The notes under the pieces: model-generated
Databases searched by the model: none
Told to the model about the DNA's origin: nothing
The model's input: the letters and a program-made list of their open reading frames with translations, nothing else
Position numbers and translations under genes: made by a program
Source: a virus
Lineage: Duplodnaviria > Caudoviricetes
DNA length: 64,000 nucleotides
Reading direction: 5' to 3' (one strand)
Virus record (IMG/VR): IMGVR_UViG_3300008954_000001
Shown: piece after piece, positions 1 through 64,000 of the stretch
Numbering within the stretch: the stretch's first letter is position 1
Layout of the letters: the number at the start of each line of letters is the position of its first letter

Positions 1-930
1 TTCCTTTTCAGGATCCGCCGTTAGTGCCGCCGACCATCGATGGTGTCCGTCCAAGATATACCCGTCACTACTCACCAAAATAGGGGAGTCGCCAGGATCC
101 CACTCCCCACGAGGATTGTTATCCCCTTCGAGGTATCCCTGCGCCATAGAATAGGTTTTCTTGGCTTTGATGTTCGCTTGTGTGGCCTTCAGCCTACCCA
201 CAGCCATTTGAGTGATGCCCGCTTCAGAGGTGTCCACATGCCCGTCTTTAGCCAGCCGATCAATGAACAGATCCATGGGAGATTTGTCGCTTTCGGGGTC
301 GGCCCCCGCTGCGATGGCGGCTTTGGCCTTCCTAACATCCTTGGGATCGTCGCTCCTGAGCATCTTCTTGATCGGCTCGTCCATAAGCTGTGGCATGGAA
401 GATCGGTCGATGCCCTTGTTCTGTGAACAGATAGGAGGCTTGATCTTACAAATGTCCGAAGCGTCCGTGATGCCCGACTGCAAGGTTTCAGCGATGTGGA
501 TCGCTCGTGCTAAATCGCCACGAGTCATTTCCTCATCTTCACCCGCCACAATGTCCATCTGATAGTTGGCTTTCAGGGCTGCGATGGCGGGGTGTTTGGC
601 GAAGTTTTTGTAGTCTTTCCTTGTGGGTGGGGTTTCGTCTTGGAAGTCTTCGGAGTTAGGGCTTTTCAGGCGGGAAATGCCGCCGGGCCGTGCTGGATGA
701 ACTTTGCCCTTGCCCTTGCCCTTGCCTTCGTCTTTTCCCTTACCTTTTTGAGCACTTTCAGACACGGAATGGAGGCTCTTGTCGGCCCCCGGATGGTCCT
801 TCAGATACTCATCCAACTCATCCTGTGAGCCGAATTCCTCACCCTTTTTGATGATGGGTAAAAGCACGTCCCGCATAGCGGGGTTCTTATGGGCTACCCT
901 GATTAGGGTTCTTCGACTGATATAGGGCAT
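1..930 (-). CDS. ParB/sulfiredoxin-like domain protein, runs off the left edge (partial)
   Basis: Not in the ORF track because there is no stop in the window. Manual translation from ATG 930 gives MPYISRRTLIRVAHKNPAMRDVLLPII...LKATQANI...PILVSSDGYILDGHHRWSAALTAD; ILDGHHRW is the ParB/Srx motif. Confidence 0.75.
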   Translation of the reverse strand, partial: MPYISRRTLIRVAHKNPAMRDVLLPIIKKGEEFGSQDELDEYLKDHPGADKSLHSVSESAQKGKGKDEGKGKGKGKVHPARPGGISRLKSPNSEDFQDETPPTRKDYKNFAKHPAIAALKANYQMDIVAGEDEEMTRGDLARAIHIAETLQSGITDASDICKIKPPICSQNKGIDRSSMPQLMDEPIKKMLRSDDPKDVRKAKAAIAAGADPESDKSPMDLFIDRLAKDGHVDTSEAGITQMAVGRLKATQANIKAKKTYSMAQGYLEGDNNPRGEWDPGDSPILVSSDGYILDGHHRWSAALTADPEKE

Positions 931-1001
931 CGCAAATCTCTCCTACCACGGCACGAGCGTCTACCGTTGGCAAGAGATAGCCAAACCATCGAAGCGGGGG
1001 T

Positions 1002-1445
1002 TTAGGACTGGCCGAAATCACCCATAAAGAGATCGTACTCCTCTTCCGAGCAAGCCTTGTCATAAACAGCAGCGAGATCGGGTGCTCCTTGGTGAAATAG
1101 GAGGTAAAGGAAGCGGTTGTGGATCTCTTCCAAGAGGCGAAATTGTGCGGGGCTAAACCGAACCATCGCTGGCATGGATCGGACAGGGGAGCTTGCATCT
1201 TCTTCCCCCCCAGACAGAGCACCAATAAGCTCATTGATCCGACCGAACGGAGTCTCTTTCATCGCCCACTTTTCCTCGTCCGTAGCCACAGAGTCCAAGT
1301 CAAACTCTTCCACGGAATGGCCCCCTTGAATGTGTCGCTGAATATGCTCTCGCATAAAGTGTAGGGCGTTCATCGTGGTTTCTCCTTCCATGTGCTTTAT
1401 CGGCTCGGCTTTATCAAGATCGGCAGTATCGTTGGTGTTCTTCAT
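1002..1445 (-). CDS. hypothetical protein
   Basis: Open frame; ATG 1445 with AAGGAAG upstream avoids the 190-nt overlap with the upstream gene. Confidence 0.55.
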   Translation of the reverse strand: MKNTNDTADLDKAEPIKHMEGETTMNALHFMREHIQRHIQGGHSVEEFDLDSVATDEEKWAMKETPFGRINELIGALSGGEEDASSPVRSMPAMVRFSPAQFRLLEEIHNRFLYLLFHQGAPDLAAVYDKACSEEEYDLFMGDFGQS

Positions 1446-1497
1446 TTCTTCCTTTACTGAATTTTCCACGGAATGGCCCCGTAAACTCTTTAGTTTC

Positions 1498-2256
1498 CTA
1501 AAAAGAGAACTTGCTTGGACTATCGCCTTCCTGAAGATGTTTCTCATCAACTGAAACCCACATGGCATCTTGAAGTCCTCTCCACCGTGGGGGACTGTGT
1601 TCTCCCACTTGTATAAGACGATACCCTCGTCTGTACTGTTCATCCCAGAGTTCATTGGCGGAAGAAGTAACCATTCTACGCTCACAGACAAGGATCAAAG
1701 GGATATCGTAGACTTTCGCAAACTCGGCCAGACCAACCTCACTGGTTCTTCCCAAGTTCAGACTCGGCCACGACAGGTAAAGGAAGTCGATTTTCTTTCG
1801 GTAGGCTTTCACCGCATCCAAGTAATCTAACACTGGAATTGGGCGAAACAAGCAGTCGGAAGCGGGGTTGACCTGAACGCCAATCCACTTCACCCCACGG
1901 TTGTTCATGGGCATCATCAAACTGCCCCGACCTGCACCGATTTCTAAAACGGTCTTACCACGGATCGCAGCCGCAAAGGTGTCCATCCAATCCGTCGTAC
2001 AAACTGTGCTGTGGACATTGGTGAAGAAAGCGTCTCGTGCGATGCGGTGCTCTTGCATGTCCAGAGCGTCCCTGATTTCTTCAAAGCGGGCTGTGGTGAG
2101 TTGGCCGATTGATCCCTTCTGGATCAACTCTCGAATAAGGTCTCTGGCTCGTTTGACACGTTGCTCTTTGTAGCCGCCTCGCCGCTCATAGCGGAGAAGA
2201 TAGTTCAACGCCTGCTTCCAACCATCCCTGTCATCAGTTTGGTTTATCATCGCCAT
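1498..2256 (-). CDS. class I SAM-dependent methyltransferase-like protein
   Basis: VLEIGAGRGSL motif I followed by WIGVQ and FLYLSWP. Confidence 0.7.
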   Translation of the reverse strand: MAMINQTDDRDGWKQALNYLLRYERRGGYKEQRVKRARDLIRELIQKGSIGQLTTARFEEIRDALDMQEHRIARDAFFTNVHSTVCTTDWMDTFAAAIRGKTVLEIGAGRGSLMMPMNNRGVKWIGVQVNPASDCLFRPIPVLDYLDAVKAYRKKIDFLYLSWPSLNLGRTSEVGLAEFAKVYDIPLILVCERRMVTSSANELWDEQYRRGYRLIQVGEHSPPRWRGLQDAMWVSVDEKHLQEGDSPSKFSF

Positions 2257-2497
2257 CGGATGCCGCCAATGAGGTCAGCGTGTCTATAAGCTCATCGCTG
2301 GTATCTTGGTCCTCTTGGCATTTCGTCAAGATCACCCCAGCCTCCCCCGGCTGCAATCCACGAGTTTCATAATCGACCTCTTCTACGATCTGCACGGCTT
2401 CCATGGGTAAGGCATCGAATACGCCCTCCATAGCAGTCTGGACATCTTCAGCCACGACTTTCATGCTGATCTTCAATTGAATCTCGAAGATTTTCAC
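2234..2497 (-). CDS. small acidic hypothetical protein
   Basis: GTG start with GAGAGG SD; overlaps next gene start. Confidence 0.55.
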   Translation of the reverse strand: MKIFEIQLKISMKVVAEDVQTAMEGVFDALPMEAVQIVEEVDYETRGLQPGEAGVILTKCQEDQDTSDELIDTLTSLAASDGDDKPN

Positions 2498-2663
2498 GGT
2501 GCCACCTCTCAGTGTTCACATATGCAAAGCTATAGACGGCTAAATGACGAAGGCCCTACCCTGACCATTTTCACTCGAATTGCGTATTAGAGACACCTAC
2601 GGCTATTTCGTGGGTACTATGGCTCGACCCAAACGGGTAAATAGACTTCATAAGGAGAATGCA

Positions 2664-2858
2664 ATGAGCATCGAGACCGAACTTCAGAGTATTGTGAATA
2701 CCCTCACCACAGCCATTACGGACGCAAATAAGTTCGATAGTGGTAATGCCAGTGCTGGCACTCGTGTCCGTAAGGCGGCCATGGAAGCCACTAAGGGCTT
2801 GAAGGCTCTTCGGACGACTGTGACTGAGACCAAGAACGCCCGCACGAACGGGAACTAA
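2664..2858 (+). CDS. histone H1-like nucleoid protein (Hc1 family)
   Basis: SD TAAGGAG at 2651-2657; DANKFDSGNASAGTRVRKA...LR matches the Hc1 GNxxAGTRxRK signature. Confidence 0.75.
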   Translation: MSIETELQSIVNTLTTAITDANKFDSGNASAGTRVRKAAMEATKGLKALRTTVTETKNARTNGN

Positions 2859-2882
2859 TCTCGGTTACCGTAAGGTAAATTC

Positions 2883-2923
2883 AAAAACCCCCCACACCCT
2901 CTTATGGGTGTGGGGGGTTTTTT
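2883..2923. terminator. bidirectional intrinsic terminator
   Basis: AAAAACCCCCCACACCC-TCTTAT-GGGTGTGGGGGGTTTTTT between convergent genes. Confidence 0.85.
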
Positions 2924-3061
2924 CTCGAAAAGCGGTGGTAGGGTATCCTCACTCGACCACACAATGCCGCCAGCAGCTACGCTGACCTACCCTACGGCCC
3001 CGTCCCACAACCTCCGATCCGCTCTCGGTTTTGGCCTTCCGAAAGAACCACGGACACCTGA

Positions 3062-3514
3062 TTAGCTAATAGCCTCCTCCATAGGGAGTTTATCCTTTTT
3101 CGCCTCATAATGGTGAGCATCTAAAACGACGACCACCCCGGCATAACGGCGGCGCATGTCTCGTACCAACGATTTGGCGGGGCCGACACCCATCCCATGA
3201 AAATGTGGATTCACCGGGAGTTGTTGATCATAGCCTTGACTATGAAGGTACACCAAAGGCCGTGGCCCAAGCTCTCCTTCTTCAGCCCCTTTTGACACAG
3301 AGATATACCAGCGAAAACAAAGCTCTTGCTTCAAGATTTCGTACAGTTCTGGTCCACCAAAACTATGTTCGATGTCCTCTTTGACGCAACAAACAGGCTT
3401 ACCTCCCACCCATTCTTGAATCGTTTGGTGGAATTGATCCATTCGGATTGGCCGCTTCTCTGGCACCCCGTCTAATGGATATACAACAGCTTCAATATAC
3501 TTTGGCTTTCCCAT
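3062..3514 (-). CDS. DUF3846-like protein (paralog 1)
   Basis: IEAVVYPLDGVPEKR...IQEWVGG...LPVNPHF, similar to the two neighbours. Confidence 0.55.
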   Translation of the reverse strand: MGKPKYIEAVVYPLDGVPEKRPIRMDQFHQTIQEWVGGKPVCCVKEDIEHSFGGPELYEILKQELCFRWYISVSKGAEEGELGPRPLVYLHSQGYDQQLPVNPHFHGMGVGPAKSLVRDMRRRYAGVVVVLDAHHYEAKKDKLPMEEAIS

Positions 3515-3563
3515 GTTTTACCCCTTCTAAAATGTTCTGAAAGGGTTACTGAAAGCTATCGGA

Positions 3564-3959
3564 TCAAGTCGGGTTTAGGTGGGCATTATCTACCAGCACG
3601 ATATTCCCACGCCACAGCTTGAAGTGTTCGTTGTGGGACAGTTCTGGAAATGGGGTCAGGCCAAAGCTCTCCCAAGCCTCTTGATCTCGGCGCAGAGCAT
3701 CCTCATTCACAAAGACCAGCGGTTGACCTACCTCAGAAATCTGCCAATCGGTAAGCGCAACCTGTAAGACATCAAGGTAGTAGGTTGGGTGACCACTACG
3801 ATCCCGACTGTATATCCAGTGGTTCAGTTCTTGATGCTCTTGGCACTCAAACGGCCCCCCTACCCATCTCTTTATCGTGGTTCTCCACGCTTCCAGATGG
3901 AGGAGACGTTTCTCTGGTTCTCCAGAGATCGGATAAACAACCGCTTCAATCTGTTCCAT
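3564..3959 (-). CDS. DUF3846-like protein (paralog 2)
   Basis: IEAVVYPISGEPEKR...IKRWVGG...VFVNED...NEHF. Confidence 0.55.
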   Translation of the reverse strand: MEQIEAVVYPISGEPEKRLLHLEAWRTTIKRWVGGPFECQEHQELNHWIYSRDRSGHPTYYLDVLQVALTDWQISEVGQPLVFVNEDALRRDQEAWESFGLTPFPELSHNEHFKLWRGNIVLVDNAHLNPT

Positions 3960-4012
3960 GGCCCACCCCTTGATTTCTCAATAGGAGACCATACCCTCGA
4001 CGAAGAGTGTGA

Positions 4013-4285
4013 TTAGGACACCGATGCCTCAATTGAGGTGTGGAAACCTTCAATCTCCCAGACTTGGACAGCAGCCGCAACCGCAGCATCCATGGTATCA
4101 AACCGCAAGGAATCCGAGTTCTCCCACCCCTCGACCACATCAACCTTTCCGGGAGGCCATGCACGTGACCACTCTGGATCAATGTTGGACACAAACTCGT
4201 TCGTGCCTCCGATGCGGATGGTGAAGGGACCGTTCTCACGGTCTCCCTCATGGAAGGTAACGCCAGTATCCTCGAATCGTGCCAT
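4013..4285 (-). CDS. hypothetical protein
   Basis: GAGGAG SD; fits the minus-strand operon. Confidence 0.6.
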   Translation of the reverse strand: MARFEDTGVTFHEGDRENGPFTIRIGGTNEFVSNIDPEWSRAWPPGKVDVVEGWENSDSLRFDTMDAAVAAAVQVWEIEGFHTSIEASVS

Positions 4286-4305
4286 GATAATCTCCTCAGG
4301 GATGT

Positions 4306-4608
4306 TTACTTGAAGTGCTTGTCGCTGATCACGACAACGGTTCCGACAAAAGCGGGGAAATGGGGGTTTTTCGGAAGGTTGTAAAGCAGACCTTCTTCGT
4401 TCACCAGCCCCATAGGGTGCTTCATCTTCGCCCCAAATGCCGCCAGTAGCCGTGTAAGGTCCGTTTGGCCGTATTGGTTGTGGAGGTTCACGGGTTCAAT
4501 CAAGCCCCCGACCAAACGCTGTAGTGAGGGAAGCTCGGCCCCCTTGAGGATCGTTTCCTTGAACACTTTCCCCTTTGCGGGGAATACAACGACTTCAAAA
4601 CCTTCCAT
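4306..4608 (-). CDS. DUF3846 family protein (paralog 3)
   Basis: LPSLQRLVGGLIEPV...LVNEEGLLYNLPKNPHF is the LQxxVGGxIE / NEEG..LPxN signature; ATG 4608. Confidence 0.7.
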   Translation of the reverse strand: MEGFEVVVFPAKGKVFKETILKGAELPSLQRLVGGLIEPVNLHNQYGQTDLTRLLAAFGAKMKHPMGLVNEEGLLYNLPKNPHFPAFVGTVVVISDKHFK

Positions 4609-4610
4609 GA

Positions 4611-5099
4611 CTATGCCTTTTCTAAAATCCACCGTTTGCGTACTACGCAATGGCGGAGAGAGAATTTCTGTTTGGTGTTGATTGGCTCAACGATCTCCCG
4701 TTCCACAAAAGCCAACTCACCTGTTTCGATGTTGCGAATGAGGGCCATACCACTCACAGGGTTGCCATAGCTCAAACCTCGTGGGGCTACTCTGGCTCGT
4801 TCCAACAGGTACACGCTGGCTGTTAGAGGCACGGGCTTGGCCTTGGGGGGTAGCTTCGGCTCTCCCGCACTGTCTATGCCTCGGTTTCCCGGCTGTGCGT
4901 ACCACTCTTGTCGTTCTGCATCGGTCATGGGGAACTTGCCACACAGGACATTATCCTCTGGATTCTCAGCAAGAGGTCTTTGCACATGGGAGGTCCGAAG
5001 CATGACAGTTCGTTCGTTGAATCCTGTGATTAGTGCTGATGGCTTGATTCGGACCAAATTGCCTTTCTTCATATTATCTCCATGAACAGGTTGTGACAT
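4611..5099 (-). CDS. hypothetical protein
   Basis: First gene after promoter motif 5141-5172. Confidence 0.6.
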   Translation of the reverse strand: MSQPVHGDNMKKGNLVRIKPSALITGFNERTVMLRTSHVQRPLAENPEDNVLCGKFPMTDAERQEWYAQPGNRGIDSAGEPKLPPKAKPVPLTASVYLLERARVAPRGLSYGNPVSGMALIRNIETGELAFVEREIVEPINTKQKFSLRHCVVRKRWILEKA

Positions 5100-5140
5100 C
5101 TTTCGAGTCCCTAAAGGATTAGTGCTACCGCAAGGTAGTT

Positions 5141-5172
5141 ATTTTACCGACATAGGGGCAAATCAGCCCCCC
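5141..5172 (-). promoter_or_regulatory. phage early-type promoter motif
   Basis: GGGGGGCTGAT-N11-TCGGTAAAAT on minus strand. Confidence 0.8.
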
Positions 5173-5564
5173 ACAGTTTGAAGTTTTTGAATCAGAGTTT
5201 CGAGAAAGATGCTCTCAATGGAGACATTTTTAGCCGCTCCGTAGGCGTGGATAGCTCCGTAACCATAAAACAGGTTGTGGTTGGCCCACCCTTTCGGTGG
5301 ATCAATGGCTTCCAGTTCAAGGTGTGTTCGACACAAGTTGACCAGCGTAAGTAGCTTCTCACGGCGTTTACGGCGGCGTTCCCCGCCCCATGTGCCAGCG
5401 TTTACCGCCACGGTACAACTTGCCATCCAGCGGTATTCCTTTTGAAGCTCACCTTGGAGTCGTTCAAGGAGGCTGATCATTACCTCAAATACATGAGGGG
5501 TGGAGGCTTGGGCAGGAATCCCCTGTCCTGCGTATAGTGCTCGTTTGATCTTTTTCGGTCCCAT
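5163..5564 (-). CDS. hypothetical protein
   Basis: GGAGG SD; ends ...GG-stop inside the next promoter motif. Confidence 0.65.
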   Translation of the reverse strand: MGPKKIKRALYAGQGIPAQASTPHVFEVMISLLERLQGELQKEYRWMASCTVAVNAGTWGGERRRKRREKLLTLVNLCRTHLELEAIDPPKGWANHNLFYGYGAIHAYGAAKNVSIESIFLETLIQKLQTVGG

Positions 5565-5724
5565 GATGCCTCCAAAAGAATCCCCGAAGGGGGAGGGCCT
5601 TACACCCTCTCGCTTACCTATAGCTTGGGTTACTCACGCAGTTTCTTACTCCCCCAAGGGAGCGGAATTCTCTAACTCTATGCGCTCAGAATCTACACGA
5701 TTGGTAAGAACCCTCGATTCATTT

Positions 5725-5757
5725 AGTCTACCGATGGGAGGGTAAATCAGCCCCCCC
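5725..5757 (-). promoter_or_regulatory. phage early-type promoter motif
   Basis: GGGGGGGCTGAT-N11-TCGGTAGACT. Confidence 0.8.
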
Positions 5758-5759
5758 TT

Positions 5760-6060
5760 GGAGCCGTATGACAGACTTTCTCCGTGGGAAGCTGTTTCCA
5801 GCCTTTAGCCCCTCTCAGTGTTTCGCTCGATGCAATCCGAGTTTCCACGCTGGTCCTGACTTCGGTGTTTCCACCGCCCACTTTGAAAGAACGCCCTGTT
5901 TCGGTCTTCGGGTTGACCCCCCTGTCCGTAAGCGGGATACGCACCTGTATGGCCCGGTAGTCTCCTCCTCGCTTAAGGTCGAGGTAGTCCTGTAAGGGGA
6001 ACCACCGATTTGCGGTCAGTGTTTCCAGCGGTCCCGTTTGGGAGGGCCTTCATTCCTCTT
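5760..6060 (-). ncRNA. candidate structured RNA (or two very small ORFs)
   Basis: Lies between two promoter motifs; four TGGAAAC copies, two in perfect GAAA-tetraloop hairpins. Confidence 0.3.
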
Positions 6061-6066
6061 ACATTT

Positions 6067-6099
6067 GGTCTACCGAGGGAAACCCCAATTAGCCCCCCC
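6067..6099 (-). promoter_or_regulatory. phage early-type promoter motif
   Basis: GGGGGGGCTAAT-N11-TCGGTAGACC. Confidence 0.8.
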
Positions 6100-6135
6100 T
6101 ACAGCGTTTTTTCGTATGCTGCTTTATTACTATAA

Positions 6136-6168
6136 GGGGGGGCTGTTTTCCCTATGGGTCGGTAGTCT
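6136..6168 (+). promoter_or_regulatory. phage early-type promoter motif (divergent partner of 6067-6099)
   Basis: GGGGGGGCTGTT-N11-TCGGTAGTCT. Confidence 0.75.
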
Positions 6169-6172
6169 GAAC

Positions 6173-6937
6173 ATGGAACAGAGAACTATCATATTTGGCG
6201 ATGTTCACGGCATGTCCGTGGAACTCAAAGCCTTGGTGGAAACCGTGGCTCCCACTTCGAGCGATACGCTCGTGTTCGTGGGGGACTTGGTGGACAAAGG
6301 GCCAGAGAGTGCCGAGACAGTACGCATGGTTCGGGAAATGTCCGAGCGATTCAATGTGGTTGTGGTTGAAGGCAACCATGAGGAAAAGCACAAGCGATTC
6401 CGAAAGCATGTTGCGAACGCTTCAGGCGTAGCCGACACCATGAAGGGTGCCGAGGAAATGAAAACGATAACCGAGGGCTTGGAGCCTGAGGATGTGGCCT
6501 TCATGGACTCCTTCGTACCTTTCCACAAGGTTGCGGATCACAATGTCTTGGTGGTTCACGCTGGCATAACGGGAGATATGGCCGAGTTCCCCGCTACGGT
6601 GGAGGATGTTCAGGCTATGTCGAACAAGAAGCGGAAGTCCTTCTTCAAGGTCTTGCGAACCCGATTCGTAAACGCTGAAACGGGCAAGTTCGTTTCTCTC
6701 GGTGAGAACACTGAGGCTGACCCTTTTTGGGCTGATGTGTACGACGGACGGTTCGGCCATGTTGTGTTCGGCCACGAACCCTTCATGGACGGCGTACAGC
6801 AGTTCCCACACGCTACTGGCGTGGATACGGGTGCTGTGTTCGGCGGGAGCTTGACCGCTATGGTCTTGGACGGAGACGAGCGAACCTTCGTGTCTGTGCC
6901 GAGCCGAGGCAAGTTCTGCAAACAGTTCGGTGAATAA
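6173..6937 (+). CDS. calcineurin-like metallophosphoesterase (PPP/ApaH/PrpA-like)
   Basis: GDVHG, GDLVDKG, GNHE, HAG, GH, DTG motifs; ATG 6173. Confidence 0.9.
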   Translation: MEQRTIIFGDVHGMSVELKALVETVAPTSSDTLVFVGDLVDKGPESAETVRMVREMSERFNVVVVEGNHEEKHKRFRKHVANASGVADTMKGAEEMKTITEGLEPEDVAFMDSFVPFHKVADHNVLVVHAGITGDMAEFPATVEDVQAMSNKKRKSFFKVLRTRFVNAETGKFVSLGENTEADPFWADVYDGRFGHVVFGHEPFMDGVQQFPHATGVDTGAVFGGSLTAMVLDGDERTFVSVPSRGKFCKQFGE

Positions 6938-6943
6938 CCCGAT

Positions 6944-6977
6944 GGGGGGGGCTAATTCCCTCCCCTATCGGTAATCT
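6944..6977 (+). promoter_or_regulatory. phage early-type promoter motif
   Basis: GGGGGGGGCTAAT-N11-TCGGTAATCT. Confidence 0.8.
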
Positions 6978-7034
6978 GAAGGTAAGGGGAATACACCCCA
7001 CGGATACTAAGGTCATAGACCCAAGGAAACGAAA

Positions 7035-7412
7035 ATGGCTACACGATCAAATGTTGGATATGTAAAGGCAAACGGGAGCATTAGCGCAGTCTATTGTCAC
7101 TGGGACGGATACCCCTCCCACATGGTTTCGGCCATCGAGGGTTTTATCTCTAACTTCGGCGTAAAGAAGTTCATGTCCGAGGTCCGTAGGGCGCAACGAC
7201 AGTGCGGTTTCCGTTCACTGGACTCCAGCGAGTTTGAAACCTACGGCGATATGCGTGATGAGCGGTCTGAGGGCGACGAATGGAAGCAAACGGATCGCAC
7301 AAGGCTGGACAACTGTTACGCCTATCTGGTGGACTCTCGCACAGGTGAGATCGCTGAGTTCTACGAGTTCGGCCAACGAGCTTCGTTAGAGGCGATGCGA
7401 GAGGAAGCGTGA
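7035..7412 (+). CDS. conserved phage hypothetical protein (MxTRS...YCHWDGYP type)
   Basis: MATRSNVG...VYCHWDGYP motif; AAGGA SD. Confidence 0.7.
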   Translation: MATRSNVGYVKANGSISAVYCHWDGYPSHMVSAIEGFISNFGVKKFMSEVRRAQRQCGFRSLDSSEFETYGDMRDERSEGDEWKQTDRTRLDNCYAYLVDSRTGEIAEFYEFGQRASLEAMREEA

Positions 7413-7699
7413 TGGAGCGGCCATGGGAAGGCGAATGCCACCGATGCGGCACGGCATCCTCGATCCATATTATGTCTATGCTCAACACACAGTTGATTTG
7501 CATGGACTGTAAGGACCAAGAGACCAAACTACCGCAATACGAAAAGGCCGTGGAAGCCGATGTCAAAGCGTATAAGGAACGGGTAACGGCTCAAAACAAG
7601 AGCACCACCGATGCCATGAAAGCGAAAGCCCATTGGGACCAGATGCGTCGAGGCCGATGGCACGACTCTCTGACCGACTGCTACAAGGAAACCCCATGA
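7409..7699 (+). CDS. zinc-ribbon hypothetical protein
   Basis: CHRC and CMDC pairs; ATGA coupling on both sides. Confidence 0.65.
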   Translation: MMERPWEGECHRCGTASSIHIMSMLNTQLICMDCKDQETKLPQYEKAVEADVKAYKERVTAQNKSTTDAMKAKAHWDQMRRGRWHDSLTDCYKETP

Positions 7700-8349
7700 C
7701 CGAACAAACCCCTTTGGGGGCCATCAAGAGTTACTTGGAACAGCTTGCATGTATGCAAGCCAGCCACAACTTCAAGGGCGACCCACAGTTCAACTACACC
7801 TCAACCGAGGACTTCGTATTGGATCGAGGCGAGCCTCAACCAAAGTCAGCCCCGTTGACCGAAGAACAGCTTGAGTACCTGTTGAAAGTAGCTGGCCGCT
7901 GTGCGGGGGTTCCGTTTGAGCCAAAACAATGCTTCCAGAACGCTATGGTGCTTACGGCGGCGGATCACGAAGACCGTATTTGGTATGTCGAAGGCTACTG
8001 TCTTTCAGGGGCGATCCCTGTCCACCATGCGTGGGTTGAGCTTGACGGGAAGCTGGTTGACCTGACCCGCTCTCTGCGAGGCAGGGAAGCCGTGGATGAG
8101 TTTATGGCTGGCAAGCCCCCACAAGAGGATCTGCTGGATCGTGTGTTGGGCGAGATCCCTAAAGATTGGATGTACCTCGGAATCAAGTTCCCTGTCGAGG
8201 CAGTGCGGTCGTATATGTTTGAACACGAAGAAACCAACGCCTTGATCGGCAACTACAAACTTGGCTTCGACATCTTCAAGAAGGAACGCAACACACCACG
8301 AGATCGGGACGTGTGGGACAACCTTATGAGCAGGGCTGAAACGGCTTAG
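7696..8349 (+). CDS. transglutaminase/papain-like fold protein
   Basis: QCFQNA...YVEGY...HHAWV...VDLT gives a Cys-His-Asp arrangement; ATG 7696. Confidence 0.6.
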   Translation: MTEQTPLGAIKSYLEQLACMQASHNFKGDPQFNYTSTEDFVLDRGEPQPKSAPLTEEQLEYLLKVAGRCAGVPFEPKQCFQNAMVLTAADHEDRIWYVEGYCLSGAIPVHHAWVELDGKLVDLTRSLRGREAVDEFMAGKPPQEDLLDRVLGEIPKDWMYLGIKFPVEAVRSYMFEHEETNALIGNYKLGFDIFKKERNTPRDRDVWDNLMSRAETA

Positions 8350-8669
8350 TGTTCGTCAGGTGGGTTCCGAGAGAGCCAGAAGGCTCGATCTTCGGTCATC
8401 TTTTCCCGTAAGGCCGTTAGGTTGTCGTTGATCTTATCAAACGCTCTGACAGTCTCGTGAGAGAACTCGGTCATCTTCTCTACAATGTCTGAGTGGATCT
8501 TCTCCCGCATCACCAAGAAATCTTTGGTCTGTTCTTCATGTCGCTCTTCCATACGCTCGATCTGCGATTGGTGTCGCTTCTCGGTAGTGCGCTCACGCCA
8601 CATCAAGGAGAGCGTCCACATACCAAGAACCCCGTACTCAACGATTTTTGATATGAATGATTCGTCCAT
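8346..8669 (-). CDS. small membrane protein (single N-terminal TM plus coiled coil), possibly holin-like
   Basis: IVEYGVLGMWTLSLMW followed by a charged coil. Confidence 0.5.
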   Translation of the reverse strand: MDESFISKIVEYGVLGMWTLSLMWRERTTEKRHQSQIERMEERHEEQTKDFLVMREKIHSDIVEKMTEFSHETVRAFDKINDNLTALREKMTEDRAFWLSRNPPDEH

Positions 8670-9112
8670 TAGCCTTGCCTCTTCACATTGGTCTTTCGAC
8701 CACCCTTGATGTAACGGTCGGCCACACGCTTGATCGCTGCGACTCGGTAGGCCGACCCGATCTTGTACTTCTTATCGTTTTCGAGAGAGAAGTTGCGACC
8801 CTTACCAGGAATCGGTGCTCGTTCCCGAAGATTAGGCTCTGATCCCAATTCCCCCGCCGTTTGGCGGTCATACAACTCCCTAAAGATTTGACCTGAAAAG
8901 TTGGCCTGAACCTGACCATCCTCAATGGGTGCGTAGATGTGCTTCTCATCGGGTGGGTACTCAATAGGGCCATCGGCCTCCAACCCAATCAGGGAGGCAT
9001 CCCATGAGTACGCTTGAAGCACTCGCTTTATGGATGGTTTTTCTTTGCCCATACACCGCTCTCCGGTTCGCTTTAGGGGACTCATAGGCAATTTAGTGAG
9101 TCCAGCCCCCAA
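8669..9112 (-). CDS. hypothetical protein carrying RVAxRY tag
   Basis: C-terminal AIKRVADRY. Confidence 0.6.
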   Translation of the reverse strand: MGAGLTKLPMSPLKRTGERCMGKEKPSIKRVLQAYSWDASLIGLEADGPIEYPPDEKHIYAPIEDGQVQANFSGQIFRELYDRQTAGELGSEPNLRERAPIPGKGRNFSLENDKKYKIGSAYRVAAIKRVADRYIKGGRKTNVKRQG

Positions 9113-9692
9113 GCCGATAGAGATACATAGACATATTCATGGTCCAAGAAGTAGGCACCTCGAAGTGGCTGACTAAGTGAAGCCTTTTGTAAACGCTGCC
9201 AGCGGATCTCATGGAGAGGAAAAACGAGCCTGGTTTCATTTCTTGGCAGGCTTTGACGAAAACCTTGTTGATCCCAAGGCTTCCAAAGCCACAGTTAGCC
9301 GAATAAACAACATCTGCATCGCTCAAGTCGTAGTTGAAGAAATCATCGCATACCAACTGGAGCTTCGAGAAGTCCCAAGACTTTGAGGCTCCCTTTACCA
9401 ATCTTCGAGCTTCATTGTGTCGAGTTTCGGATAGTTCAACACCCACGCATTTGCCGTAGCCGTAGTTCACGCAGGTAAATGCGGCTACGGCCCCACGACC
9501 ACTGCCCAAGTCTACGAATTTGCCGCTTCGTATGGGGATGTGGTTCATCATCGTAACGATCCCGGCCTCTTGAATCTCTCCGTAAACATAAAGACACCCC
9601 GTTTTCTTGAACAAAGAAAGTTCTTCGAGAGGCACCGAGTAGATTTCTTTACATTCGGGGGGCCAGTAGTCTTGTAGAGATGCGTAGTTCAT
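9093..9692 (-). CDS. DOT1-like SAM-dependent methyltransferase
   Basis: FVDLGSGRG, CVGVELSETRH, DFFNYDLSDADVVY. Confidence 0.75.
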   Translation of the reverse strand: MNYASLQDYWPPECKEIYSVPLEELSLFKKTGCLYVYGEIQEAGIVTMMNHIPIRSGKFVDLGSGRGAVAAFTCVNYGYGKCVGVELSETRHNEARRLVKGASKSWDFSKLQLVCDDFFNYDLSDADVVYSANCGFGSLGINKVFVKACQEMKPGSFFLSMRSAGSVYKRLHLVSHFEVPTSWTMNMSMYLYRLGGWTH

Positions 9693-9883
9693 CTGTGTTT
9701 CGGCATGGCCAACATCATTAGTCCGAAGCCAACGAGGATTGCAACACCCCCCGTAGCCGCTACTCCGAATTTCAACACCTTAATCGGAAGGGCTTCTGAT
9801 TTCTTTTCGGGTTGAGAGGCCCACGCATTAGCGAAGCCTTCAAGATAGTCTTGATGAACATTGTGTGGATTTCGATGTGACAT
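9689..9883 (-). CDS. small membrane protein
   Basis: C-terminal hydrophobic segment; ATGA coupling. Confidence 0.55.
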   Translation of the reverse strand: MSHRNPHNVHQDYLEGFANAWASQPEKKSEALPIKVLKFGVAATGGVAILVGFGLMMLAMPKHR

Positions 9884-9906
9884 GCCTTACCCCTTGATTA
9901 GTCACA

Positions 9907-10548
9907 TCATAGTACCCGTCGCTTCCCTTCCTCACATGGGGGCCAGACCAAGGGCAAGATATCGGGAGTTTTGGGGAAGTGGTGCTTGTACGCTCTATCG
10001 TGTCGGATCATCCATGATTGATGAGACTCGTGAACCAAGGCTTCGTTGTGCCAGTAAGGAAGATTCGTTCGGGGGTGGGACGAAAACTCCTTTTGCGTGA
10101 AGATCATGGCATTCTTTAACCAAGTCTCTCGAACCCCTCGGTCTTGCTGTGTGACTACATGAAACTCAAGCTCCCCCTTTCCGAGTTCACAGATTGGGCC
10201 TCGTCCAAGAGGGGTTTTCCGAGCCAACTGGATCATGGTCATCGTGTACATACATAGATGCCATTCGTATCCTCGCCACATCTCTTGGTTCCATTCCCAA
10301 TAGTTTTCCGCTGCGGGGTCCAGAAATGCTTCGGAACTTACAGTGCCGAAACCCCCTGACCCCATGGTGAGGTAGAAATCGTCGGGGTCGCCCGTCTTTT
10401 CAAGGATGGTAATTGCCACATGGATCGTGTGGAACAGTAGGGGGGCAGTCAAAACCCCCGCTGACTCTCCAAAATCCGCATAGGGGAGAAGCACGGGAGG
10501 TTGTTTACAGGACAGTGCTAAACTACGGCTCATACTGGTATTACCCAA
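9907..10548 (-). CDS. MSMEG_6728-like / pyrimidine-dimer glycosylase-related protein (divergent)
   Basis: LPYADFGESAGVL, MWRGYE, LPYW...VHESHQS, LPLVWP match the family pattern; start uncertain. Confidence 0.6.
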   Translation of the reverse strand: MGNTSMSRSLALSCKQPPVLLPYADFGESAGVLTAPLLFHTIHVAITILEKTGDPDDFYLTMGSGGFGTVSSEAFLDPAAENYWEWNQEMWRGYEWHLCMYTMTMIQLARKTPLGRGPICELGKGELEFHVVTQQDRGVRETWLKNAMIFTQKEFSSHPRTNLPYWHNEALVHESHQSWMIRHDRAYKHHFPKTPDILPLVWPPCEEGKRRVL

Positions 10549-10569
10549 GAAGGCCGCAAAACAGGCAGG

Positions 10570-10950
10570 TCAGGCTTCGCCTATCACCGTTTTCCACGCT
10601 TGGTGGGCTTCCATCATGCTGGCGATTTCCACCTCATCGTCGTCATCCATGATCTGTTCGAGAACGTAGTCCCCGATCTCAATCCTCATGGGTGGGATCA
10701 AGGGGGCTGGGATCTCTTCCTTCAAGAATTCTTCCGCCTGAGCAGCCTCTTCCAACTTCCTCAGTTGGTGGGCTTCCCTCAATTGTTCCCTCAAATGGTA
10801 GAACTGGTGCATGATTTCCAAGAGGTTTTGGTCATCGCAACCGCTCATCACATCAATCAAGTGCATGACCTTCGCCCGTGTTTCGGGGTCAGGGTGGGTA
10901 CGGGCCAAATCTTCGAGGTCTTTGATGAGTGGTGTAAAGATGTCTATCAT
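10570..10950 (-). CDS. hypothetical protein
   Basis: AAGAGG SD; helical acidic protein. Confidence 0.6.
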   Translation of the reverse strand: MIDIFTPLIKDLEDLARTHPDPETRAKVMHLIDVMSGCDDQNLLEIMHQFYHLREQLREAHQLRKLEEAAQAEEFLKEEIPAPLIPPMRIEIGDYVLEQIMDDDDEVEIASMMEAHQAWKTVIGEA

Positions 10951-11027
10951 TTGTGTTGCCTCTTTATGGTACTAAAACGCACATATAGGCAAACAAAAGA
11001 GTCTCTTTTTACTATCTGAAATAAGGG

Positions 11028-11078
11028 AGGGGCGAATAGGTGTTCGGGCAAGTTCAAATTGAACACCTATTCGCCCCT
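11028..11078. repeat. perfect 18-bp inverted repeat (terminator or cruciform)
   Basis: AGGGGCGAATAGGTGTTC-15 nt-GAACACCTATTCGCCCCT. Confidence 0.8.
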
Positions 11079-11387
11079 GAAATACCGAGCTTTCAAGATG
11101 CCTTCGCATCCCCTACATTCCACCCTACGCTACTACCGCTCCTCGTAGCAGCTACCCAACCGAATAACGAGCGTTGACCCCGACACGATTGAAGTCGTCT
11201 GTGTGACGCATATCTCCTACAATTAATGGATTGTGTTTGGTGCGTCCGCTAAATGCTTCCACACCATAAGCCCGACAACCCAACGGGCATTAACTTAACT
11301 AATGTAGGCTTCATATAAGCATGACAGACTCCTCGGTCGGGGTCGGAACTACATTGGATACCACAGACAGACAAAATTGGTCTCCCC

Positions 11388-11636
11388 TTAGGCATCTCCC
11401 CGCTTGTTATGCCCCAACAGTGAGGACAGCGTAGCGGAGGCTTGTTCTAACCGTTCTTTGTGATTCATGATGTCAGATTCCTTGATTTCGTCCAACATCA
11501 TCCAAAGAGACTCATTCTCATCAATCAAAATGGACATGGCTTTCGCACACTCCTCCAACACCATTTGCTTTCCAGCATCTTGTTCCAGCCTCGACATCAG
11601 TTGAAGCCTAATTAGTAAGAGGTGTAGATCGTCCAT
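11388..11636 (-). CDS. hypothetical coiled-coil protein
   Basis: Open frame, ATG start. Confidence 0.55.
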   Translation of the reverse strand: MDDLHLLLIRLQLMSRLEQDAGKQMVLEECAKAMSILIDENESLWMMLDEIKESDIMNHKERLEQASATLSSLLGHNKRGDA

Positions 11637-11858
11637 GTCTATTAGGCGGTCGTATAGAGAATCTACCCTCTCATTTTTTGAGCCGAGTTCCCTAATGATT
11701 ACAGCAAGTCATCATTTCCTTGAATTTAACCTGTCAGATTAGGGGTCGCTAATACGACAAGGGGTATATGAAGATGAACAACATTACTCAAAACAGTCCT
11801 TGGTCGAAGCCCTTTGAATGCCCCACCGAAAGCCCCTCCCCACCTCGAAAGATGTGGA

Positions 11859-11891
11859 GGGGGGGCCAATTTGCAGAGTTGTCGGTACTAC
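11859..11891 (+). promoter_or_regulatory. phage early-type promoter motif
   Basis: GGGGGGGCCAAT-N11-TCGGTACTAC; downstream TCGGTACTACAAGAGAA is identical to the copy at 32178. Confidence 0.75.
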
Positions 11892-11920
11892 AAGAGAACC
11901 ATCGTTCTGAGGGAAAACAA

Positions 11921-13519
11921 ATGAATGCTCTTATCGTCGGTGGGGAGCGGACTTTCATAAAGAATGTACTCGGTCCACGCCTTGAGAAAGAAGGCATTAC
12001 GATTGGGTCAATCTGGGATTGGGATAAATCAAAACCCATTCAGTCCATCCCCTCTGGTTGTGACAGTGTGATCGTTGTGAAGGACATGACGAATCACGGA
12101 CAGCGAGATGCCGTCCGACTACTGGCACGGCGAGGCGGGTTGCCATTTGCGGAAATCCCACGGAAATGGGCGGTTGCATATAACGATCTGGTTAAAGCTG
12201 GTTTTATCCAGCGAGGGGATAGTGTGAGTCGAAACAGAAAAAAGACCAATGGCGATGCTCTCATTCTTCAAGAGGATTACACCCAAACCTTTGGGCGCAT
12301 AATCATCTACGCAAAGAAATACTTTGAGAAGAAAGGCCGAAGACCCAAAGCCAAGGAAGTGTCCACAGCACTCCACATTCCGACCTATCACCCCGGTATG
12401 CAAAAGGGCATCAACCAAGGCATTTCCGAGGCGAAAGGCGAGATCGCCCCCCTCCAAGAAAACCAGAAACTGAGCGAGTTGTTGGATATCGCCCTACAGG
12501 ACAACCCTGAATGGCTGTTGGAGCCTCGTAACTTTGCCAAGTTTCTGAGCGAAATGATGGGAAAGGCTAACGATGAGTCTTGGTACAAAGAGGTGCGTAG
12601 GCTGGCTCTGGCAACCCAACGGCGATGGAAGCAAGCCAGCGGAGCAGGCCGCAGATCCCCCGAACGCATTTTCTTGAGTGGTCTGAAAGCTAAGTGGATG
12701 GAGCGTCAATGTCGTACCGAGTACGCTGACAAGCAAGTGTTCCCCACTCAGGCTGAACTCAACCCTCTTTGCCGTAAGATTTTCGATTCTGGATTGCCCG
12801 TAAGTGTTGCCGATTCAGTTTTTGCTGAGTTGCAACTGGAACTCGCCCAACCTGAAGCCAAGGTTGTAGAACCTGAAGCCAAGGTTGTAGAAGCACCCCC
12901 TGTGGAAACCAAGGAGGACTCGGTGGAGCCTGTTGTTACCACGAAGCCCAAGAAGCCCAAGAAGCAGTCGCTACAAAGTGCTGTGTTGAGGGAAGCCATT
13001 GGCAAATACATTGACATGCTCGGCAAGACCTACGATTGCAAGATCGCAGAGTTAGCGGGTTGTAGCTCAACCTCTGTGAGCCGTTATCGCAACGAGCTTG
13101 GCATCGCTCCATTCAAGATGGCTAAGACGAAAAAGGAACCCACGGAGCAGGTTGAAGTCTCCTTGGCACAAGTTGAGGTGGTGGATCTTCGGAATGAGAT
13201 CCGAAGTCTCCGAGACGACCACTCAGCTTTGCTGGACACTACGGCTCGACTGGAAGGGTTGATCAACGACAACCGAGAAACCATCACCAAGCTCGAAGAG
13301 CGGGTGGAGGCAAAGGACGGTCTTGTGGCCCACCTGACGGACCAGATCGCCGCTCTAACGGCTTCCACGGGTCAGGATGGGGTTACGCCCCCGACGAACG
13401 GAAAGGCCGCTCTCGGCACCGTTGGGACCGCTGTGGAGTCCTTGATTGAAGCGGGCATGAAGGTTCAACTTGTGGTGGATAACACCGCCCTCTTGGAAAG
13501 GGATGACCAGCGGCATTGA
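11921..13519 (+). CDS. DUF2325-like N-terminal domain plus HTH plus coiled-coil protein
   Basis: MNALIVGG...DSVIVVKDMTNH...ARRGGLPF; DCKIAELAGCSSTSVSRYRNELGI HTH; ATG 11921 lies downstream of the promoter motif. Confidence 0.65.
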   Translation: MNALIVGGERTFIKNVLGPRLEKEGITIGSIWDWDKSKPIQSIPSGCDSVIVVKDMTNHGQRDAVRLLARRGGLPFAEIPRKWAVAYNDLVKAGFIQRGDSVSRNRKKTNGDALILQEDYTQTFGRIIIYAKKYFEKKGRRPKAKEVSTALHIPTYHPGMQKGINQGISEAKGEIAPLQENQKLSELLDIALQDNPEWLLEPRNFAKFLSEMMGKANDESWYKEVRRLALATQRRWKQASGAGRRSPERIFLSGLKAKWMERQCRTEYADKQVFPTQAELNPLCRKIFDSGLPVSVADSVFAELQLELAQPEAKVVEPEAKVVEAPPVETKEDSVEPVVTTKPKKPKKQSLQSAVLREAIGKYIDMLGKTYDCKIAELAGCSSTSVSRYRNELGIAPFKMAKTKKEPTEQVEVSLAQVEVVDLRNEIRSLRDDHSALLDTTARLEGLINDNRETITKLEERVEAKDGLVAHLTDQIAALTASTGQDGVTPPTNGKAALGTVGTAVESLIEAGMKVQLVVDNTALLERDDQRH

Positions 13520-13555
13520 GGGGTATTATGAAGGCGAATAAAGCAAGGGAGAAGT

Positions 13556-13789
13556 ATGAAAACTATCATACACGTCAACCAGCATGTCATTCGTCGCAAC
13601 ACCAAGGAAGGTACGGACGACCCGTGCCTGACAGTCAAGACTTACAAGGATAACCGCTATGCCAATAACGCCATCATCCGTGATAAAGACGGCAATGAGG
13701 TAGCAAGAGTGGTATATTCACCTCACAAGCCCTTAGGTTGCGGTGCTCGCTGTTGGATCGAGACACAACTACAAGTAGACGCTGAATAG
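13556..13789 (+). CDS. conserved phage hypothetical protein
   Basis: IIHVNQHVI...VVYSPHKPLGCGARCWIET, a motif recalled from marine T4-like phages; GGGAG SD. Confidence 0.65.
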   Translation: MKTIIHVNQHVIRRNTKEGTDDPCLTVKTYKDNRYANNAIIRDKDGNEVARVVYSPHKPLGCGARCWIETQLQVDAE

Positions 13790-13816
13790 GGCCGCTTCAC
13801 TATCATTGGAGTAAAT

Positions 13817-14128
13817 ATGCGAAGGTCAGAACCCATGACCAGTTGGGTTAATTACGCCTTGTGGTCATGCAACAAACATCTCCCCGCTGCCAGAATCCCC
13901 GCTGATATCGAAAAGTGTTGGTACGGCTGTGGAGATGTTCGCCCATCAATGGAAGCTCGCCCAAAGGCCAAACAAGTTGAGGCTCCTACAAAACTGGTGG
14001 TCCCCAACTCTATGTTTTGTGCGTGGCATGAGTGCAATACTCCGACCCGTGAAGGCTCGAAGTATTGCTCCCGTAACTGCTCAAACAAAAACGCACGAGC
14101 AAGGCATAAGGCCCGTAAAGCCGCCTAA
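13817..14128 (+). CDS. Cys-rich zinc-finger protein
   Basis: CAWHEC...YCSRNCSNK; GGAG SD. Confidence 0.6.
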   Translation: MRRSEPMTSWVNYALWSCNKHLPAARIPADIEKCWYGCGDVRPSMEARPKAKQVEAPTKLVVPNSMFCAWHECNTPTREGSKYCSRNCSNKNARARHKARKAA

Positions 14129-17100
14129 GCCTCGTCGCCATCTGGAGCTATCGGGTATGCGGCGAAGTTGGCCGCTACGATTTCTCCTGAAGTGCCAGCA
14201 TGATCGAAGGTGTCGTCCAACTTCCACGAGAGGCCGTCATTTTCACTGCGGTACAGGGTGTGGTTAGAACCCGCCGCAACCCATTTCCCGGAGTCGTCTC
14301 CATCCAACACTCGAAGGTCGGTATTGGGCACTTCTAATGAAGGTGTCCAACTGCCGCCCATATCAAGTGATTTGAACACACAGCCCTTCCCACTTGAGCT
14401 TGTTCCAACGACCATCAGTATTCCCCATTCTGGAGAATACTTCGCCATATACAGCGTAACGGGGTCGTCGTCGCTGTCTGCGAATGGTTCAATTGTCCAC
14501 CCTACAAGGCCCGCAACAAGGCCGGTGCTACCGTTTGTGTCTGGGCTGATGGCGAGGCCCCCAACTTGTGGGATGTACCAATGATCTTCACCGAGGTAGT
14601 AGTTGTCCGAAGCGAAACAAGGAGGTCCAGAGTTTACCCATGCTACAGATTCTGCGACAGGTAGACCCACGGGGGGTCCATCTGAGAATTGAGCGAACAC
14701 CGTGATTGGTGGGAAGCCCAACTGTGCATCGGTACTTTCGATTTCGGGTCGTACCAACAACCGTGTGGTTGTGGCTTGTTGACCCGTGCCGACCCCAAAC
14801 CATTTCACATTGTTGGGGGAGGACATCGCCGTTGTGGGTGCGGCTGCATCACGATAACCTGCCAGAAGGTCATTGCCTTCTTGGTCGGAAGCAAAGATGT
14901 TCACCAGACCCGTAGGGGTTCCGTTCAAAATAAGACCTTGAACCAACCAACCCTCGCCGGAAGGGGCATATGACCCTGAAAAATCAGTAAGGATAACCAA
15001 TGAGTTATCTGGGCCAGCTACCGTTATACTGCCGAAGTGTGGTGAAGATAGTGTGCTGGAAGGGTCGATCTCTGCGGCGGCGATCTCGAACTGGAAACCC
15101 CAAATATCATCCACATTCCGTAGGTAGATGCCCCAAGTACCGTCTCCCATATCCGCCAATTCTACGGCGTTGGGGTTTGGGGTGTAATTCACCCTCGCAA
15201 GTACGGGTTCCATGTTCGTAACGGATGGAACCCATTGGTTAGGATCAGCAAGGTTTGGACCCATTCCAGCGAGATGGTAGCCTAAATGAGACTCAAAAAG
15301 GCCCTCGAAACCCGTATCTTTGTTGTCATAAAGTTCGTATTCCTCTCCGGCACTATGGACCCACACAGCGTCACCCAACGGTCCAGGGATTTCATCCGTC
15401 TGGAAATATGCTGGTAAAGCCAGAAACATGGAAGTGTCTGTCTGGTGCCAACCAAAGTCAGGGTCGCCTTCGGTTGCGAGAGCGTTGATATACCAAGCCC
15501 CTCTCTCATCTGGTCCATCGTTGTCACGGGTGGTGTAGAGCATCAACGCATCTGTGACTTGCCCATAACCACTCGAAGGATCAGCGTAGGCCACCCAATA
15601 GGGGCTAAGAGGGTCTTGAGAAACGGTTCGATAGCCAAAAGCTAATGGGCTTGGGTTCAGAAGGCTTCCAACACCCGTCTGGTCTCCCAGAACAGTGGGC
15701 ATCTGGTTTTGGTTGCCCCAACTTCCCGGCAACCCGCTCTCACTTGAAATCCAAGTAGCTCCCGTACTGTCTTGAAAGATAGTTTGACCAAAGTTGTGCG
15801 TGTCGGTGGAGGAGGCGTAGAGAATACCGCAACATTGTGCGTCTGAAAGAGCTTCCACTGCTGGAAGATTCTCAAAGGAGTAACCATCATTAAAAGAGAT
15901 TCCGAAAACACCGTTCTCTCCTCCAACAACCCACACCCCATAACCATTGGCCCCAACATTTTCGATGCTGATAAGTTTGTCTGGATTCGTGACAACTCGC
16001 TCCCAAGATTCCCCACCATCTTCCGAACGGAAAAGGATACCGCCGTTCGTGGTGTGGCCAACGGCCATCAGAACCCCTTGGCCCTCCCCAAAATTGTAGG
16101 AACCGGATATCTCAGTGATCTGAGCGGGTGCTCCTAAGGCATCAAATAGTTCGATACCGTAATGCCCACTCCCGAACCACTCCTGCCATGGACCCAAGAC
16201 CACAAGTCCTCGGCTATGCCCCATGAAGATTTTGTACTCAACCAAATCGAAGTAGGGTTTGGATAGCTCTTTGAGTTCACCATATCCCCACGCCACAGAC
16301 GGAACACCTAATGCTTCCCAGATCTGAGCATACGAGTAAACAAAAAGATCCGACCCGTGCTCCCACCATTCCGTTGTATCGTATTCAAAGAAGTAGGAGG
16401 ACTCGGTGGAGCCTGTGGGGTCTTCACAAACGAACCAATATATTCCCGTGTATGGTTGGACTCCCATAGAAGTCACCTTCAACGAAGAACCTGGGTTGAA
16501 ACCGTAACCTACTTCGATCTCGTCACCACCGTCATTTGCAAACCTCAGTTCAGCAACAGGGTTGATAACTAAACCACTCCCCTCTTGTTCCGAGGCCGTG
16601 TGGTTGATTACGTGCTTACCAGACCACTCATACAGAGTTCCCGTGAAGGGGTCGTAGTCCACATCAACCGTTGGGCCATCCGATATGATCCGTAAGCCAA
16701 CAACTCGATCCGCAAGTGGGGTGCTGTCGGCTGCGCCTTCATAGGTGAACCCATAGCCTTCAATGCCAAGGACAGCGAAGGGGGAGTTTGCATAATCCAC
16801 ATTCGGGTTGTCTGGCCTCATAGTCCCATGGCTCGTAAACGTGCCAACATTAGGGGCTGTCAGAATACTAATTTGGGGTGCCGAATCTGGACTAACCCCC
16901 CACAAAGCCTCAATATCGGCGTTTTGGAAGGCAGCCGCATACATACCTTCTCCAACTTGAGTGACCACCAAAACAGTTTGGTGGAAAGGTTCGGAAACCA
17001 TGGCCGCTATGGAAGCGGGCTGCGAGTCAATAGTAAGGCTCTCGGTTTGGAATGCCTCTGAAACACCGTCTGAAAGATCACTTACTTTAGCCCAAGCGAT

Positions 17101-20100
17101 CTGATCCTCATGTGTCGTCGGATTTCCAACGACAACGAAGCCCCCGGCTCGTCCGATTAGGTCACCTTCCGCACTGTGCGAGGAAAAAGTGCCTAAGCCC
17201 GAATCTTGAGCAGTGGTTACCGCAGTTTCGCTGGTCCCAGTCGAGACATCGAGTGTTGCCACTACCCCATCACCGAATAGCATGGTCCATTCGGTTGGGA
17301 GGCCGTCAGAACCGTCTGGTGGTCCGAATACTGGTATGTTGGGATCAAGAGTTCGTTCACTGGGGTCCAATCGCCCAATGGCTGACTCGAAGAGTTCTTC
17401 AACATGGACAGTTCGTTCAGCAGTAGCTGTCAGTCCTGTCGTATTGTCCGTCACGCTATAGTTGAGTGTGTACTCGCCTTTAGTCGAGGTTCCAGTTCCA
17501 CCATCTCCGGGAGCAATCCCGTCACCACCTGTGTACTTCTGGCTGGGGACCAGATCACCACTCAGCGCAGAGTAGTTACCACCCGTACTCGCTTCCCAAA
17601 CCGTCCCGTCACTTTCAATCAGACGGACACCAGGATCTGAGTATTCCGTTCCCCATGTGTGGAACATCGGGTTCTGGCCCACGACTTCAAGTCGTGGGGC
17701 GGGGTAATCTGCGGGATCAACTGTTGGGACAAAAGCCGTAATCGATCCGAGAACAACATTCGGATTCAAGGCCGCATTGTCGGTTCTTGTGAAAGCAGTG
17801 CCATTATCGTCGGAGAGGGCCATGCTCCAACCAGCGACATACCAACCACTGGACCAATTATGGCCGTAGTAACCATTCTCGTCGGGGGCTGAATCAAATG
17901 TGACCGTAGCGATATGTTGGTTTCCTTCGTCGATGTAGACGTAGGGATAACTGTTATCCCATTGAGCAAGGCGGTTGTCGTCCACTGGGTTATACACGAA
18001 GACCCATCCATCTGGGAGGTCTTCGCCAAGTTCCGCAAACACTATGCTTGGGTTGTAAGCCACATACAGCGAATTCCACCCATCTGAAGCGTAAGGCAGG
18101 TCAAGGTACACCTCGTAAGTATAGTCTTGGACAAGGTTTCCATTTGGTGTCGTGGTTCCTGGTTCGAGTTGAACAAGCGAGACGGTAACTGGTCCTGATG
18201 GAACAGCGATGTATCGTTGATTGAGCAGATACGCCCCCGTTGCCACAAACGAACTATCCAAATCCTCATTGTCGGTGGCATCATCCGCTAATTCAAAATA
18301 GTTAGCTTTGTAAATCCCCGCCTTAGTGAAGTCGGCTACGAGTTCCCACATTCCTCCGCCATTGGGGTCGGCCACCATGCGGTAAAGGTTTCGTGTTGTA
18401 GAGGCGACAACATTACCGTCGCCATCGTACATGGAGGCTCCTGAATCAACCCAACTGGGATCAGGGGACCAATAGTTCCCGTCCCAAGTACCGGCGATAG
18501 AATTGTTTTCACCGTTCAACTGAATCGCATCAGGAACAGCGGCGGCCTCGACGATGATGGTTCGGTCAATGTTGCTTACGTTTCCACTATCGTCTGTCCA
18601 TTCGTATGTGATGGTGTAGGAGCCAGCGGTGTTTTCATCGATGCTCCCACCATACGAGAGATTTGCGGGTGTCGCCGTCAGATCGCCGTCCCACACAGTC
18701 TTTTCGCCTTTTGGGGGGTCAAGTGCAACAAAGCCCTCTTCAATATATGAGTCACCTTCGGTGATAGTTACGATGCTGTCTCCTATAAGGTAGAGGATCG
18801 CAGCGGCAGTATCTTCTTCAAAGATCGTCTGTACTTCAGTTCCCGAAAGTTCACGGGCATAAAGTCGGATATCGTTCATATATCCCGTGAAGCCTTGAGC
18901 AGTCTCTTCCCCTTCTTGGGGAGGCATATTGAACACTCGTCCACCGAGAATTATTTGGGTTACTTGCTGATCCCCTTGGACAAGGGGCATACCGAGTAGG
19001 TGGTAAGCGTGTTCTGAATCAAAAACCCCATTGATGAAAAACTTGATCGTGTTTCCAGTGTGTACAAAGGCAACGTGGTGCCAAGCAAATCCTGTTGGGT
19101 CCACATCCTCGGTAACAAGGTTTGCGGTTGAGGAGGTTCCCCCAAAGTCTGGATCAAAGCTCTGGTGAGGGCCATGGCTGGCAGTCAATTTCCCAACATC
19201 AGGGCTATCTGAATCCGCAATTAGATAGTAGCCCATGGCATCATTGCCGCCCATGTCCTCCTCTACGTTCCGTTGGATGAAAATAGGATAATTCCAAGCC
19301 CCCGCCGAGTATATTGGTCGTACCCAAGCCGTTACGGTATGGGGGCCGTAGGACATAAGGTTGAGAGCGAATTCGTGGTCAACTTGGTCAGCGTACCAGC
19401 CATCCCCGCTCGCAAAGGGGGTTTGAATCACCCCTTCGCTGACTGGAATGGCGGGCCAGTAAGCCCAATCTCTTGGGCCAGCAAGAACAAGAACGTCTTC
19501 CCAAGCAACAGCACCGTCGTTACCCTCGACATTAGTGATACCGACATTAGCCGTTCCCGGTGTAGCGGCCTCCTCTACATTTGTCTTAATGGCCGCCAAA
19601 TCTTCTTGGGGGGCATATAACGAAAGCTGCTGAACGCCCTTTGCTCTGATTTCTGCAATTTCCTGATAAGTAAGAGGACGATCCCAGAACGAAACCTCTT
19701 GCATGGCCCCAACAAAATGGTTGGTCGCAACGCCTTGGCTAACACTTGCACCAATGGCGCAATCCGTTGGTGTTGATTGAGGGTTTCCGCCCGCAACTTC
19801 AAGGAGGGGGAGTGCTATCTCTCCAATATTAACCCCATCGACCCATAAGACGGCCATGGGCGTTGTGTCGTGGGAACTATATCGGGTAAAGGCAATGTGG
19901 TGCCACAGACCATCTCGAAGGTCGTGGTTTAGCCGTTCGCCCCCCATGGTCGCCTGAACCTCTCGGACCAGTAATTCTTGTCCTTGGTTTCCGTACCAAG
20001 TAGCACCAATGTATGCGCCGAAGTTATCAGACCACATCCCAAGGCCAAAGTTAGCCCATTCCATACAGCGGGCGATGGTGCCAAGGCCGCCATCAATAGG

Positions 20101-23100
20101 GATATTGATCCAAGCGGAGAATGTCATATCTCCCGTCAACCCATAGATGGCGGGATTTGTGATTTCCATCCAATCTGCGGTGCCATCAAACATTAGGGCA
20201 CTGCCGATCATGCCATCAACCATTTGCGGGTTGCCGTGCATGATCCCATTACCAGAAATCATCGTCTCAGAAATCTCGGTCCCGGTCGGCATACTCCAAT
20301 ATCCAACTTGGCCCATCCCAAACGGGGTCGTCCACGGGTCAGGCCATGTGTAGGTGCTGTCGTCCAGTAAATGCTTACCGTGGGTTGCTGAGTGTTGATA
20401 AATTTGTGCAATCACCTCATCTGGTAAAGCAATACCGCTCCAAATAGCCACCTCATCGATGGCGGCGTTTAGAGTATTTCCTTCCCCGTCTTTACCGATC
20501 CAGAGAGTGTTTAGCCCGCCAGCACCAATGCCAGCGGTGATGTGGTTCCCCGCACCATCCAGTGTTTGGTTGCTGGCGTAGCCACCATTGATGATGACCT
20601 TCATTTCTGACCCGTCGTACTTCAAAACAACGTGATTCCAACCACCATCATTCAGTGCAGCGTGGGCTGTTCCAATGGCGGTCGGAGGATTTGCGCCGTC
20701 GATGGTATTTACTATGGACCAAGAGCCGGGGCCGCCAGAGGCCACATCGTTTAAGATCATTGTGCCGAAATTATTTTCGTCGGCTGACCAATGAAGTAGG
20801 GGTTCAACGCCCCCGTGACCCATCTGAAGCCAAAGAGAGATTGTGTATGGCGTGTCTTGGTCAAAGTTTGCGGTTGTGAGAGCTTCCGAGATATCAATGA
20901 ACTGGCCGCTTCCAACCCCACTGTAAAGGTCACGGGCGTTTCCAGCGATACCGTAAGCAGTGCCTGAACCTTCAGGGGTCGGTGCGTACTGTCCAGAAAC
21001 ACCGTCAAAGAAGGGTGCCCAACCATTTAGTTGCCAATGAGCCGTCAAACCCTCCGTGATCCTGGGAGACAACGCATACACCTCATTTGAGGGGAGAGGG
21101 TGCCACGAAATATTGGTGCCGTGGATAATGAATTCTTTGTAGTTGTTCGCCTCCACATCCCAAGCGGATAGGTCTACTTCAACCTCCATTTGTTTCCAAC
21201 CGTCCCCCCTTTTGGAGTGATCCACCCAACCTTGGCTGTGCCGATCAAATTGTCCCGTCGTGTGTCCAACTATGTAGTTAGAGTTATCGATGTACCCTTC
21301 GGCTGTAATCGGAGTGACCAAGTACGTTAGGTCAAGCGTGGGGGTCTCTCCGTGAAGGATGATGTGTTCGCCTGGGATCTCAAGTGTGAAGTGAATCTTT
21401 CCATCGTAATGGTGCTCAACGCTTCCTTCAGCGATTGCTGAATAGTTTATGCCAGGGAGAGTAAGCCGAGGGAACGGGCCGCTTAGATCAGTGAGATATT
21501 GAGTTAAGGTCCAAGCAAAAGGGTCCATCGTAGGAGGGATGGTCAAAGTATCCAGTTCAGAAAGACTCCGATTACCAAGAGCACCCTTTGTATAAATAGC
21601 TTGGATCGCATCGTCTTGAAGGCCCACCTCAAAAAACGCTACATCATCGATCCGTCCGGGCCATGCTCCACCCCATTCCTGCGTACCGCCAAGACCGACT
21701 TTGTTTTTCCAAACACCGTTGTCGTTGAAGGCTCCCCCAGCGTCCCCCACAACTCCCTGAAGATTACTGGTGTCTCCACCACCAAACCACTCATCTGTAG
21801 GGTCGATCTTAGCCCCGCCGTGATCCCCAACCTCAGGTGAAGAGCCGTCTGGGTTCATTAAGTCTAATTTTACGCCATTCCGCCATAAGGCGATGTCATT
21901 GTCCATTCGTCGCATTACGATATGGACCAACTCTCCATCGGGGAAGAACCCCTCGGTGGGATCAACAAAGGATATTTCCCCCCCGGTTCCGTCACCACCG
22001 TTTGAACCGTCACCCAACATCACACATAGTTTATTGGGCCATTCAGGGTTGTCTGCCCTCTCAATGAAAAGAGCCGCATTCCGTCCAGGGACGGACCAGT
22101 CCCAAAGAAGTATGGAAGCCTGATCTAAGTTTCGACCAATGAAACCATCCCAAATAACCCAAAAGGATGCGGTGAAATCACCTTGTCCGATAAGAGGACG
22201 ATCCGTGACTTGGGTATGGAGCAAACGAGCACCGTCCCCTGAAGACTCTTGCGGAAGCTCCAAACTCCACCCTTGACCAATCAAAGGTTGGGCCGCACTT
22301 GCGGAAGTGTTCGCATTCGCCAACTCCCACTCAAAATGGCCGTCCAGAGGTTCAGGCCCACTATGAGTCCACAGTGCGGCATCATTAGTGAAGGAGAGGT
22401 AAGAAATAAGAGAACTGCCACCATCTTTCCAGTAGCCTTCTGGCGGTCCCAGAACAGTGTTCGCAACAAGGCTATTGATCCCACCAACCCCACTTCGACT
22501 TGCGACTGTGAATTGGAAGGGCATGTTTGAACCAGTCTCAATCGGGCTGTGTTCACTGGACATCGCAGCACTAATGGTGTCGTTATCCATTGTTGTTGAA
22601 GTGGGGGTAAAAGACCAACTGGCCGTTTGCGGCATTGAGGCAACACCGCCTGTCAGGTCAGCCCAATCGTAAGAACCAAATTCAATGTCTTCTTTAAGAA
22701 GAATCTCAACATCAAGATTGGTGTAGGGAACACTGTTGTTCATGAGAACACTAAAGGTTTCCATGACGAAAAGGGGGTCGCCAAGGTTGCCAATCGTATC
22801 GATACTGTCCCGTGTGATCCATAAATAATCGGGTTCGTAATCGGCAAACGGCCAGAACCTGATACCTGCGAAAGTGACGGGGAAATCAGCATCGTAGGGA
22901 TATGCGAGGCCAACGATGTTGGTGATGAACCCTGGTTTGGCATCCCCGAAATCGAAAGTCATTAATTTGTGAGTCCCTGCGGGAATCACTGTTATGTTGC
23001 CTGTGACATCGTGGACACCTACTTTGAGTTCCACGGAGGATTCTCGTGCGGACACAAACCGAGATGACGTATGGGCCGTAACGGTAACGTGACTGTTAAT

Positions 23101-23319
23101 AGAGGCGTTAGCCGTGTCACCCCAATCTTCGTGACGAATAACCTCGCTGTAGGTAGTACAATCCGCCGGAAAAAGAACTTCCGTTTCTTGGATTTCAAAA
23201 TTGAGGCAATACAGACCCGAATCTTCAGCGTGATAGTTCAAATCCCATAAACCATCTGGACGGCGTTCGAGCCAAATGTAATTAGTGTGGTCAGTTCCGA
23301 TGGTAACTACTGGTGGCAT
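14125..23319 (-). CDS. 3064-aa virion fibre/adhesin-like protein (LamG, DUF5011 Ig-like, BNR repeats)
   Basis: Several LamG-type repeats (T.S.W...WHH/WNH..IDEVAIW), two DUF5011-like Ig units (GSYTITYEWTD, GEYTLNYSVTD), Asp-box repeats (RSEDGGESW, KSLDMGGSW, RSENDGLSW); very acidic. Confidence 0.8.
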   Translation of the reverse strand: MPPVVTIGTDHTNYIWLERRPDGLWDLNYHAEDSGLYCLNFEIQETEVLFPADCTTYSEVIRHEDWGDTANASINSHVTVTAHTSSRFVSARESSVELKVGVHDVTGNITVIPAGTHKLMTFDFGDAKPGFITNIVGLAYPYDADFPVTFAGIRFWPFADYEPDYLWITRDSIDTIGNLGDPLFVMETFSVLMNNSVPYTNLDVEILLKEDIEFGSYDWADLTGGVASMPQTASWSFTPTSTTMDNDTISAAMSSEHSPIETGSNMPFQFTVASRSGVGGINSLVANTVLGPPEGYWKDGGSSLISYLSFTNDAALWTHSGPEPLDGHFEWELANANTSASAAQPLIGQGWSLELPQESSGDGARLLHTQVTDRPLIGQGDFTASFWVIWDGFIGRNLDQASILLWDWSVPGRNAALFIERADNPEWPNKLCVMLGDGSNGGDGTGGEISFVDPTEGFFPDGELVHIVMRRMDNDIALWRNGVKLDLMNPDGSSPEVGDHGGAKIDPTDEWFGGGDTSNLQGVVGDAGGAFNDNGVWKNKVGLGGTQEWGGAWPGRIDDVAFFEVGLQDDAIQAIYTKGALGNRSLSELDTLTIPPTMDPFAWTLTQYLTDLSGPFPRLTLPGINYSAIAEGSVEHHYDGKIHFTLEIPGEHIILHGETPTLDLTYLVTPITAEGYIDNSNYIVGHTTGQFDRHSQGWVDHSKRGDGWKQMEVEVDLSAWDVEANNYKEFIIHGTNISWHPLPSNEVYALSPRITEGLTAHWQLNGWAPFFDGVSGQYAPTPEGSGTAYGIAGNARDLYSGVGSGQFIDISEALTTANFDQDTPYTISLWLQMGHGGVEPLLHWSADENNFGTMILNDVASGGPGSWSIVNTIDGANPPTAIGTAHAALNDGGWNHVVLKYDGSEMKVIINGGYASNQTLDGAGNHITAGIGAGGLNTLWIGKDGEGNTLNAAIDEVAIWSGIALPDEVIAQIYQHSATHGKHLLDDSTYTWPDPWTTPFGMGQVGYWSMPTGTEISETMISGNGIMHGNPQMVDGMIGSALMFDGTADWMEITNPAIYGLTGDMTFSAWINIPIDGGLGTIARCMEWANFGLGMWSDNFGAYIGATWYGNQGQELLVREVQATMGGERLNHDLRDGLWHHIAFTRYSSHDTTPMAVLWVDGVNIGEIALPLLEVAGGNPQSTPTDCAIGASVSQGVATNHFVGAMQEVSFWDRPLTYQEIAEIRAKGVQQLSLYAPQEDLAAIKTNVEEAATPGTANVGITNVEGNDGAVAWEDVLVLAGPRDWAYWPAIPVSEGVIQTPFASGDGWYADQVDHEFALNLMSYGPHTVTAWVRPIYSAGAWNYPIFIQRNVEEDMGGNDAMGYYLIADSDSPDVGKLTASHGPHQSFDPDFGGTSSTANLVTEDVDPTGFAWHHVAFVHTGNTIKFFINGVFDSEHAYHLLGMPLVQGDQQVTQIILGGRVFNMPPQEGEETAQGFTGYMNDIRLYARELSGTEVQTIFEEDTAAAILYLIGDSIVTITEGDSYIEEGFVALDPPKGEKTVWDGDLTATPANLSYGGSIDENTAGSYTITYEWTDDSGNVSNIDRTIIVEAAAVPDAIQLNGENNSIAGTWDGNYWSPDPSWVDSGASMYDGDGNVVASTTRNLYRMVADPNGGGMWELVADFTKAGIYKANYFELADDATDNEDLDSSFVATGAYLLNQRYIAVPSGPVTVSLVQLEPGTTTPNGNLVQDYTYEVYLDLPYASDGWNSLYVAYNPSIVFAELGEDLPDGWVFVYNPVDDNRLAQWDNSYPYVYIDEGNQHIATVTFDSAPDENGYYGHNWSSGWYVAGWSMALSDDNGTAFTRTDNAALNPNVVLGSITAFVPTVDPADYPAPRLEVVGQNPMFHTWGTEYSDPGVRLIESDGTVWEASTGGNYSALSGDLVPSQKYTGGDGIAPGDGGTGTSTKGEYTLNYSVTDNTTGLTATAERTVHVEELFESAIGRLDPSERTLDPNIPVFGPPDGSDGLPTEWTMLFGDGVVATLDVSTGTSETAVTTAQDSGLGTFSSHSAEGDLIGRAGGFVVVGNPTTHEDQIAWAKVSDLSDGVSEAFQTESLTIDSQPASIAAMVSEPFHQTVLVVTQVGEGMYAAAFQNADIEALWGVSPDSAPQISILTAPNVGTFTSHGTMRPDNPNVDYANSPFAVLGIEGYGFTYEGAADSTPLADRVVGLRIISDGPTVDVDYDPFTGTLYEWSGKHVINHTASEQEGSGLVINPVAELRFANDGGDEIEVGYGFNPGSSLKVTSMGVQPYTGIYWFVCEDPTGSTESSYFFEYDTTEWWEHGSDLFVYSYAQIWEALGVPSVAWGYGELKELSKPYFDLVEYKIFMGHSRGLVVLGPWQEWFGSGHYGIELFDALGAPAQITEISGSYNFGEGQGVLMAVGHTTNGGILFRSEDGGESWERVVTNPDKLISIENVGANGYGVWVVGGENGVFGISFNDGYSFENLPAVEALSDAQCCGILYASSTDTHNFGQTIFQDSTGATWISSESGLPGSWGNQNQMPTVLGDQTGVGSLLNPSPLAFGYRTVSQDPLSPYWVAYADPSSGYGQVTDALMLYTTRDNDGPDERGAWYINALATEGDPDFGWHQTDTSMFLALPAYFQTDEIPGPLGDAVWVHSAGEEYELYDNKDTGFEGLFESHLGYHLAGMGPNLADPNQWVPSVTNMEPVLARVNYTPNPNAVELADMGDGTWGIYLRNVDDIWGFQFEIAAAEIDPSSTLSSPHFGSITVAGPDNSLVILTDFSGSYAPSGEGWLVQGLILNGTPTGLVNIFASDQEGNDLLAGYRDAAAPTTAMSSPNNVKWFGVGTGQQATTTRLLVRPEIESTDAQLGFPPITVFAQFSDGPPVGLPVAESVAWVNSGPPCFASDNYYLGEDHWYIPQVGGLAISPDTNGSTGLVAGLVGWTIEPFADSDDDPVTLYMAKYSPEWGILMVVGTSSSGKGCVFKSLDMGGSWTPSLEVPNTDLRVLDGDDSGKWVAAGSNHTLYRSENDGLSWKLDDTFDHAGTSGEIVAANFAAYPIAPDGDEA

Positions 23320-23394
23320 TCTTGTTCCCCTTATGCTCCCGTGAGGGTGCTCACGATTTCAATCTACCTATAAGATAGGGACTCTATTCAAGGG

Positions 23395-23892
23395 CTATTT
23401 CAAGCAGAGGAAGTTAGCTTCGTAAGGTTCGATCTGCTCATACCGTTCGAGGGGGGCTTCAATAGATCCCAGAAAATTTCCGACCGATAACAGTACGCCC
23501 TCTTTATTTCCTTCGACCTCCAAACAAGCACCACCTTCACTGACCTCAACCAAACACGGGGCGTAGAAGCCTGCGCCAGAGTCTTGAACTTCCCCTTCCA
23601 ATGCGTATGGCACACAGGGGTACAAGGGGTGCTCACCTTGGACGATGTACTCACCGCCCGTGTGGTAGAACCAGCCCGTCACGTAGCCTGTTTCTTGTTC
23701 AAAAAGCTGAATGTGGAGGTCACTGTGGATTTCTATGAGCGGGTCACCGAGTAAGGACTCTTTAAGGTCAACCCACCCGCTCCACATGCCGGGGAAAATG
23801 CCTTGAGTGTCGCAAAAGGGTTCTGCGGTACACCCACACAGGCTAACGAGGAAAATAACTGAAAAGCGCATCCCGATACTCTCGGTATCCAC
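23395..23892 (-). CDS. putative lipoprotein
   Basis: MRFSVIFLVSLCGC lipobox-like signal. Confidence 0.55.
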   Translation of the reverse strand: MDTESIGMRFSVIFLVSLCGCTAEPFCDTQGIFPGMWSGWVDLKESLLGDPLIEIHSDLHIQLFEQETGYVTGWFYHTGGEYIVQGEHPLYPCVPYALEGEVQDSGAGFYAPCLVEVSEGGACLEVEGNKEGVLLSVGNFLGSIEAPLERYEQIEPYEANFLCLK

Positions 23893-23946
23893 CTCAGTTG
23901 TCCAATAACTAAACTATTTACACTTTCAGTTGTAAAAGGAGGTATC

Positions 23947-24558
23947 ATGTCAGAGCACATTCCAGCAATTTTGCGCCGAGCGAAACGAGAAGGGCATGTC
24001 GTATTCACGGGTGCAAACTACGATTTGAACATCATCGCCCTTCGGACGGCCTCACGGAAAGCCGGGGTCTACGACGACCATTTATTTGTAGTGTACAAGG
24101 ATTCTTTGGACGATTGGCGTATCCGCCATTACGAAATTACCACCGATCCAGGAATTTATTGGCTCGAACACCCCATGAGGGTCAGCGGAGCGGCCATTCT
24201 CAAAGCGGGCCAATACCGAGGGGCCTACAAGATCGCCAAGCACCGAGGCAAATACGATGCCTTGTGCCAACGGAAGCCTGTGTCTGTGTGGCGAGATGCG
24301 AACCGAGATGATTTCTTGGACCACGATCCCGACTCGGTTGAAACTGGGCTGTTTGGGATCAATATTCATCGCAGTAGTGCATGGAAAGATGCCCACGACC
24401 TGCGAGGGGAGAAATCAGATCAGGTCTATAAACACAGTGCCGGATGTCAGGTGTTCGCCAACCCCGAAGACTTCAAGGAGTTCATGGGGCTGTGTCGCAA
24501 GCAGATTGAGCACCATCCATCTTGGACCAGTTTCACCTACACCTTATTGGAGGACTGA
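23947..24558 (+). CDS. L,D-transpeptidase (YkuD-like) fold cell-wall hydrolase, probable endolysin
   Basis: GINIHRS...SAGCQVF catalytic His/Cys, YDD and TTDPG motifs; AAAGGAGGT SD. Confidence 0.7.
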   Translation: MSEHIPAILRRAKREGHVVFTGANYDLNIIALRTASRKAGVYDDHLFVVYKDSLDDWRIRHYEITTDPGIYWLEHPMRVSGAAILKAGQYRGAYKIAKHRGKYDALCQRKPVSVWRDANRDDFLDHDPDSVETGLFGINIHRSSAWKDAHDLRGEKSDQVYKHSAGCQVFANPEDFKEFMGLCRKQIEHHPSWTSFTYTLLED

Positions 24559-24681
24559 TGCCAGTCCTGAAAGCCATCCTCGGATGGGTTCGCAATATGG
24601 GAGCATTCTCGTTCGGCTTATTCGTCGGCACCTGCTACGGTGCTGTGGTTGCGTCTGTAACGAGCTTCTTGATGCTTTCCG

Positions 24682-25092
24682 CTATTCTTTAGGCACCCAC
24701 CAAAAGCACTTCAGCCAAGAGTACCGCTTCCTCTTTTCGAGGTAGGTGTACTTTCGCTCGTTTTCGTAGGCTTCTCTTTCAAAGGGGTTCATGTAGTAGG
24801 CTTTCTCTCCATTTCGGTAGATACAAAGACCTATTAGCCAGAACAGTCCGTAGAGAATCCATTGGAACACAAGAGCAAGCTCCAACTGCTGTTGGTAGTG
24901 GATGGTTTCGTGTCTGCGAGTGGTCTTGCCCACCGTGCCACGACTCCACACCCAAAACGCTATCGAGATCGCTCCGATATTGATCGGCGCAATCTTAGAT
25001 AAGACGATTGGCACATTTGAATTCTCGATAAACTTCGGTTCCCAACTCTTCATAACAACCCCATAAATACAGCCCATAAGGGGGCTACCCAC
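24682..25092 (-). CDS. HExxH zinc-metallopeptidase-like (DUF4157-like) protein
   Basis: RHETIHYQQ...NPFEREAY. Confidence 0.65.
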   Translation of the reverse strand: MGSPLMGCIYGVVMKSWEPKFIENSNVPIVLSKIAPINIGAISIAFWVWSRGTVGKTTRRHETIHYQQQLELALVFQWILYGLFWLIGLCIYRNGEKAYYMNPFEREAYENERKYTYLEKRKRYSWLKCFWWVPKE

Positions 25093-25113
25093 ATAAGGGT
25101 TCGTATAGGGCCG

Positions 25114-25422
25114 TTATTTCCCGTTTTGGTGGGTGTCTTTTTGAATCACAAATCCCGTTTTGGGATCACGGGGTTCAGTGTAATCCCATCCAGCGTTTTG
25201 GGGGCTTGGAAGTTCATACGGGTCAATGCGAGCATCGAACCGAGTCGAGACTAACACTTGGTACGCCGCATCCCACACTTGTTCGATGTCGTTGGAGCGA
25301 GAAATGACCTTACTGTGGCCCATAGCACTAATGGCGTGGATTTCTGTGTTGCGTCTAATCAGGCCGAAGCCCTGTCGGATCGCAAGATAGCAAGCCGCTT
25401 CCTTCTTTTGTTGGCGGTTCAT
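25114..25422 (-). CDS. hypothetical protein
   Basis: Open frame, ATG start. Confidence 0.55.
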   Translation of the reverse strand: MNRQQKKEAACYLAIRQGFGLIRRNTEIHAISAMGHSKVISRSNDIEQVWDAAYQVLVSTRFDARIDPYELPSPQNAGWDYTEPRDPKTGFVIQKDTHQNGK

Positions 25423-25465
25423 TCGAGGTTCCCTTCATGTGGGGTGAACATCGAATAATACCCAA

Positions 25466-26824
25466 TCAAAACATGGCGTGGGGGAGCTTCATTCCTAATA
25501 GATCCGCAGCCTTAAAAAGGTTGTTGCGGTGCAGCGAGATATCCCAATTAGGGTTCTGGATACTTTGTGAAAGGCGGTTTAGGGCGGCTCGTTCGTTGTT
25601 GGATAGCTTTAGCTTCTGCATGAGGTGAATCCCAACATCCGCCATCATGGTAGCCGTAGCCGTATCCCCTTGTTTACTAAAGGATCGTGCCAGCTTGAGG
25701 TATGCCCGCCTGTCTAAAATGCCCCATAGGATGTTGTTGTCTGAGGCTGCGGTCTTGGTCTGCCCTAACGCCTTAACGTGTCGAAGTAACTCCGAGTTCG
25801 ATCTGGCTACCGCAGAAGGGTTTATTCTTCCATGGTTATACTTCTTGAGGAATCCGCTCAAGACACCATTAATCTGATCCCTGAAAGCTAAGGCAAACTC
25901 CTCCCAATCCATTCTTTGCGGCGTGATATGAAGGTTTGTCGTACCCCCCACACCAATTGAAAGCCACACCTTGTACTCCCCACCAACTAATCGTTGAAGC
26001 GCATCCCTTTGTTTGTCTCCGTCTTCATGGCTTAAAGCCCCAAGAGGCCAAACGAAATCGGGCTTAGATGCAGTTTTTTCGTAGGTGCGTCCAAGCACAC
26101 TGGCGGTCATACACAGGGACATCTGCTTGGAGAGGTAGCGGGAGAGGGTCTTGAGTTCTCGGACAGCCTTAGCGGGATCAGGGCGGTGCCGTCCCGTGCC
26201 TTGGATTCGATTTAGCGGGCCACGAATCTTCTTCCTGATTTCTTTTGCCATCGAAGAGGTGCCGAGTTCACTGGTCAGCGAATCGGCTGCTTGGAGGTCT
26301 TCGATTACTGCGCTCATATCCTCATTAGCCGCATCAGCCACGGCTTCGTTGATCTTTTCTACCAGCTTACGGAGGGCGGGCTTACACGAAAGGATGCTCT
26401 GGTTCTGCCACGGGCCAGCGTTACTCTCTAACCCAACAGGGTATTGACCCTTGGGGAGTTGCTTGCCATCTGGTGTCTTGTGCCGTCTGGAATCGAAAGC
26501 ATCGATGTACTTGCTTTTTCCGTTCATTTTGGATCGCTTGATCTTCAACATTGAGGCACGAGCAGAGTCGAGATCCCGATGCTGCTCAATCTTGGTGCGG
26601 AACTTATCACCGAGTCGGCCCCATCGACGGATGAGCTTGGCCGATCCATCACGGGCTACGAGAATGAGCATTTCGTAGTATTTGGACTTGTTTGATCCAG
26701 CCTCAATTGCATAAAGCATAGCGGCTTCGTCGGCCATTACCTTCGACTTGGTAAGACCCTCACGCTCTAAGTAGGGCTTCCCCGCCGCCACTTTCTCGTA
26801 TCTGCTGATTACGTTCTCAATCAT
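25466..26824 (-). CDS. WGR-domain protein with tag motifs
   Basis: KYYEMLI...LIRRWGRLG...A...K..K...Y is a WGR domain; ATG 26824 with AGAGG SD; NVISRY, KVAA, KTAS, KTAA motifs. Confidence 0.7.
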   Translation of the reverse strand: MIENVISRYEKVAAGKPYLEREGLTKSKVMADEAAMLYAIEAGSNKSKYYEMLILVARDGSAKLIRRWGRLGDKFRTKIEQHRDLDSARASMLKIKRSKMNGKSKYIDAFDSRRHKTPDGKQLPKGQYPVGLESNAGPWQNQSILSCKPALRKLVEKINEAVADAANEDMSAVIEDLQAADSLTSELGTSSMAKEIRKKIRGPLNRIQGTGRHRPDPAKAVRELKTLSRYLSKQMSLCMTASVLGRTYEKTASKPDFVWPLGALSHEDGDKQRDALQRLVGGEYKVWLSIGVGGTTNLHITPQRMDWEEFALAFRDQINGVLSGFLKKYNHGRINPSAVARSNSELLRHVKALGQTKTAASDNNILWGILDRRAYLKLARSFSKQGDTATATMMADVGIHLMQKLKLSNNERAALNRLSQSIQNPNWDISLHRNNLFKAADLLGMKLPHAMF

Positions 26825-26928
26825 TTCATCCCTCTGCCAATGCCTATTTCGGTATGGTTTCCGTATAAGAGGTAGCAACCATTGTTGCTTATACAGAAAC
26901 AACCGAACATCGAACGGCGGGAAAGACT

Positions 26929-27198
26929 ATGCCAGACACACAGAAAGGAAATCCTTGGGGAGCCATCATGGAAGCGGTGGCCATCTTGCAAATGACCAAG
27001 ACCTTCGTTCAAGCGGATAATATCCCCATTGAACAGTACATGAGGTTCCAAGAAATCTTGATGCGCTTGAAGAATCAGGAGGGTGTGTCAGGTGCAGCGA
27101 TTGCAGTGTCGGAAGCCTTGCTGAACATTTGCCCCCATGGAGAGGCGAAGGCCAACCATTGTAAACACTGTCTACACGAAGCCCTCGATAGGATCTGA
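26929..27198 (+). CDS. hypothetical protein
   Basis: CPH...CKHC motif; fills the gap between minus-strand genes. Confidence 0.45.
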   Translation: MPDTQKGNPWGAIMEAVAILQMTKTFVQADNIPIEQYMRFQEILMRLKNQEGVSGAAIAVSEALLNICPHGEAKANHCKHCLHEALDRI

Positions 27199-27630
27199 CA
27201 GCCCCAACTGGATCGACAACTCATCCAACTCGTCGGTATTGGCTCCCACCATGGTTCTCTTCCAACGAGCACGGCGAAGGATTGCCTTCATTTCAGTCAT
27301 GGAGGCTATGTAGCTTTCAGCGTTCCTCCCTGACACGAACGTGTAGGTAGAGGAGATCAGCATATAGATTGGGATGATAGCTCTGGATTCTTCGGCCAAG
27401 GCTTCAACAAATTGGCTGTGGCCCGGTTGAATCCTTCGCTCGGCCATGGCCAAACGCTTTTCCTTGCTAAACATGCAAAAGAACCCTTTGAGGAAACAGG
27501 CTTTGAAGAAGCCTCCCGTAACCACCACAAACAGAAAGGCCCCGAAGCGTGAGTACGTTCCGTACTCACCGATCCTAACCCACAGGTCGGCTTGTCTTTC
27601 CAACCAAAGCTCTTGATTCGTTTGTCCCAT
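27172..27630 (-). CDS. hypothetical protein
   Basis: GAGGT SD; operon position. Confidence 0.55.
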   Translation of the reverse strand: MGQTNQELWLERQADLWVRIGEYGTYSRFGAFLFVVVTGGFFKACFLKGFFCMFSKEKRLAMAERRIQPGHSQFVEALAEESRAIIPIYMLISSTYTFVSGRNAESYIASMTEMKAILRRARWKRTMVGANTDELDELSIQLGLSDPIEGFV

Positions 27631-27636
27631 GCTACC

Positions 27637-28263
27637 TCAATGCAAGCTATTGAGCTTGTGTATCAAATCACTATAACTAAGGCTCATAAGAGTGCTGTAA
27701 TCGAACTTGTTCTTGAACGTGTCAGAGATGTGAATCAAATCCCCCGTCACGCCCAAACATTGCCTGTCGTACATTATGGCTTCCGCTGGTATGGCGATTT
27801 GGTTTTTGGCAAACTGCTCACCTTTGTAAGTAGGTCTCCACATCCCGCTGGTTCTTTTCGCAGAGTCCTCGTTAGGGCAAGACTCAATCAAATCCCAGTA
27901 TTGGAGCTTCGTAAAGGTGCGGCTATTTACTAACCACCGATCCGCTTCCGAAGGAACGTGTACCCACTCCTGTCGAGCCTTGGCTTCCCACGCCCGTAGC
28001 AACCAAATAATCGCATGGGCATCCGAATTGTAGATCGGAACAAAACGGTGGGCGGCAAGTCGATCACAACAAGGACATTCCACAGAGTCCCCTTCTACAA
28101 GGTGCTTTTGAAACCAGTCACGGGCATAAGCTAAAGAGCCGTCTGTACCCTGCACCAACGTGACCTTATCGCCCTTCTTCTTTTTCTTTTTCTTTTTGAT
28201 CGGCGGCGATATTTGAAGTGGTTCAATACCGAAAAACTCGGATAAAGATATTTGATCAGACAT
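27637..28263 (-). CDS. CxxC plus winged-helix-like phage protein
   Basis: ECPCCD...KLQYWDLIE...SGMWRPT. Confidence 0.55.
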   Translation of the reverse strand: MSDQISLSEFFGIEPLQISPPIKKKKKKKKGDKVTLVQGTDGSLAYARDWFQKHLVEGDSVECPCCDRLAAHRFVPIYNSDAHAIIWLLRAWEAKARQEWVHVPSEADRWLVNSRTFTKLQYWDLIESCPNEDSAKRTSGMWRPTYKGEQFAKNQIAIPAEAIMYDRQCLGVTGDLIHISDTFKNKFDYSTLMSLSYSDLIHKLNSLH

Positions 28264-28546
28264 TTGGATCTCCTTTCAAAGTCATAGCCAAGGAAATGAC
28301 ATGCTTGCACGGACCAAAGGTTCGAGCGTTCCTGATGTGGTCTGGACAGTCACAGTAGAAACTCCGACCCGTATCCGTGATGGTGATAGACGGGTGCCAA
28401 GACACGCCCTCCTTCGCACTCTCACAAGTACCCGTGTACTTCCCCGTGTTCGGGTTCCAGTTCACGTTTTGGATGGGTCGTGAGGCGGCACGAAAGGCTC
28501 GTTTGGCTTGTGCTCGCTTTAGTAGTTCGTTGAATACGTTGGCCAT
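28256..28546 (-). CDS. SWIM zinc-finger protein
   Basis: CDCPD...CKHV; ATG 28546 with GGGAG SD. Confidence 0.75.
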   Translation of the reverse strand: MANVFNELLKRAQAKRAFRAASRPIQNVNWNPNTGKYTGTCESAKEGVSWHPSITITDTGRSFYCDCPDHIRNARTFGPCKHVISLAMTLKGDPNV

Positions 28547-28569
28547 ATAGACTCCCACTGTGTCTATAC

Positions 28570-28600
28570 GTACTACCGACAAACGGGGGAATTAGCCCCC
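28570..28600 (-). promoter_or_regulatory. phage early-type promoter motif
   Basis: GGGGGCTAAT-N11-TCGGTAGTAC. Confidence 0.8.
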
Positions 28601-29941
28601 TTTCAGTACCTTAATTCCCCAACCGAGAGGGCATAGGTCAGTTAGGCTTGGCGGCTCCTTGAAAGTGAAGCCCAAACCCGCTTGTTTCATCACATGGGTT
28701 TCGTCATCGTAGGTTCCCATCGTCTTGTGGGCCTTCCATGCGGTGACTTGGCCGGGACTAACATCCAAGAGCATAGCGACTTGGCCTACGGGCAAGCCCA
28801 CAGCCAGATCGAGGGCATAGTGCTTCAATGCGGCCATACCGAGGCTTCGGCTCAAGTTGTTGTATTTGAGCAAGCTGAAGTTGTCTACGAGCGTCTGAGA
28901 GAGTTGGGCCATGTGGCCCTTACCCGTGACGGCAAGAACGAAGGTGACGAAGGGGGTGCCTTGTTGTTTCGTTGTGCCGCTGTGGTAGCCGAACACATCG
29001 AGGACTTGAACATCCAAGCCGTAGGGCATGACCATCGCTGTTAGGACTTCCTGTACAGCCATGGCTCGGATCATGGCTGAACCAAGCCCATTGAGCTTGT
29101 TGTTCGTAAAGCCCGAAATGTCTTCGCCCCGACTGTTCTTTGGCTTGTTGATCGCCCACACATCTCGCAGTCGGCGTTCAGCCAGTACCAGCAGTTCTCG
29201 TGGGTCAAAATCTCCGTGCGCCATCATCTTGGCGGCAATAAGGCGTTGCTGTGCTTGAAAAGTCTTTGCGTATTGTCGCCGCAATTTCCGAGGGGCCTTC
29301 ACAACGATCTTCCCGTTGTACCCTGTGTGGAACTCACGGCCTTTCAGCATCGTGACCCCGATCATGACGGGCTTCATAGTGTAGGGGCTGGTCCCTCCGA
29401 AGATGACATCCCCAAGGGTCTTGCAGTTGTCCACGCTAAGACCGCCACAAAAATCCATATGGGCGACGTTGTACCGAGTGTGCGGCATCTGTGCGATAGC
29501 TCCCGCTTCCCCGAAATCGAACTTGGGGTGCAACCCCAAACCCAAGCACTTCATCTTCGTATCTGTGATGGCTTTGCGGGAAACATCAACCGCTACGGCC
29601 TTGCGCTCATCCATCTTCCAACCGTTGAGGGTCAGAATATCCCCGCCTTCTCCCGCAAGGACCAATGCGCCTTCGTAGCGTTGTTCCAGTAATGTCATCC
29701 AAGTCCGAATAGAGTTCCACATTCGGACACGGACAATCCGTTTACCCGGACTGTCTCCCTTGTACGTGGATTCCTTAGACTTGACGGAAGGGGCAATCGG
29801 AAATGAGTCGTTGGTTCGCAATGTTTTCGACGCTCTCGGAAAATAGACTGTTGGTGAGATTGATTCCCCACAAGAGTTATACCGAGAACTGTCGAAATCA
29901 GCCCCCCCTATAGAAATAGGGGGAAAGTTCAGACACCCCAA
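28592..29941 (-). CDS. methyltransferase-like (Rossmann) protein with C-terminal HTH; true start probably near 29820
   Basis: ALVLAGEGGD, AVAVD, HMDFCG; C-terminal VAMLLDVSPGQVTAWK HTH; promoter motif lies inside the first annotated codons. Confidence 0.55.
   Translation of the reverse strand: MGCLNFPPISIGGADFDSSRYNSCGESISPTVYFPRASKTLRTNDSFPIAPSVKSKESTYKGDSPGKRIVRVRMWNSIRTWMTLLEQRYEGALVLAGEGGDILTLNGWKMDERKAVAVDVSRKAITDTKMKCLGLGLHPKFDFGEAGAIAQMPHTRYNVAHMDFCGGLSVDNCKTLGDVIFGGTSPYTMKPVMIGVTMLKGREFHTGYNGKIVVKAPRKLRRQYAKTFQAQQRLIAAKMMAHGDFDPRELLVLAERRLRDVWAINKPKNSRGEDISGFTNNKLNGLGSAMIRAMAVQEVLTAMVMPYGLDVQVLDVFGYHSGTTKQQGTPFVTFVLAVTGKGHMAQLSQTLVDNFSLLKYNNLSRSLGMAALKHYALDLAVGLPVGQVAMLLDVSPGQVTAWKAHKTMGTYDDETHVMKQAGLGFTFKEPPSLTDLCPLGWGIKVLKGG
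29876..29908 (-). promoter_or_regulatory. phage early-type promoter motif
   Basis: GGGGGGGCTGAT-N11-TCGGTATAAC. Confidence 0.8.
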
Positions 29942-30264
29942 CCCATTGAGTGAACCTTGTCACCACAACAAGGACAGTGGTGCTCACCGTTCTTTTCTAC
30001 AGCTTCTTGCCCGTCGTGGAACTGAAGCCAGTTACAGTGCTTACCTGAAGTCTTAGCTTCTTCGATATGCTTGCAGTGCTTACCCTTGCCATACTTATAG
30101 CTACGGCAATCACACGAGTAGTCGTATTGGAAGTCAAAGCGGTTCTTGTGCGCCCAATTGTTCCATTGGACATTGTAAGTAGCACCCTTGGAGCCTTTGA
30201 TGGTGGTCGCCCAAGTTTCAGAGGTGTTACAGTGCCAGTAATATTGTGTTGTCAAATCAGGCAT
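29929..30264 (-). CDS. SWIM zinc-finger protein with C-terminal CxxC
   Basis: YSCDCRSY...CKHI and CPCC; ATG 30264. Confidence 0.75.
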   Translation of the reverse strand: MPDLTTQYYWHCNTSETWATTIKGSKGATYNVQWNNWAHKNRFDFQYDYSCDCRSYKYGKGKHCKHIEEAKTSGKHCNWLQFHDGQEAVEKNGEHHCPCCGDKVHSMGWGV

Positions 30265-30433
30265 AACTTTCTCCTTCCTGACAGAGTTTCCGAGACCGCT
30301 GACGAAGCGACTTTTCAACCCCTCGTTTATGGGCTTTAGCTTTTTGAGCACTACGCCCACCACCGCCACGGTGGAATTGCCCGTCAATATCTTTTCGGGT
30401 CTTAAACAGTTTGGCTTTACCTTGTTTCAACAT
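30257..30433 (-). CDS. small basic protein
   Basis: GAGG SD, ATG 30433, K/R-rich. Confidence 0.55.
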   Translation of the reverse strand: MLKQGKAKLFKTRKDIDGQFHRGGGGRSAQKAKAHKRGVEKSLRQRSRKLCQEGESYA

Positions 30434-30447
30434 TTTATTCCTCTTTT

Positions 30448-30481
30448 GTATTACCGACAAGTGGAAAGATTAGCCCCCCCC
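30448..30481 (-). promoter_or_regulatory. phage early-type promoter motif
   Basis: GGGGGGGCTAAT-N11-TCGGTAATAC. Confidence 0.8.
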
Positions 30482-30504
30482 ACACACGAAAGAGGGGACT
30501 AACC

Positions 30505-31152
30505 TTAGAAGGAGTGGATAAGGGCCTTACCCGACCCGTTAATGAACTGAATGCCCATTTCAGACACAGACCCTTGGGTCTCGTGAATGTGTCCAAAGAA
30601 GTGAGCACAAACCTTGTGATTCTGCCAAGTTAGGGTCGAAGTGATCTGAGCGATCCCCCCACCGTGAGCCTTGTCATCCAAGATCCCCGCCGCTGGTGCG
30701 TGGGTCACAAGTACGTCAGGGTCGGATGCAAACACACCCTCCACGATGGAAGTGAAGTCAGGCCCGAAGGTCTCACCGTTCCACTCACCTGCGATCCAAG
30801 GCACTTCCCTACAACCAGCGAAGGTCAAACCATTCGTGTTCACAGGGCCGTCAGACAGGTCGTAAGCCTCTCCACCAGCATCCCGAACCAGAGCCGCCAG
30901 ACACACATAGTCGTGGTTGCCACCAACGCTAATCAGGGGCCGACCATTGAGAGCCTTGACGATTCGCTCTCCAAGGTTCTTGAACCCAAACCACTTGGTC
31001 TGGTGCCGTACCTCAATAGCCCTCTCGCCACGGGTCTTGTTAGGGAAGAAGTCCCCCGTGTCAATCCACAGGTCGTACCCGTCAGTAGCCAGTGCCTTGA
31101 GCGCAACCTTGTACTGTCCGTGCAGATCCGAAGTGTGAAGAATGTTGACCAT
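30505..31152 (-). CDS. metallophosphoesterase (Icc/MPPED-like)
   Basis: SDLHG, DTGD, GNHD, VTHAP, GHIHE; ATG 31152 with GAGAGG SD. Confidence 0.9.
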   Translation of the reverse strand: MVNILHTSDLHGQYKVALKALATDGYDLWIDTGDFFPNKTRGERAIEVRHQTKWFGFKNLGERIVKALNGRPLISVGGNHDYVCLAALVRDAGGEAYDLSDGPVNTNGLTFAGCREVPWIAGEWNGETFGPDFTSIVEGVFASDPDVLVTHAPAAGILDDKAHGGGIAQITSTLTWQNHKVCAHFFGHIHETQGSVSEMGIQFINGSGKALIHSF

Positions 31153-31177
31153 GACTACCTCTCTTGTCCTCTCACTT

Positions 31178-31208
31178 AGACTACCGATAAGAACCCTAAT
31201 CAGCCCCC
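31178..31208 (-). promoter_or_regulatory. phage early-type promoter motif
   Basis: GGGGGCTGAT-N11-TCGGTAGTCT. Confidence 0.8.
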
Positions 31209-31308
31209 ATTTTTGAGGCCCCAGAAACCCCTTTACTACGTAAAGGGGTTTCTGAATTGATCCCAGATCCTTCGGGCCGATTGATCTCGGCTGTTCGGGT
31301 TTCCCTGT

Positions 31309-31339
31309 GGGGGCCGATCTATATGGGGGTCGGTAGACC
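31309..31339 (+). promoter_or_regulatory. phage early-type promoter motif driving the RNA genes
   Basis: GGGGGCCGAT-N11-TCGGTAGACC. Confidence 0.75.
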
Positions 31340-31437
31340 AAGTGTAAGCGAAAGGTCGTGGGTTCGAGTCCCATCCCGTCATAAGGCGGGTAGCTCAGTT
31401 ACCGCTGTGCGGAGGGAGAGCGTTCACTTACACTTGG
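31338..31437 (+). ncRNA. circularly permuted tRNA-like RNA (Y RNA/YrlA-like)
   Basis: Order is helix 5' strand, variable loop AGGTC, T arm GTGGG-TTCGAGT-CCCAT, acceptor hairpin CCCGTC-ATAA-GGCGGG, TA, D arm GCTC...GAGC, helix 3' strand; CCAAGTGTAAG 31338-31348 is the exact reverse complement of 31427-31437. Confidence 0.75.
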
Positions 31438-31512
31438 GCCACTTAGCTCATCAGAGAGAGCACCTGTTTTGCAATCAGGAGGTGACGGGTTTGAGTCCCG
31501 TAGGGTCCACCA
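31436..31512 (+). tRNA. trnA: tRNA-Ala(UGC), CCA-encoded
   Basis: GGGCC(A)CT/AGGGTCC acceptor with G3:U70, GCTC/GAGC D stem, CCTGT-TTTGCAA-TCAGG anticodon arm, ACGGG-TTTGAGT-CCCGT T arm, ACCA end. Confidence 0.85.
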
Positions 31513-31552
31513 ATCATTATCAGTGCGGTCACTCCGCCGCACACCTCCAACG

Positions 31553-31598
31553 GAAAAACCCTCTGCCCCCTATCTTCGGGTCAGGGGGTTTTTCTTTT
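31553..31598 (+). terminator. intrinsic terminator after the RNA genes
   Basis: AAAAACCC..GCCC-...TTCG...-GGTCAGGGGGTTTTTCTTTT imperfect hairpin with T tract. Confidence 0.6.
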
Positions 31599-31610
31599 AG
31601 GGTAAGCCAA

Positions 31611-31640
31611 GGGGCTGTTCCAAAATGGAATCGGTAGACC
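31611..31640 (+). promoter_or_regulatory. phage early-type promoter motif
   Basis: GGGGCTGTT-N11-TCGGTAGACC. Confidence 0.7.
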
Positions 31641-31717
31641 AAGCACAAGGTAAAACGCCTTGTATCTTTGACAACTGAATATGAGCCAAAACTAAACCAA
31701 AAGGAGGTGATGAGAGA

Positions 31718-32071
31718 ATGGCAAATCGCTCAATGTTTGAGCGAGAGGCAATACGGTTTGAGGAAACCGCAACCGAACCGACGAACCATTGTGTTCGTCG
31801 CCAGTGGTGGAGAAAGCAGAGCTTTCAAATCACTGATGATGGTCGATACGAAGACTACTGTCAGTGTGAGAGTTGCAACTTCGATTACGGGCCTGACCCG
31901 TGGTACGAACCTCGGCTATCCCAAATCATTTGGGACTGCATCTTCCACGAAGACGGTCGGTTTCGGGAAACGACGGTTAGTCTCGACTTCCTGTCCCCTT
32001 ACTACTGGGACAGTATCGAGGAGAACCACCCTGAAATCGGGATCGTTTTCCACCGTAAGCCTCTTTTCTGA
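31718..32071 (+). CDS. hypothetical protein
   Basis: AAGGAGGTGA SD upstream; CQCESC motif. Confidence 0.65.
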   Translation: MANRSMFEREAIRFEETATEPTNHCVRRQWWRKQSFQITDDGRYEDYCQCESCNFDYGPDPWYEPRLSQIIWDCIFHEDGRFRETTVSLDFLSPYYWDSIEENHPEIGIVFHRKPLF

Positions 32072-32152
32072 TTCGGGATAGCATCTGGATCAGATCGCTG
32101 AGTAAGACTCGGAGTTGACCCCAACTTGGCAACAGAAGGGGATGTAGAATTA

Positions 32153-32187
32153 GGGGGGGGGCTAATCTGAACCCTCGTCGGTACTAC
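32153..32187 (+). promoter_or_regulatory. phage early-type promoter motif
   Basis: GGGGGGGGGCTAAT-N11-TCGGTACTAC. Confidence 0.8.
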
Positions 32188-32189
32188 AA

Positions 32190-32495
32190 GAGAATCGATA
32201 TTTGAAAGTTTGTTTGTGGCACCTCCATGGCACCTTCCATGTGCCTGCAATAGCGAAGTCGTAAGCCTTGCCACTGCATCGAGCCTCCCTGAATAAGGGC
32301 ACGGGCATTATTCGATGTGCATAGGGCCTCCACAATGGAACGGCAGGTAATCCCTGTCGTCAGACAAGCTGGTGGAAGCGAGTCTCATGTGGATACACAA
32401 CTTTGGGTGAAAGAGTTAGGCGTGGCTCTTTATCCCAACCCCTCGATCCCCCCTCTCTGACCGTGATTCCGGCATGGTAAGAGAGGGGGGTTCTT
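32190..32495 (+). ncRNA. candidate non-coding transcription unit
   Basis: Promoter motif upstream, terminator-like hairpin at about 32449-32496, no SD-led ORF, local hairpins. Confidence 0.3.
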
Positions 32496-32506
32496 TATTT
32501 GGGGGA

Positions 32507-32537
32507 GGGGGCTGATTAACCCCCTCATCGGTAATCT
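32507..32537 (+). promoter_or_regulatory. phage early-type promoter motif
   Basis: GGGGGCTGAT-N11-TCGGTAATCT. Confidence 0.8.
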
Positions 32538-32695
32538 AAGAGAACGGGACATAACTCCCAAAACTAAAGGAAAAAACACATGAACAGGATTTAGGGAGCA
32601 GGTGGGCTGCTTCCGGGTAAAAGCCAAGGTGCCTTCGGGTGCCGACCCCCAAGCCCTGAACGGTTCGCCGTTCTGGAAGTGATAAGGAGGACGCA

Positions 32696-33025
32696 ATGCG
32701 TCGAGCAGCATTAGAGCGAGATCGCACTCTTCGAGAGTGGCGTAAACATAAGGCGATTCATATTCGTCATGCACAAGAGATGGGAGCATTTGCTCGTAAT
32801 TGGGTTCCGGGAGTTTCTCCAGCGGATCTTGTTACTTGCCCTTGTGATCAGCAAGCGGGTCGTTTTCGTAAAGGTCAGCGTTGGCTTTCTAAAGGTGGTC
32901 AGTATCATAATCCTCGTTCTTACGGTGAGCGCACTCGTCAAGAGGCTCGCTCAGATGCGGATTTTCGAGATCAGCTTCGTGAGTTAGCTTTTGACCCTGA
33001 CCCTTTTTCGGAGCTTTCAGTATGA
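32696..33025 (+). CDS. basic hypothetical protein
   Basis: TAAGGAGG SD. Confidence 0.7.
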   Translation: MRRAALERDRTLREWRKHKAIHIRHAQEMGAFARNWVPGVSPADLVTCPCDQQAGRFRKGQRWLSKGGQYHNPRSYGERTRQEARSDADFRDQLRELAFDPDPFSELSV

Positions 33026-33137
33026 CGGGTACTATGACGAAACGAGCGAAGGTTTTGAGAGACAAGATTCGGAGATTGGGCCGACAAAGCCTGACCCCTG
33101 AAGAACGCCAAGAGGCTGTTCAGATAGGACTAATTAG

Positions 33138-33407
33138 ATGACAGAGTGGTTTGACAGAGAGCCGGGAAGCCCCGTGGCACAAGGCAAAGATGACCCCACA
33201 ATGCTTTTAGTGGGCGGGAACAAGCCTGATTGGGTGCGTTTGCCTCGTGAGCTTGGAGGGGCCAAAGCGAAAGTTTTGGATATTCTTGCTGGTCCGTGTC
33301 CGAAATGCGATGGCGAGACCGTTAAACACTTTGTACTCGATCTCGATGTTGGGGTGGCCGAATGCCCCAAAGAAGGTTTTCTTTGGTATGCGACAAAGGG
33401 GGGCTAA
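33138..33407 (+). CDS. zinc-ribbon hypothetical protein
   Basis: CPKC...ECP; ends GG-stop inside the next promoter motif. Confidence 0.6.
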   Translation: MTEWFDREPGSPVAQGKDDPTMLLVGGNKPDWVRLPRELGGAKAKVLDILAGPCPKCDGETVKHFVLDLDVGVAECPKEGFLWYATKGG

Positions 33408-33429
33408 TTTTTAGCCCTGTCGGTAGTCC
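33398..33429 (+). promoter_or_regulatory. phage early-type promoter motif
   Basis: GGGGGGCTAAT-N11-TCGGTAGTCC. Confidence 0.8.
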
Positions 33430-33446
33430 AACCAAGAGGTGATAAA

Positions 33447-34349
33447 ATGACAGATACAGTTCGATATATTCTTGCTCCAAGTGCAGACCTTTCCAAGACG
33501 GTTGAGGCCGACATTACGGTTGAGGCCGAGTACGGTTCGTATGTTGCTCAAGGTCGTGTTTACACGGCAGCGCACCATCAGCCGGGAATGGAGCACCTTC
33601 CCGCACCGTGCAACGATCAGGAGATCCCTGCGTTGGATAGCGGTACGGTTCTGGTGAGCCATGTTGACCTTGATACCTTTGGTGGGTGTCTCCGAGCGTC
33701 AGGTGTGTTCGCTGGCTTGTTTGAGTCCAAGCACCAATCCTTTTGGGATCTGGCGCAGTTCGTGGACCTCAACGGCCCTCACAAGCTCTCCGAAAGTGGA
33801 GCGAGTGAAGAAGACCTGACTCGCTTGTACGCATTTTGGGCATGGAAGACGGCTCTCCCTCGGTTCAGCCGAGACGAGATCACGGATGTCACGGCCCATG
33901 TCATCGCCGCTGGTTCGGCGTTGGAGCACATTTTCGATGGTTCACAGACACACATTGACGCTGGTATCGCTATGCGAACGAGCGAAGCGGATCTGAACCG
34001 AGCAACCTTCGTTGGCACCTTCGCTGTAGAGGATGGCGGAACCATTTTGGTTCGTGCTACCAGCACCGAGAGGGGCTTTTGCAACCATTTGTACGCTGAC
34101 CCTACGGGCAAGGCTCATATGGCGGTAGCGGCTTGGAACAAGGACGATGGTGGTATCACGATCAGCCTTGCGGACGCTGTGGAAGGCGTGTCTTGCCGTC
34201 AGGTAATGCAGGATTTGTTTGGCCCCGAAGCGGGTGGTCACGATGGGATCGCAGGATCTCCCCGTGAGCAAGCGATGACGGAAGACCAGTTCTTTTCGAC
34301 CCAAATGGCTTTGAGCAAGGCTCTTAGCATGAAGGGGGGGCTACTTTAG
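33447..34349 (+). CDS. DHH/DHHA1-like phosphoesterase-related protein
   Basis: AAHH, SHVDLD and C-terminal AGGHDGIAGS (GGH); GAGGTGA SD. Confidence 0.5.
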   Translation: MTDTVRYILAPSADLSKTVEADITVEAEYGSYVAQGRVYTAAHHQPGMEHLPAPCNDQEIPALDSGTVLVSHVDLDTFGGCLRASGVFAGLFESKHQSFWDLAQFVDLNGPHKLSESGASEEDLTRLYAFWAWKTALPRFSRDEITDVTAHVIAAGSALEHIFDGSQTHIDAGIAMRTSEADLNRATFVGTFAVEDGGTILVRATSTERGFCNHLYADPTGKAHMAVAAWNKDDGGITISLADAVEGVSCRQVMQDLFGPEAGGHDGIAGSPREQAMTEDQFFSTQMALSKALSMKGGLL

Positions 34350-34366
34350 AACCCTGTCGGTAGATA
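34334..34366 (+). promoter_or_regulatory. phage early-type promoter motif
   Basis: GGGGGGGCTACT-N11-TCGGTAGATA. Confidence 0.7.
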
Positions 34367-35138
34367 TGGTGTATGGGGAATGAGAGTTCCCGCTGTTCTT
34401 TTACAATCGAGTTTTGCTGATTCCGATGCTTGCATTGGATGAAGCGAATGACCCTTGCTGTCGGGTCATAAAACCTTCGTACCCTAAGCCGGGTCGTTGG
34501 CTCCTTCGGGAGATAGCCAGAACCCCGATTGGGAAAGTGGTCTTCGCAGGCCATGCCGCCCAATCTGTGAGGGGGGATGAGTTATGGGCTGTGGTAGGTC
34601 CGAGAGTCATCCAGTGGTTCTAAGCATGAGCCGATGTTCCACCATCGGAGTGCTGCGAAGGGCATCCTCGGACTTGCTGATTCACTGAGGAAACGGTTGC
34701 AGGGCAATCCAAAGACGAAAGTCTTGGGAAGGGGGTCGTTCCCCAGAATCGGACTGCCGAGTGCAGAAGCCTCTCTGGTTGTTGGAGCAATCTGACAATC
34801 GTCCCGAAAGGGGATAGCTGGCGATCTTCCCAAGAGGTCAAAGGTTGTCGTGTGGAGGAAGGGAGAAGTGTACAGCTTACCCTCCGAGACACAGAATGTA
34901 GGCGGCAGTATTGCTTGCTGTTCAGTGGTATGAAAGTGCCGAGAACAGGGAGGAACGCCGTGAACAGCTTTACTTTGCTGGTGTTCACACTCCTAACCCG
35001 GAAGGGGACAGGGCCAAAAGCCTTGGAGGTCACGGTTGGAGGCAAGCGCATGTGTGCTTGTTTGTCTCTTTTGGGCGGGTCATCCTTACAGGGTGGCCCG
35101 CCCTCCTTAATTTGTGGGGTACAGTAGTTGGAGGCAAC

Positions 35139-35420
35139 ATGAAGAATCCTAACCTCACAGAAACACAGCGAGAAATCGTCCGAGTGTGTGAAGATATCCA
35201 AGCGTTGCTTATCTCTAAGAACAAAAAGTACGGCAACTCTGCATTGGAACCTGTGCGGGTGTTCTCTAAATCCGATACCGCTGAACAGATTTGTGTTCGC
35301 ATTGACGATAAATTGTCTCGGATTTCCAAAGGGGCGGGTCTTCTTGCAACCGATGAAGATGTAATCAACGATTTGATCGGTTACCTCGTGTTACTAAAGA
35401 TCGCTATAAGTACGAAATAA
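35139..35420 (+). CDS. DUF1599 / nucleotide modification-associated domain 1 (Nmad1) protein
   Basis: SKNKKYGNS...VRIDDKLSRI...DLIGY; GGAGG SD, ATG 35139. Confidence 0.8.
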   Translation: MKNPNLTETQREIVRVCEDIQALLISKNKKYGNSALEPVRVFSKSDTAEQICVRIDDKLSRISKGAGLLATDEDVINDLIGYLVLLKIAISTK

Positions 35421-35492
35421 GGTAACTGACAGGCCGAAACTCTCGTTTTCACGGCTATCGCTTAGGCTAACTGTGAGCCTAAGAGAATACAC

Positions 35493-35804
35493 GTGAGAGA
35501 CTTCAACCGACGAAAACTAAATCTTCGCAGAATACTCGCAACCGAGTTGTTGCAACGTGGAGTACCACCCGAAGAAGTTGCTCGGTTATGTAGGCCCACC
35601 GCCACAGAGATTCACAATCTCGACAAAGAAATCCATCGAGAGATGCAAGCCGATCAAATCGATGCGATTGATGCGGAATTTTGGGACGTGATCCACGATG
35701 AGGTGGAAGAGCCTAACCCGCTACTTTTCGAGCCTGTCGTCATGTTCATGCTCTTTGTTTTGCTCTTGGCTTTCACTTTGGGCGTATTCCTCGGCGGCCA
35801 CTGA
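35493..35804 (+). CDS. protein with C-terminal TM helix
   Basis: GTG start; hydrophobic C-terminus. Confidence 0.55.
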   Translation: MRDFNRRKLNLRRILATELLQRGVPPEEVARLCRPTATEIHNLDKEIHREMQADQIDAIDAEFWDVIHDEVEEPNPLLFEPVVMFMLFVLLLAFTLGVFLGGH

Positions 35805-36074
35805 TTTATCAAAATAGAGAATTTTCTATCAGAACATAAAATATCTTATACCCCCCAACTAACAGTTGGGCCGGGATCAAAGGGGCTGATCTCACTTCCC
35901 CCCTTGTTTCGGGACATCCAAGATATAAACTTTCTGTAATTCAGTTCTTGAAACCCTTATCTAAACCAATACTGAAGCTATCACTTCCAGTAGTTACGTG
36001 GGCCGTTCAGCCCAACGACAGTATGCGATAGACACACACATGAGCAGACATAGTTTACAAAAACGGAATCTGTT

Positions 36075-36461
36075 GTGTCGAAGGATAAGCAATTACAACC
36101 GCTAAACTTTAGCGATTACATAGAGAAACGAGAAAAGTCTCGTGGTATCGAGGTGTACCGAAAGCAGCAAAGGCTGTGGGATCACCCCGAAACTCTCGAT
36201 GCAGAAATCATAGAGCTTGTTGCGGCGAAGGAAGCCAAGCAAGCGGAACCTTCGGTAGTGAACACCCAAAACATTCAGACCCAAAACATTCACTACCACC
36301 ACTACCACGACCCCGAACGGCCAAGGGCCATACGGACCCCTGAGCCTCAAAAGAAACCCAATCAAATCTCCGAAGGGGATGCCCTACTCTGGTTCTTCTC
36401 TCTCGTAGGGTCTGTTTTCCTTCTTGGGTTGCTTTTATCGGCACTCTTTTCGGGGAATTGA
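36075..36461 (+). CDS. protein with C-terminal TM helix
   Basis: His run, hydrophobic C-terminus. Confidence 0.55.
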   Translation: MSKDKQLQPLNFSDYIEKREKSRGIEVYRKQQRLWDHPETLDAEIIELVAAKEAKQAEPSVVNTQNIQTQNIHYHHYHDPERPRAIRTPEPQKKPNQISEGDALLWFFSLVGSVFLLGLLLSALFSGN

Positions 36462-36810
36462 TTTGGAAAGGCGTATCAGCATAGCCCTAACGCTGCTGTT
36501 CGCTCTGAACGTCACAGATGCTTTACTTACAATTGTTTGGGTACGCCTTGGGTTAGCCAATGAAGCAAATCCTCTTATGGCTGTTTTGGTAACAGACCAC
36601 ACCGTACTTTTCGTATTGGCTAAAGTGTTCTTGGTGTTGGCCGGGTGCTTCCTTTTATGGCGTTTCCGAATACAACCTCTTGCACGACACCTACTGGCAG
36701 TCTGTGTGCTGGCTTATGCGCTTGTAGTAGCGATACACACCCATATGATCCTTCAACTGGATCAAGTCCCACTCCAAGAAATCCAACGCTGTATAGAAGC
36801 GGCCTACTGA
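36424..36810 (+). CDS. DUF5658-family membrane protein (start probably slightly downstream)
   Basis: LNVTDALLT...GLANEANPLM...AK motif. Confidence 0.7.
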   Translation: MGCFYRHSFRGIDLERRISIALTLLFALNVTDALLTIVWVRLGLANEANPLMAVLVTDHTVLFVLAKVFLVLAGCFLLWRFRIQPLARHLLAVCVLAYALVVAIHTHMILQLDQVPLQEIQRCIEAAY

Positions 36811-39800
36811 ATAGTGGCCACGTCTTCGGGGGAGCACTCGACTTCATGGGGGTGCTCGGTTTGTGGGTGAGCAACAAAGGTAACGCCCATCTTCTCCACA
36901 AAACTTTGGAAGATGCTCATATGTTGGTCTTCCCAAACATGAACAACATCAAAGCCATGTTTGACATGGAGTTGGTGGATGACCTTCTTCTTATAGCTTG
37001 AAGTGTCGCCCCCTTTATTGAGGTACACCTCATCGAAGTTGAGTCCCGCACTCTTCAAGAGTTCTGGCACACGCCAACGGAACCTCCCGTCCATCCTACC
37101 CGTACAACAGATGGCCCAAACATTTGGGTTCCCTATGCTTCGTTTAGCTTCCGCTACGGTTTTACCATCCCACCATTCCTTACCTGGAGCGAGAGGAACA
37201 CACGGAGGACTTAGAGATAATTGGTTTCCCCACCACCCCTTTTGATCCCACCACGAAGGTTTATGTGGGGATCGAAACAACGTCCCATCGAAATCAAACA
37301 AGTGTAGTTCTTTTCGGCCACTGGCCCTTAGACGGCGGTTTACCACCTGTTCAACCATGCCGGGATCAAGAACCTCTCCTTGCCTCCTCGCCAGAAAACC
37401 CACCTGGCCTCTCAAAACCGGACCATTGATCTTTGTGTATCCTCGACCAAGTAATTTGTTGCTGTAGGCAGGGGAAACACCGTTCACCGCAACCGTAATA
37501 TGGGCGACACCCTTGTCTTGTCTTTGAATCCCTCGTGGTTGCACAACAACCGCTTGCCCGTGCTCGTCTGCGCCGTACCCAACCACTTTGAGTGCAATAC
37601 TGGCCCCGACAGGGAGATCCATGATTTCTTTATCGGTAGGCCCAAACTTGATGGTCATGTGGTGCGCTTTCACAGTTGGGTGAAGCGGCCCCACATTCTT
37701 TGTCCACCATCGCAGCAGTGCTTGAGAGTCAGACAAGAACACACCTGAGTACACAGCCTGACCAGCAGTTCTGCTAACGGCGAAGTTTTCGTATTCCCCT
37801 TTGATTACTTTCTCGAACCATTCCTTGTGCTCTTTAGGTAGGGTCTTGGTGGCTCGCATAGAAGCGGCTTCGCAGAGGTGCTCTTCGGCATCGGAAGCTG
37901 CGTAAATGGACGGAAACTTGAGTTTGTTCTCCGACTTCTTAAACCAGCCGAAGAGCGTCATTCGTTCTACTGTGCCTATCTCTTTCTTTGTGGCGATATC
38001 TACAAGATGGGCGGCTCCCCCATTACTCCCGTACTCGCTAACCATGACCTCTTTATTGTTGACCTGCATAGGCAACACTTCGCCCACTTCGGGCAACTTG
38101 GTTTCCACCCTCTTTGTGCTCAAGTCGGAATGGTATTGCCGCCACCTTTGCCAAATCGCCTTATCGAGAAACTTGTTCTTATAGCGATGGGTTAGTTCGT
38201 GGATCAGGTTTTGAACAGCACTGACTTCGGAGATGCCTTTACCACTGACCCGAAAGTAAACGGCATCTTTGGAAGGCATGTACCAAGCAGCCCAATTTGG
38301 TCTGCCGATCTTTCCAACGATGTACACATCCCCATAAAGGGTACGAGCAAACCTCGGCAACCCTGTTCCTCGCTTCGATTTTCGGACAGCCTTTTCAAGA
38401 ATCTGAGAGATCCGTGCTCTTTCCGCTTCGTCAGCACCAACCGTGTCGTGAACTGTGAATGGCCCAACTGTCCAAATGCCCCCACCTTCGCTGGATCTGT
38501 CTTTCCATTTGATACTATCAATCAGGAGGGGCCAACGCTTTTTGTTCGTCCGATACCACTTGTCATAACCTTGCCTTGGTCCTTTCCCCCTGCCGTACCG
38601 CACGGAAAAAAGCCTCGCAAGCATCTCAACACCTTTAGCCCTCCTTGCGGGGATCGCCTTCTTATCGATGACATGCTCAAGCCATTTCCGCCCGATTGCG
38701 TAAAACCTTTGCCACGCCATCCACAGTTCTGCCGTATTGCCCAACCCATGAGCTTCGTTGTAGTCGATGCGACTTTCAAACTCGTAGTAGGTCATCACAA
38801 GGGCCTCGGCCACCAGTGAAGGCGTAGCTTTTTTATCCCACTTCTCCATAACGGTGCCGTCATGGATGTAGGAGTCCTCCATCTTAGGGACAAGGTACTG
38901 TGAGCGTAGCGTTGAGGACTCGTGGCCTACGACTTCTGCGGTCGCTTCAAGGGCTTTCGTGAACTCGGCTTTGAGGATTTCGTCTTTCTCTTTTCGGTCA
39001 GTGGGGAGGGTCTTGCCCTTCTTACGCTGTTCTTTGAGTTGCCTGACCATCTCATCGTTGGCTCGGAATCCACGAATGTCTTTAGCGGTGATGTCGTACT
39101 TCTTTAGGTACTTGTTCACATCCTCTGCTTTGACAATACAATCGTCGCCTTCACACAGGACGGTATCTGTACCCGACTTGCCTTTGAGGGCTTTCTTCAA
39201 CGCTGAAACTGTTGCGTGGTCCGCAACAGTCTTCTTTTGGTCTACGCCTGACTTGCCTGTGTAAGTGAGGGTGGCTTTGCTGCCTGTGATTTTTACATGC
39301 TTGGCTTGAAGCGTGGTGACCCCGAAATGGCCTCGGTCTTTTACGGATTGGTCGTTGCCTACTCGCTCACAGGTTTCGTCCATCAGGGCGACTGCAAGGG
39401 CTGTCAAACGGACTTCGGGATCATCGGATTTGAGATCAGACTTGTACTGTTTCCGCAGGTCCAGGATGTTGCCTTTAAGTTTTTGAATCCGCTTCGCTTT
39501 TTCACGGTTGCGGTGGTCCACCTGTCCTTTGGAATACTCGTAGACGGTGGTCTTCCCAGACCCGTCAGCTTTATCCACCTGTTTCTTCTTCTTGAACTTG
39601 GCGGCTACTCGGCTGGCGGCTGCGTGAAACGTAGGCTGATAGTCAACTCTGGGCCATTTCACGAGGTTCAGGTCTTGATTGACCAACTCAAACTCATCTC
39701 CGACCTTGGGCTTAGGGTAAGACCAATACTGCTGTGCCATGAGTCCGGGGTGTCTCCCGATAGGCTCCAAGTCCTTCGGGTGGATACGCCTGATTTTGAA

Positions 39801-39932
39801 GACCACTTTATCAACGTAGTCGGGATCGGTGGGGTGTGTCTCGATCCTCAAAAGAGCAAGCTCGGAACCTTTCAAGGTCTTGAGGATCTGCCCCTTCCTG
39901 AAACCAGGGTTCGCATCGTATCGGGTGCTCAT
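36804..39932 (-). CDS. multidomain protein: topoisomerase IB + HExxH peptidase-like + 2H phosphodiesterase + HAD phosphatase
   Basis: TopIB pentad R190,K227,R287,H337,Y346; HELTH 578-582 plus EEHLCE; HMT(758) and HIT(811); DFDGT(880). Confidence 0.8.
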   Translation of the reverse strand: MSTRYDANPGFRKGQILKTLKGSELALLRIETHPTDPDYVDKVVFKIRRIHPKDLEPIGRHPGLMAQQYWSYPKPKVGDEFELVNQDLNLVKWPRVDYQPTFHAAASRVAAKFKKKKQVDKADGSGKTTVYEYSKGQVDHRNREKAKRIQKLKGNILDLRKQYKSDLKSDDPEVRLTALAVALMDETCERVGNDQSVKDRGHFGVTTLQAKHVKITGSKATLTYTGKSGVDQKKTVADHATVSALKKALKGKSGTDTVLCEGDDCIVKAEDVNKYLKKYDITAKDIRGFRANDEMVRQLKEQRKKGKTLPTDRKEKDEILKAEFTKALEATAEVVGHESSTLRSQYLVPKMEDSYIHDGTVMEKWDKKATPSLVAEALVMTYYEFESRIDYNEAHGLGNTAELWMAWQRFYAIGRKWLEHVIDKKAIPARRAKGVEMLARLFSVRYGRGKGPRQGYDKWYRTNKKRWPLLIDSIKWKDRSSEGGGIWTVGPFTVHDTVGADEAERARISQILEKAVRKSKRGTGLPRFARTLYGDVYIVGKIGRPNWAAWYMPSKDAVYFRVSGKGISEVSAVQNLIHELTHRYKNKFLDKAIWQRWRQYHSDLSTKRVETKLPEVGEVLPMQVNNKEVMVSEYGSNGGAAHLVDIATKKEIGTVERMTLFGWFKKSENKLKFPSIYAASDAEEHLCEAASMRATKTLPKEHKEWFEKVIKGEYENFAVSRTAGQAVYSGVFLSDSQALLRWWTKNVGPLHPTVKAHHMTIKFGPTDKEIMDLPVGASIALKVVGYGADEHGQAVVVQPRGIQRQDKGVAHITVAVNGVSPAYSNKLLGRGYTKINGPVLRGQVGFLARRQGEVLDPGMVEQVVNRRLRASGRKELHLFDFDGTLFRSPHKPSWWDQKGWWGNQLSLSPPCVPLAPGKEWWDGKTVAEAKRSIGNPNVWAICCTGRMDGRFRWRVPELLKSAGLNFDEVYLNKGGDTSSYKKKVIHQLHVKHGFDVVHVWEDQHMSIFQSFVEKMGVTFVAHPQTEHPHEVECSPEDVATIQ

Positions 39933-40186
39933 TCTTGCTCCTCATGCCGAAACCAGACTCGGAACAGTTGAATGGCTTTCGTCTGCTTGCGCCCTTTGGG
40001 AATAGGGTCTACCAAGACAAGGGGGTTCCCTTTGGGGTCTTTGTCGAACCCAACAATCACACCAGCCTTGTTCTTGTATTTGCCGTACCACACCTGATCT
40101 CCCTCATTCAGCGTAAGCGTGAGGGCTTCTTTCTTCCGTGCGTACTTAGCAGCTACTCTGGCAGCCCAAGGGTTCTCTTTCATCAC
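39929..40186 (-). CDS. small SH3/KOW-like protein with RVAAKY tag
   Basis: WAARVAAKY then GDQVWYGKYK...GVIV. Confidence 0.6.
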   Translation of the reverse strand: MMKENPWAARVAAKYARKKEALTLTLNEGDQVWYGKYKNKAGVIVGFDKDPKGNPLVLVDPIPKGRKQTKAIQLFRVWFRHEEQE

Positions 40187-42678
40187 ACGCCCTCGTGTTC
40201 GAGGATGGACTTGATTTCTTCTTGGGTCAGCCCCTTATCGAATTTTGCGTGGGCATACTCAACGATCTTGCCGACAAACTGTTCATAAAGTTCGTCGCTC
40301 TTGCCCTCTTTAGCGAGGCGGATCATGTCCTTGTCTTCAAGGATGGTATCGATTTCGGTAGAAGCAATCGTAGATACGGCGTTGACCATCCATTCCACAG
40401 CACTTCCAATACCCCCAAGAGCACCCGTCCCGTAGTTCCCCACAGCTTCAGCCATCGACCCACCCGCAAGCGTAGCTACATCCTGAGCGCCTTCAGCGTG
40501 GAGAAGCATCTTATCCCCTACCGCCGTGTACGCACCGATGCCGATATGGAGCGTAAGGGAGTTCAGAAAGGCTTTACCACCCACGGCGGCAAAGCCACCC
40601 GCAGTTGAAATGCCTCCGGTGGCAATACCGACACCTGTCGCTACTGCTATACCTCCCGCATAGATAGCGGAGCCGTATAGAACATCCCTCTCGCTGGCCT
40701 CTCCTTCACTACATTCAGTTTTGGAGCCTTCCGCATCACACCCCTTGGGCCATTTCTTCTTCTCGCTTGAAGGCACCCGCCCCTCTTTGATGCAATCCAT
40801 CAGAATCGTGGGTGTGTTGATAGCAACATTCCGAACTTCTCGAACGGTCGAGCCAGCCAGCTTTTTAACGATGTTTACAGGATTTGCGTGTTCCAGAATC
40901 TTCTTAGCAAGGCTTTTTGATTTCTTCTCGTCTGTGATCTGCGAAACGGCTTCTTGACCTTCCTTGGTCTGAATAGCTTTCGCTGTGGAGGCTGGCAGCT
41001 TCGTACCCTCAGGCACCCCCGCCGCTGACAAATGGGCTTTAGAAGGTGCGCTACCACCCCCAGAACCACCCCCGCTTTGGCTCTTTACCTTATGGTCACG
41101 CTCTTTGGCATTCGGGTGATCTCGCAGATGTTTCTTCATCGCCTCTTCGGTGGCGTGTTCCATCGCATAGCGATGAGCGACCTTTTGAGCCGAAAGTTTG
41201 AGTAAATAGCGTTCGGTTACTCGGTCTTGGCTGGTCTTGATCCCAGCTTCGGCAAGCTCATCTTCCAGTTCGTCGAGGATATCTTGCAAGGAAGTGGCTC
41301 CTGTGGGGGAACTTGACCCAACCTTCCCCATAGCTTTGTTCATAAATAGTTCCGGGTCGAAAGACAATGTGGGCCTCCCTTGCAATACAGCCCTTTCAAG
41401 AGAATCCTCTACTGAAGCTGTTGATAGGAAACGTAAAATAATCTCAGGATTGATATACGACTTACGAGTAGTATTCGCAGAGTCGTGAGACAAAGCGGCT
41501 TGCGCCACATCAATAGCCCTATTCAAAGTCTCCACAATCGCTTCCACCACCCTCTGTTTCAGGTCGGTTTTCGCTCCTGTGGAAAAGGCTTTAATCCGAT
41601 CAAACAAGGCGGCTTGTTCGTCTCGAAGCGCATCTAAAACAGCTTCCGTAGCCCGTAACTTCCTAAAGTCTGTGGGGGAAACGTCTTTGAACCGCTCTCG
41701 AAAGTAGCGTTGAAGGTCAGAGTAGGTGACTCGTTGGCCCTTGCTGGTAACGAAGATGAACTTACCGCCCTTAGCCTTGTCGGTTTGGGCTTTCAGGATC
41801 TTGATGATTTCAGCGTCCGTAAGGGAAGCGAAGTTATGGCCCCCCTTCTTGCCCAAGAATTCCAGTTCGGCAAAGTTGTCTCGGATGAATCTAACGTGCG
41901 ATGGGCCAAGCGTAATGGCCCCAAACGTCTCGATCTCAACCTTTTCTCCGTTCACCGTCTTAATGGCGGCATTTCCCTCTTTACCGGGTCGGATGCCTGT
42001 CTCCATCATGATCGCAGTAATCAGGGCGGAGAGCTTGATGACCTCATCCCCTGACTTTAGATCCCGCTTCACCTGCTTGGCGATCTGGTTGTAATCCCGA
42101 ATCAGGTTGTGCATTTTGTCGATCTTCTTCCCAAGCGTCAGGTGTTCGTTCTCGAACCGATCTGTGATCCCTTGAACTTGCCCGTTCTCATCGACATCTA
42201 CGACGATGTTATCGGGCAAGAAATCTCGAAGCTCGGTGGGAAGCACTTCCCGCATAGGGCCTTGGGCTTCGGCCATTGTGATCGCTTGAAAGCCCTTAAA
42301 GGCTTGTTTGTGGACTTCTACCAGAGCATCCCGAATAGTTTTACCTTTTGTAAGAACATCACGGGCTTGGTAGAGGATGGCTGACCGCCATGAGTAGGCT
42401 TTGGGGTGGTCGGCTTCCTTGCCGATATAGGTGTCTAAGTATTCGAGAAAGATGGGGTTATTCTTCACCAACTTGACGAAAGCTCTGGCCCTGCGAGAGA
42501 TCGACCCCTTATCCCGACCAGGGTGCTCCACTTTTGCGGAATCCGCATAGGGCTGGAGGGTTTTCAGGAGTTTCTTGAACTCCACCCCCGCCTTGCGGAC
42601 ATGCTTCTCCTGATCTTTTTTGTCTCGTTTGTACTGCCGAGACTCGTTAGTCGGTACTCTTGCCATTCGCTCTCTCAC
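40183..42678 (-). CDS. topoisomerase IB catalytic-domain protein with N- and C-terminal extensions
   Basis: ETGIRPG, FGAITL, FLGKKG, DFRKLRA, LSH...RKSYINP keep the full R-K-R-H-Y set. Confidence 0.8.
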   Translation of the reverse strand: MRERMARVPTNESRQYKRDKKDQEKHVRKAGVEFKKLLKTLQPYADSAKVEHPGRDKGSISRRARAFVKLVKNNPIFLEYLDTYIGKEADHPKAYSWRSAILYQARDVLTKGKTIRDALVEVHKQAFKGFQAITMAEAQGPMREVLPTELRDFLPDNIVVDVDENGQVQGITDRFENEHLTLGKKIDKMHNLIRDYNQIAKQVKRDLKSGDEVIKLSALITAIMMETGIRPGKEGNAAIKTVNGEKVEIETFGAITLGPSHVRFIRDNFAELEFLGKKGGHNFASLTDAEIIKILKAQTDKAKGGKFIFVTSKGQRVTYSDLQRYFRERFKDVSPTDFRKLRATEAVLDALRDEQAALFDRIKAFSTGAKTDLKQRVVEAIVETLNRAIDVAQAALSHDSANTTRKSYINPEIILRFLSTASVEDSLERAVLQGRPTLSFDPELFMNKAMGKVGSSSPTGATSLQDILDELEDELAEAGIKTSQDRVTERYLLKLSAQKVAHRYAMEHATEEAMKKHLRDHPNAKERDHKVKSQSGGGSGGGSAPSKAHLSAAGVPEGTKLPASTAKAIQTKEGQEAVSQITDEKKSKSLAKKILEHANPVNIVKKLAGSTVREVRNVAINTPTILMDCIKEGRVPSSEKKKWPKGCDAEGSKTECSEGEASERDVLYGSAIYAGGIAVATGVGIATGGISTAGGFAAVGGKAFLNSLTLHIGIGAYTAVGDKMLLHAEGAQDVATLAGGSMAEAVGNYGTGALGGIGSAVEWMVNAVSTIASTEIDTILEDKDMIRLAKEGKSDELYEQFVGKIVEYAHAKFDKGLTQEEIKSILEHEGV

Positions 42679-42770
42679 CGCTTACCCCAATAAAGGCACA
42701 CTACTCATAGAGTAGGATAAGAAATTTACCGAGATCCCATCCAACGGACTGTACCGATGAAGCGGGTATT

Positions 42771-43004
42771 GTGACCGTCTTACTTGGGATTGAGGAATAC
42801 ACCATGATTTACTTAGTGCTCTACACAATGGCTGTTATTTGGGTCGTTGCGGGGCTTCTCTACGCTGACAATTACTTAGTACATAGCAAGACCGAAGTGG
42901 TTTTTGCCCCTCTTTTACTGGTCTTCACCACCTTCCAATTCATTTTGGAGCGTGGATACCGTCTTTATCAACGGGGAACACGATCTTATCTATTCAGCAG
43001 GTAG
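42771..43004 (+). CDS. small membrane protein
   Basis: Two hydrophobic segments; GAGGA SD before MIYLV. Confidence 0.5.
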   Translation: MTVLLGIEEYTMIYLVLYTMAVIWVVAGLLYADNYLVHSKTEVVFAPLLLVFTTFQFILERGYRLYQRGTRSYLFSR

Positions 43005-43059
43005 CCGTTGGTTGCCCTATTGATCCACTAAAGCAACGGCTGCGGATCAAGGAGGCCCT

Positions 43060-43548
43060 ATGAGCTATTTAATGAACAAAAAGACCCGGTTTCGGCTTGG
43101 GGAGCTTGAAGATGCGGTAGAAGAACTCGCCTTCACACATACAATTTCGGCAGATCACGGGAGCAATCCCGACCAAATCGTGGTGTTTTCCTATAACGCT
43201 TCGGAGTTTCTTGGGGGGACAATGATTGTCTACCTCCGAGATGATGCCACGCCACCCAATACTGGCGTAGCTGAATACCTGTTCGTCAACGATCTTGCCT
43301 CCACACCCAATGCCGAAGCCAGCATAACAAAGGTCGATAAGCGGCATGTTAACGGAACCGCAGACCGAGGCACCACAGATCAACCTCTTAGTAATAACGC
43401 CGAAGCCCACATCGTAGATGGGGTCGTCAATCTGACGGTCGAACCTTCTAATATAGGTGCTCTCACCGCAGGTACGGTGCTGACAGGGGTTGCTTTAGTT
43501 ACCCCCATCCCGAACCTGTGGGAAATGGGCGGAGACCCTGGTGAGTGA
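43060..43548 (+). CDS. hypothetical beta-rich protein
   Basis: AAGGAGG SD. Confidence 0.65.
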   Translation: MSYLMNKKTRFRLGELEDAVEELAFTHTISADHGSNPDQIVVFSYNASEFLGGTMIVYLRDDATPPNTGVAEYLFVNDLASTPNAEASITKVDKRHVNGTADRGTTDQPLSNNAEAHIVDGVVNLTVEPSNIGALTAGTVLTGVALVTPIPNLWEMGGDPGE

Positions 43549-43550
43549 CC

Positions 43551-43793
43551 CTACTTGAACACTCGGTCTTTAGCTGTCTCGAACAACTGTGGAAGAAAGC
43601 TCTTTTTGAGGCGTAGAAGTCTCTCGAACTTCACCTTCTTACGAGCATCCACATAGAGTTGTGTAGGCTTCTTAATCTCGCCCTCAATAAGCTGATCCGA
43701 GAAATCATAGAACTTGGTACGCTCAGGGGGCTTCGCATAAGCATTGGTGTGGAAAAAGCTCAGAGCCAAGACCATCAGTAAACCCCTAATCAT
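43551..43793 (-). CDS. cglF: CglF/GltF-like secreted protein (myxobacterial gliding-motility family)
   Basis: Signal peptide (...AYA) plus YDFSD...EGEIKKP...Y...RKK..F..L......F.P.L pattern, recalled as the CglF signature; GAGGAG SD. Confidence 0.6.
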   Translation of the reverse strand: MIRGLLMVLALSFFHTNAYAKPPERTKFYDFSDQLIEGEIKKPTQLYVDARKKVKFERLLRLKKSFLPQLFETAKDRVFK

Positions 43794-43962
43794 CGTCTGG
43801 CTCCTCTACCCAAGAGGAAAAGCTCAAACCAAGACCACAACATGCCATGCTGATTAGACCTAAAAGCATTAAGTCCGTATTCCCCATGGCGGTCGCTAAC
43901 CCAAACAGGGCTAAGTTCATGCCCAAAGCACCAACCACAAGATCCCTGAACAAGCGTCTCAT
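43786..43962 (-). CDS. 58-aa two-TM membrane protein (not in ORF track)
   Basis: Manual translation MRRLFRDLVVGALGMNLALFGLATAMGNTDLMLLGLISMACCGLGLSFSSWVEEPDDD; couples the flanking genes. Confidence 0.55.
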   Translation of the reverse strand: MRRLFRDLVVGALGMNLALFGLATAMGNTDLMLLGLISMACCGLGLSFSSWVEEPDDD

Positions 43963-43965
43963 GGC

Positions 43966-44301
43966 TCAACCCTCTTTGTTCATGGCTTCCATCAACTTGA
44001 TAGCCATGAGCCACTGAAGCATCTTTTGAAGGTCCATTTCAGGGGACTCTTCAGTAGGCGTAGCGGCTTGGGTTCTAAGAGAGCACCAATCTTGGGTGGA
44101 CATTTGCGGGCCGTAAGCACCGCTTGAAAAATCGGCGGCCCCCATTTCGGCGGCCTTCGTGTCCCCACCCGAAGATGACGACCCCGTGTTTACAGCAGGG
44201 GTAGCTTCCGCACCCCCAACAGCGGCGGCTCCTGAACCAGCACTAACTGATCCGCCAGCGTTAGCTGCGCCTCCCGCTCCTCCAACTCCTCCAACATTCA
44301 T
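43966..44301 (-). CDS. Gly/Ala-rich low-complexity protein with helical C-terminus
   Basis: GAGAAGG SD; operon position. Confidence 0.55.
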   Translation of the reverse strand: MNVGGVGGAGGAANAGGSVSAGSGAAAVGGAEATPAVNTGSSSSGGDTKAAEMGAADFSSGAYGPQMSTQDWCSLRTQAATPTEESPEMDLQKMLQWLMAIKLMEAMNKEG

Positions 44302-44310
44302 AACCTTCTC

Positions 44311-44505
44311 TCACTTTGGTTTGTTCCATGGCTTTTTGCCCCAAGCGATGAGAAGTGCTTTACAAAGAGTCAAAACGATTCGATTGTGGTTGTGGAAGAT
44401 ATTCAACTGCTGTCTACCCGACAGCGACAACCATTCTCTTACTTGTTCTTCCGAAAGAGTTTCTGGGTCCCAGTTTGGTTCTTCAGATTTCTTTCGATAG
44501 GACAC
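44311..44505 (-). CDS. hypothetical protein (probable GTG start 44505)
   Basis: GAGGT SD before GTG; overlaps end of the vWA gene. Confidence 0.4.
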   Translation of the reverse strand: MSYRKKSEEPNWDPETLSEEQVREWLSLSGRQQLNIFHNHNRIVLTLCKALLIAWGKKPWNKPK

Positions 44506-46763
44506 GACCTCACCTTTGGAAAACCCACATCGTTGGGATGAATACATTGTTGTGTAGGTAGGTGCAGCCACATTTCTTGTGTTTGGTGTGTACCGCACTG
44601 CGTTGGTTTATGTTTCAGTTTTGAGAGAGATTGAAACTGAAACACTCCAAAAGCAGCGGGAGAGAACCGCATAGTTCTATGAATAGGTAACAATAGGGGA
44701 TCAATCGAATAACTGTCCCATAACCAAGCCCCTTGCTGGGCATCTTCGCCACCACAAGCGGTTTCTTCAAGGATATCCATAAGGTTGTCGAACATCACTT
44801 GTGGGTTCGCAGTAAGCTGAAACCAAGACCCGCCAACGGAAACAGGCTCCCACCCAAGAGGGCCAATTTGCCCCCCACCACCCGATTTGCTGAAAGTGTA
44901 GATGGATAAATCATCCGCAGCGGCGGCCCACTCTTGGATAAGGGGTTGTGTTGTCATGGGGTTAAGAAAACTTTGGCCGTGTTCATCAGAGAAGATAATT
45001 ACGACGTGGTGAACATCCTCTCGCCAATTGATATGCCAGTTATCAATGCTGGGATCAGACCCCACTCCGAAGCCCCCCCAATTCAGTGGGGGTAGTGCGG
45101 GCACATCTCCAGGCTCAACCAGATTTCTAATGCTCAAAAGCAAAGCATCGTAAAGCATCTCGCTGCTCGTGGGTTCATCATCTACCGTCGCCAAATGCCC
45201 CAAGAACTGATTGAAGGGAACGAGATTGGTAGCCAAATGAAGAGTGTCATCGAAGTTTTGATCGATTGGCCCAACCACCAAACCCCATTGGACAACTTCT
45301 TGATCCGCATAATGGGTTGAAAACATACCCATCGCTTGCTGAACAGCATTGATTGTAGAGGACATGGAGCCAGAGGTGTCCACGATGAAGAGGACATCGG
45401 TGTCTTCTAAGACATTTTCAATGACTCCATCACAGTTGTCATCCTGACCTGTGCATAAGTCTTCTTCCAGCGGCGTAACTTCTCCCAGACACATGTCTTC
45501 AACGAAAAACTCGTCTACAAAGTTGCCCCACTGACCACTTACGCACAACATATCCCCAGGAGCGCAAACCCCAACATTCACGGTTCCTTCTGGCCCTGTG
45601 TAGCATTGGGCCATCAAATCCTCATCGATCAGTTCGTCGCAATCGTCATCAAAGTTGTTGCAAATCTCCTCCACAGGAGTCCCGCCTGTTGGGTCACACA
45701 CTTCGTTTGGTTCGGGCAACCAATGGCACATAGCAAAACATTGTGTCATTTGAGTTGTTACACAGTTTTCATCGGCGCACTCGCAGGACTTGAACCCTTG
45801 TCCACAAAGGAGCGGGTCTTCCATGCACGGGATCAAGAACCCGATCATTTCGGGCGGGCAAGCACAATCCAGCCCATCATCGATCAGCCCATTACAGTCG
45901 TCATCTAATCCGTTGCACTCTTCGGGCATCGGGGGCTGTGCGGTGCATCCTGTCCAAGCTCCCTCAATGCAAAATTCAACCCCTTGCTCACAGTCGGTTT
46001 CACACCCTTGAAGCAACTCTTCGTCTGTCAATGCGTCACAGTCGTTATCGAGGCCGTCACAAACCTCTGGGACGGGTAGAGGGGCATCGCAAAGGACTAA
46101 CTCGCCTTCGATGCAAAGAGCGTTTCCTGGCCCACACTCGGACTCACAGGGGTACTCCCCTTCGTCCACGACTCCATCGCAATCGTTATCTATCGCATCA
46201 CAGATTTCGACCTCACACGGAACACAAGGGCCAGCCATGATCTGCCCCTTCTCGCAGGTGAAGTCTTGAAGTCCTGTATATTCCTCCCCGTTCTCATCTA
46301 TGTCCGTGCAAGGGACATCTTCATTGACGATGATATCTGGGTTGGTGGGATCACACTCAAGCCAATTTTCACACTCTCCCATACTGACCACTTGCCATTG
46401 GCAGTCGGGGTCGTTGGCGAAAGCGGGGGTACAAGGCTCTCCGTTGGCATCGCAGACATCTAAAACCAAGGCTTGCATATAGAGGGCGGGATCGTCTCCG
46501 GGAGGGTGGCCGTCAGGGGTGCAAAAGAACATTTGGGTTTTCCAGCACTGCTGCTGGTATTCATATTCTTCCCCACAATGACAAGGTACGCCGCAGCATC
46601 CCGAATCCGCTTCCTCATCGGGGGTATCCGCATCTATGAAGGGAATGTCGGCATCTGAAGGGGTGGATATTCCCCGTTCAGGCACATCGGCTTCGTTCCC
46701 GCTTCTGTTTTCCGTACACCCGAAAACGGCCAATACCGCCAACAACCACAATGTTTTCTTCAC
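44439..46763 (-). CDS. lipoprotein with five Cys/Asp (MopE-type) repeats and a vWA domain
   Basis: Lipobox AVFG-C; EICDAIDNDCDG-type repeats x5; DVLFIVDTSGSMS MIDAS; VIIFSDE. Confidence 0.8.
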   Translation of the reverse strand: MKKTLWLLAVLAVFGCTENRSGNEADVPERGISTPSDADIPFIDADTPDEEADSGCCGVPCHCGEEYEYQQQCWKTQMFFCTPDGHPPGDDPALYMQALVLDVCDANGEPCTPAFANDPDCQWQVVSMGECENWLECDPTNPDIIVNEDVPCTDIDENGEEYTGLQDFTCEKGQIMAGPCVPCEVEICDAIDNDCDGVVDEGEYPCESECGPGNALCIEGELVLCDAPLPVPEVCDGLDNDCDALTDEELLQGCETDCEQGVEFCIEGAWTGCTAQPPMPEECNGLDDDCNGLIDDGLDCACPPEMIGFLIPCMEDPLLCGQGFKSCECADENCVTTQMTQCFAMCHWLPEPNEVCDPTGGTPVEEICNNFDDDCDELIDEDLMAQCYTGPEGTVNVGVCAPGDMLCVSGQWGNFVDEFFVEDMCLGEVTPLEEDLCTGQDDNCDGVIENVLEDTDVLFIVDTSGSMSSTINAVQQAMGMFSTHYADQEVVQWGLVVGPIDQNFDDTLHLATNLVPFNQFLGHLATVDDEPTSSEMLYDALLLSIRNLVEPGDVPALPPLNWGGFGVGSDPSIDNWHINWREDVHHVVIIFSDEHGQSFLNPMTTQPLIQEWAAAADDLSIYTFSKSGGGGQIGPLGWEPVSVGGSWFQLTANPQVMFDNLMDILEETACGGEDAQQGAWLWDSYSIDPLLLPIHRTMRFSPAAFGVFQFQSLSKLKHKPTQCGTHQTQEMWLHLPTQQCIHPNDVGFPKVRSCPIERNLKNQTGTQKLFRKNK

Positions 46764-46766
46764 AGC

Positions 46767-47078
46767 TTACCCCTTCTTCTTTGCTCCCTTACCCGAAGAT
46801 TTTTTCTGAAAGCCCGACACAAAAACTTGATGTAGCAACACCCCAAAGGTCTGGATGGTCTTGTGCTCCATCTCGGCTTCCGCAAAGTGATTGAGGGCTT
46901 CAATCACCTCATGCCAAAAAGTTTCCCAAGCAAGGGAATCGGAGAGGCTTTTGTCCAAGTAGATCGACATCTTGTCCAGATCCCACATTCCGTAGGCTTC
47001 GGAATGTTCTACAAGGTCTTGTTTCATAACGACCTTTATTTCATGGCCGCCAATTTGAATTTTGCTTGGGATTTCCAT
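46767..47078 (-). CDS. zincin-like (ImmA/IrrE-related) small protein, degenerate HExxH
   Basis: YG.W......IYLD......WETFWHEVIEA. Confidence 0.55.
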   Translation of the reverse strand: MEIPSKIQIGGHEIKVVMKQDLVEHSEAYGMWDLDKMSIYLDKSLSDSLAWETFWHEVIEALNHFAEAEMEHKTIQTFGVLLHQVFVSGFQKKSSGKGAKKKG

Positions 47079-47080
47079 CT

Positions 47081-47908
47081 CTAATCTGCCTCTTTCTCCT
47101 TTGTAGGAGGACTTTTCATGGCCTTATCTTTGACAGATTCCATGACTGTCCGAATTCCTGCATAGGGGGGAGAAAAAGCGATATTCTCAAATCCGACCAG
47201 AGTGCCACTGGTGACTCCCACTAATTCACCGTTCTCATTAACGATGGGGGAACCAGAGCTACCGCTTTTTGTTGGGATTGTGTAAACGTCGTATGGGATC
47301 GGCACACCGCCCAAATCTGGGTTTGGTGGGGGGTATTCCGAAGTCGTTCCAGCACTCAAACCTTCCAGTATGGGCAGAAGGTCGGAGCCGAAGGTTCCTA
47401 AAGGAGCGGCCATGGCAAAGACTCTTTCGCCTCGCTTAGTGGGCCGTGGTGCCATTTCAAGGATGGCGGGAGGTCGCATACCTCTGATCTTTAGTACGCA
47501 AAGATCCAAACTCGGATAAATGTCTTCAACAGCCGCTTCGTAAGCGACACCGCCAAGAATCATTACTCGAACATAGGAACTGGTTTCGGGTTCAAAGAGT
47601 TCCCCATCAGGCCCTTGTAAGATAACTTTGTTCGGGGCACAGACATGGCCCGCCGTGATCCCCCATGAATCAAAACCATTTGTGGCGGCTATAAAACCAG
47701 AGCCAGAGAAGGAAGCCCGCCCAAGCTCCATGCACTGATCTCCCACACACGTAGAGAATACGACTCTCTTGATTACAAAGAGAAAGCTGTTGTGGGCGAA
47801 CTGAGAGGGGTTCATCCGAGCGGTGCGAGCACAGGATGTGGTTAAAATAAGCAGTAGCATGGTGCTGATTATTACAATTTGCCGTTTCATTCTTCCCTCA
47901 CAGGGCAA
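47081..47908 (-). CDS. trypsin-like (S1) serine protease, probable lipoprotein
   Basis: TAGHVC, DLC, GSSGSP catalytic triad; LLLILTTS-C lipobox. Confidence 0.85.
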   Translation of the reverse strand: MPCEGRMKRQIVIISTMLLLILTTSCARTARMNPSQFAHNSFLFVIKRVVFSTCVGDQCMELGRASFSGSGFIAATNGFDSWGITAGHVCAPNKVILQGPDGELFEPETSSYVRVMILGGVAYEAAVEDIYPSLDLCVLKIRGMRPPAILEMAPRPTKRGERVFAMAAPLGTFGSDLLPILEGLSAGTTSEYPPPNPDLGGVPIPYDVYTIPTKSGSSGSPIVNENGELVGVTSGTLVGFENIAFSPPYAGIRTVMESVKDKAMKSPPTKEKEAD

Positions 47909-49488
47909 AACATGGTCCCGATAGGACCGTCTTCGAGATCCACTAAAACACCCATCAAACCAGCTTCACTGGTGACGTAGCCTTTGCCCGAATGCCATGC
48001 GTCTGGCGAAGCAAGGGAGGGCAATAGATAGTGTCTAATGCCGCCGATTTCTTGGATGCGTTGATGATGTAGGTGGCCGCCAAAAGCGACGTGGTGCCGA
48101 GCTTTGCCCCAATCGGCCCGCCGTTCTTTTGCCATAATAGGCCCCAGGTCTTTGACCTTGGCCGTATCGCCATGTGTAAAACAAGCTAAGGTAGTGCCAA
48201 TAGACTGATACACACGCATCTGGTGGTTGCGAACCACCTCTACTCGATTGCTGCCCTCATATGCAGCGTGGAGATAAAGTAGGAGTGCGTGAGAGTTAGC
48301 CCGGTCATGGTTACCGGACATGAGCACAACTTTCACGGGAGCAACCTGTGAAAGAATATCGATATGCTCTCGTTGAAGTTCACAACCCGTCAAAAGAATC
48401 TCCAAAGCGGAGCCTTCCGAATCTTGGGGGGTGCCTTTCGTAGTCGCTTTCTCTGGCCCGATCCCATCAATGTGAAAGAAATCTGACCCTACGGCGACCG
48501 TAATACCTTGTGGTTGACCGGGTAATCGAGAGATCAAGTCTTCCGTACTTTGCATCAATCGTTTTCGGGCAATGGTTCGATTGTAATCGTGACCACTCTC
48601 TCCCGCCCATGAGTACATGCCCCAATGAAAATCTGTGGCTGAAGTGACTAACCAGTAAGGCTTATCCGCCCGATGGAGCTTCAACTTCGGGACCGTGTAC
48701 TCGGTGTGGAAATCTCCAACCCAACCTCGAATACGATTGAGAACTGTGGCCTCAAAATCCCACCAGCTTCGAGCGGCGGAGGCAGTCTCTCTGGCACCAA
48801 GCTCTTCCGTCTTGGTCGCCAAGGCTCCAAACTTTAGAGCTAAAGCGTCTTGCGCCAGTTCATCAACACCACGCTTTGCTACCTCTTCGGCTGAAAAGGG
48901 GGCTGAATCATGTGTGATCCCATGTGACTTAAGGTAGCCGACAACCCAGTTTCGAGGGAGGCCCGTGCGACGAGAGATCCCGTTCAGCGAAACAGGTTGT
49001 CCATCCCAATTTGAATACCAACGAAGAATAGAGCGATGGGCTTCACCAGATGTGGTTACCCATCCCTTTGCCTGTTGGATATATGTTTTGTAGGAGTCGC
49101 CCGCTTCGTCAAAGACATAGAGATTGTGCTCTACATCTATTGGCTCAAAGGCAAGGTCATCCGAGTTAGAGGCTTCTACCTCTAAGTCATCCTCTTCTAA
49201 TGTGTTATCGGACGAGGCTTGTAGGGCCTCGAAAAACCGGATCGTTGTTAAACGGTTCGGTTTGGTTGTTGGAGGGTTTGTATTTGGACCGCCCTCCTGC
49301 TTCACTCGTTTGATGCACAGGTCAACGTCCCATCGTTTCGGTTCGCTGCCCTCGGTCAGGGCCACTAACTGTATTAGGCCAGTACGACCTAATGGTACAG
49401 TGGCAACCTGATCTCCGTACTTCTCCCAGAGTAGGTCGGATCTTTCGCTCAAAGTAAAACCCCCATCCCGTAGCTTCGGGGTAGCCAA
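47887..49488 (-). CDS. metallophosphoesterase with N-terminal HTH-like region
   Basis: TDFHWG, GSDFFH, GNHD, FTHGD, GHLHH. Confidence 0.8.
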   Translation of the reverse strand: MATPKLRDGGFTLSERSDLLWEKYGDQVATVPLGRTGLIQLVALTEGSEPKRWDVDLCIKRVKQEGGPNTNPPTTKPNRLTTIRFFEALQASSDNTLEEDDLEVEASNSDDLAFEPIDVEHNLYVFDEAGDSYKTYIQQAKGWVTTSGEAHRSILRWYSNWDGQPVSLNGISRRTGLPRNWVVGYLKSHGITHDSAPFSAEEVAKRGVDELAQDALALKFGALATKTEELGARETASAARSWWDFEATVLNRIRGWVGDFHTEYTVPKLKLHRADKPYWLVTSATDFHWGMYSWAGESGHDYNRTIARKRLMQSTEDLISRLPGQPQGITVAVGSDFFHIDGIGPEKATTKGTPQDSEGSALEILLTGCELQREHIDILSQVAPVKVVLMSGNHDRANSHALLLYLHAAYEGSNRVEVVRNHQMRVYQSIGTTLACFTHGDTAKVKDLGPIMAKERRADWGKARHHVAFGGHLHHQRIQEIGGIRHYLLPSLASPDAWHSGKGYVTSEAGLMGVLVDLEDGPIGTMFCPVREE

Positions 49489-49516
49489 ACTTGGTTATTC
49501 TCTGTGCTTGCTTTAG

Positions 49517-49572
49517 TTTGGCCGCCCAAAAAGGGGGGAGATGTTCATTTGGCCGCCCAAGGGGGGGAGATG
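49517..49572. repeat. two-copy direct repeat with palindromic core
   Basis: TTTGGCCGCCCAA(AA)AGGGGGGAGATG at 49517-49543 and a near-identical copy at 49548-49572. Confidence 0.7.
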
Positions 49573-49667
49573 ACATGAAGCCACCGTTCATACACAGGGG
49601 AGCATAAAGGCCCTATCGAAACGAGGGTGGGGGCAGTACCCCCCAATCAACCCCCCTAAAGACTATC

Positions 49668-49699
49668 GGGGGGCTGATTTGTTATCGAAACGGTAAACT
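49668..49699 (+). promoter_or_regulatory. phage early-type promoter motif
   Basis: GGGGGGCTGAT-N11-ACGGTAAACT. Confidence 0.7.
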
Positions 49700-49759
49700 G
49701 GATAGTCCTCGAATTTGAGGATGGATAGCTCTTTGAAAAGGAGAAAAGGAGAAGATGGA

Positions 49760-50104
49760 ATGGAAAATAACCAGCAATTTTGGGAACTTTGGGGCAACTC
49801 AGAGGGCCAACGCTACTACAACTGCTCGAAATACAAGCGGATAGAAGGCTATACAGGAAACTCTTTGCATCGGTTTATTTTTGAGGATGAGGAAGGCATG
49901 AGGCTAAACGCTTGCTTTGAAGCGTATAAAACAAGCACTTCAGATGCTCCCATTATGGGGCTACGAATGCTTTCTCTAATCCGAGAAGATACGGGTGAGG
50001 CCGTAAAGGTTGCCCCCACTTTGCAACAGTCCTTGTTTGGATTGGCTTTGGCCGCTGTTGCAGAACAGGACAAAGAGATTTTGGAAAACCTACCTGCTTG
50101 GTGA
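49760..50104 (+). CDS. hypothetical protein
   Basis: AAGGAG SD upstream; follows promoter motif. Confidence 0.6.
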   Translation: MENNQQFWELWGNSEGQRYYNCSKYKRIEGYTGNSLHRFIFEDEEGMRLNACFEAYKTSTSDAPIMGLRMLSLIREDTGEAVKVAPTLQQSLFGLALAAVAEQDKEILENLPAW

Positions 50105-50118
50105 CGGTATGATTCCCT

Positions 50119-50775
50119 ATGCGGGGACGACTTATCACAGTCTGTGGTTTGATTGGGTCTGGCAAATCCACTTTCACAAGGGATTTGGCGGATATACTCA
50201 AAGCTGTCCCATTAAGCGAACCTGCTGGTGATGAGCGCAACCCCTACCTTCCGCTGTTCTATGCGGATCGAAGGCGTTGGGCCTTCACCATGCAGACGCA
50301 CCTTCTCCAGCAACGGAGTGAAGTCCACTGTCGGGCGTTCGAGGAAATCGAACGAGGGCGAGATGTGGTGATGGACTCCTCAGTGTGGCAAGACATGGCC
50401 TACGCTGACATGCTGCACCGCATGGGGCATCTGAATAAGTATGAGTACGACACCTACCGAGCTTTGGCACGGATGGTAGGTCGAGAAGCTATGCCGCCCG
50501 ATGTTTGTGTTTTTCTCGAAGTGTCTGTCGAAGAGTGTTTCCAGCGAATCCAAACCCGAATGGGTGAGCAGGTTGAACGAACCTGTGAGGGCGGTATCGA
50601 CCTCAATTACCTTAGGCACCTAAAAGATGCCATTGGCCACAACATCAGCAAATTAGAGAACCGAGTTATGTTCCCTTGGGGTGACTATCTACCCTGCAAA
50701 GAGGAGCGAATGAGCCGTATCTCAAATCTTATGGTTCTCATTGAGGATGTCTGTCCTACCGTTTGCTTGCATTGA
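50119..50775 (+). CDS. deoxynucleoside kinase family protein
   Basis: GLIGSGKST P-loop, SEP, FTMQ, PPDVCVFL, QRIQTR; the usual (D/E)RS motif reads DSS. Confidence 0.85.
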   Translation: MRGRLITVCGLIGSGKSTFTRDLADILKAVPLSEPAGDERNPYLPLFYADRRRWAFTMQTHLLQQRSEVHCRAFEEIERGRDVVMDSSVWQDMAYADMLHRMGHLNKYEYDTYRALARMVGREAMPPDVCVFLEVSVEECFQRIQTRMGEQVERTCEGGIDLNYLRHLKDAIGHNISKLENRVMFPWGDYLPCKEERMSRISNLMVLIEDVCPTVCLH

Positions 50776-50984
50776 GGGGCAGTTTTTAACGGGGGTTTTA
50801 TTCGGGTTTGATTTTGATCGAACCACAAAAACTCAGAATAACTTTTAGACTTAAAGTTCCAAAGCTGGGATCAAATAACGGGCCGCACCCCCCGAAGTAG
50901 CGGTTAGAGCAAGGCTTTAGCTCGATCCCGCTTGGGATCAATTCCCCTCATTTTTGCACCTTCGCAGATTTTGCCCCTAAACCC

Positions 50985-51018
50985 TTTATGGGGGGTTGCG
51001 GCAGAAACCCCCCATAAA
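50985..51018. repeat. 13-bp perfect inverted repeat between convergent genes
   Basis: TTTATGGGGGGTT-8 nt-AACCCCCCATAAA. Confidence 0.65.
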
Positions 51019-51085
51019 CAAAACAAAAGACCCCCGGCCCACTTATAGTAGGAAGGAGGTCTTTTTAGTTGTTGTGTTTAGGAAC

Positions 51086-52048
51086 TTACTTGTCGTCTTT
51101 TTCTTCGGGCGGGTCGTTGGAGAGAAGCACTTTGACTTCATCCTTCAACGCACTGTCCCAACCACCAGGACGACTGTTCATCTGACCCACATACAAGAGC
51201 TTCCCCTTGGTGGGGTTGATTGAAGTTGGTCGAGAACGCTGGTCACTTGAAAGCTGAAAGTAGAGTTCGCCTTTTTGACTGTAAGCGAAACGAGTCAAGC
51301 GACCTGTGTAATAGATGGCCTCTCGGTCCTCGCCCTTGGAGATACCTCGTTTGATGTACTGAGCAAAAGATTGCTGATCAGACATGCTCGGTGGATTAGA
51401 CCCACCTCGGAGATAGACACACTCAAGCACAAGACCGCTACGCTCCGAGCCAGAGGCCCCGATGCGAGCCATAGGAGTATGGCGATACATACCAGTAGAC
51501 TTACCTGTCTTCGTACCCTCAATCCGAACGGGAGAGCCAATCTTTGACCCGCTGGACTTATGGATTTGAACAAGGCAGCCGTCGCTTTCGACCTTGGTGA
51601 CTACGCCGTACTCTTCATGGTCGGCATAGTTGAACCTGTCGCAGATGTCTTGGTTAGCTTCTTCAGCACACTTGTACTTGTCGAACTTGACCATTTCACC
51701 AGCCCTGATCGGGCCTCGCTTACCCCCACCACTACCCTTGGGCTTAGGCTGGAGTGGAGCTTTACCGGAAAGCCGCTCAATAATCTGTTCGGTCTTACGC
51801 TCATCATACTTCTTGTTACGATCAACGACCCAAGCAACAAAGCGAGCCGTCTTTTCGTTGAAAGCGACCTTATCACCCTGCTCCCCACCAAACATGGCGG
51901 TCAGGATCTTCTCGGCTTGAATATCGTCGATATCCACATCAGCCAGATTGTTACTGGTAACAAGCGGGATAATGGTGTCCCGAATATCAGGGTTCTCATA
52001 GGCAAGACGAACAAGGTCTGCCCGCAATTCTTTTTCCGATTGGCTCAT
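51086..52048 (-). CDS. hypothetical protein with LVRLAxxNP tag
   Basis: N-terminal LRADLVRLAYENPDIRDTIIPLV; AAGGAG SD. Confidence 0.7.
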   Translation of the reverse strand: MSQSEKELRADLVRLAYENPDIRDTIIPLVTSNNLADVDIDDIQAEKILTAMFGGEQGDKVAFNEKTARFVAWVVDRNKKYDERKTEQIIERLSGKAPLQPKPKGSGGGKRGPIRAGEMVKFDKYKCAEEANQDICDRFNYADHEEYGVVTKVESDGCLVQIHKSSGSKIGSPVRIEGTKTGKSTGMYRHTPMARIGASGSERSGLVLECVYLRGGSNPPSMSDQQSFAQYIKRGISKGEDREAIYYTGRLTRFAYSQKGELYFQLSSDQRSRPTSINPTKGKLLYVGQMNSRPGGWDSALKDEVKVLLSNDPPEEKDDK

Positions 52049-52111
52049 TGGTTCACTCCTTGTGCGCTCGGCTCTGAACGTGTCGTTCGTATGGTGGAAG
52101 ATATAAAGCCC

Positions 52112-52348
52112 CTATCGAACGGGGTGGATGTCCCATGGGTAGAACCAACATAGTTCGTCTTCCAAATCCACCACGATCCGATTGTCTGAGCGATATACAT
52201 TTCCAACAGTGTCCTTTACGGTTCCTACTTTACCCGCATACTCCCCATTGATGACCCTAATGGTGTCCCCAATGAAGATTGTGTGAGATCGAGTGCCATG
52301 GAAACGAGCAAGACCAAACTTGGTATGTATAACCTCATCATCGGCCAT
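52112..52348 (-). CDS. KOW-motif protein
   Basis: GDTIRVINGEYAGKVGTV. Confidence 0.65.
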   Translation of the reverse strand: MADDEVIHTKFGLARFHGTRSHTIFIGDTIRVINGEYAGKVGTVKDTVGNVYRSDNRIVVDLEDELCWFYPWDIHPVR

Positions 52349-52372
52349 TTACTCGCCCCTAAAACACTCCTT

Positions 52373-53077
52373 TTAGCTGCTGACTCCCTTAGAGCCGCCG
52401 CCGACAGTATTTCCGCTTGCAAGAGGAGGATGACCACTGTTGTTAGACCCCCGCCGAGTACCATCGCTGACATCCGAACCAAGAGCCGAAGCCGCATTGT
52501 TAGTCTGAAGCGGGGCTGAACGAACCGCCTGCTTGCCTGCCAGCCGTGATGCTGGAGGGGCGGGGTGGTGTTCTGTACCGTCTCGGAAAGCGGGAGTTGT
52601 GGGAAGGGTGCCTGTACTGGAAATCAGTTGATTCAAGGCACCGCCCATATCGGCGGTAGTTGAGCCGTAGTACCACAGCTTACGAGCCGTAAGCTCATCC
52701 ACAACCAAAGTCGTGTAGATGGACGACACATACCCTCCAACCTCACCTTCACCAGCGGTGATGGCAGCGGTGAACTGTGTGACAGCGGAGTCGCCCGCTT
52801 CAATGTCTTCCAGAAGCACATCGTCGATGTAGAAGTAGAGGCCCGTGGCAGTCATTGTGCCCATTGTGCCTTCACCGTCAGTATCGGTGTGCTCACCATC
52901 CACAGCGTCATCACTGATAAGCAGTGCTTCAGTTACGGAATCGCCAGAATGGTCAAAAGTGTAAGTGTATCCAGCCTTCAGATTGAAATCTGGGGCGGCA
53001 ACCGCATCCAGATCACCGTCCTGTAGGGTGAATTCGGGGGTGCCGTCGATTTCTACGACATAAGTTTTCGTACCCAT
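52373..53077 (-). CDS. acidic virion structural-type protein
   Basis: PDFNLKAGYTYTFDHS...DGEH...LWYY resembles baseplate/fibre repeats of marine myoviruses; AAGGAG SD. Confidence 0.55.
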   Translation of the reverse strand: MGTKTYVVEIDGTPEFTLQDGDLDAVAAPDFNLKAGYTYTFDHSGDSVTEALLISDDAVDGEHTDTDGEGTMGTMTATGLYFYIDDVLLEDIEAGDSAVTQFTAAITAGEGEVGGYVSSIYTTLVVDELTARKLWYYGSTTADMGGALNQLISSTGTLPTTPAFRDGTEHHPAPPASRLAGKQAVRSAPLQTNNAASALGSDVSDGTRRGSNNSGHPPLASGNTVGGGSKGVSS

Positions 53078-53347
53078 GGGAAAAGTCTCCTTGTTGGTTC
53101 AGTTACAGCCAAGGGTGGCTGCTAATAGTGAGAGGCAATAAAGAATCCACCGAGATATGTCAGGTCAGGGCGAAACATTGGCGATGGCTACGGTCGAATT
53201 GGAACTCCGTTGCCCCTAAGAACGGGGTTTTTGTATGGATACGGAAAGTTTCGCCGTGGTCGATAAAACAGTAAACTTCAACCCCTAATGGGAGAGGGCC
53301 AATCGCAATAATGGTTCGCAAGACCTTCCCAGTCAGGTTTGTAAGCG

Positions 53348-54289
53348 TTAATGCCATCTTCGCCCTCGATATCGAGAGGCGACTTTGCGGGCGGTGTGTT
53401 TGAGGACTACGTTGGAAGCCCACATTCCGTAATCATCACGGGGGCCGTACTTGGCCTCATAGGGAATGTCATAGTCGGGGTCTTCATCTGGCGGCTCATA
53501 TCCTGGCTGATTCATTTCCCAAACATTCTCAAGATTCCGCCCTAAAAGAGCGAATGACCCATCCGAGTGTTCTTGGTGTATTTCCTCCAACTCGTCCATC
53601 TGCTTGTCCGTGTAGTCACGTCGTCGCACTTCGAGCCGATCCGCCATAGCGTTGTAGTCGGGCTTGGAGGGTTGTTTTTGAGGCCGCTCAGAGATGTTGT
53701 ACTTGCGGAACATCTTCTCTGCGAAAGCGATTTGCTTATCTGATGGCTGGCGAGTCTTAGCCCGTTTACCCACATCTTCGGCAAACCTCTGCACATAACT
53801 ATCGTTTGCGGCCTTCGCTGCGAGCCATAATTGACGGAGCCTTTCAAGAAACGTCTCATCTGAGGAATAACTTGAACCCGAACCGCCCGATTCCTGTTGT
53901 TTCGGCTCGGCTTCCTCACCACGCCCGATTCGGTCATAGAAATCAGGGTACTTTTGGTACACGCCTTCCCAATGCCGAACGCCAGCGAGCCAAGTCTTTT
54001 TCCAACCCTTTGTTCGCATAAAGGATTTGCGATCCTTTGCCTTCGCATTGAGAACCCGTCCCGTGATGCGACTGACAAGCGTGAGCTTCATGGAGGCTTT
54101 ACCAAGCCCTCGAACTTGGGAAGTCGCTCCAATAGAGGAGGAGAGCTTGATGGCCACGGAGTCACTGAGATGAATCAGATAGATCCCCGCAAACTTTTGA
54201 TCCCGTGACCAGTTCCTACCGAAGTTGCGGCGAAGCCACTCTTCTAACTCTTCACGAGAAATCTGAACATATCGATCACCAGCAGCCAT
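53348..54289 (-). CDS. hypothetical protein with KVASRY tag
   Basis: C-terminal TARKVASRY; coupled to the helicase stop. Confidence 0.65.
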   Translation of the reverse strand: MAAGDRYVQISREELEEWLRRNFGRNWSRDQKFAGIYLIHLSDSVAIKLSSSIGATSQVRGLGKASMKLTLVSRITGRVLNAKAKDRKSFMRTKGWKKTWLAGVRHWEGVYQKYPDFYDRIGRGEEAEPKQQESGGSGSSYSSDETFLERLRQLWLAAKAANDSYVQRFAEDVGKRAKTRQPSDKQIAFAEKMFRKYNISERPQKQPSKPDYNAMADRLEVRRRDYTDKQMDELEEIHQEHSDGSFALLGRNLENVWEMNQPGYEPPDEDPDYDIPYEAKYGPRDDYGMWASNVVLKHTARKVASRYRGRRWH

Positions 54290-57200
54290 TATCTCACTCC
54301 AAGCTGTGGAATGAACTCACCGTAAGATTGGCTCAACTCGTATTCCCGCCACTCTTTTTCAGTAAGATTCTCGTTCTCATTCGAGGTGCGGATCAACTTC
54401 CACAACTCTCGCTCTCGTGTAGAGGCGGTACGGGCTTGGTCTGCATCCTCTTGCCAATCCTCTCGGCTTTCGTTGGGGATACAGCCCTCACTTACGAACT
54501 GTGATGGGCCAGCGGGCTTTCCAATATGGTTGACGGCTGGACAAAGTACCGTAACCGAGTCTCGACCACGGGTTAGAGCGACATAGGCCAAGCGACGTTC
54601 GCTTGCCATAGCGTCTTCATCCCCCATGGAGCGATTATGGGGGAACACCCCCGCAGCCATGGGAACCCACATATGTCGGGCTTCCAGCCCTTTCCATCCG
54701 TGGCAAGTATCAATCGTTACGGCGGGCTTATCAGCCTCATCGTCGTCGGGATCGTCTTTGAAGGTCTTGCCCTTACTGGCATCTTGAAGCTCTTGGATAT
54801 AGCCCAAAGCTGGTCCCATATCCTCGTATTCTTCGAGGAGGCCCATAAGCGGGGCAATCGGGGCCAAGGCAAGATTCTTAATGTCTTGTTCTGATACACC
54901 TGCTTCACCAGATTCTTCGTGAAGCATGTCCATCGCTTCGCCCGAACCCTTGGTTTTAGAAATCAAGGACTCCACAATGCTTTCGGCGGGCTTCCCTCGG
55001 AAACCTACGCCCTTGATGGACAAGATTTGCTCCAAAACCTCTTTTGGAGATCCCTCAAAGGATTGCACCTGAACCAAAGTGTCTACATAGGTTTTGACGT
55101 TCTTGTTGCGCCACTCGGAACGACCTTCGTAGATTTGGTTCCAACCGCCGTTTTTCAACCATTCAAGGTAGTTCATCCCACGAGCCTTCTTTTGAACCTC
55201 GCTATTGAACTTCTTATCCAAGTAGAACTTGGGGGTTTGGTAGGCTTTGAGCACAACGTCGTTGATTACTTTCTTGTCTGAAAGGTCGGCCCCAGCGAGC
55301 GTTAGCCACCCTGTTAGGGCTTTCGTGGTGGGGTCGGCAAAGAAGTTCATCTTGGAACGGAAAGGAATCCGTCGCTTGATCAACTCAAGCCCAAACGCTA
55401 ACGCCTCGGCGTTCGTTCGTACCGCCACCCCGAAACTTGGAGTATTTGGTTCGGACCAACCCTCGTTATCGATATGGGCTTGGATATCATCAGCACATCG
55501 GGAAGCGGCCTCTCCGTGATCCCCCACATTCACATATTCGATTACGCCCTCACCCCGTTTGGGGTCGGTGGAGCAAACCATCGGAATCTGTTTTTCGTTG
55601 TGGGAGATGAGCTTATTCGCCGCATCTACAATCGCTTTTCCTGAACGGAAGTTGGATGAGATCAGCTTGGTATCAAACGAGCCGCCCCGCATATCTGATT
55701 TCTCGGAATACTCATCTGGGGTTGCACCACGGAACTCATAGATCGCCTGCTTGTCGTCCCCAATAAAGGTAAACGTGTTGGCCGTCATAGAGCCGTCAGC
55801 TTTGTACTCTTGGGTAGCGGGATCAATCGCCCCCGCAATCAAACCAAATAGAAGATGTTGCAGCTTGTTGAGATCCTGAGCCTCATCCACCAAGACCCAC
55901 TTGTACTGAGCTTGAACCGTTGCCAAAGCCTTCGGATTTTCGATGAGTGCCTTGATGCACTCCAACTGCATGTCTGTGAAGTCTACTTTCCCTACGGCAT
56001 CGGGTTCATTGTCCTTGAGCCACATATATGCGCCGTAACAAGCAGCCATAACACTCTTGTCTTTTGCCCACGCCTCGGAAGGGGTCATTAAGTCTGAGCG
56101 ATAGTTACCAACCGCTAAGGCAACACGGCGAGCACCAATGGCTCGACCTTCCTCGTCTAAAAACTTACCGCCAATATTGAACCATTCGTTTGCTGGCTCT
56201 TTCCAATAATTGCCACCTTTGCGCTTGTTGTAGGCGGCAACCTTATAGTTAGGGTCTAATCGCCCACGGGTCAGGCTTCGCTTGTAGCGATCCTTGGAGA
56301 CCATCTTATTGATTAGGGCTTTTTCGGCGGGGCTAAGGCCCTCAACCGTAAGGGAGTCCAACCGACTTACTAATGGCGACAGGGCTTTCTCTTCGGAGTG
56401 CGCCCAACCATAGCCTTTATTGGCACCCCAAGCGGCTAACCCATAGAGTTGATCTACAACCTTACGGAGCACGGCATCTTCTTCGGAAGATGCGCCAGCG
56501 TCAGCCCCTTCGTCAGCATCCGAGATACTTACATTTCGATTCTGTGTTCCCAGCAGCCCTTCAAACATTCCTACGGGATCGGGTGGGGCCGGAGCGTTGT
56601 AGCTCGACATCTCCACCTGCTTCATAGCCATTTTGATGAGGTAGCTGCCTTCTAAGACCTGTGCTCGCTTGAACTTGGGTTTGATCTTCTTCAGGAGAGA
56701 GAACCCGATGCTGTGTGTGGTTCCGAAACCATCGTCACCACCATCTAAAATGGCGGCCCCACCGTACTTCAAAACCCTCTCTTTGAGTTCAGCAGCACTC
56801 TTTTTCGAGAACGAGGTAGCGATAACCTGTGAGGACTTACCGCCCTCTCGGTTGATAATGTCGATGACCTTGCCAGCAAGAACACGGGTCTTTCCCGATC
56901 CCGCTCCCGCAGCGATAAGGGACTTGCCCGTAACCATCATCGCATCTTCTTGTTCCTCGGTCATCATAAGCTGCTTGCCAATGTCCGTGGCGTGGCTCTG
57001 GTTCTCATAAATAATGGAACTGGCGGCACCTAAAGCGGCTTGCTCGTCATCAGACGATTGAGCCACTTTGACCAAAGTATCCATTTTGGTCGAGCGTTCG
57101 GCCTGAAGATTTCTGGATTCGTCTGACCCGCCGGGGAGAACTTTCAGTTTGCGATCAAGATCCTTGATCTCATTGGCGATGTTTTGAACTTCGCCAATGT

Positions 57201-57768
57201 CAGCAACCCGTTCTTCAGACGTGCCTCCAACACCCATGATATCGGCGGCCTTCTTGATCCACGCACGAGTAACCCGAAGCCCACCAATCGGGGGTAGGCC
57301 AGCGAGTTCTAAAATGGCTTCAGTCGGAGCACTTCCTTGAAGGTTGCCGATCCTTCGAGCGAGGGTGTTGGGCTTACCTGAACCAAAAAGCTCAACACGC
57401 AAATCCTGTCGGATCGACGCAAACTTGAACGCCATTTTGATAAATCTCGCTTGGCGCACAGCTTTCGATTCGGGGCTTCCCCCTTGGCGAGCACGAGTCA
57501 GCGGGGCTTTTAGGCGGCTCCCCCCTGGCTTGGTTTCGCAAATCGCTAAATGATCCACGGCCAAAAGAATCTCTTTTTTGAACCGCCGAATCAGTCGAAT
57601 AGCCTCTTGCCTAACTGGTCCAACCCCTTTGGGAGCCTCATCTTCATGAGAGGCTAACCACTCCAAAAAAGCGGATACGGCGACCATGTAGGCACACAAG
57701 TTGACTACTCGGCCCACATCCAAGGCTTTTGACTCTTTCTCGGCTTTGTCTTTCTTTGGCATACCCAT
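54289..57768 (-). CDS. uvrD: UvrD/PcrA-family SF1 helicase with N-terminal extension and insertion
   Basis: AGAGSGKT, DEAQD, GDDKQAIYEFRGA, NFRS, RTN, KGLE, ERRLAYVALTRG. Confidence 0.9.
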   Translation of the reverse strand: MGMPKKDKAEKESKALDVGRVVNLCAYMVAVSAFLEWLASHEDEAPKGVGPVRQEAIRLIRRFKKEILLAVDHLAICETKPGGSRLKAPLTRARQGGSPESKAVRQARFIKMAFKFASIRQDLRVELFGSGKPNTLARRIGNLQGSAPTEAILELAGLPPIGGLRVTRAWIKKAADIMGVGGTSEERVADIGEVQNIANEIKDLDRKLKVLPGGSDESRNLQAERSTKMDTLVKVAQSSDDEQAALGAASSIIYENQSHATDIGKQLMMTEEQEDAMMVTGKSLIAAGAGSGKTRVLAGKVIDIINREGGKSSQVIATSFSKKSAAELKERVLKYGGAAILDGGDDGFGTTHSIGFSLLKKIKPKFKRAQVLEGSYLIKMAMKQVEMSSYNAPAPPDPVGMFEGLLGTQNRNVSISDADEGADAGASSEEDAVLRKVVDQLYGLAAWGANKGYGWAHSEEKALSPLVSRLDSLTVEGLSPAEKALINKMVSKDRYKRSLTRGRLDPNYKVAAYNKRKGGNYWKEPANEWFNIGGKFLDEEGRAIGARRVALAVGNYRSDLMTPSEAWAKDKSVMAACYGAYMWLKDNEPDAVGKVDFTDMQLECIKALIENPKALATVQAQYKWVLVDEAQDLNKLQHLLFGLIAGAIDPATQEYKADGSMTANTFTFIGDDKQAIYEFRGATPDEYSEKSDMRGGSFDTKLISSNFRSGKAIVDAANKLISHNEKQIPMVCSTDPKRGEGVIEYVNVGDHGEAASRCADDIQAHIDNEGWSEPNTPSFGVAVRTNAEALAFGLELIKRRIPFRSKMNFFADPTTKALTGWLTLAGADLSDKKVINDVVLKAYQTPKFYLDKKFNSEVQKKARGMNYLEWLKNGGWNQIYEGRSEWRNKNVKTYVDTLVQVQSFEGSPKEVLEQILSIKGVGFRGKPAESIVESLISKTKGSGEAMDMLHEESGEAGVSEQDIKNLALAPIAPLMGLLEEYEDMGPALGYIQELQDASKGKTFKDDPDDDEADKPAVTIDTCHGWKGLEARHMWVPMAAGVFPHNRSMGDEDAMASERRLAYVALTRGRDSVTVLCPAVNHIGKPAGPSQFVSEGCIPNESREDWQEDADQARTASTRERELWKLIRTSNENENLTEKEWREYELSQSYGEFIPQLGVR

Positions 57769-57831
57769 TACTCCCGCCTAAAGGGGTTTCGATAGATCAC
57801 GACTATAGGGGGGAAAATGAGCCGTGGGGGA

Positions 57832-58524
57832 CTACGTCATCTTGGACTCGTCTATGATTACGCCGTCCTCTTTCGCTTTATCCACCGCTTTTTGAACTTG
57901 CTTTGCGGTGTCCTCTCGATTGGCCGCTTCCGCCTTACGGAGTTCTGTAAGAGCCAGCCGATCTTCAGAACCCATGCGAGTATTCCCAAGAAGGGTTAGC
58001 TCATGGGTGTCTTTGTCTACAAAGCGACTGGTCAAACCGATAGCCGAAGGCATGATCGCCTTGACGATTTTTGGGTCCATCGCCATCACTGCGATATCCC
58101 AAACCATGTCTAAATAGACCCCCGCAGCTACTTGTATCGGCTTGCCCCCATACATAGTGGTCTGTTTTTCCTTGAACAAAAGGATGCCTGAGCGTGTCCA
58201 CAACTCAAGATCAAACCAATGAACGGGAGTGGGGGCAGCGGGCTTGACGAAATCCATTCGCCACATCAGGGAAATCCGCAGATCCCCATAGATCACTCGT
58301 GGGTTGTCTACTCGACCCCACCCCTTGATATTAACAACCAACTCTTGTGCGTGTACCAAACGAGAAAAGGCTTCCTGTTCAGTTTCGGACATAGGGGTGT
58401 AGTTGCTATGCCGATTACCCCCGCCCCACCTATTCGTGCCTTTGTCTTTTTTACCCATCTCGAACCTCACTTGATACCGTGACATAGCAGGCACGGAGGG
58501 GTTTTTGGGCTTGTGATGCCACAT
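57832..58524 (-). CDS. hypothetical protein
   Basis: Long open frame in the minus-strand operon. Confidence 0.6.
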   Translation of the reverse strand: MWHHKPKNPSVPAMSRYQVRFEMGKKDKGTNRWGGGNRHSNYTPMSETEQEAFSRLVHAQELVVNIKGWGRVDNPRVIYGDLRISLMWRMDFVKPAAPTPVHWFDLELWTRSGILLFKEKQTTMYGGKPIQVAAGVYLDMVWDIAVMAMDPKIVKAIMPSAIGLTSRFVDKDTHELTLLGNTRMGSEDRLALTELRKAEAANREDTAKQVQKAVDKAKEDGVIIDESKMT

Positions 58525-58882
58525 AAAAAGAGACCAGCCTATCCTTTAGGGGGAGCCGACCGTCTAATACTTCTGAACGATGGAGGTAATAACGCTCTCC
58601 CTCGTTGTCTTCAGCAAAGCCAAAACCCTTTTGTTCCGAAAACCACGAAACAAACCCGTGGATCGGCAAAGGGGAAGTAATACGTTCGCATTGACTCACC
58701 TTTTCGTCGATACACGTGACCTCCACCTCCTCCCCTACAATGGGGGGGACTGGGCTTTCTCCGACATAAGAGCCGGGGTCAAACGCAGATAGGTGGAAGA
58801 AGAGGCGTTCTTTGGAGCCATCGAGAGGGGAGAGAAACCCATACAGTTCTTTTGGGATGTACTTCTCCACAACCATCCGCAT
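58451..58882 (-). CDS. tandem cold-shock (OB-fold) domain protein
   Basis: YGFL...LFFHLSA and WFSEQKGFGF...YYLHRS give two RNP1/RNP2 pairs. Confidence 0.8.
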   Translation of the reverse strand: MRMVVEKYIPKELYGFLSPLDGSKERLFFHLSAFDPGSYVGESPVPPIVGEEVEVTCIDEKVSQCERITSPLPIHGFVSWFSEQKGFGFAEDNEGERYYLHRSEVLDGRLPLKDRLVSFYVASQAQKPLRACYVTVSSEVRDG

Positions 58883-58883
58883 A

Positions 58884-59381
58884 CTAACCCTGAATTGAAT
58901 CTAAAATCTTCTGCTTCCCCCACCAACCCTTTACTTCCACCCCAAGAGAAACCGCAGCGGCGGTGAGTTCTTTCTTGGTGTTATCCAAAGAGAGGGTAGA
59001 CAAAGTTTCTTCGGTCGCAGAGGTATTGATCCCAAGATTTTCCGTAGGGGCGGCAGTTTCCGAGGTTTCTGTGGAAACGGTTTCGACGCTCAGATCACCA
59101 TTATTGTTAGAAGTCTCGGTTGAATGGTTATCCGTGTCAGAAACACTTTCCGTTGAAGTCGCCTCTGTGAAATCTTTGATCTCAAAGGCAACATTCTCAA
59201 CGATTTCTGCATCCACCGTAGACAATTCAACGGCAGTCACGCCCGCTGTGGCTGTCTTTACAGGCTTGGCTCGCACCACCCCTTTGAAAACCTTGCGCTT
59301 AACAGCATGATTAGTGTTGTGCCGAATTGACGAATCGACAATCGGCTTTGGGCCAGACATTTCTCGACGGGTCTTTTTCAT
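58884..59381 (-). CDS. Ser/Thr/Glu-rich protein with C-terminal Rho-N/HeH-like helix pair
   Basis: TKKELTAAAVSLGV......KQKILDSI. Confidence 0.55.
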   Translation of the reverse strand: MKKTRREMSGPKPIVDSSIRHNTNHAVKRKVFKGVVRAKPVKTATAGVTAVELSTVDAEIVENVAFEIKDFTEATSTESVSDTDNHSTETSNNNGDLSVETVSTETSETAAPTENLGINTSATEETLSTLSLDNTKKELTAAAVSLGVEVKGWWGKQKILDSIQG

Positions 59382-59391
59382 GGTTATTCTC

Positions 59392-59790
59392 CTACTTCAA
59401 ACCTTGTGTAATCATACCCTTAGCGACAGAGACCAAAACCCCGCCAAACATATCTCCAACGATAGCCATAAAGTCTTTGAACTTAGACTTCTTCTCCGCC
59501 TCTACTTGATGGCAGTGTTCCATAACATCCGCTTGGAGACGTAAAGACAGCTTGGCGAACTCTGTGTTGTCGATAGGCTTACCTTCGATCAAGCCCCAAA
59601 CCAGTTCTTCGGCCTTTTTAATGCCAGCAACACCATAGTTATCAATGGTTTCGCCCAATACACCCAAGATAGTCGCTTGCCAATCTTCTTTGACTTCAAC
59701 CTTCGACATGGCTTTCGTGATCTCGTCCACAGCCTTTTGAGCACCGACAGAAACGATTTCACCTATATCTTCTTTTTTTGAGTCAGACAT
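59392..59790 (-). CDS. helical hypothetical protein
   Basis: Coupled to the upstream lipoprotein gene. Confidence 0.65.
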   Translation of the reverse strand: MSDSKKEDIGEIVSVGAQKAVDEITKAMSKVEVKEDWQATILGVLGETIDNYGVAGIKKAEELVWGLIEGKPIDNTEFAKLSLRLQADVMEHCHQVEAEKKSKFKDFMAIVGDMFGGVLVSVAKGMITQGLK

Positions 59791-60167
59791 TAGTCGCTCC
59801 CTTCAGCAAATCGGTCACACATCTCTTCCAAAGATGGGATCTTGGGTGCCTCGCCCTCAGGTTTCGGCTCACCTTTATTCAGATGCCGCCGCCATTGCAT
59901 GTGTCGCTCCCAACGAGCGGAGTGGACAGCCAGAACTTCAGCGGCTGAAGCGCAAAGCTCTGTGGTCCATTGTCGGTTTTCATCGCAAGCACAGTGGTTT
60001 TCTACCATGAGAGTAGTAACTCTCTGGTATTCCATCACAAAGGTATTCACGAAAATGTCTTCTTTATCGACTGTATCGGTCAATCGAACGCTTCGGGTAG
60101 CACAACTCGAAGCCATTACTGCGAGCAGAACTACGGCAAATAGTTTCTTCATCGAAAATTCTCCCAA
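59790..60167 (-). CDS. lipoprotein (possible spanin component)
   Basis: MKKLFAVVLLAVMASS-C lipobox; next to the holin-like gene. Confidence 0.6.
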   Translation of the reverse strand: MGEFSMKKLFAVVLLAVMASSCATRSVRLTDTVDKEDIFVNTFVMEYQRVTTLMVENHCACDENRQWTTELCASAAEVLAVHSARWERHMQWRRHLNKGEPKPEGEAPKIPSLEEMCDRFAEGSD

Positions 60168-60220
60168 GGGCGATTGTTAAGGCACGTTACCCTTTAGGTC
60201 ACAATACCCCGTTAGTGATT

Positions 60221-60577
60221 TCACTTAATTGATTTGGACTCAATTTTCGCCAGTCTTACCGTTCTATCCACCCAAGACTGAGTGATCAGATAGACGCATT
60301 GAACTACGGTGCTGGCAAGAACCGTAACTAACATAAGGTCTTGTCCCACATAGCCATGGGACCAAGTGAAGATCATAAAGGCGAGCAAGCCTTTCCAAAG
60401 AAGATCCGACAAAAAATAGCTCAGGAACTTCTTTGACCGAAAAATAGACCTCTCATATTCCAGATAAGTAGGGGTAGGGGCTGGAACAGCGAGAGTTCGG
60501 GATTCTTTTGTAGGGGGTGAGGCGGTAGCAGCTTCGCTTTTGAACTGCCCTTTTTCTTTTTGTGTACCCTCTTTCAT
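60221..60577 (-). CDS. two-TM holin-like protein
   Basis: RSKKFL...TM1...TM2...YLITQSWVD, a phage holin-type pattern. Confidence 0.55.
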   Translation of the reverse strand: MKEGTQKEKGQFKSEAATASPPTKESRTLAVPAPTPTYLEYERSIFRSKKFLSYFLSDLLWKGLLAFMIFTWSHGYVGQDLMLVTVLASTVVQCVYLITQSWVDRTVRLAKIESKSIK

Positions 60578-60897
60578 GATTCCTCCCTTTGCTTTTTCAG
60601 CTTCCTCAATCTGGGGGTCATCGGAACACGGATACCTGAAGTGTTGACTTTACGTTGAGTGTAGTCCGTGACCTCTTGGGGATCGATGAACTGTTTCGCC
60701 TTCACCATGGGGTTCTTGGCGATCAGATCATCCAGATATGTTTGTCGATCCTCGGATAGGAGATGGAAAATCTCGTCGTACCCCGTTCTGGCATCCTTGT
60801 TCATAAGGATGAATTCCAGCACGTAAATGTCAGGCAGTGTCTCTAACAGACAATCCTTGCCGTCCATCCAGAAATTGTCAGGGGGGAAATCACTCAT
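60574..60897 (-). CDS. hypothetical protein
   Basis: GGAGG SD; ATGA coupling. Confidence 0.6.
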   Translation of the reverse strand: MSDFPPDNFWMDGKDCLLETLPDIYVLEFILMNKDARTGYDEIFHLLSEDRQTYLDDLIAKNPMVKAKQFIDPQEVTDYTQRKVNTSGIRVPMTPRLRKLKKQREES

Positions 60898-61006
60898 CCT
60901 TGGGCCTCCACCATCGGGAACTCTATAGGAGTTGAACCGTGACCAAAAACCAGTGGTCTCAGTAAAGAGGTAGAGTGCTCATGGACACAGCGAGGATGGT
61001 TTTCAC

Positions 61007-62605
61007 ATGGAATTGGAAGAGAGGGTTGAGAAGCTACGACAAATCCGTTTACGGAAGGATTTGAAGCTACGGAAGTCCAAGTACCTGAACGAGACTTTTC
61101 TGGACTACGGCGGCGATCCACACCCTCTGTCGCTACGGTACTACCAAGTTCAAGGGGTGCTGCACCTGTTGACCGTAAGTCGCTTCATCCTTGGGGATGG
61201 TACGGGATTAGGTAAAACCCTCCAAGCCATCGCAGCCCTCTGCTACATTTGGGACAAGAACCCTGATGTAAAGGTTTTAGTTCTCACGAATAAGAGTGCG
61301 GTTCCTCAATGGATTGGGGAGTTCGAGAAGTTCTCAACGGGTGTCCGTACTATCATGTGCAAAGGCACCCCCGCCCAACGCCAGAAAGCCTACAACGCTT
61401 TCGACGCAAGTACGGGTCCGACCGTCTTGGTGATGGGGTATCGGTCAGCCGTTCGGGATTTCCAACACCTCCAAAACGTCGAATGGGGCTGTGTCATCTA
61501 TGATGAGGCCAGTGCCTTTAAGAACCCTAAAACCCAAATCCATCAGGTATGTCGGCACCTTGCGGGCAATTCAGAGCGAACTTGGGGCCTAACCGCCACC
61601 TTGATCAAGAACCGCCTTGAAGAAGGGTGGGGGATCTATCAAGTCATCTGTCCGGGCCTGTTCCATTCGTCCAGAAACCGATTTCTCAACGAGTTTTGTG
61701 TCACCCGTATGCAACGAATTGGGGGTCGGAGACAGATCCCTATTGTGGTGGGCCACCGAAAGGATCAGATTGAGCGGTTCAAAGAGCTTATTGAGCCTTA
61801 CTTCATTGGACGACCGAAGCATGAGGTTGCTTCAGAACTGCCGCCCCTAACCTCCCGCATCGTCAAATTCGGCATGACCACAGCACAGGCTGTCCTCTAC
61901 CAAGAAGCCTTGGCTGGTTTGTTAGAGGTGCGAGATAAGGAAACGGGGGAGATGGAGGAAAAAGAGGTTTCCCAACTCACAGCGATTGTCTACTGCCAAC
62001 AGATTGTGAACCACCCTGAGTTGATCGGACATGAGGGAGACTCCTCCAAGCTCGATCAGCTACTTGATTTGGTTGTGGATGGGGATTTGGGAGAGGAAAA
62101 TGTCATTGTTTTCAGCCGCTTTCGGTCGATGATCGATATCATCATGGCGGAACTAAAGAAAAAGGGTGTTGGGGCGGTTCGTATCACTGGTTCGGAGGAT
62201 GAGGACCAAAGGCGGGAAGCGCAACTTGCGTTCCAGAACCCGAAGTCCGACACTCGGATTGTCTGTATTACTACGGCAGCGACTGAAGCTATCAACCTTC
62301 AGGCGGCCAGAGCGGTCGTGTTTTACGACACTCCTTGGAGTGCGGGAGACTACTTGCAAGCCTTGGGGCGTATGATTCGGATCGGCTCAGAGCACGATTC
62401 CGTGTACGCCTTCCATCTTGTATGTGAGGATTCTGTCGATGAGAGGATTCAAGAAGTGCGGCGAAATAAGATGAAATTGATTGAGTCCGTGATTGGAAAG
62501 CGGCTTAAGGGAGCCTCCGATGATTTCGAGGTATCCGCCAGTAACGAGATAGGGGATCTTTTTGCCGCCCTACAGCAAGACGCAAGGAACTTCCATGTCG
62601 GGTAG
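61007..62605 (+). CDS. SNF2-family SF2 helicase/ATPase
   Basis: LGDGTGLGKT, DEA, TAT, IVFSRF, EAINLQAA, QALGRMIRIG. Confidence 0.9.
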   Translation: MELEERVEKLRQIRLRKDLKLRKSKYLNETFLDYGGDPHPLSLRYYQVQGVLHLLTVSRFILGDGTGLGKTLQAIAALCYIWDKNPDVKVLVLTNKSAVPQWIGEFEKFSTGVRTIMCKGTPAQRQKAYNAFDASTGPTVLVMGYRSAVRDFQHLQNVEWGCVIYDEASAFKNPKTQIHQVCRHLAGNSERTWGLTATLIKNRLEEGWGIYQVICPGLFHSSRNRFLNEFCVTRMQRIGGRRQIPIVVGHRKDQIERFKELIEPYFIGRPKHEVASELPPLTSRIVKFGMTTAQAVLYQEALAGLLEVRDKETGEMEEKEVSQLTAIVYCQQIVNHPELIGHEGDSSKLDQLLDLVVDGDLGEENVIVFSRFRSMIDIIMAELKKKGVGAVRITGSEDEDQRREAQLAFQNPKSDTRIVCITTAATEAINLQAARAVVFYDTPWSAGDYLQALGRMIRIGSEHDSVYAFHLVCEDSVDERIQEVRRNKMKLIESVIGKRLKGASDDFEVSASNEIGDLFAALQQDARNFHVG

Positions 62606-63392
62606 TGGGACCATCTACATGAGCGGGCAATCGGATTGCTCAAGGTGCCATGGTAGGGGTGTGGTGGCTATCGACACTTTCAGTGTGGTTCCTTGTGAAT
62701 GTACGGTGCTCCGCAGCCTTGTTCGGAATGTGGATCGAGGCTGGAAGGGGCTGATGGCCGCACCTAACCTCGAAGGTGGGTCTGTTTTATTGGAGCAAGC
62801 ACAAGACCAAGAGAACTGCTGGATTACTTCAGATCGCCCGACTTTACGGGTACATGCAAAGCACACCGCTTTGCGGATGGGTCCGAAATGGAAGTTCAAT
62901 GTTGTTACCGACGCTGAATTGATTACCGCATGGCTGGCAACCGCAGGTTTGGCTGGTATGAAGATGCTTGATCCTGATATCATGCTGGAAGCGGCTCCCG
63001 TATCCCTCCGTAAACTGACTCTGATTGATATGGTTGAGCCTCCCGACACCCTCATTGTGATTTTGGGGGTAAAAGCGGCACGAAACGTAGCGATGCCTGA
63101 AGTGTTGATGGAAACCATCTCCCTGCGGAAAGCGGCGGGTAAGCCGTTATGGTTGATTGACCAGCCTCAAAAACCCTTCCGTGAAGGCCATCGTGCTTGG
63201 TCACAAGAAGTCCGAGATGCCTTATCAGGGTTTCGAGTGGTACGGCTCGACTCTTTGGCTCAAGGGCAAATGGCTTCTTTAGACTCGTTATTGGAACAGC
63301 CTAAAACTAAAACAACAAGTAGTCGTCGTACCAGAAGTCTATCGGGGGGATCAGGTGGTACTCGAACCCTCAAGAATGGGGGCGATGAATGA
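62595..63392 (+). CDS. DnaC/IstB-like helicase-loader homolog with Zn finger, no recognisable Walker A
   Basis: CSRCHGRG...CEC; DTLIVILG...VLMETISLRKAAGKPLWL; sits between SNF2 and DnaB-like genes. Confidence 0.55.
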   Translation: MSGSGTIYMSGQSDCSRCHGRGVVAIDTFSVVPCECTVLRSLVRNVDRGWKGLMAAPNLEGGSVLLEQAQDQENCWITSDRPTLRVHAKHTALRMGPKWKFNVVTDAELITAWLATAGLAGMKMLDPDIMLEAAPVSLRKLTLIDMVEPPDTLIVILGVKAARNVAMPEVLMETISLRKAAGKPLWLIDQPQKPFREGHRAWSQEVRDALSGFRVVRLDSLAQGQMASLDSLLEQPKTKTTSSRRTRSLSGGSGGTRTLKNGGDE

Positions 63393-64000
63393 AATACTTG
63401 ATCCGATCATCAATCGTAGTCGATCCGGCGCAAGACAGACCAGCGGAAGCCTTTAAGAACTGTCTTAAACTTGAAGAGTCTGGGGTTGCTTGCGATATCC
63501 CCGAAGAACAAAAGATTTGGGATTTTGTTCGAGACTTCTCTCGTAACCACGGCCATGCCCCCAAAGTCCAAACTGTCCGAGAACACTTCTTAGGGCAGCG
63601 GGACGAGGATACGATCAACCGTTTAGAGCATTTGGTAACGGTCACTCCAATCTATCGGGGAGACTTTGAGCGGCATACCGTACAAATCGCAGAACAACGA
63701 TCTGTTCTTGGGCTGACTAACCTGTGTAAGCAGGTCGCCCGCATCGCTAACGATGGTATGGAGATCAAGGACGGGAAAAAGCAATTCCGACTCCAAGGCT
63801 CCAAAGATGCCATCCGATTTCTTGTGGACAAGTCGCATGACTATGTGACTCCCGTCTTTGGCTCCCGTCTTTCAGGGGAAGTGACACGAGACGGGGAAGC
63901 TGTTCTCGCTGAATACTCACGAGTAGAAAGCGATCCTTATGCGGGGATTGGTGCCATGACAGGCATCCAGCAAATGGATCAAGCTGTTCAAGGTGCTCAA
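63389..64000 (+). CDS. DnaB-like replicative helicase, N-terminal part (partial)
   Basis: ATG 63389 (ATGA overlap), open to the window end; ends ...MTGIQQMDQAVQGAQ, the TG...D....G segment that precedes the DnaB Walker A. Confidence 0.65.
   Translation, partial: MKYLIRSSIVVDPAQDRPAEAFKNCLKLEESGVACDIPEEQKIWDFVRDFSRNHGHAPKVQTVREHFLGQRDEDTINRLEHLVTVTPIYRGDFERHTVQIAEQRSVLGLTNLCKQVARIANDGMEIKDGKKQFRLQGSKDAIRFLVDKSHDYVTPVFGSRLSGEVTRDGEAVLAEYSRVESDPYAGIGAMTGIQQMDQAVQGAQ

Follow-up and report, generated by a model that had tools for sequence, protein, structure and literature searches.

The closest described relatives of the RNA reported here are the YrlA RNAs, which are known from Salmonella, M. 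smegmatis and 22 phages (PMC4201824). Near their 5' end the motif GNCGAAN0-1G was published as the proposed contact to Rsr, and RNase P cleavage of YrlA was seen only with a 7-bp stem (Chen et al. 2014, PMC4201824). Y RNA-like RNAs of phages have been on record since 2014 (PMC4201824). A CGAA motif later served to find the Y RNA-like RNAs of the Thermus phage phiLo, and a phage Ro60–Y RNA particle has been characterized (PMC12135203). All Y RNAs with a tRNA-like domain that have been found and studied lie next to Ro60 genes, as the original search was confined to such sites. The minimal YrlA-class RNA described in the following is a variant on this known theme of phage Y RNA-like RNAs.

We analyzed a stretch of 64,000 nt (‘the window’) of a marine jumbo phage, whose genome exceeds 300 kb and which is also present in ENA scaffolds (281.8 and 170 kb) and JGI contigs. 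The nearest cultured relative is Tunturi_5, with 35% amino-acid identity on an exonuclease. For one site in the window the original prediction had described an RNA in which all arms of a tRNA are present in permuted order. We confirmed the fold described for the tRNA-mimic RNA at 31338-31437 (plus strand), which we regard as a real small-RNA gene: all elements were found by sequence reading, in the minimum free energy (MFE) fold and in the alignment to the Rfam YrlA model (Table 1). The predicted RNA is ~98 nt long and is encoded just 5' of a tRNA-Ala gene; it has the shape of a tRNA whose acceptor end is sealed and whose anticodon loop is missing. Folding of 31338-31437 gave an MFE of -43.8 kcal/mol (z = -4.6; none of 200 shuffled sequences was as stable) and a structure identical to the tRNA-like fold read by eye. 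The two ends form a terminal helix of 15 bp with a single C:A mismatch (C31349/A31426). All nucleotides of the tRNA tertiary pairs can be read in the sequence, namely U8/A14 (T31391/A31397), G15/C48 (G31398/C31357), the D-loop GG (GGG at 31414-16), the T-loop UUCGA (TTCGA at 31363-67, with T54:A58) and G26/A44.

Table 1. Features of the RNA locus and its surroundings (positions in the window)
Feature	Position	Strand	Basis	Remark
Promoter-like element GGGGCCGATC-N11-TCGGTAGACC	31310..31339	+		directly 5' of the RNA; core of the copy 31310-31335
Other promoter-like copies (examples)	5145-5170 (-), 6139-6164 (+), 28574-28599 (-), 31182-31207 (-), 31611-31636 (+), 33400-33425 (+), 49670-49695 (+)	as given	pattern scan	
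Predicted mature tRNA-mimic RNA (YrlA-like), ~98 nt	31338..31435	+	Rfam YrlA match, fold z, de-permuted cloverleaf	5' end uncertain within 31337-31346
Terminal helix, 5' strand	31338..31352	+		pairs with 31423-31437; stands in for the 3' strand of the anticodon stem
Motif AGCGAAAG	31347-31354	+		overlaps the 5' strand of the terminal helix; extends two bases into the variable loop
Variable loop AGGTC	31353-57	+		C31357 = C48
T arm GTGGG-TTCGAGT-CCCAT	31358-74	+	sequence reading, Rfam alignment, fold	5-bp stem, loop UUCGAGU
Acceptor-like hairpin CCCGTC-ATAA-GGCGGG	31375-90	+		6 bp, tetraloop ATAA; G31386:T31379 wobble = tRNA position 3:70
TA (U8 A9)	31391-92	+	sequence reading, fold	
D arm (GCTC...GAGC), then G26	31393-421	+	sequence reading, fold	G26 closes the part 31391..31422
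Extra D-loop hairpin CCGC-TGT-GCGG	31402-31412	+	sequence reading, fold	4 bp
Terminal helix, 3' strand	31423..31437	+		last two bases = G1 and G2 of tRNA-Ala
tRNA-Ala(UGC), CCA encoded	31436..31512	+	ARAGORN; Rfam tRNA 49.5 bits	
Terminator-like hairpin (AAAAACCCTCTG...CAGGGGGTTTTT)	31553..31597	+	sequence reading; pairing visible in a chance miRNA alignment	long, G+C-rich, followed by a T run
Calcineurin-type phosphoesterase gene	start ATG at 31152	-		divergent from the RNA unit
117-aa gene 3' of the RNA–tRNA unit	bounds the intergenic region at 31667	+	ORF	
WGR-domain protein	25466-26902			
Topoisomerase IB fused to RNA-repair-type HAD domain (‘Swiss army knife’)	36804-39932	-	Pfam HAD_SAK_1, E 9e-12	
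Second topoisomerase IB paralogue	40183-42678	-		close to the first

For comparison with true tRNAs we built an in silico test molecule, in which the acceptor loop was opened, the helix was closed with a placeholder anticodon loop and the D-loop hairpin was removed. ARAGORN folded this molecule into a canonical cloverleaf with G3:U70, and it reported no tRNA either in the de-permuted sequence that retained the 21-nt D loop or in the native sequence of the RNA. The native RNA has no free 7-bp acceptor end with a discriminator and no anticodon loop. Since its acceptor is sealed by a tetraloop and a plain helix of 13–15 bp replaces the anticodon arm, it is incapable of charging or decoding and cannot be a working or maturing tRNA. 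The missing anticodon loop also makes it unlikely that the RNA serves as a decoy for anticodon nucleases, one of the roles proposed at the outset.

A search with the Rfam YrlA model (RF02553), recommended in the original prediction, returned a full-length match over model positions 1–114 with 41.2 bits (E-value 1.1e-7 on 601 nt, rising to 1.1e-5 when the entire window was compared with all 4227 Rfam families). Among these 4227 families it was the sole match in the window apart from tRNA. The score falls short of the Rfam gathering score for YrlA of 69 bits, so that a default scan is silent. For better evaluation of this value we scored phage RNAs located immediately 5' of TROVE genes: four of them reached 40.2, 35.7, 35.5 and 34.9 bits, and three further TROVE-linked phage RNAs did not reach an E-value of 0.001. 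The 41.2 bits of our RNA thus equal or exceed the score of every TROVE-linked phage RNA tested. Two adjacent tRNA genes of Tunturi_5 produced a spurious YrlA match, of only 23.4 bits. As the TROVE-linked phage RNAs also lie below 69 bits, a sub-threshold score is normal for phage members; the Rfam threshold misses them, and such RNAs are therefore under-annotated in phage genomes. Together with the fold and the tertiary-pair nucleotides, this match supports the assignment of the RNA to the YrlA type, with a tRNA-like domain in circularly permuted order. It contains a single tRNA-like module (~98 nt) and not two tandem modules in ~380 nt, and DUF7873 gave no match in Pfam scans of the window ORFs of at least 190 aa or of the neighbouring genes. 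The Rsr-site motif given in the original prediction agrees with the published one (PMC4201824); AGCGAAAG is one base off it, and L092 and L113, two phage RNAs linked to TROVE, have the same one-off variant AGCGAA, as UAGCGAA.

Next, we considered how the RNA might be expressed. A promoter motif of its own had been proposed at 31309-39, and we indeed observed there a copy (31310-31335) of an element, GGGGC-N16-CGGTA, which occurs 17 times in the window compared to 0.34 expected copies and always with a gap of 16 nt. The consensus is GGGGCTRATT-N11-TCGGTAG, and the copy in front of the RNA fits GGGGCYRATY-N11-TCGGTA. Most copies are located just 5' of genes on the coding strand, and the bipartite element is likely to be the main early or middle promoter of the phage. 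As one copy ends at 31335-31339, the RNA owns a dedicated promoter-like copy. The intergenic region 31153-31667 contains, in this order on the plus strand, the promoter-like element, the RNA, tRNA-Ala and the hairpin with the T run; simple sigma-70 and terminator scans of the region listed nothing, this hairpin included. Behind the copy at 6139-6164 an ATG GAA CAG... begins 13 nt after the C of CGGTAG and reads as the N-terminus of a second metallophosphoesterase; if that ATG is the start, the mRNA would be nearly leaderless. A perfect 16-bp hairpin (CAGAAACCCCTTTACtacGTAAAGGGGTTTCTG) is located at 31220-31258 between two divergent promoters and could be a bidirectional terminator or an operator.

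The transcription start of the RNA could lie anywhere within 31337-31346. The complementarity of CCAAGTG (31338-44) to CACTTGG (31431-37) argues for a start at or before 31338, and a sigma-70-like geometry would place it a few bases further 3'. At the other end, the tRNA-Ala gene had been described as abutting the RNA; the two are adjacent, but their ends overlap, because G31436 and G31437, which take part in the two outermost helix pairs, are G1 and G2 of tRNA-Ala in the ARAGORN prediction. RNase P could define the 3' end, as had been suggested, by a predicted cut at the 5' end of tRNA-Ala (31435/31436), in which case the RNA would end at U31435 with a helix of 13 bp. A contig from an oligo-dT RNA library (X15) spans only 31448-31599, not the mimic, and could be DNA; the sequencing-run contigs X6 and X7 do not cover the mimic either.

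In order to assess conservation we searched IMG/VR, JGI metagenome contigs and GTDB genomes with DNA patterns, both exact and degenerate. None of the three contained a close relative; the same searches returned six other YrlA-like RNAs in JGI metagenome contigs and two other RNAs in GTDB genomes, one of which is a canonical YrlA in Cypionkella. A megaBLAST search with 2 kb of sequence against cultured phages gave no match. Of two loci with a homologue of the adjacent phosphoesterase, one (L001) carries tRNA-Ile, tRNA-Thr and tRNA-Ser and no YrlA-like RNA at the syntenic place, and the other (L002) carries nothing there. In three further assemblies of this phage the locus has an identical sequence, so that they add no variation. 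The single informative relative is a 264-nt contig from a hydrothermal-vent metagenome, which covers 31240-31514 with 13 substitutions and 21 gap letters and whose sequence we rebuilt from the listed differences to the window. It keeps the promoter element, the variable loop, both strands of the T stem and of the D stem, AGCGAAAGGUC, the tertiary-pair nucleotides and the tRNA-Ala; of the six acceptor pairs it retains five, among them the G:U pair. The only change in the T arm and variable loop is in the T loop (31368 G>T). The acceptor loop is replaced and lengthened, and 14 nt of the extra D-loop hairpin are missing, which leaves a normal D loop, AGTGGGA. In the terminal helix A31426>G turns the C:A mismatch into a C-G pair, C31427>T gives a G:U pair and an AAG insertion results in a 5-nt bulge. 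Covariation had been proposed as a check: the core stems are kept in this one relative, but no pair is altered on both sides (n = 1). A kept core with a varied periphery would, judged from one relative, be the pattern expected for a structured RNA selected on its tRNA-like core.

By regarding the tRNA-like domain more closely we observed features of tRNA-Ala. In tRNA numbering the acceptor reads G2 G3 C4 G5 G6 G7 with C66–C71, which yields G3:U70, and the D loop ends with GGGA, typical of tRNA-Ala. We compared the mimic, with the anticodon arm left out, with the tRNAs of the phage loci analyzed here (1069 distinct sequences). The best match was a tRNA-Ala, and tRNA-Ala made up 7 of the top 40 matches compared to a background of 3.8%; the signal comes from the 5' half. 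These sequence similarities suggest that the mimic may descend from a tRNA-Ala gene. The acceptor of the neighbouring tRNA-Ala is itself unusual, with G1-C72, G2-C71, G3:U70, C4-G69, C5-G68, a bulged A (31441) and two more pairs.

We then looked for a protein partner. The original prediction had noted that no Ro60/TROVE gene is found in the window; this holds, and it also holds for ~30 kb beyond it (~94 kb in total). A Pfam scan of the window ORFs of at least 190 aa plus smaller neighbours found no TROVE. A profile built from 12 phage TROVE proteins (leave-one-out controls 100%) gave a single match in the window ORFs of at least 180 aa, which spans 18 columns and falls on the MIDAS motif in a vWA lipoprotein. 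Outside the window, the preceding 10 kb showed no TROVE by Pfam scan or by the profile. The 10 kb that follow showed none by the profile or among precomputed Pfam matches, and the stretch from 10 to 20 kb beyond the end showed none among precomputed Pfam matches. The lack of a nearby Ro60 gene is unusual for the YrlA class. The proposal that the RNA captures Ro60 is weakened by this finding (no TROVE within ~41–50 kb on either side) and by the missing V arm and canonical helix with its bulge or internal loops. A Ro60 partner, from the host or from a distant gene, is plausible because the RNA has the AGCGAA variant seen in two Ro60-linked phage RNAs.

To place the RNA among other phage modules we scanned IMG/VR contigs with a loose pattern, consisting of a T loop followed 14–24 nt on by GTAGCTCAG. 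It was found at no fewer than 129 places in at least 120 contigs, and at least 22 places have an intervening closed hairpin of at least 5 bp, so that permuted tRNA-like modules are common in viral contigs. Twenty-one module-bearing viral records were searched for TROVE in six frames, with a positive result in 15, and in five of the six searched records that are at least 90% complete. In the TROVE-positive records for which coordinates were worked out the distance between module and TROVE is at most ~1.2 kb. The module is located 5' of TROVE on the same strand in 14 of the 15; in the fifteenth a weak, below-cut-off TROVE match lies 5' of the RNA. Many of the Ro60-linked RNAs carry a GNCGA(A) block ~40 nt before the T arm, then GGUUACUUC and then a YUAAY V arm. 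The searched records without TROVE comprise one complete genome of 144.8 kb, one of 207.7 kb (88% complete) and four fragments. Most of the eight modules for which TROVE was not found or not searched are inside tRNA arrays, and five of the eight carry CAGCAA; in the TROVE-less modules L021, L098, L047, L067 and L059, all in tRNA arrays, CAGCAA is placed ~35–45 nt 5' of the T arm. From their sequences, the modules with CAGCAA and those with GNCGA(A) and GGUUACUUC may be two sub-families with different partners. We also noticed that the tRNA array of the Tunturiibacter phage Tunturi_5 is followed by a permuted tRNA-like element which is not annotated (PP885688.1, 253901-254010; L130, 9402-9511). 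In this element the T arm precedes an acceptor-like stem whose loop is an insert of ~48 nt; the D arm comes next, and the anticodon-like stem (5 bp, CCCGG/CCGGG) is open. The complete genome of this phage (308.7 kb) contains no TROVE, and a gene for the ‘tRNA splicing ligase’ RtcB lies ~9 kb 5' of the element.

Among the genes around our RNA (Table 1), those for the phosphoesterase, the WGR protein and the topoisomerase–HAD fusion would fit a neighbourhood for the healing of RNA ends, of the kind that has been discussed for jumbo phages (PMC7824862). The 5' end of a long ORF at 28592-29941 (minus strand) is an artefact: a promoter-like element lies inside it (29880-29905), and the real product has 368 aa according to the ENA gene caller. 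In the Atlas this 368-aa neighbour matches hypothetical proteins of phages and has weak leads to methyltransferases, among them TRM (tRNA guanine dimethyltransferase), and a 583-aa protein has only low-TM, TPR-like Atlas matches. The proteins adjoining the RNA, including the 368-aa product, contain no Pfam family, a phmmer search of the neighbouring proteins against the PDB returned nothing, and by blastp no neighbouring protein is common to the RNA locus and the TROVE-less loci.

Taken together, we lean, with modest confidence, towards the reading that the locus encodes a minimal YrlA-class RNA which is made together with tRNA-Ala, is freed by RNase P and acts as an adaptor that docks a Ro60-type protein. 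We infer the following course for its transcription, processing and partner. The RNA would be transcribed from its promoter-like element as one unit with tRNA-Ala, and the transcript would stop at the hairpin 31553-31597. The RNase P cut would then free a stable tRNA-shaped adaptor of ~98 nt, with a full tRNA elbow, a tetraloop-sealed acceptor and a plain helix of 13–15 bp. The helix bearing AGCGAAAG would dock a Ro60-type ring protein, and the elbow may recruit or block an enzyme that handles tRNA or other RNA, in the way known for Y RNAs and PNPase. Taken by itself, the Ro60 partner, whether the host's or one encoded elsewhere in the >300-kb genome, has in our view a little less than an even chance.

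The alternative that survives best, which we nevertheless place on the unlikely side, is that the RNA is a tRNA mimic which acts independently of Ro60, solely via its elbow and its sealed, tRNA-Ala-like acceptor. It would titrate a tRNA-binding factor or divert it to another use, or it would work together with a novel phage protein. Candidate factors would be a modification enzyme, RNase P, the CCA-adding enzyme, AlaRS or a defence protein of the host which recognizes the shape of tRNAs. The empty ~94 kb, the lack of a V arm and of a bulged helix, and the retention of G3:U70 and of the GGGA D loop together with the excess of tRNA-Ala among the best matches all argue in this direction, as do the other large phages, complete genomes included, that carry modules in tRNA arrays and no TROVE in the record. 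However, our locus has no conserved neighbour protein in common with the TROVE-less loci, the small proteins next to our RNA are without a Pfam match, its AGCGAA motif matches Ro60-linked RNAs, and the host itself may supply a Ro60. A broader and decidedly doubtful proposal is that large phages carry Ro60-independent, non-chargeable tRNA mimics within their tRNA units, and that the one studied here is derived from tRNA-Ala and occupies a host factor that reads tRNA shape or alanine identity; such factors would be AlaRS, a processing enzyme or a sensor of tRNA that serves in defence or stress. If this is true, the tRNA-like module of Y RNAs is a free-standing effector.

It is also conceivable, and in our judgement very improbable, that the RNA has no role of its own and is a decaying duplicate of the tRNA-Ala gene or a structured 5' leader that aids folding or processing of tRNA-Ala. 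Its position next to tRNA-Ala, the features shared with it and the existence of just one relative fit such an origin, whereas the precise permutation, the tetraloop-sealed acceptor and the complementary 15-bp closing helix are not products of decay, the core is conserved while the periphery varies, and the architecture recurs in many phages. Finally, the RNA is almost certainly not a permuted tRNA gene (tRNA-Thr in the original prediction, an assignment we reject) whose transcript is circularized and re-cut into a working tRNA: all four arms are present in permuted order as this requires, but the 6-bp acceptor with its 4-nt loop has no discriminator or CCA, the one YrlA that RNase P was seen to cleave has a 7-bp stem (PMC4201824), the plain 15-bp helix of the two ends contains no bulge-helix-bulge or other splicing motif, and this helix is changed by indels in the relative, so that no fixed anticodon loop would result.

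The locus is also of practical value. A minimal RNA without a nearby Ro60 gene allows a clean test of whether the tRNA-like module needs Ro60 or whether phages use the Ro60 of their host, and with ~98 nt, one helix and one tRNA elbow it is small enough for direct binding and structural work.

Compared to known systems, the permuted order itself is shared with the permuted tRNA genes of the red alga Cyanidioschyzon merolae, in which the part for the 3' half precedes that for the 5' half and which mature into working tRNAs. Those genes have a processable acceptor linker and a splicing motif at the junction, whereas the phage RNA has a 4-nt loop and a long plain helix. With the YrlA RNAs it shares the order of T arm, closed acceptor-like stem-loop and D arm, the tRNA tertiary-pair nucleotides, a 6-bp acceptor stem like that of Salmonella YrlA and a CGAA-containing motif 5' of the tRNA-like domain. 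It differs from them in that the V arm (YUAY) and the internal loops are absent, the corresponding model positions being deleted in the alignment, and in that the CGAA motif lies inside a continuous 15-bp helix adjoining the variable loop and not at the base of the RNA. Further differences are the added D-loop hairpin, the location in one unit with a tRNA and the distance from any Ro60 gene (none within ~41–50 kb on either side). The Ro60-linked phage RNAs (those from IMG/VR and mycobacteriophages, and Yrl1 and Yrl2 of phiLo; PMC12135203) are likewise phage-encoded, and those from IMG/VR also score below the Rfam cut-off, at 35–40 bits. They are, however, located at most ~1.2 kb 5' of a TROVE gene on the same strand, and many have GGUUACUUC and a YUAAY V arm; the RNA studied here has none of these. 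The TROVE-less modules in tRNA arrays resemble it in being carried by large phages with tRNA neighbours and no TROVE found in the record, but CAGCAA and a V arm are present in most of them, and none is related to it in sequence. Our RNA thus does not belong wholly to either group: its tRNA neighbour and its distance from TROVE are as in the TROVE-less modules, its AGCGAA variant is that of the Ro60-linked RNAs, and the V arm and the internal loops of both groups are missing.

Follow-up and report, generated by a model that had tools for sequence, protein, structure and literature searches.

Type IB topoisomerases (TopIB) need neither ATP nor Mg, and the enzyme of vaccinia virus is packaged in the virion. 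In phage T4, the internal proteins and Alt owe their loading to a capsid-targeting sequence, and the gp21 prohead protease trims them. Multi-enzyme proteins of phages and conjugative elements have been described as polyvalent proteins (Iyer, Burroughs, Anand, de Souza and Aravind 2017, J Bacteriol, PMC5512222); their anchors are MuF, portal or ArdC-N, and the MuF-type ones usually occupy the head-module position at which the TopIB relatives described below are found. Neither TopIB nor a CCA-transferase is listed in that work, and polyvalent 2H domains were never seen there with RNA ligases (PMC5512222).

Here we analyse a protein of 1042 residues, P0001, in which a giant uncultured phage combines, as predicted from sequence, a TopIB, a zinc protease, a 2H phosphodiesterase and a HAD phosphatase. 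Like the polyvalent proteins, P0001 joins unrelated enzyme domains, a zincin peptidase and a 2H domain among them, in one polypeptide whose homologues exhibit highly variable, shuffled architectures; its relatives have their genes in the head-morphogenesis module, and InPase and ART-PolyVal, Pfam families that were defined on polyvalent proteins, occur in these relatives or in tagged proteins next to them. It differs from them in that the constant module is a type IB topoisomerase, that HAD_SAK, CCA-transferase and RNA ligase are found beside 2H in the cargo of its family, that the modules have a short, recurring peptide tag at their borders, and that the P0001 gene itself lies outside a head module. 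Literature searches beyond PMC5512222 returned no description of this TopIB fusion architecture, which a sequence-only reading of this DNA had likewise not recognised from described proteins.

Architecture of P0001

P0001 is encoded by the ORF 36804-39932(-) of the window, by which we mean the whole 64-kb stretch of DNA analysed. The ORF is open through all 1042 codons, with no stop or frame break, and the GC content across the gene is even. Gene calls on at least 10 contigs, drawn from JGI, ENA and Logan assemblies, gave the identical 1042-aa product, and two of these contigs are longer than 75 kb. The fusion is therefore not an assembly chimera found only here, an outcome which the sequence-only reading had allowed for. 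All the motif residues named in that reading were found where it had placed them, and its four domain calls are supported, none of the motifs being due to chance. The N-terminal region (aa 1-104; 39621..39932(-)), delimited with a BLAST module map, has no assigned fold; the map showed it to be common to a few relatives (P0007-P0013, P0046), and it gave no Pfam match and no Atlas lead.

The TopIB module

The TopIB module (aa 118-370; 38823..39581(-)) was defined by PF01028, by alignment with the Deinococcus radiodurans TopIB structure 2f4q and by its catalytic pentad. PF01028 matched aa 140-341 with an E-value of 1.6e-26 (93.5 bits for a cut-off of 23.7), and the best solved relative was 2f4q (E 1.4e-12). 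The pentad R190, K227, R287, H337 and Y346, previously proposed to be intact, is in register with the RVGSD, GKHG, KDFR, GN and SY motifs of 2f4q and is invariant in 118 of 118 family modules. The module is thus predicted from its sequence to be a catalytically intact type IB topoisomerase, with the same catalytic domain and R-K-R-H/N-Y pentad as the poxvirus and bacterial enzymes (vaccinia; DraTopIB 2f4q). The alignment covers DraTopIB residues 69-310; the usual N-terminal domain of about 70 residues, a beta-sheet domain that binds DNA and would precede residue 69, is not recognisable in P0001, where a tag and an unrelated region of 104 residues are found instead. Unlike the vaccinia and Deinococcus enzymes, P0001 TopIB also shares its polypeptide with other enzymes, which make up about 670 residues.

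The M, 2H and HAD modules

The M module (aa 376-715; 37788..38807(-)) was characterised by multiple alignment (A1), an AF2 model (pLDDT 87), Foldseek and VIA-align, and is predicted to be made up of a four-helix bundle (about 376-480) and, after it, a zincin-like metallopeptidase (about 480-715). It carries the motif HELTH (578-582) and, downstream, EEHLCE (683-688) with the candidate third zinc ligand; in these motifs H578, E579, H582, E684, H685 and C687 are invariant, and E683 nearly so, among 17 homologous M modules. The Foldseek matches of the model were zincins but weak, with E-values of 0.03 or worse in the PDB and 1e-4 in AFDB; Wss1 was matched with a probability of 0.96 and a TM by target of 0.51. 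In VIA-align, model residues 105-338 were matched best by zincins, PPEP-3 (Z 8.8), lethal factor (8.4) and Wss1 (7.6), the stated noise of the tool being about 8. The sequence of P0001 itself gave no match to MPTase-PolyVal (PF18818), to which three of the 17 M relatives matched weakly (best E 0.0042). The invariant HExxH and E-H-x-C motifs and the best structural matches support the earlier zinc-peptidase-like call, and the C-terminal part of the module is predicted, from sequence and model, to be a zincin-like metallopeptidase.

The 2H phosphoesterase (aa 726-855; 37368..37757(-)) was assigned from its HxT motifs, its homologues and an AF2 model (pLDDT 90.6). Its homologues comprise 722 cluster representatives, and both motifs, HMT (758-760) and HIT (811-813), were 99-100% conserved in 144 homologues. 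The P0001 domain itself scored 14.7 bits with PF08302 (tRNA_lig_CPD), below the cut-off of 23; 67 of 70 2H homologues matched this family (best E 3.9e-8), P0021 above threshold. All 50 Foldseek matches listed for the model were 2H enzymes; CNPase catalytic domains were matched at a probability of 1.0 with a TM of 0.55-0.60 by query, and the others included RICH, the phage BCSR5 phosphodiesterase and a 2'-5' RNA-ligase-like protein. The resemblance to the tRNA-ligase cyclic phosphodiesterase noted earlier thus holds, and the predicted fold and HxT pair match the CNPase/CPD branch. The domain is unusually compact, at about 125 aa.

The HAD phosphatase, of the HAD_SAK_1/PNK-phosphatase type (aa 870-1042; 36807..37325(-)), matched PF10307 (HAD_SAK_1) with an E-value of 8.8e-12 (45.7 bits for a cut-off of 25.6) and PHROG 415, polynucleotide kinase, with 8e-5. 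In an alignment of 20 homologous modules (A4), D880, D882 and T884 of the DFDGT motif (880-884) (motif I) are invariant and G883 nearly so; motifs II-IV are represented by T944, K981 and E1001-D1002, all of them fully or almost fully conserved. The match above threshold and the conserved DxDGT support the previous assignment to the Swiss-army-knife HAD type.

The TopIB family and its genomic context

P0001 belongs to a family of more than 120 clusters, from metagenomic huge phages, with a common TopIB module of 50-65% identity. The cargo comprises HAD_SAK_1 (about 29 clusters), 2_5_RNA_ligase2 (13), PAP2 (12) and SOD (5), and PolyA_pol, RNA_ligase, HD, GNAT, InPase and DUF5661 were also found. 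Of the domains that are signatures of polyvalent proteins, InPase (PF18823) lies within the TopIB ORFs of loci L087 and L031, ART-PolyVal (PF18760) in a tagged neighbour gene of L030, DUF5661 is among the cargo, and MPTase-PolyVal is matched weakly. The order of the modules varies: HAD comes first in many proteins, M stands ahead of TopIB in P0015 and P0042, and P0048 has the order HAD-2H-M with no TopIB. Of 121 family proteins, only about 17 have the M module; it also occurs with no TopIB, in P0048 and in a giant Rctr197k ORF adjoining the terminase, and P0003 is a natural variant with TopIB-2H-HAD but no M. Across about 120 homologues, the TopIB core is constant and the cargo enzymes are interchangeable and shuffled in order. 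The RNA-repair theme in this cargo (2H, HAD_SAK, RNA ligase and CCA-transferase) is real.

In IMG/VR, 178 relatives were found; of 65 non-redundant loci, 52 have the TopIB gene inside a T4-like head module with the order terminase-portal-TopIB-core-protease-scaffold-capsid. There the TopIB ORF (344-2834 aa) has as neighbours the terminase, the portal, two small conserved proteins, the prohead protease, p432 and the major head protein, an order that mirrors the portal, small core proteins, protease, scaffold and capsid of phage T4. Stand-alone TopIBs of 350 aa occupy the same position, and no head marker was present at 11 of the 65 loci. Profiles of head markers detected no terminase, portal, protease or capsid homologue in the 64-kb window, in which P0001 is flanked by DNA-metabolism genes (UvrD, SNF2, an SbcD-like nuclease and dNK) and by envelope-type genes. 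In the phylogenetic tree, P0001 and its close relative L001 are sister to nine head-module TopIB fusions (support 81/88).

A short tag in enzyme proteins

The tag has the short amphipathic consensus R-V-A-x-[RK]-[YFW]. At the N-edge of the P0001 TopIB, motif pattern matching located the tag and a basic stretch, AASRVAAKFKKKK (aa 105-117; 39582..39620(-)); here R-V-A-A-[KR]-[YF] and a K-K pair are about 80-97% conserved among 118 TopIB modules. As it is conserved in every context, this N-edge tag could simply be part of the TopIB module. The stretch contains the only canonical tag inside P0001 (aa 108-113). At the M/2H border, the last block of alignment A1 showed a decayed tag, AVSRTAGQ (aa 718-726; 37755..37781(-)), where P0004, P0006 and P0012 have canonical S-x-x-R-V-A-x-R-W tags at the aligned positions. 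The proposal that tags mark the domain borders thus stands for these two places, the second in decayed form, but not for all the borders of P0001.

The tag is enriched at module borders and at the termini of enzyme proteins and absent from structural ones. TopIB ORFs contain 1.25 tags per 1000 aa, the number climbing with ORF length (r 0.59); the terminase, portal, protease, p432, p226 and capsid proteins, about 93,000 aa in all, contain none. In other proteins, 27 of 51 tags lie within 30 aa of a terminus, for 11.7 expected. The window holds six tags for 0.8 expected, a number reached in none of 300 shuffles.

The window encodes further tagged proteins besides P0001. An ORF of 85 aa (39929..40186(-)), identified from the ORF list and the tag search, starts with the N-terminal tag AARVAAKY; it overlaps both of its neighbours by 4 nt (GTGA, ATGA), so that it is probably translationally coupled, and was called as an 84-aa gene on independent contigs. 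Its neighbour on the side away from P0001 is P0002 (40183..42678(-)), a second, divergent TopIB protein of 831 aa (PF01028, E 2.9e-14) with two tags after the TopIB domain (aa 486 and 499), whose nearest TopIB relatives in the tree outside its own lineage are in head modules (L026, L029). The C-terminal part of P0002 is hydrophobic and Gly/Ala-rich. A 147-aa ORF with a double C-terminal tag (8669..9112(-)) matches the HMM of p188, a conserved small protein that follows TopIB in head modules (hmmsearch E 1.4e-6). A 313-aa ORF of unassigned family (53348..54289(-)), with no Pfam or PHROG match, was found by its tag RKVASRY, 6-11 residues from the C-terminus.

Discussion

On balance, and with modest confidence, we favour the view of P0001 as a polyvalent protein with TopIB at its centre that the phage loads into its capsid and injects. 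Packing in the capsid and delivery with the DNA are probable because most related phages encode such proteins between the portal and prohead-protease genes. As no head module surrounds the P0001 gene in the window, we infer its packaging, and its membership among the polyvalent proteins rests on homology, its own gene context having no head markers; our literature search found no virion proteomics for any member of the TopIB family. A TopIB could equally serve cytoplasmic replication or transcription. The packaged vaccinia TopIB would offer a parallel, by analogy.

The tags may direct the protein into the core of the assembling prohead, in the way that internal proteins of T4 are guided by their capsid-targeting sequence. 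As in T4, non-structural enzymes bear a short terminal peptide and structural proteins have none; the tag, however, is unrelated to the T4 sequence, is found at N-termini, at C-termini and between modules, and shows no Glu-type cleavage signature, and the loading and cleavage of tagged proteins are predictions made from genes. In the prohead, either its own zincin or the prohead protease may cut the protein, which would exit the capsid together with the DNA. TopIB could serve the very long phage DNA as a swivel while that DNA is being packaged, ejected or first transcribed, and the 2H and HAD enzymes would be delivered ready-made, either to heal the 2',3'-cyclic-phosphate and 3'-phosphate RNA ends left by host anticodon or defence nucleases or to destroy cyclic-nucleotide alarm signals. 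The zincin may free the modules or attack host proteins. Of the three options put forward by the sequence-only reading, the one of virion-delivered enzymes cut apart at their tags fits the comparative data best as far as delivery is concerned, given the shuffled cargo, the 52 of 65 head loci and the tag enrichment. Its second part is retained in a weaker form: tags do lie at module borders, cutting at them is only predicted, and docking is at least as likely a role. We know of no receptor for the tag.

We regard as unlikely, though with appreciable weight, that P0001 is a cytoplasmic enzyme that is never packaged, a replication or transcription swivel for a genome of 280-320 kb with its own end-cleaning enzymes. 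Cleavage by eukaryotic or vaccinia TopIB at ribonucleotides embedded in DNA is established to leave 2',3'-cyclic-phosphate nicks, which a 2H cyclic phosphodiesterase and a 3'-phosphatase on one polypeptide would convert into ligatable 3'-OH ends. The invariant TopIB pentad agrees with this, 2H and HAD being exactly the two healing activities needed, as does the position of the gene among a UvrD helicase, an SNF2 helicase, an SbcD-like exonuclease and a deoxynucleoside kinase in a window with no head marker. Against it stand the location between portal and prohead protease in 80% of the relatives and a cargo often unrelated to nucleic-acid ends (SOD, PAP2, GNAT, InPase, ART), and it leaves the tags common to other enzyme proteins unexplained.

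It is improbable that P0001 is a self-contained machine that heals and seals RNA or DNA ends, with TopIB replacing a ligase by joining the healed ends to 5'-OH ends. The cargo does lean to RNA repair (HAD_SAK_1, 2H of the tRNA-ligase-CPD type, RNA_ligase and a CCA-type nucleotidyltransferase), and a Pfam search found no kinase or ligase domain in P0001, which leaves the sealing step open; relatives do carry RNA_ligase and PolyA_pol. However, healing by 2H and HAD strips the very phosphate that TopIB-type joining would need, and TopIB is retained even alongside a true RNA ligase (L087). Since stand-alone 350-aa TopIBs with no repair domains hold the same head-module position, this earlier proposal is disfavoured as a general rule.

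The third earlier option, a topoisomerase with its own kit for trapped adducts (a Wss1/SPRTN-like protease, a phosphodiesterase for the peptide-tyrosyl remnant and a 3'-phosphatase), appears very improbable. Wss1 is indeed among the structural matches of the zincin and the HAD resembles PNK-type 3'-phosphatases, but many unrelated zincins, such as PPEP-3 and lethal factor, match equally well or better. Moreover, the M module is rare in the family, occurs without TopIB and is missing from P0003, and the cargo is often SOD, PAP2, GNAT or CCA-transferase. The Pfam search found no HKD/Tdp1-like phosphodiesterase domain in P0001, and to our knowledge 2H enzymes do not cleave 3'-phosphotyrosyl bonds. 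The last alternative, an assembly chimera or a read-through of separate genes, can be set aside almost with certainty, being refuted as far as sequence data reach by the unbroken frame, the even GC and the identical product from three independent sources, even though family modules are sometimes separate adjacent genes (in L004 and L005 a 181-aa HAD_SAK_1 gene overlaps the start of the TopIB gene).

A broader proposal, which we advance as a tentative possibility, is that in huge phages with T4-like head modules R-V-A-x-[RK]-[YFW] is a general cargo-loading code, by which the capsid would be filled with a changeable set of ready-made enzymes around a packaged TopIB, the latter being an energy-free swivel for the very long genome in packaging and ejection. 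If so, P0001 and P0002 would have left the head module as tagged cargo genes, and the cargo would be an injected counter-defence kit for the first minute of infection, comprising tRNA/RNA end-healing, CCA repair, ligase, SOD, ADP-ribosyltransferase, acetyltransferase and pyrophosphatase.

Domain organization of P0001

P0001 is encoded on the minus strand (36804-39932) by an uninterrupted open reading frame of 1042 codons, with an even GC content of 0.50-0.52 throughout the gene. Gene calls on at least ten JGI, ENA and Logan contigs, among them scaffolds 75 and 282 kb long, give the identical 1042-residue product, so the fusion is real and an assembly chimera is ruled out. A megablast search with 20 kb of the window gave no match to cultured-phage records, a scan of IMG/VR for close relatives with P0001 as the query was negative, and a promoter and terminator scan of positions 36000-43600 returned counts at the level of shuffled sequence. 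All residues picked out by the sequence-only reading lie at the positions it gave: R190, K227, R287, H337 and Y346 for the TopIB pentad, HELTH at residue 578 and EEHLCE at 683-688 for the M (zincin-like) module, HMT at 758 and HIT at 811 for the 2H domain, and DFDGT at 880 for the HAD domain.

The N-terminal 104 residues gave no lead in Pfam or Atlas. The TopIB module matched Pfam Topoisom_I on residues 140-341 (E 1.6e-26), and its best solved relative is the Deinococcus radiodurans TopIB (2f4q, E 1.4e-12), with the pentad residues aligned to the RVGSD, GKHG, KDFR, GN and SY motifs of that enzyme. The five pentad positions are invariant across 118 TopIB modules of the family. The M module (residues 376-715) matched no Pfam family; its AF2 model (pLDDT 87) shows a four-helix bundle followed by a zincin-like domain. 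In the alignment of 17 homologous M modules, H-E-x-x-H and E-H-x-C are invariant, and three relatives of the module gave weak matches to MPTase-PolyVal. The top structural matches of this second domain are zincin peptidases, namely PPEP-3 (Z 8.8), anthrax lethal factor (8.4) and Wss1 (7.6), with aspzincins and M1 enzymes also among the matches; Foldseek returned zincins too, weakly. We read the M module as a putative zincin, with strong support from the motifs and moderate support from the modelled fold.

The 2H domain is a compact unit of about 125 residues (residues 726-855). An exhaustive HMMER search recovered 722 cluster representatives, many being free-standing proteins 130-160 aa long; both HxT motifs were 99-100% conserved in 144 sequences, and tRNA_lig_CPD was matched by 67 of 70 homologues. 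The structural matches listed for the AF2 model (pLDDT 90.6) are all 2H enzymes, with the CNPase catalytic domain in first place (probability 1.0). The C-terminal HAD domain (residues 870-1042) matched HAD_SAK_1 (E 8.8e-12) and a PHROG that is annotated as polynucleotide kinase, and has motifs I-IV conserved. Sequence searches against solved structures with the M-module profile, the 2H domain and the HAD profile gave no usable match.

A constant TopIB module with variable cargo

A search of 5.8 billion proteins gave more than 120 clusters that have the TopIB module in common, at 50-65% identity, while all else differs. The extra domains most often found were HAD_SAK_1 (about 29 clusters), 2_5_RNA_ligase2 (13), PAP2 (12) and Fe/Mn superoxide dismutase (5); PolyA_pol-type nucleotidyltransferase, RNA ligase, HD, GNAT, InPase and DUF5661 were also present. 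The larger IMG/VR ORFs carry in addition InPase, RNA ligase, an intein-bearing CCA-type transferase, PAP2, GNAT and an M14-like domain. The order of the modules varies as well: on the BLAST module map, the HAD is N-terminal in many relatives of P0001, M lies ahead of TopIB in the homologues P0015 and P0042 and far downstream of it in P0008-P0011, and P0048 consists of HAD-2H-M without TopIB. In the natural variant P0003, TopIB runs straight onto 2H-HAD without M, and the closest relatives (P0004-P0006, 55-66% identity across TopIB and M) carry other cargo, such as superoxide dismutase, instead of 2H-HAD. In two relatives (L004, 9459-10004; L005, 9456-10001), HAD_SAK_1 has a 181-aa gene of its own that overlaps the TopIB gene at its start, whereas in a third it is fused to the TopIB N-terminus (L006, 10001-14185). 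The family gains and loses modules through fusion and fission of genes.

Two CCA-type nucleotidyltransferase domains of the family loci are split by an intein with a LAGLIDADG endonuclease, one in the 2806-aa TopIB ORF of L023 (4019-12439) and the other in an 877-aa neighbour gene at the P0043 locus. An M module was also found in an ORF of about 2175 codons, annotated as misc_feature, in the 197-kb Virus Rctr197k (L003, 2626-9153); this ORF directly follows a terminase-like gene, and a tblastn search of it with P0001 detected no TopIB.

A peptide tag at module borders and protein termini

The proteins of the family share a short peptide, R-V-A-x-[RK]-[YFW] (hereafter the tag), usually preceded by S or A and often followed by L. 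It is found at the N-edge of nearly all TopIB modules, in several relatives also at the C-edge of M, and in many family proteins no more than about 15 residues from the N- or C-terminus. Across the family loci, the tag density was 1.25 per 1000 aa in TopIB ORFs against 0.26 in other proteins, longer ORFs carried more tags (r 0.59), and no tag was found in about 93,000 aa of terminase, portal, protease, p432, p226 and capsid. In the non-TopIB proteins, 27 of 51 tags lie at most 30 aa from a terminus (11.7 expected).

Six matches were counted in the window for 0.8 expected, and none of 300 shuffles gave six; chance or low-complexity matching is ruled out by these shuffle tests. The six lie at residue 108 of P0001, at the N-terminus of an 85-aa ORF, twice behind the TopIB domain of P0002 (the second TopIB of the window), and at the C-termini of the ORFs 8669-9112 and 53348-54289. 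A decayed copy at the M/2H border of P0001 aligns with canonical tags of the relatives. The spacing of the tag residues would fit one face of an amphipathic helix. Since tags often stand at extreme termini, a docking peptide fits better than a mere cleavage site, both roles being putative. Complex prediction with the inter-module double tag of the homologue P0047 and the two small post-TopIB proteins of L006 gave a score of 0.00 that bears on binding in neither direction, all chains being poorly folded.

Genomic context of the TopIB genes

With the TopIB-module profile, 178 relatives were found in IMG/VR, on contigs of up to 536 kb. Eighty of their loci were fetched; the head markers (terminase, portal, head-maturation protease and major head protein) were identified with PHROG in one locus and extended to all loci by HMM. 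The TopIB ORF, of 344 to 2834 aa, lies within the head module in 52 of 65 non-redundant loci. The genes mostly run in the order terminase, portal, TopIB fusion, two small conserved proteins, protease, p432, p226 and capsid. One clade has instead terminase, a 350-aa TopIB, four small genes and portal; the stand-alone TopIBs of this clade (about 350 aa), separated from the portal by the four small genes (about 175 aa each), occur in L047, L050, L056, L059, L064, L066-L072 and L086. In T4, the head genes run portal, gp67/68, gp21, gp22 and gp23, and the gene order of the relatives is T4-like. The slot of the TopIB genes is the usual place of genes for internal head or MuF-type polyvalent proteins (PMC5512222). 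The tagged genes between portal and TopIB code for enzyme fusions: CCA-transferase with HAD_SAK and 2H, GNAT, and 2H with ART-PolyVal. In the huge-phage head module of L005, an IS605 OrfB/TnpB-type gene (7537-8775, minus strand) is located between the portal and TopIB genes.

No head marker was found within the 64-kb window. P0002 (831 aa, 40183-42678, minus strand; PF01028 E 2.9e-14) is 24% identical to P0001, and its gene, the 85-aa ORF (39929-40186, minus strand) and the P0001 gene are linked by successive 4-base overlaps (GTGA, ATGA) and therefore probably form one coupled unit. The trio was also called on independent contigs; the close relative L001 has the TopIB pair without the small ORF and with superoxide dismutase as cargo. 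After its catalytic domain, P0002 carries its two tags, a GGGSGGGS linker and then a long hydrophobic C-terminal region, rich in Gly and Ala, that looks capable of membrane insertion. The 85-aa product starts with the tag AARVAAKY, the 8 residues being all it has in common with the P0001 N-terminus, and continues with a small beta-rich region.

Two other tagged proteins are encoded further away. A 147-aa ORF (8669-9112, minus strand) with a tandem double tag at its C-terminus matched the HMM of a small conserved post-TopIB head-module protein (E 1.4e-6), whose family has a low-complexity acidic stretch and, conserved at the C-terminus, a K-K-A-S-x-F-G-L-F-like peptide. A 313-aa protein of no known family (53348-54289, minus strand), encoded directly downstream of a UvrD-like helicase gene, ends in the tag RKVASRY. 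The window also codes for a probable fibre or adhesin of 3064 aa (14125-23319, minus strand) that contains several Laminin_G_3/ConA-like and bacterial Ig-like domains, a 478-aa protein (25466-26902, minus strand) with a WGR domain (E 4.6e-10) and otherwise nothing recognisable, UvrD-like and SNF2 helicases, an SbcD-like nuclease, a deoxynucleoside kinase and a trypsin-like protease.

In a maximum-likelihood tree of the TopIB modules, P0001 and its L001 counterpart are sister to nine head-module fusions (support 81/88), and the nearest relatives of P0002 outside its own lineage are the head-module ORFs of L026 (2257 aa) and L029 (500 aa). Non-head contexts are scattered on the tree, where well-supported branches require at least five changes. 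Most simply, the TopIB genes would have moved out of the head module in the phage of P0001; the tree is unrooted and leaves the direction of movement unproven.

Discussion

We propose, with moderate confidence, that P0001 is a polyvalent protein built around TopIB, that its tag brings it into the capsid, and that it passes into the host along with the phage DNA. As TopIB requires neither ATP nor metal, it would be suited to act as a swivel within the capsid or on freshly injected DNA. The 2H and HAD domains may heal 2',3'-cyclic-phosphate and 3'-phosphate ends or break down cyclic-nucleotide signals; RNA ligase and CCA-transferase co-occur in the relatives, which favours a role in RNA or tRNA repair. 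The zincin could set the modules free or be directed against proteins of the host.

As the main rival, we consider a swivel that works in the cytoplasm and carries end-cleaning enzymes, perhaps for the cyclic-phosphate nicks left by TopIB at embedded ribonucleotides; the location of the P0001 gene among DNA-metabolism genes supports this rival, to which we assign a rather low probability. The sequence-only reading had also offered an end-healing and sealing machine and a topoisomerase with its own adduct-repair kit. Neither is likely to hold in general, since TopIB stays constant while the cargo changes and stand-alone TopIBs hold the same locus.

Among known classes, the closest is that of the polyvalent proteins, whose published domain lists include neither TopIB nor CCA-transferase and whose 2H domains are stated never to accompany RNA ligases (Iyer et al. 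2017, PMC5512222). In the literature on huge and jumbo phages, virions and PaBG, we found no account of TopIB as a part of phage head modules or polyvalent proteins and no proteomic evidence for TopIB in phage virions. P0001 itself is a clean four-enzyme construct, in which each predicted activity is assayable with single-residue controls.

If our reading holds, TopIB would be a newly recognised conserved part of phage head modules and polyvalent proteins; it is the core that stays the same in at least 178 IMG/VR loci and over 120 protein clusters, from contigs as long as 536 kb. Poxviruses carry a TopIB in the virion, and the phage enzyme would be a parallel to it in bacterial viruses and a possible answer to the ATP-free release of torsional stress in very long genomes. 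The tag would be a simple address label for capsid cargo, useful for predicting which proteins uncultured phages inject and for packing foreign proteins into capsids. Judged by the cargo list, a common form of early counter-defence would then consist of pre-packaged enzymes for RNA or tRNA repair and signal degradation.

What the first reader, a model, noticed from the sequence alone, without database searches (positions are those of the whole stretch)
43551..47908. Phage-borne myxobacterial-type envelope cassette: CglF/GltF-like protein, vWA-repeat lipoprotein and lipoprotein serine protease
Seen: one minus-strand run encodes a signal-peptide protein with the DF.D...GE..KP...Y...RK...F..L pattern, a lipoprotein with five EICDxxDNDCDG repeats and a MIDAS vWA domain, a trypsin-like lipoprotein protease, a 2-TM protein and a Gly-rich protein. 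Established (from recall): CglF/GltF and the vWA lipoprotein CglB are envelope parts of the Myxococcus gliding machinery, and such Cys/Asp repeats are typical of Myxococcota surface proteins. Inference: the host is Myxococcota/Bdellovibrionota-like, and the phage may alter gliding or adhesion of the infected cell, spread within swarms, or mask receptors for superinfection exclusion.
Basis: partly seen in the sequence, partly recalled or inferred. Interest (0 to 1): 0.7.

Follow-up and report, generated by a model that had tools for sequence, protein, structure and literature searches.

The report
Phage copy of gliding-motor protein GltF
A roughly 323-kb uncultured marine phage carries a full-length, well-conserved copy of GltF, a small connector protein of the myxobacterial gliding motor. 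Next to it lie two exported phage proteins, an integrin-like adhesin and a protease, so the phage probably tampers with its host's motility and surface, and its host is probably a member of the Myxococcota.

Summary

- **GltF.** The 80-aa secreted protein is a true GltF/CglF homologue. It is 45-77% identical to GltF genes that sit in gltC-D-E-F clusters of Myxococcota MAGs. It scores higher on NCBI's CglF model than those bacterial proteins do. A complex model places its C-terminal helix in the GltC groove (score 0.87, best control 0.00).
- **Spread.** At least 101 IMG/VR viral contigs carry such a gene under purifying selection, in many different gene contexts. It is a stand-alone accessory gene, not host contamination.
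- **vWA lipoprotein.** The 774-aa protein is not a CglB homologue. It belongs to a very large family seen here only in phage contexts (459 IMG/VR contigs). The family has a lipobox, about 45 invariant cysteines, five MopE repeats and an integrin-beta-like vWA domain with a DxSxS MIDAS motif.
- **Protease.** The protease is a lipoprotein HtrA-type enzyme without a PDZ domain.
- **Linkage.** The "cassette" is a lineage-specific juxtaposition, although GltF lies within 2.4 kb of the vWA gene more often than chance would give (15 of 80 loci).

I found no paper on phage-borne GltF. First readers of this scan flagged similar genes in two other phage genomes.

The parts
43551..43793 (-). Phage gltF/cglF homologue. 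80 aa: a Sec signal peptide, then a mature peptide of about 60 aa with the KFYDF..G...KP strand segment and the LLRLKKSF...VFK C-terminal helix.
   Evidence: NF033764 gliding_CglF at E 4.6e-11, 42.6 bits. 45-77% identical to GltF in bacterial gltC-D-E-F clusters. Complex model with GltC: ipSAE 0.87 against 0.00 for the best control.
43786..43962 (-). 58-aa protein with two transmembrane helices. Its stop overlaps the gltF start by 8 nt. Function unknown.
   Evidence: 53% identical to the 62-aa gene at the same position in L004. Found in only 4 loci.
43966..44301 (-). 111-aa protein with a Gly/Ala/Ser-rich, probably disordered N-terminus and a conserved C-terminal half. No signal peptide.
   Evidence: 67% identical to L004 over residues 41-111. 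The family is present in 11 loci, often just upstream of gltF. No Pfam or PHROG hit.
44311..44598 (-). ORF that holds a small conserved gene of about 45-55 aa. The conserved part is roughly 44326-44457. Its 5' part overlaps the tail of the 774-aa ORF.
   Evidence: blastp: residues 48-91 match the 55-aa gene L004:8980-9147 at 52% identity, E 1e-15. Family in 11 loci.
44439..46763 (-). 774-aa exported lipoprotein. It has a Cys-rich beta-rich N-terminal region, five MopE-type CxxxDNDCDGxxDE repeats, an integrin-beta-like vWA domain (residues about 455-670) with a DxSxS MIDAS motif, and a poorly modelled C-terminal tail.
   Evidence: Alignment A2: invariant C16, about 45 invariant Cys, D462/S464/S466/D593. 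Pfam MopE in 31 of 31 members and VWA in 22 of 31. AF2 mean pLDDT 77, mostly above 90 across the vWA domain. Foldseek top hits are integrin beta I-domains and the LapA vWFA domain.
46767..47078 (-). 103-aa protein of unknown function (phrog_1233), lying between the protease and vWA genes.
   Evidence: phrog_1233 at E 1.9e-11. 55% identical to the gene at the same position in L004.
47081..47908 (-). Lipoprotein HtrA-type (S1C) serine protease domain without a PDZ domain. The likely start is the MKRQ... methionine, about 18 nt inside the ORF.
   Evidence: Trypsin_2 at E 3.3e-15. HtrA2, HtrA1 and MarP are the best solved relatives. Conserved GH.C, D.C.L and GSSGSP motifs and a conserved lipobox Cys.

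Best explanation
The 80-aa gene encodes a full-length, functional-looking copy of GltF, the small periplasmic connector of the myxobacterial Agl-Glt gliding machine. A lineage of large marine phages acquired it long ago from Myxococcota-type bacteria and kept it as a stand-alone accessory gene.

In an infected cell it would be exported by Sec. It would then bind the host's GltC TPR groove with its C-terminal helix. By analogy with the published Glt model, its KFYDF strand would bind the TonB-like domain of GltG. The phage would thereby take control of the link between the outer-membrane adhesion platform and the inner-membrane motor. Either it keeps the machine running after host gene expression stops, or an excess of connector uncouples it.

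The neighbouring genes are separate, conserved exported phage proteins that probably remodel the surface of the infected cell. One is a disulfide-rich lipoprotein with an integrin-beta-like vWA/MIDAS adhesion domain. The other is a lipoprotein HtrA-type protease. Their position next to gltF is a feature of this sub-lineage, not of the family.

What is shown: homology, conservation, export signals, folds and distribution. What is predicted: GltC binding. What is inferred: the effect on motility, the timing, and the host.
For: **Homology**
- NF033764 hits at E 4.6e-11, 42.6 bits. Bona fide cluster-encoded GltFs of marine Myxococcota score only 35.7-35.8 bits on the same model.
- 109 relatives were found across one genome for each of 185,579 bacterial and archaeal species. 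Nearly all of the 80 listed are Myxococcota.
- 66 of those 80 bacterial loci have GltC, D, E or G next door. None of the 80 viral loci does.

**Functional conservation**
- The protein is the same length as the bacterial ones.
- Phage and bacterial copies have the same invariant columns and no fixed differences.
- dN/dS is about 0.17 where dS could be computed. dS is saturated against the nearest phage and bacterial copies.

**Binding**
- A complex model with a marine Myxococcota GltC (NF033756, E 2e-57) gives ipSAE 0.87. The best of 3 controls gives 0.00. In the tool's calibration, 58 of 80 solved complexes and 2 of 110 mismatched pairs reached the mark.
- The three runs agree in at least 76% of their contacts, and the partner's pLDDT is at least 59.
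- The interface covers GltF residues 62-80 and 28-38, against GltC 219-404. This GltC stretch includes invariant residues R333, Y347, E364 and W367.
- The same helix-in-groove arrangement was proposed for M. xanthus GltF-GltC (PMC11761067).

**Phage residence**
- 101 IMG/VR contigs encode a relative.
- The upstream neighbours differ from phage to phage.
- GC content of the phage loci is 32-58%, against 48-72% for the bacterial loci.
- Phage exonuclease and helicase genes flank the region.

**Neighbours**: see the parts list.
Against: - No experiment exists. The direction of the effect, sustaining or blocking gliding, cannot be read from sequence.
- The GltC used in the model is a stand-in from a MAG, not the unknown host. 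The phage protein is 77% identical to that MAG's own GltF, so the pass largely shows likeness.
- The 42.6-bit score lies below NCBI's equivalog cut-off of 90.
- Phage loci have much lower GC than most Myxococcota (median 41% against 64%), which leaves the host assignment open.
- The GltF tree has only 58 columns. It does not resolve one origin from several (11 label changes).
- Binding to GltG was not modelled.
Confidence: 0.6

Rival explanations
1. The genes form one functional phage module. The vWA lipoprotein would be a phage-made surface adhesin that docks on or works with the host Glt platform. Phage GltF would couple it to the motor, and the protease would process or release it. The infected cell's adhesion or gliding would then be re-aimed for the phage's benefit.
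For: - gltF lies within 2.4 kb of the vWA gene, on the same strand, in 15 of 80 viral loci fetched through GltF. It does so in at least five different arrangements and in both gene orders. I estimate about 2 of 80 would be expected by chance for genomes of about 190 kb.
- All 5 large GltF-bearing contigs tested also carry the vWA gene.
- The protease is directly adjacent to the vWA gene in the window's sub-lineage (5 loci at 250-600 bp).
- Bacterial glt clusters also begin with a vWA protein and end with gltF (L007).
Against: - 59 of 80 GltF loci have no vWA gene within 10 kb, and only 10 of 78 vWA loci have gltF nearby.
- Two phages rated 100% complete by CheckV carry the vWA gene but no gltF, so the vWA protein works without it.
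- There is no sequence relation to the vWA lipoproteins linked to bacterial glt clusters.
- Related phages are not independent samples.
Confidence: 0.2
2. The phage GltF acts as a jammer for superinfection exclusion or receptor masking. Made in excess, the connector would saturate GltC and GltG separately. That would freeze or disassemble the Glt complex, so that a Glt-linked surface receptor is hidden or the infected cell stops moving.
For: - Phages of other bacteria are known to block surface motility machines to exclude rivals (my own knowledge: Pseudomonas phage proteins that inhibit type IV pili).
- GltF is a bridging subunit (PMC11761067), so an excess could uncouple its partners.
- The gene is a stand-alone accessory gene in variable contexts, which is typical of exclusion genes.
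Against: - Neither binding segment shows any loss. There are no phage-specific fixed substitutions. A pure decoy would be expected to keep only one interface.
- No evidence shows that Glt proteins are a phage receptor.
Confidence: 0.15
3. The segment is host DNA: contamination, a chimeric assembly, or a very recent capture with no role in the phage.
For: The protein is up to 77% identical to Myxococcota GltF over the mature part.
Against: - GC content is the same as the rest of the window.
- The layout is syntenic with independent phage contigs from other samples (L004, L001).
- 101 viral contigs carry relatives.
- Synonymous sites are saturated against bacterial copies.
- No other glt gene lies nearby.
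- The stretch is held at 82-100% of sampled words in three runs of one marine study.
Confidence: 0.02

Closest known systems
GltF / CglF of Myxococcus xanthus (MXAN_4868, 89 aa; NCBIfam NF033764)
   Same: - A small Sec-exported protein of the same length, alignable over the whole mature part.
- The same two conserved segments.
- A predicted C-terminal helix in the GltC groove, as in the published Glt model (PMC11761067).
- The family is restricted to Myxococcales and Bdellovibrionales (PMC3169522).
   Different: - Encoded by a phage, alone, outside any gltD-E-F-G cluster.
- Closer to GltF of uncultured aquatic Myxococcota than to Myxococcus, so it scores below the equivalog cut-off.
- Its role in gliding is untested.
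CglD, the beta-integrin-like vWA lipoprotein of M. xanthus (bioRxiv 10.1101/2023.10.19.562135)
   Same: - A surface-type lipoprotein.
- Many disulfides in small repeated Cys-rich modules.
- Asp-rich DxDxDG-like motifs.
- A C-terminal vWA domain with MIDAS, whose best structural matches are integrin beta I-domains.
   Different: - 774 aa against 1130 aa.
- The repeats are MopE-type (PF11617), not the COMP/TSP3 type reported for CglD.
- No sequence homology was shown here, because I had no CglD sequence to hand.
- Every context of the family examined here was a phage contig.
CglB, the vWA adhesin of the Glt machine (PMC9946355)
   Same: A Cys-rich outer-membrane lipoprotein with a vWA/MIDAS domain.
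   Different: - No detectable sequence relation to the vWA lipoproteins that head bacterial glt clusters (hhalign probabilities 2.5% and 0.3%).
- About twice the size.
- It has MopE repeats.
- Its vWA domain is integrin-beta-like rather than the alpha-I-like type reported for CglB.
Phage accessory genes that copy or target host machines (my own knowledge: cyanophage psbA; Pseudomonas phage inhibitors of type IV pili; the T5 Llp lipoprotein)
   Same: A host-interaction gene carried by a lytic-type phage genome and acting on a host envelope or energy machine during infection.
   Different: Here the phage carries a homologue of a structural subunit of a gliding motor. I found no report of this in the papers searched.
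HtrA/DegP/MarP family serine proteases (S1C)
   Same: A trypsin-fold domain with a His-Asp-Ser triad. HtrA2, HtrA1 and MarP are the best solved relatives.
   Different: It has no PDZ domain, it is lipid-anchored, and it is phage-encoded.

Membership tests
GltF/CglF | Small (about 80-90 aa) protein with a cleavable type I signal peptide | tested here: met
   80 aa with the cleavage site AYA|K. The alignment of 40 relatives shows an N-terminal hydrophobic leader in all of them. MXAN_4868 is 89 aa with a signal peptide (PMC3169522).
GltF/CglF | Significant sequence match to the family over the mature region | tested here: met
   NF033764 at E 4.6e-11, covering model positions 34-85 of 88. 45-77% identity to GltF genes inside glt clusters.
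GltF/CglF | Score above NCBI's equivalog cut-off (90 bits) | tested here: not met
   42.6 bits. However, cluster-encoded GltFs of marine Myxococcota also fail, at 35.7 and 35.8 bits. The cut-off therefore reflects distance from Myxococcus, not non-membership.
GltF/CglF | Encoded in a gltD-gltE-gltF(-gltG) cluster | tested here: not met
   0 of 80 viral loci have GltC, D, E or G within 10 kb, against 66 of 80 bacterial loci. This is expected for a phage copy.
GltF/CglF | C-terminal helix binds the GltC TPR groove | tested here: met
   In silico only. ipSAE 0.87, best of 3 controls 0.00. 58 of 80 solved complexes and 2 of 110 mismatched pairs reach the mark. Runs agree in at least 76% of contacts, and partner pLDDT is at least 59. 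The GltC is a stand-in from MAG locus L014.
GltF/CglF | Required for gliding and localises to focal adhesions | not testable with these tools
   Needs genetics and microscopy.
CglB | Outer-membrane lipoprotein with a vWA/MIDAS domain | tested here: met
   Invariant lipobox Cys16 and D462-x-S464-x-S466. The vWA fold is modelled at pLDDT mostly above 90 and matches solved vWA domains.
CglB | Sequence homology to CglB-type vWA lipoproteins of glt clusters | tested here: not met
   hhalign of the family profile against the vWA proteins that head the glt clusters in L007 and L014 gives probabilities of 2.5% and 0.3%. No NCBIfam hit. The vWA part is absent from 5 Myxococcota MAGs.
CglD (beta-integrin-like lipoprotein) | Integrin-beta-type vWA domain plus Cys-rich repeat modules and Asp-rich Ca-type motifs on a lipoprotein | tested here: inconclusive
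   The architecture is analogous: Foldseek top hits are integrin beta chains and there are five MopE repeats. No CglD sequence was available for a direct comparison. Atlas leads point to Myxococcota 'integrin beta chain VWA' clusters, but at 0.84 and TM 0.66 only.
HtrA/DegP (S1C) proteases | Trypsin fold with a His-Asp-Ser triad | tested here: met
   Trypsin_2 at E 3.3e-15. The triad motifs are conserved in 9 relatives.
HtrA/DegP (S1C) proteases | One or more C-terminal PDZ domains | tested here: not met
   The protein is 275 aa, Pfam finds no PDZ domain, and matches to solved structures cover the protease domain only.

The most novel reading that the evidence does not exclude
A large clade of uncultured marine phages (about 180-320 kb) infects gliding Myxococcota and takes over their focal-adhesion machinery with its own parts. 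The parts would be a phage-made integrin-like adhesin lipoprotein, a protease that processes it, and, in a subset of phages, a phage GltF that plugs the assembly into the host motor. An infected cell would then adhere or move in a way that serves phage spread. This would be the first viral take-over of a bacterial gliding and adhesion apparatus.
Probability: 0.15. Interest if true: 0.85.

Novelty: new variant of a known kind. Interest (0 to 1): 0.6.

Why it matters
- **GltF as a lever.** GltF is essential for gliding in Myxococcus and is proposed to be the bridge between the outer-membrane adhesion platform and the motor. A phage version kept under selection in more than 100 viral contigs implies that controlling this bridge pays off during infection. 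It also offers a natural tool for probing how the Glt complex is coupled.
- **Host clue.** It gives a concrete, testable host prediction (Myxococcota) for a widespread group of large marine phages that have no cultured host.
- **A large uncharacterised family.** The integrin-like lipoprotein family has more than 3000 protein clusters in the search and 459 viral contigs. It is among the most widely shared exported proteins of these phages, and nothing is known about it.

Tried and rejected
- megablast of 10 kb against the phage collection found no match.
- No whole genome is held for the window.
- The PHROG and Pfam libraries gave nothing for the 80-aa, 58-aa and 111-aa proteins.
- I looked for a universal partner gene next to phage gltF. 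None exists: neighbours vary and no small 2-TM partner recurs.
- The GltF tree is too short (58 columns) to settle one capture against several. Phage and bacterial labels are clustered but not monophyletic.
- GTDB names for the closest MAGs are not told for handles reached through loci. That call shows only that all 8 genomes of that order carry 1-3 GltF matches each.
- Sequencing runs: no RNA holder is listed. Only marine DNA runs hold the stretch, three of them from one study at 82-100% of words. I did not lay reads.
- Paper searches for phage GltF or CglF, and for jumbo phages of Myxococcota, found nothing relevant.
- I considered a lysis cassette (2-TM holin-like protein plus small secreted protein). 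I rejected it because the 2-TM gene is found in only 4 loci and gltF is clearly a Glt component.
- I considered the 774-aa protein as a virion protein. I rejected it because of the invariant lipobox and the roughly 45 invariant cysteines, which need periplasmic oxidation.
Full report
**What is there.**
- an 80-aa secreted protein;
- a 58-aa protein with two transmembrane helices;
- a 111-aa protein with a Gly-rich N-terminus;
- a 774-aa Cys-rich lipoprotein;
- a 103-aa protein;
- a 275-aa trypsin-like lipoprotein.

Upstream lies a phage-type exonuclease (phrog_704, E 6e-55). The window also holds phage helicases and has an even GC content of about 51%. The 80-aa protein is recorded on a contig of 323,540 bases. 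Earlier notes of this scan describe the genome as a roughly 323-kb marine phage.

**The 80-aa protein is GltF.**
- NCBIfam's gliding_CglF model hits it at E 4.6e-11, 42.6 bits.
- That is below the curated cut-off of 90 bits. However, two GltF proteins encoded inside unmistakable glt clusters of marine Myxococcota score only 35.7 and 35.8 bits. The cut-off measures distance from Myxococcus, not membership.
- A scan of one genome for each of 185,579 bacterial and archaeal species found 109 relatives. The 80 listed are nearly all Myxococcota MAGs, 45-77% identical over the mature part.
- In 66 of those 80 loci my profile searches found GltC, GltD, GltE or GltG next door. In the 80 viral loci there were none.
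- Two cases checked in detail, L007/L008 and L009, show the order barrel, GltC, GltD, GltE, GltF.
- The literature describes GltF (MXAN_4868, 89 aa) as an essential gliding gene found only in Myxococcales and Bdellovibrionales (PMC3169522). It is also described as a bridge whose C-terminal helix sits in a GltC groove and whose beta-strand pairs with the TonB-like domain of GltG (PMC11761067).

**It is a resident phage gene, not contamination.**
- Homologues occur in 101 IMG/VR viral contigs and in phage-like metagenome contigs of up to 168 kb.
- Phage loci have 32-58% GC, against 48-72% for the bacterial loci.
- Synonymous sites are saturated between the window's copy and the nearest phage and bacterial copies. 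dN/dS is about 0.17 where it could be computed.
- Phage and bacterial copies share the same invariant columns and show no fixed differences. Both proposed binding segments are therefore maintained.
- Upstream neighbours differ widely among phages, as expected for a stand-alone accessory gene.
- A 58-column tree shows phage and bacterial sequences clustered (11 label changes against about 52 when shuffled). It does not show clean monophyly, so the number of transfers is open.

**Predicted binding.** I folded the mature phage protein with the GltC homologue of the MAG that has the closest GltF (L014; GltC identity confirmed by NF033756 at E 2e-57).
- The score was 0.87, and the best of three controls scored 0.00. 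In the tool's calibration, 58 of 80 solved complexes and 2 of 110 mismatched pairs reach the mark.
- The runs agree in at least 76% of contacts, and the partner's pLDDT is at least 59.
- The interface uses GltF residues 62-80 (the C-terminal helix) and 28-38. On the GltC side it uses residues 219-404, including columns that are invariant across 35 GltC sequences. This matches the published M. xanthus model.
- This supports binding but does not show it. The phage protein is 77% identical to that MAG's own GltF, so the result mainly says that the phage copy has kept the interface.

**The 774-aa protein.** It belongs to a very large family. The search returned 3044 proteins at E <= 0.001 among the 8000 candidates scored, and 459 IMG/VR contigs encode a relative.
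- Every context I looked at is a phage contig.
- The family has an invariant lipobox cysteine, about 45 invariant cysteines, MopE-type repeats (five in the window's protein) and an invariant D-x-S-x-S motif. Pfam finds MopE in 31 of 31 members and VWA in 22 of 31.
- The AlphaFold model has mean pLDDT 77, mostly above 90 across residues 455-670. Its best matches among solved structures are integrin beta I-domains, the LapA vWFA domain and other adhesive vWA domains.
- It is not a CglB relative. Profile comparison with the vWA proteins that head the bacterial glt clusters gives probabilities of 2.5% and 0.3%.
- Five Myxococcota MAGs contain 28-95 matches each, but every listed match lies in the MopE-repeat region and none in the vWA part.
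- In architecture it resembles CglD, the beta-integrin-like lipoprotein, more than CglB. I could not test homology to CglD.
- An exported, lipid-anchored, disulfide-rich protein cannot be a virion part assembled in the cytoplasm. I read it as a surface or periplasmic protein of the infected cell.

**The protease.** It is an HtrA-type domain without PDZ. Its His, Asp and Ser motifs and its lipobox cysteine are conserved in nine relatives.

**Is it a cassette?** Only loosely.

| Test | Result |
|---|---|
| Viral loci fetched through GltF with the vWA gene within 10 kb | 21 of 80 |
| Loci fetched through the vWA gene with gltF within 10 kb | 10 of 78 |
| Large GltF-bearing contigs that also carry the vWA gene (about 25-100 kb away, from the coordinates) | 5 of 5 |
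| Large vWA-bearing contigs that also carry gltF (two of the four without it are rated complete) | 1 of 5 |
| GltF loci with the vWA gene within 2.4 kb on the same strand, in at least five arrangements and both orders | 15 of 80 |
| vWA loci with the protease within 10 kb (directly adjacent only in the window's sub-lineage) | 20 of 78 |

- The vWA protein is therefore close to universal in this phage group, while gltF is an add-on.
- For the 2.4-kb proximity I estimate about 2 of 80 by chance in genomes of about 190 kb. Some functional tie, or a shared "host-surface" gene neighbourhood, is likely.
- No bacterial GltF locus has a relative of the protease.

**Mechanism and its limits.** The best-supported reading is that the phage supplies a working GltF that binds host GltC and so controls the coupling of the gliding machine.
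- Sequence alone cannot say whether this sustains gliding after host shut-off or uncouples the machine through an excess of connector.
- The unchanged conservation pattern argues against a one-sided decoy.
- Myxococcota are the likely gene donors and, by inference, the hosts. This is consistent with the abundance of MopE repeats in those genomes. The large GC gap leaves room for doubt.

**Novelty.** I found no paper on a phage-borne GltF/CglF. First readers of this scan flagged similar genes in two other phage genomes, without follow-up shown. Phages that carry host-machine parts, or that block motility organelles, are known in kind. A phage copy of a structural subunit of a gliding motor is a new variant, and so is a phage-wide integrin-like lipoprotein family.

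Noticed in passing
L014:9923-11194 (bacterial MAG contig CANMLD010000003.1): In the Myxococcota MAG with the closest GltF, gltF is followed by a 197-aa protein with N- and C-terminal transmembrane helices, and then by a second, diverged GltF paralogue. An earlier first-reader note, e1-1411751, describes the same layout. All 8 genomes of that GTDB order have 1-3 GltF matches each.
   Followed up: partly
window 40183-42678 (-): A second large protein (831 aa) with a eukaryotic-type topoisomerase IB core (Pfam PF01028, E 2.9e-14) and a Gly-rich hydrophobic C-terminal region. It lies directly downstream of the 1042-aa topoisomerase-headed protein that another report covers.
   Followed up: no
window 14125-23319 (-): A giant 3064-aa ORF with no PHROG match at E <= 0.001.
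   Followed up: no
window 46767-47078 (-): A 103-aa protein (phrog_1233, unknown function) conserved between the protease and vWA genes, here and in L004. It contains a WHEVIEALNH stretch that is not a canonical HExxH motif.
   Followed up: no
window 44439-44700 (-), C-terminal tail of the 774-aa protein: The last 100 or so residues after the vWA domain are modelled poorly (pLDDT below 50). A motif (MWLHLPTQQCIHP) is nevertheless shared with the closest relatives (P0070, P0075, P0077), so the tail is real. Most family members lack it. It overlaps the start of the small downstream gene.
   Followed up: partly
L008:15053-15603: A bacterial contig with a complete gltC-D-E-F run also carries flagellar rod genes (Flg_bb_rod, FliE) about 10 kb away. 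This is unexpected for classical, non-flagellated Myxococcota.
   Followed up: no
L004:12174-13187 and 16208-17500: In the closest syntenic phage contig, gltF is followed on the other strand by an Amidase_2/PG_binding endolysin-like gene, a patatin-like gene and an AcrVA2-like gene. None of these lies at the corresponding place in the window.
   Followed up: no
window 31436-31512 (+): A single tRNA-Ala (anticodon TGC).
   Followed up: no
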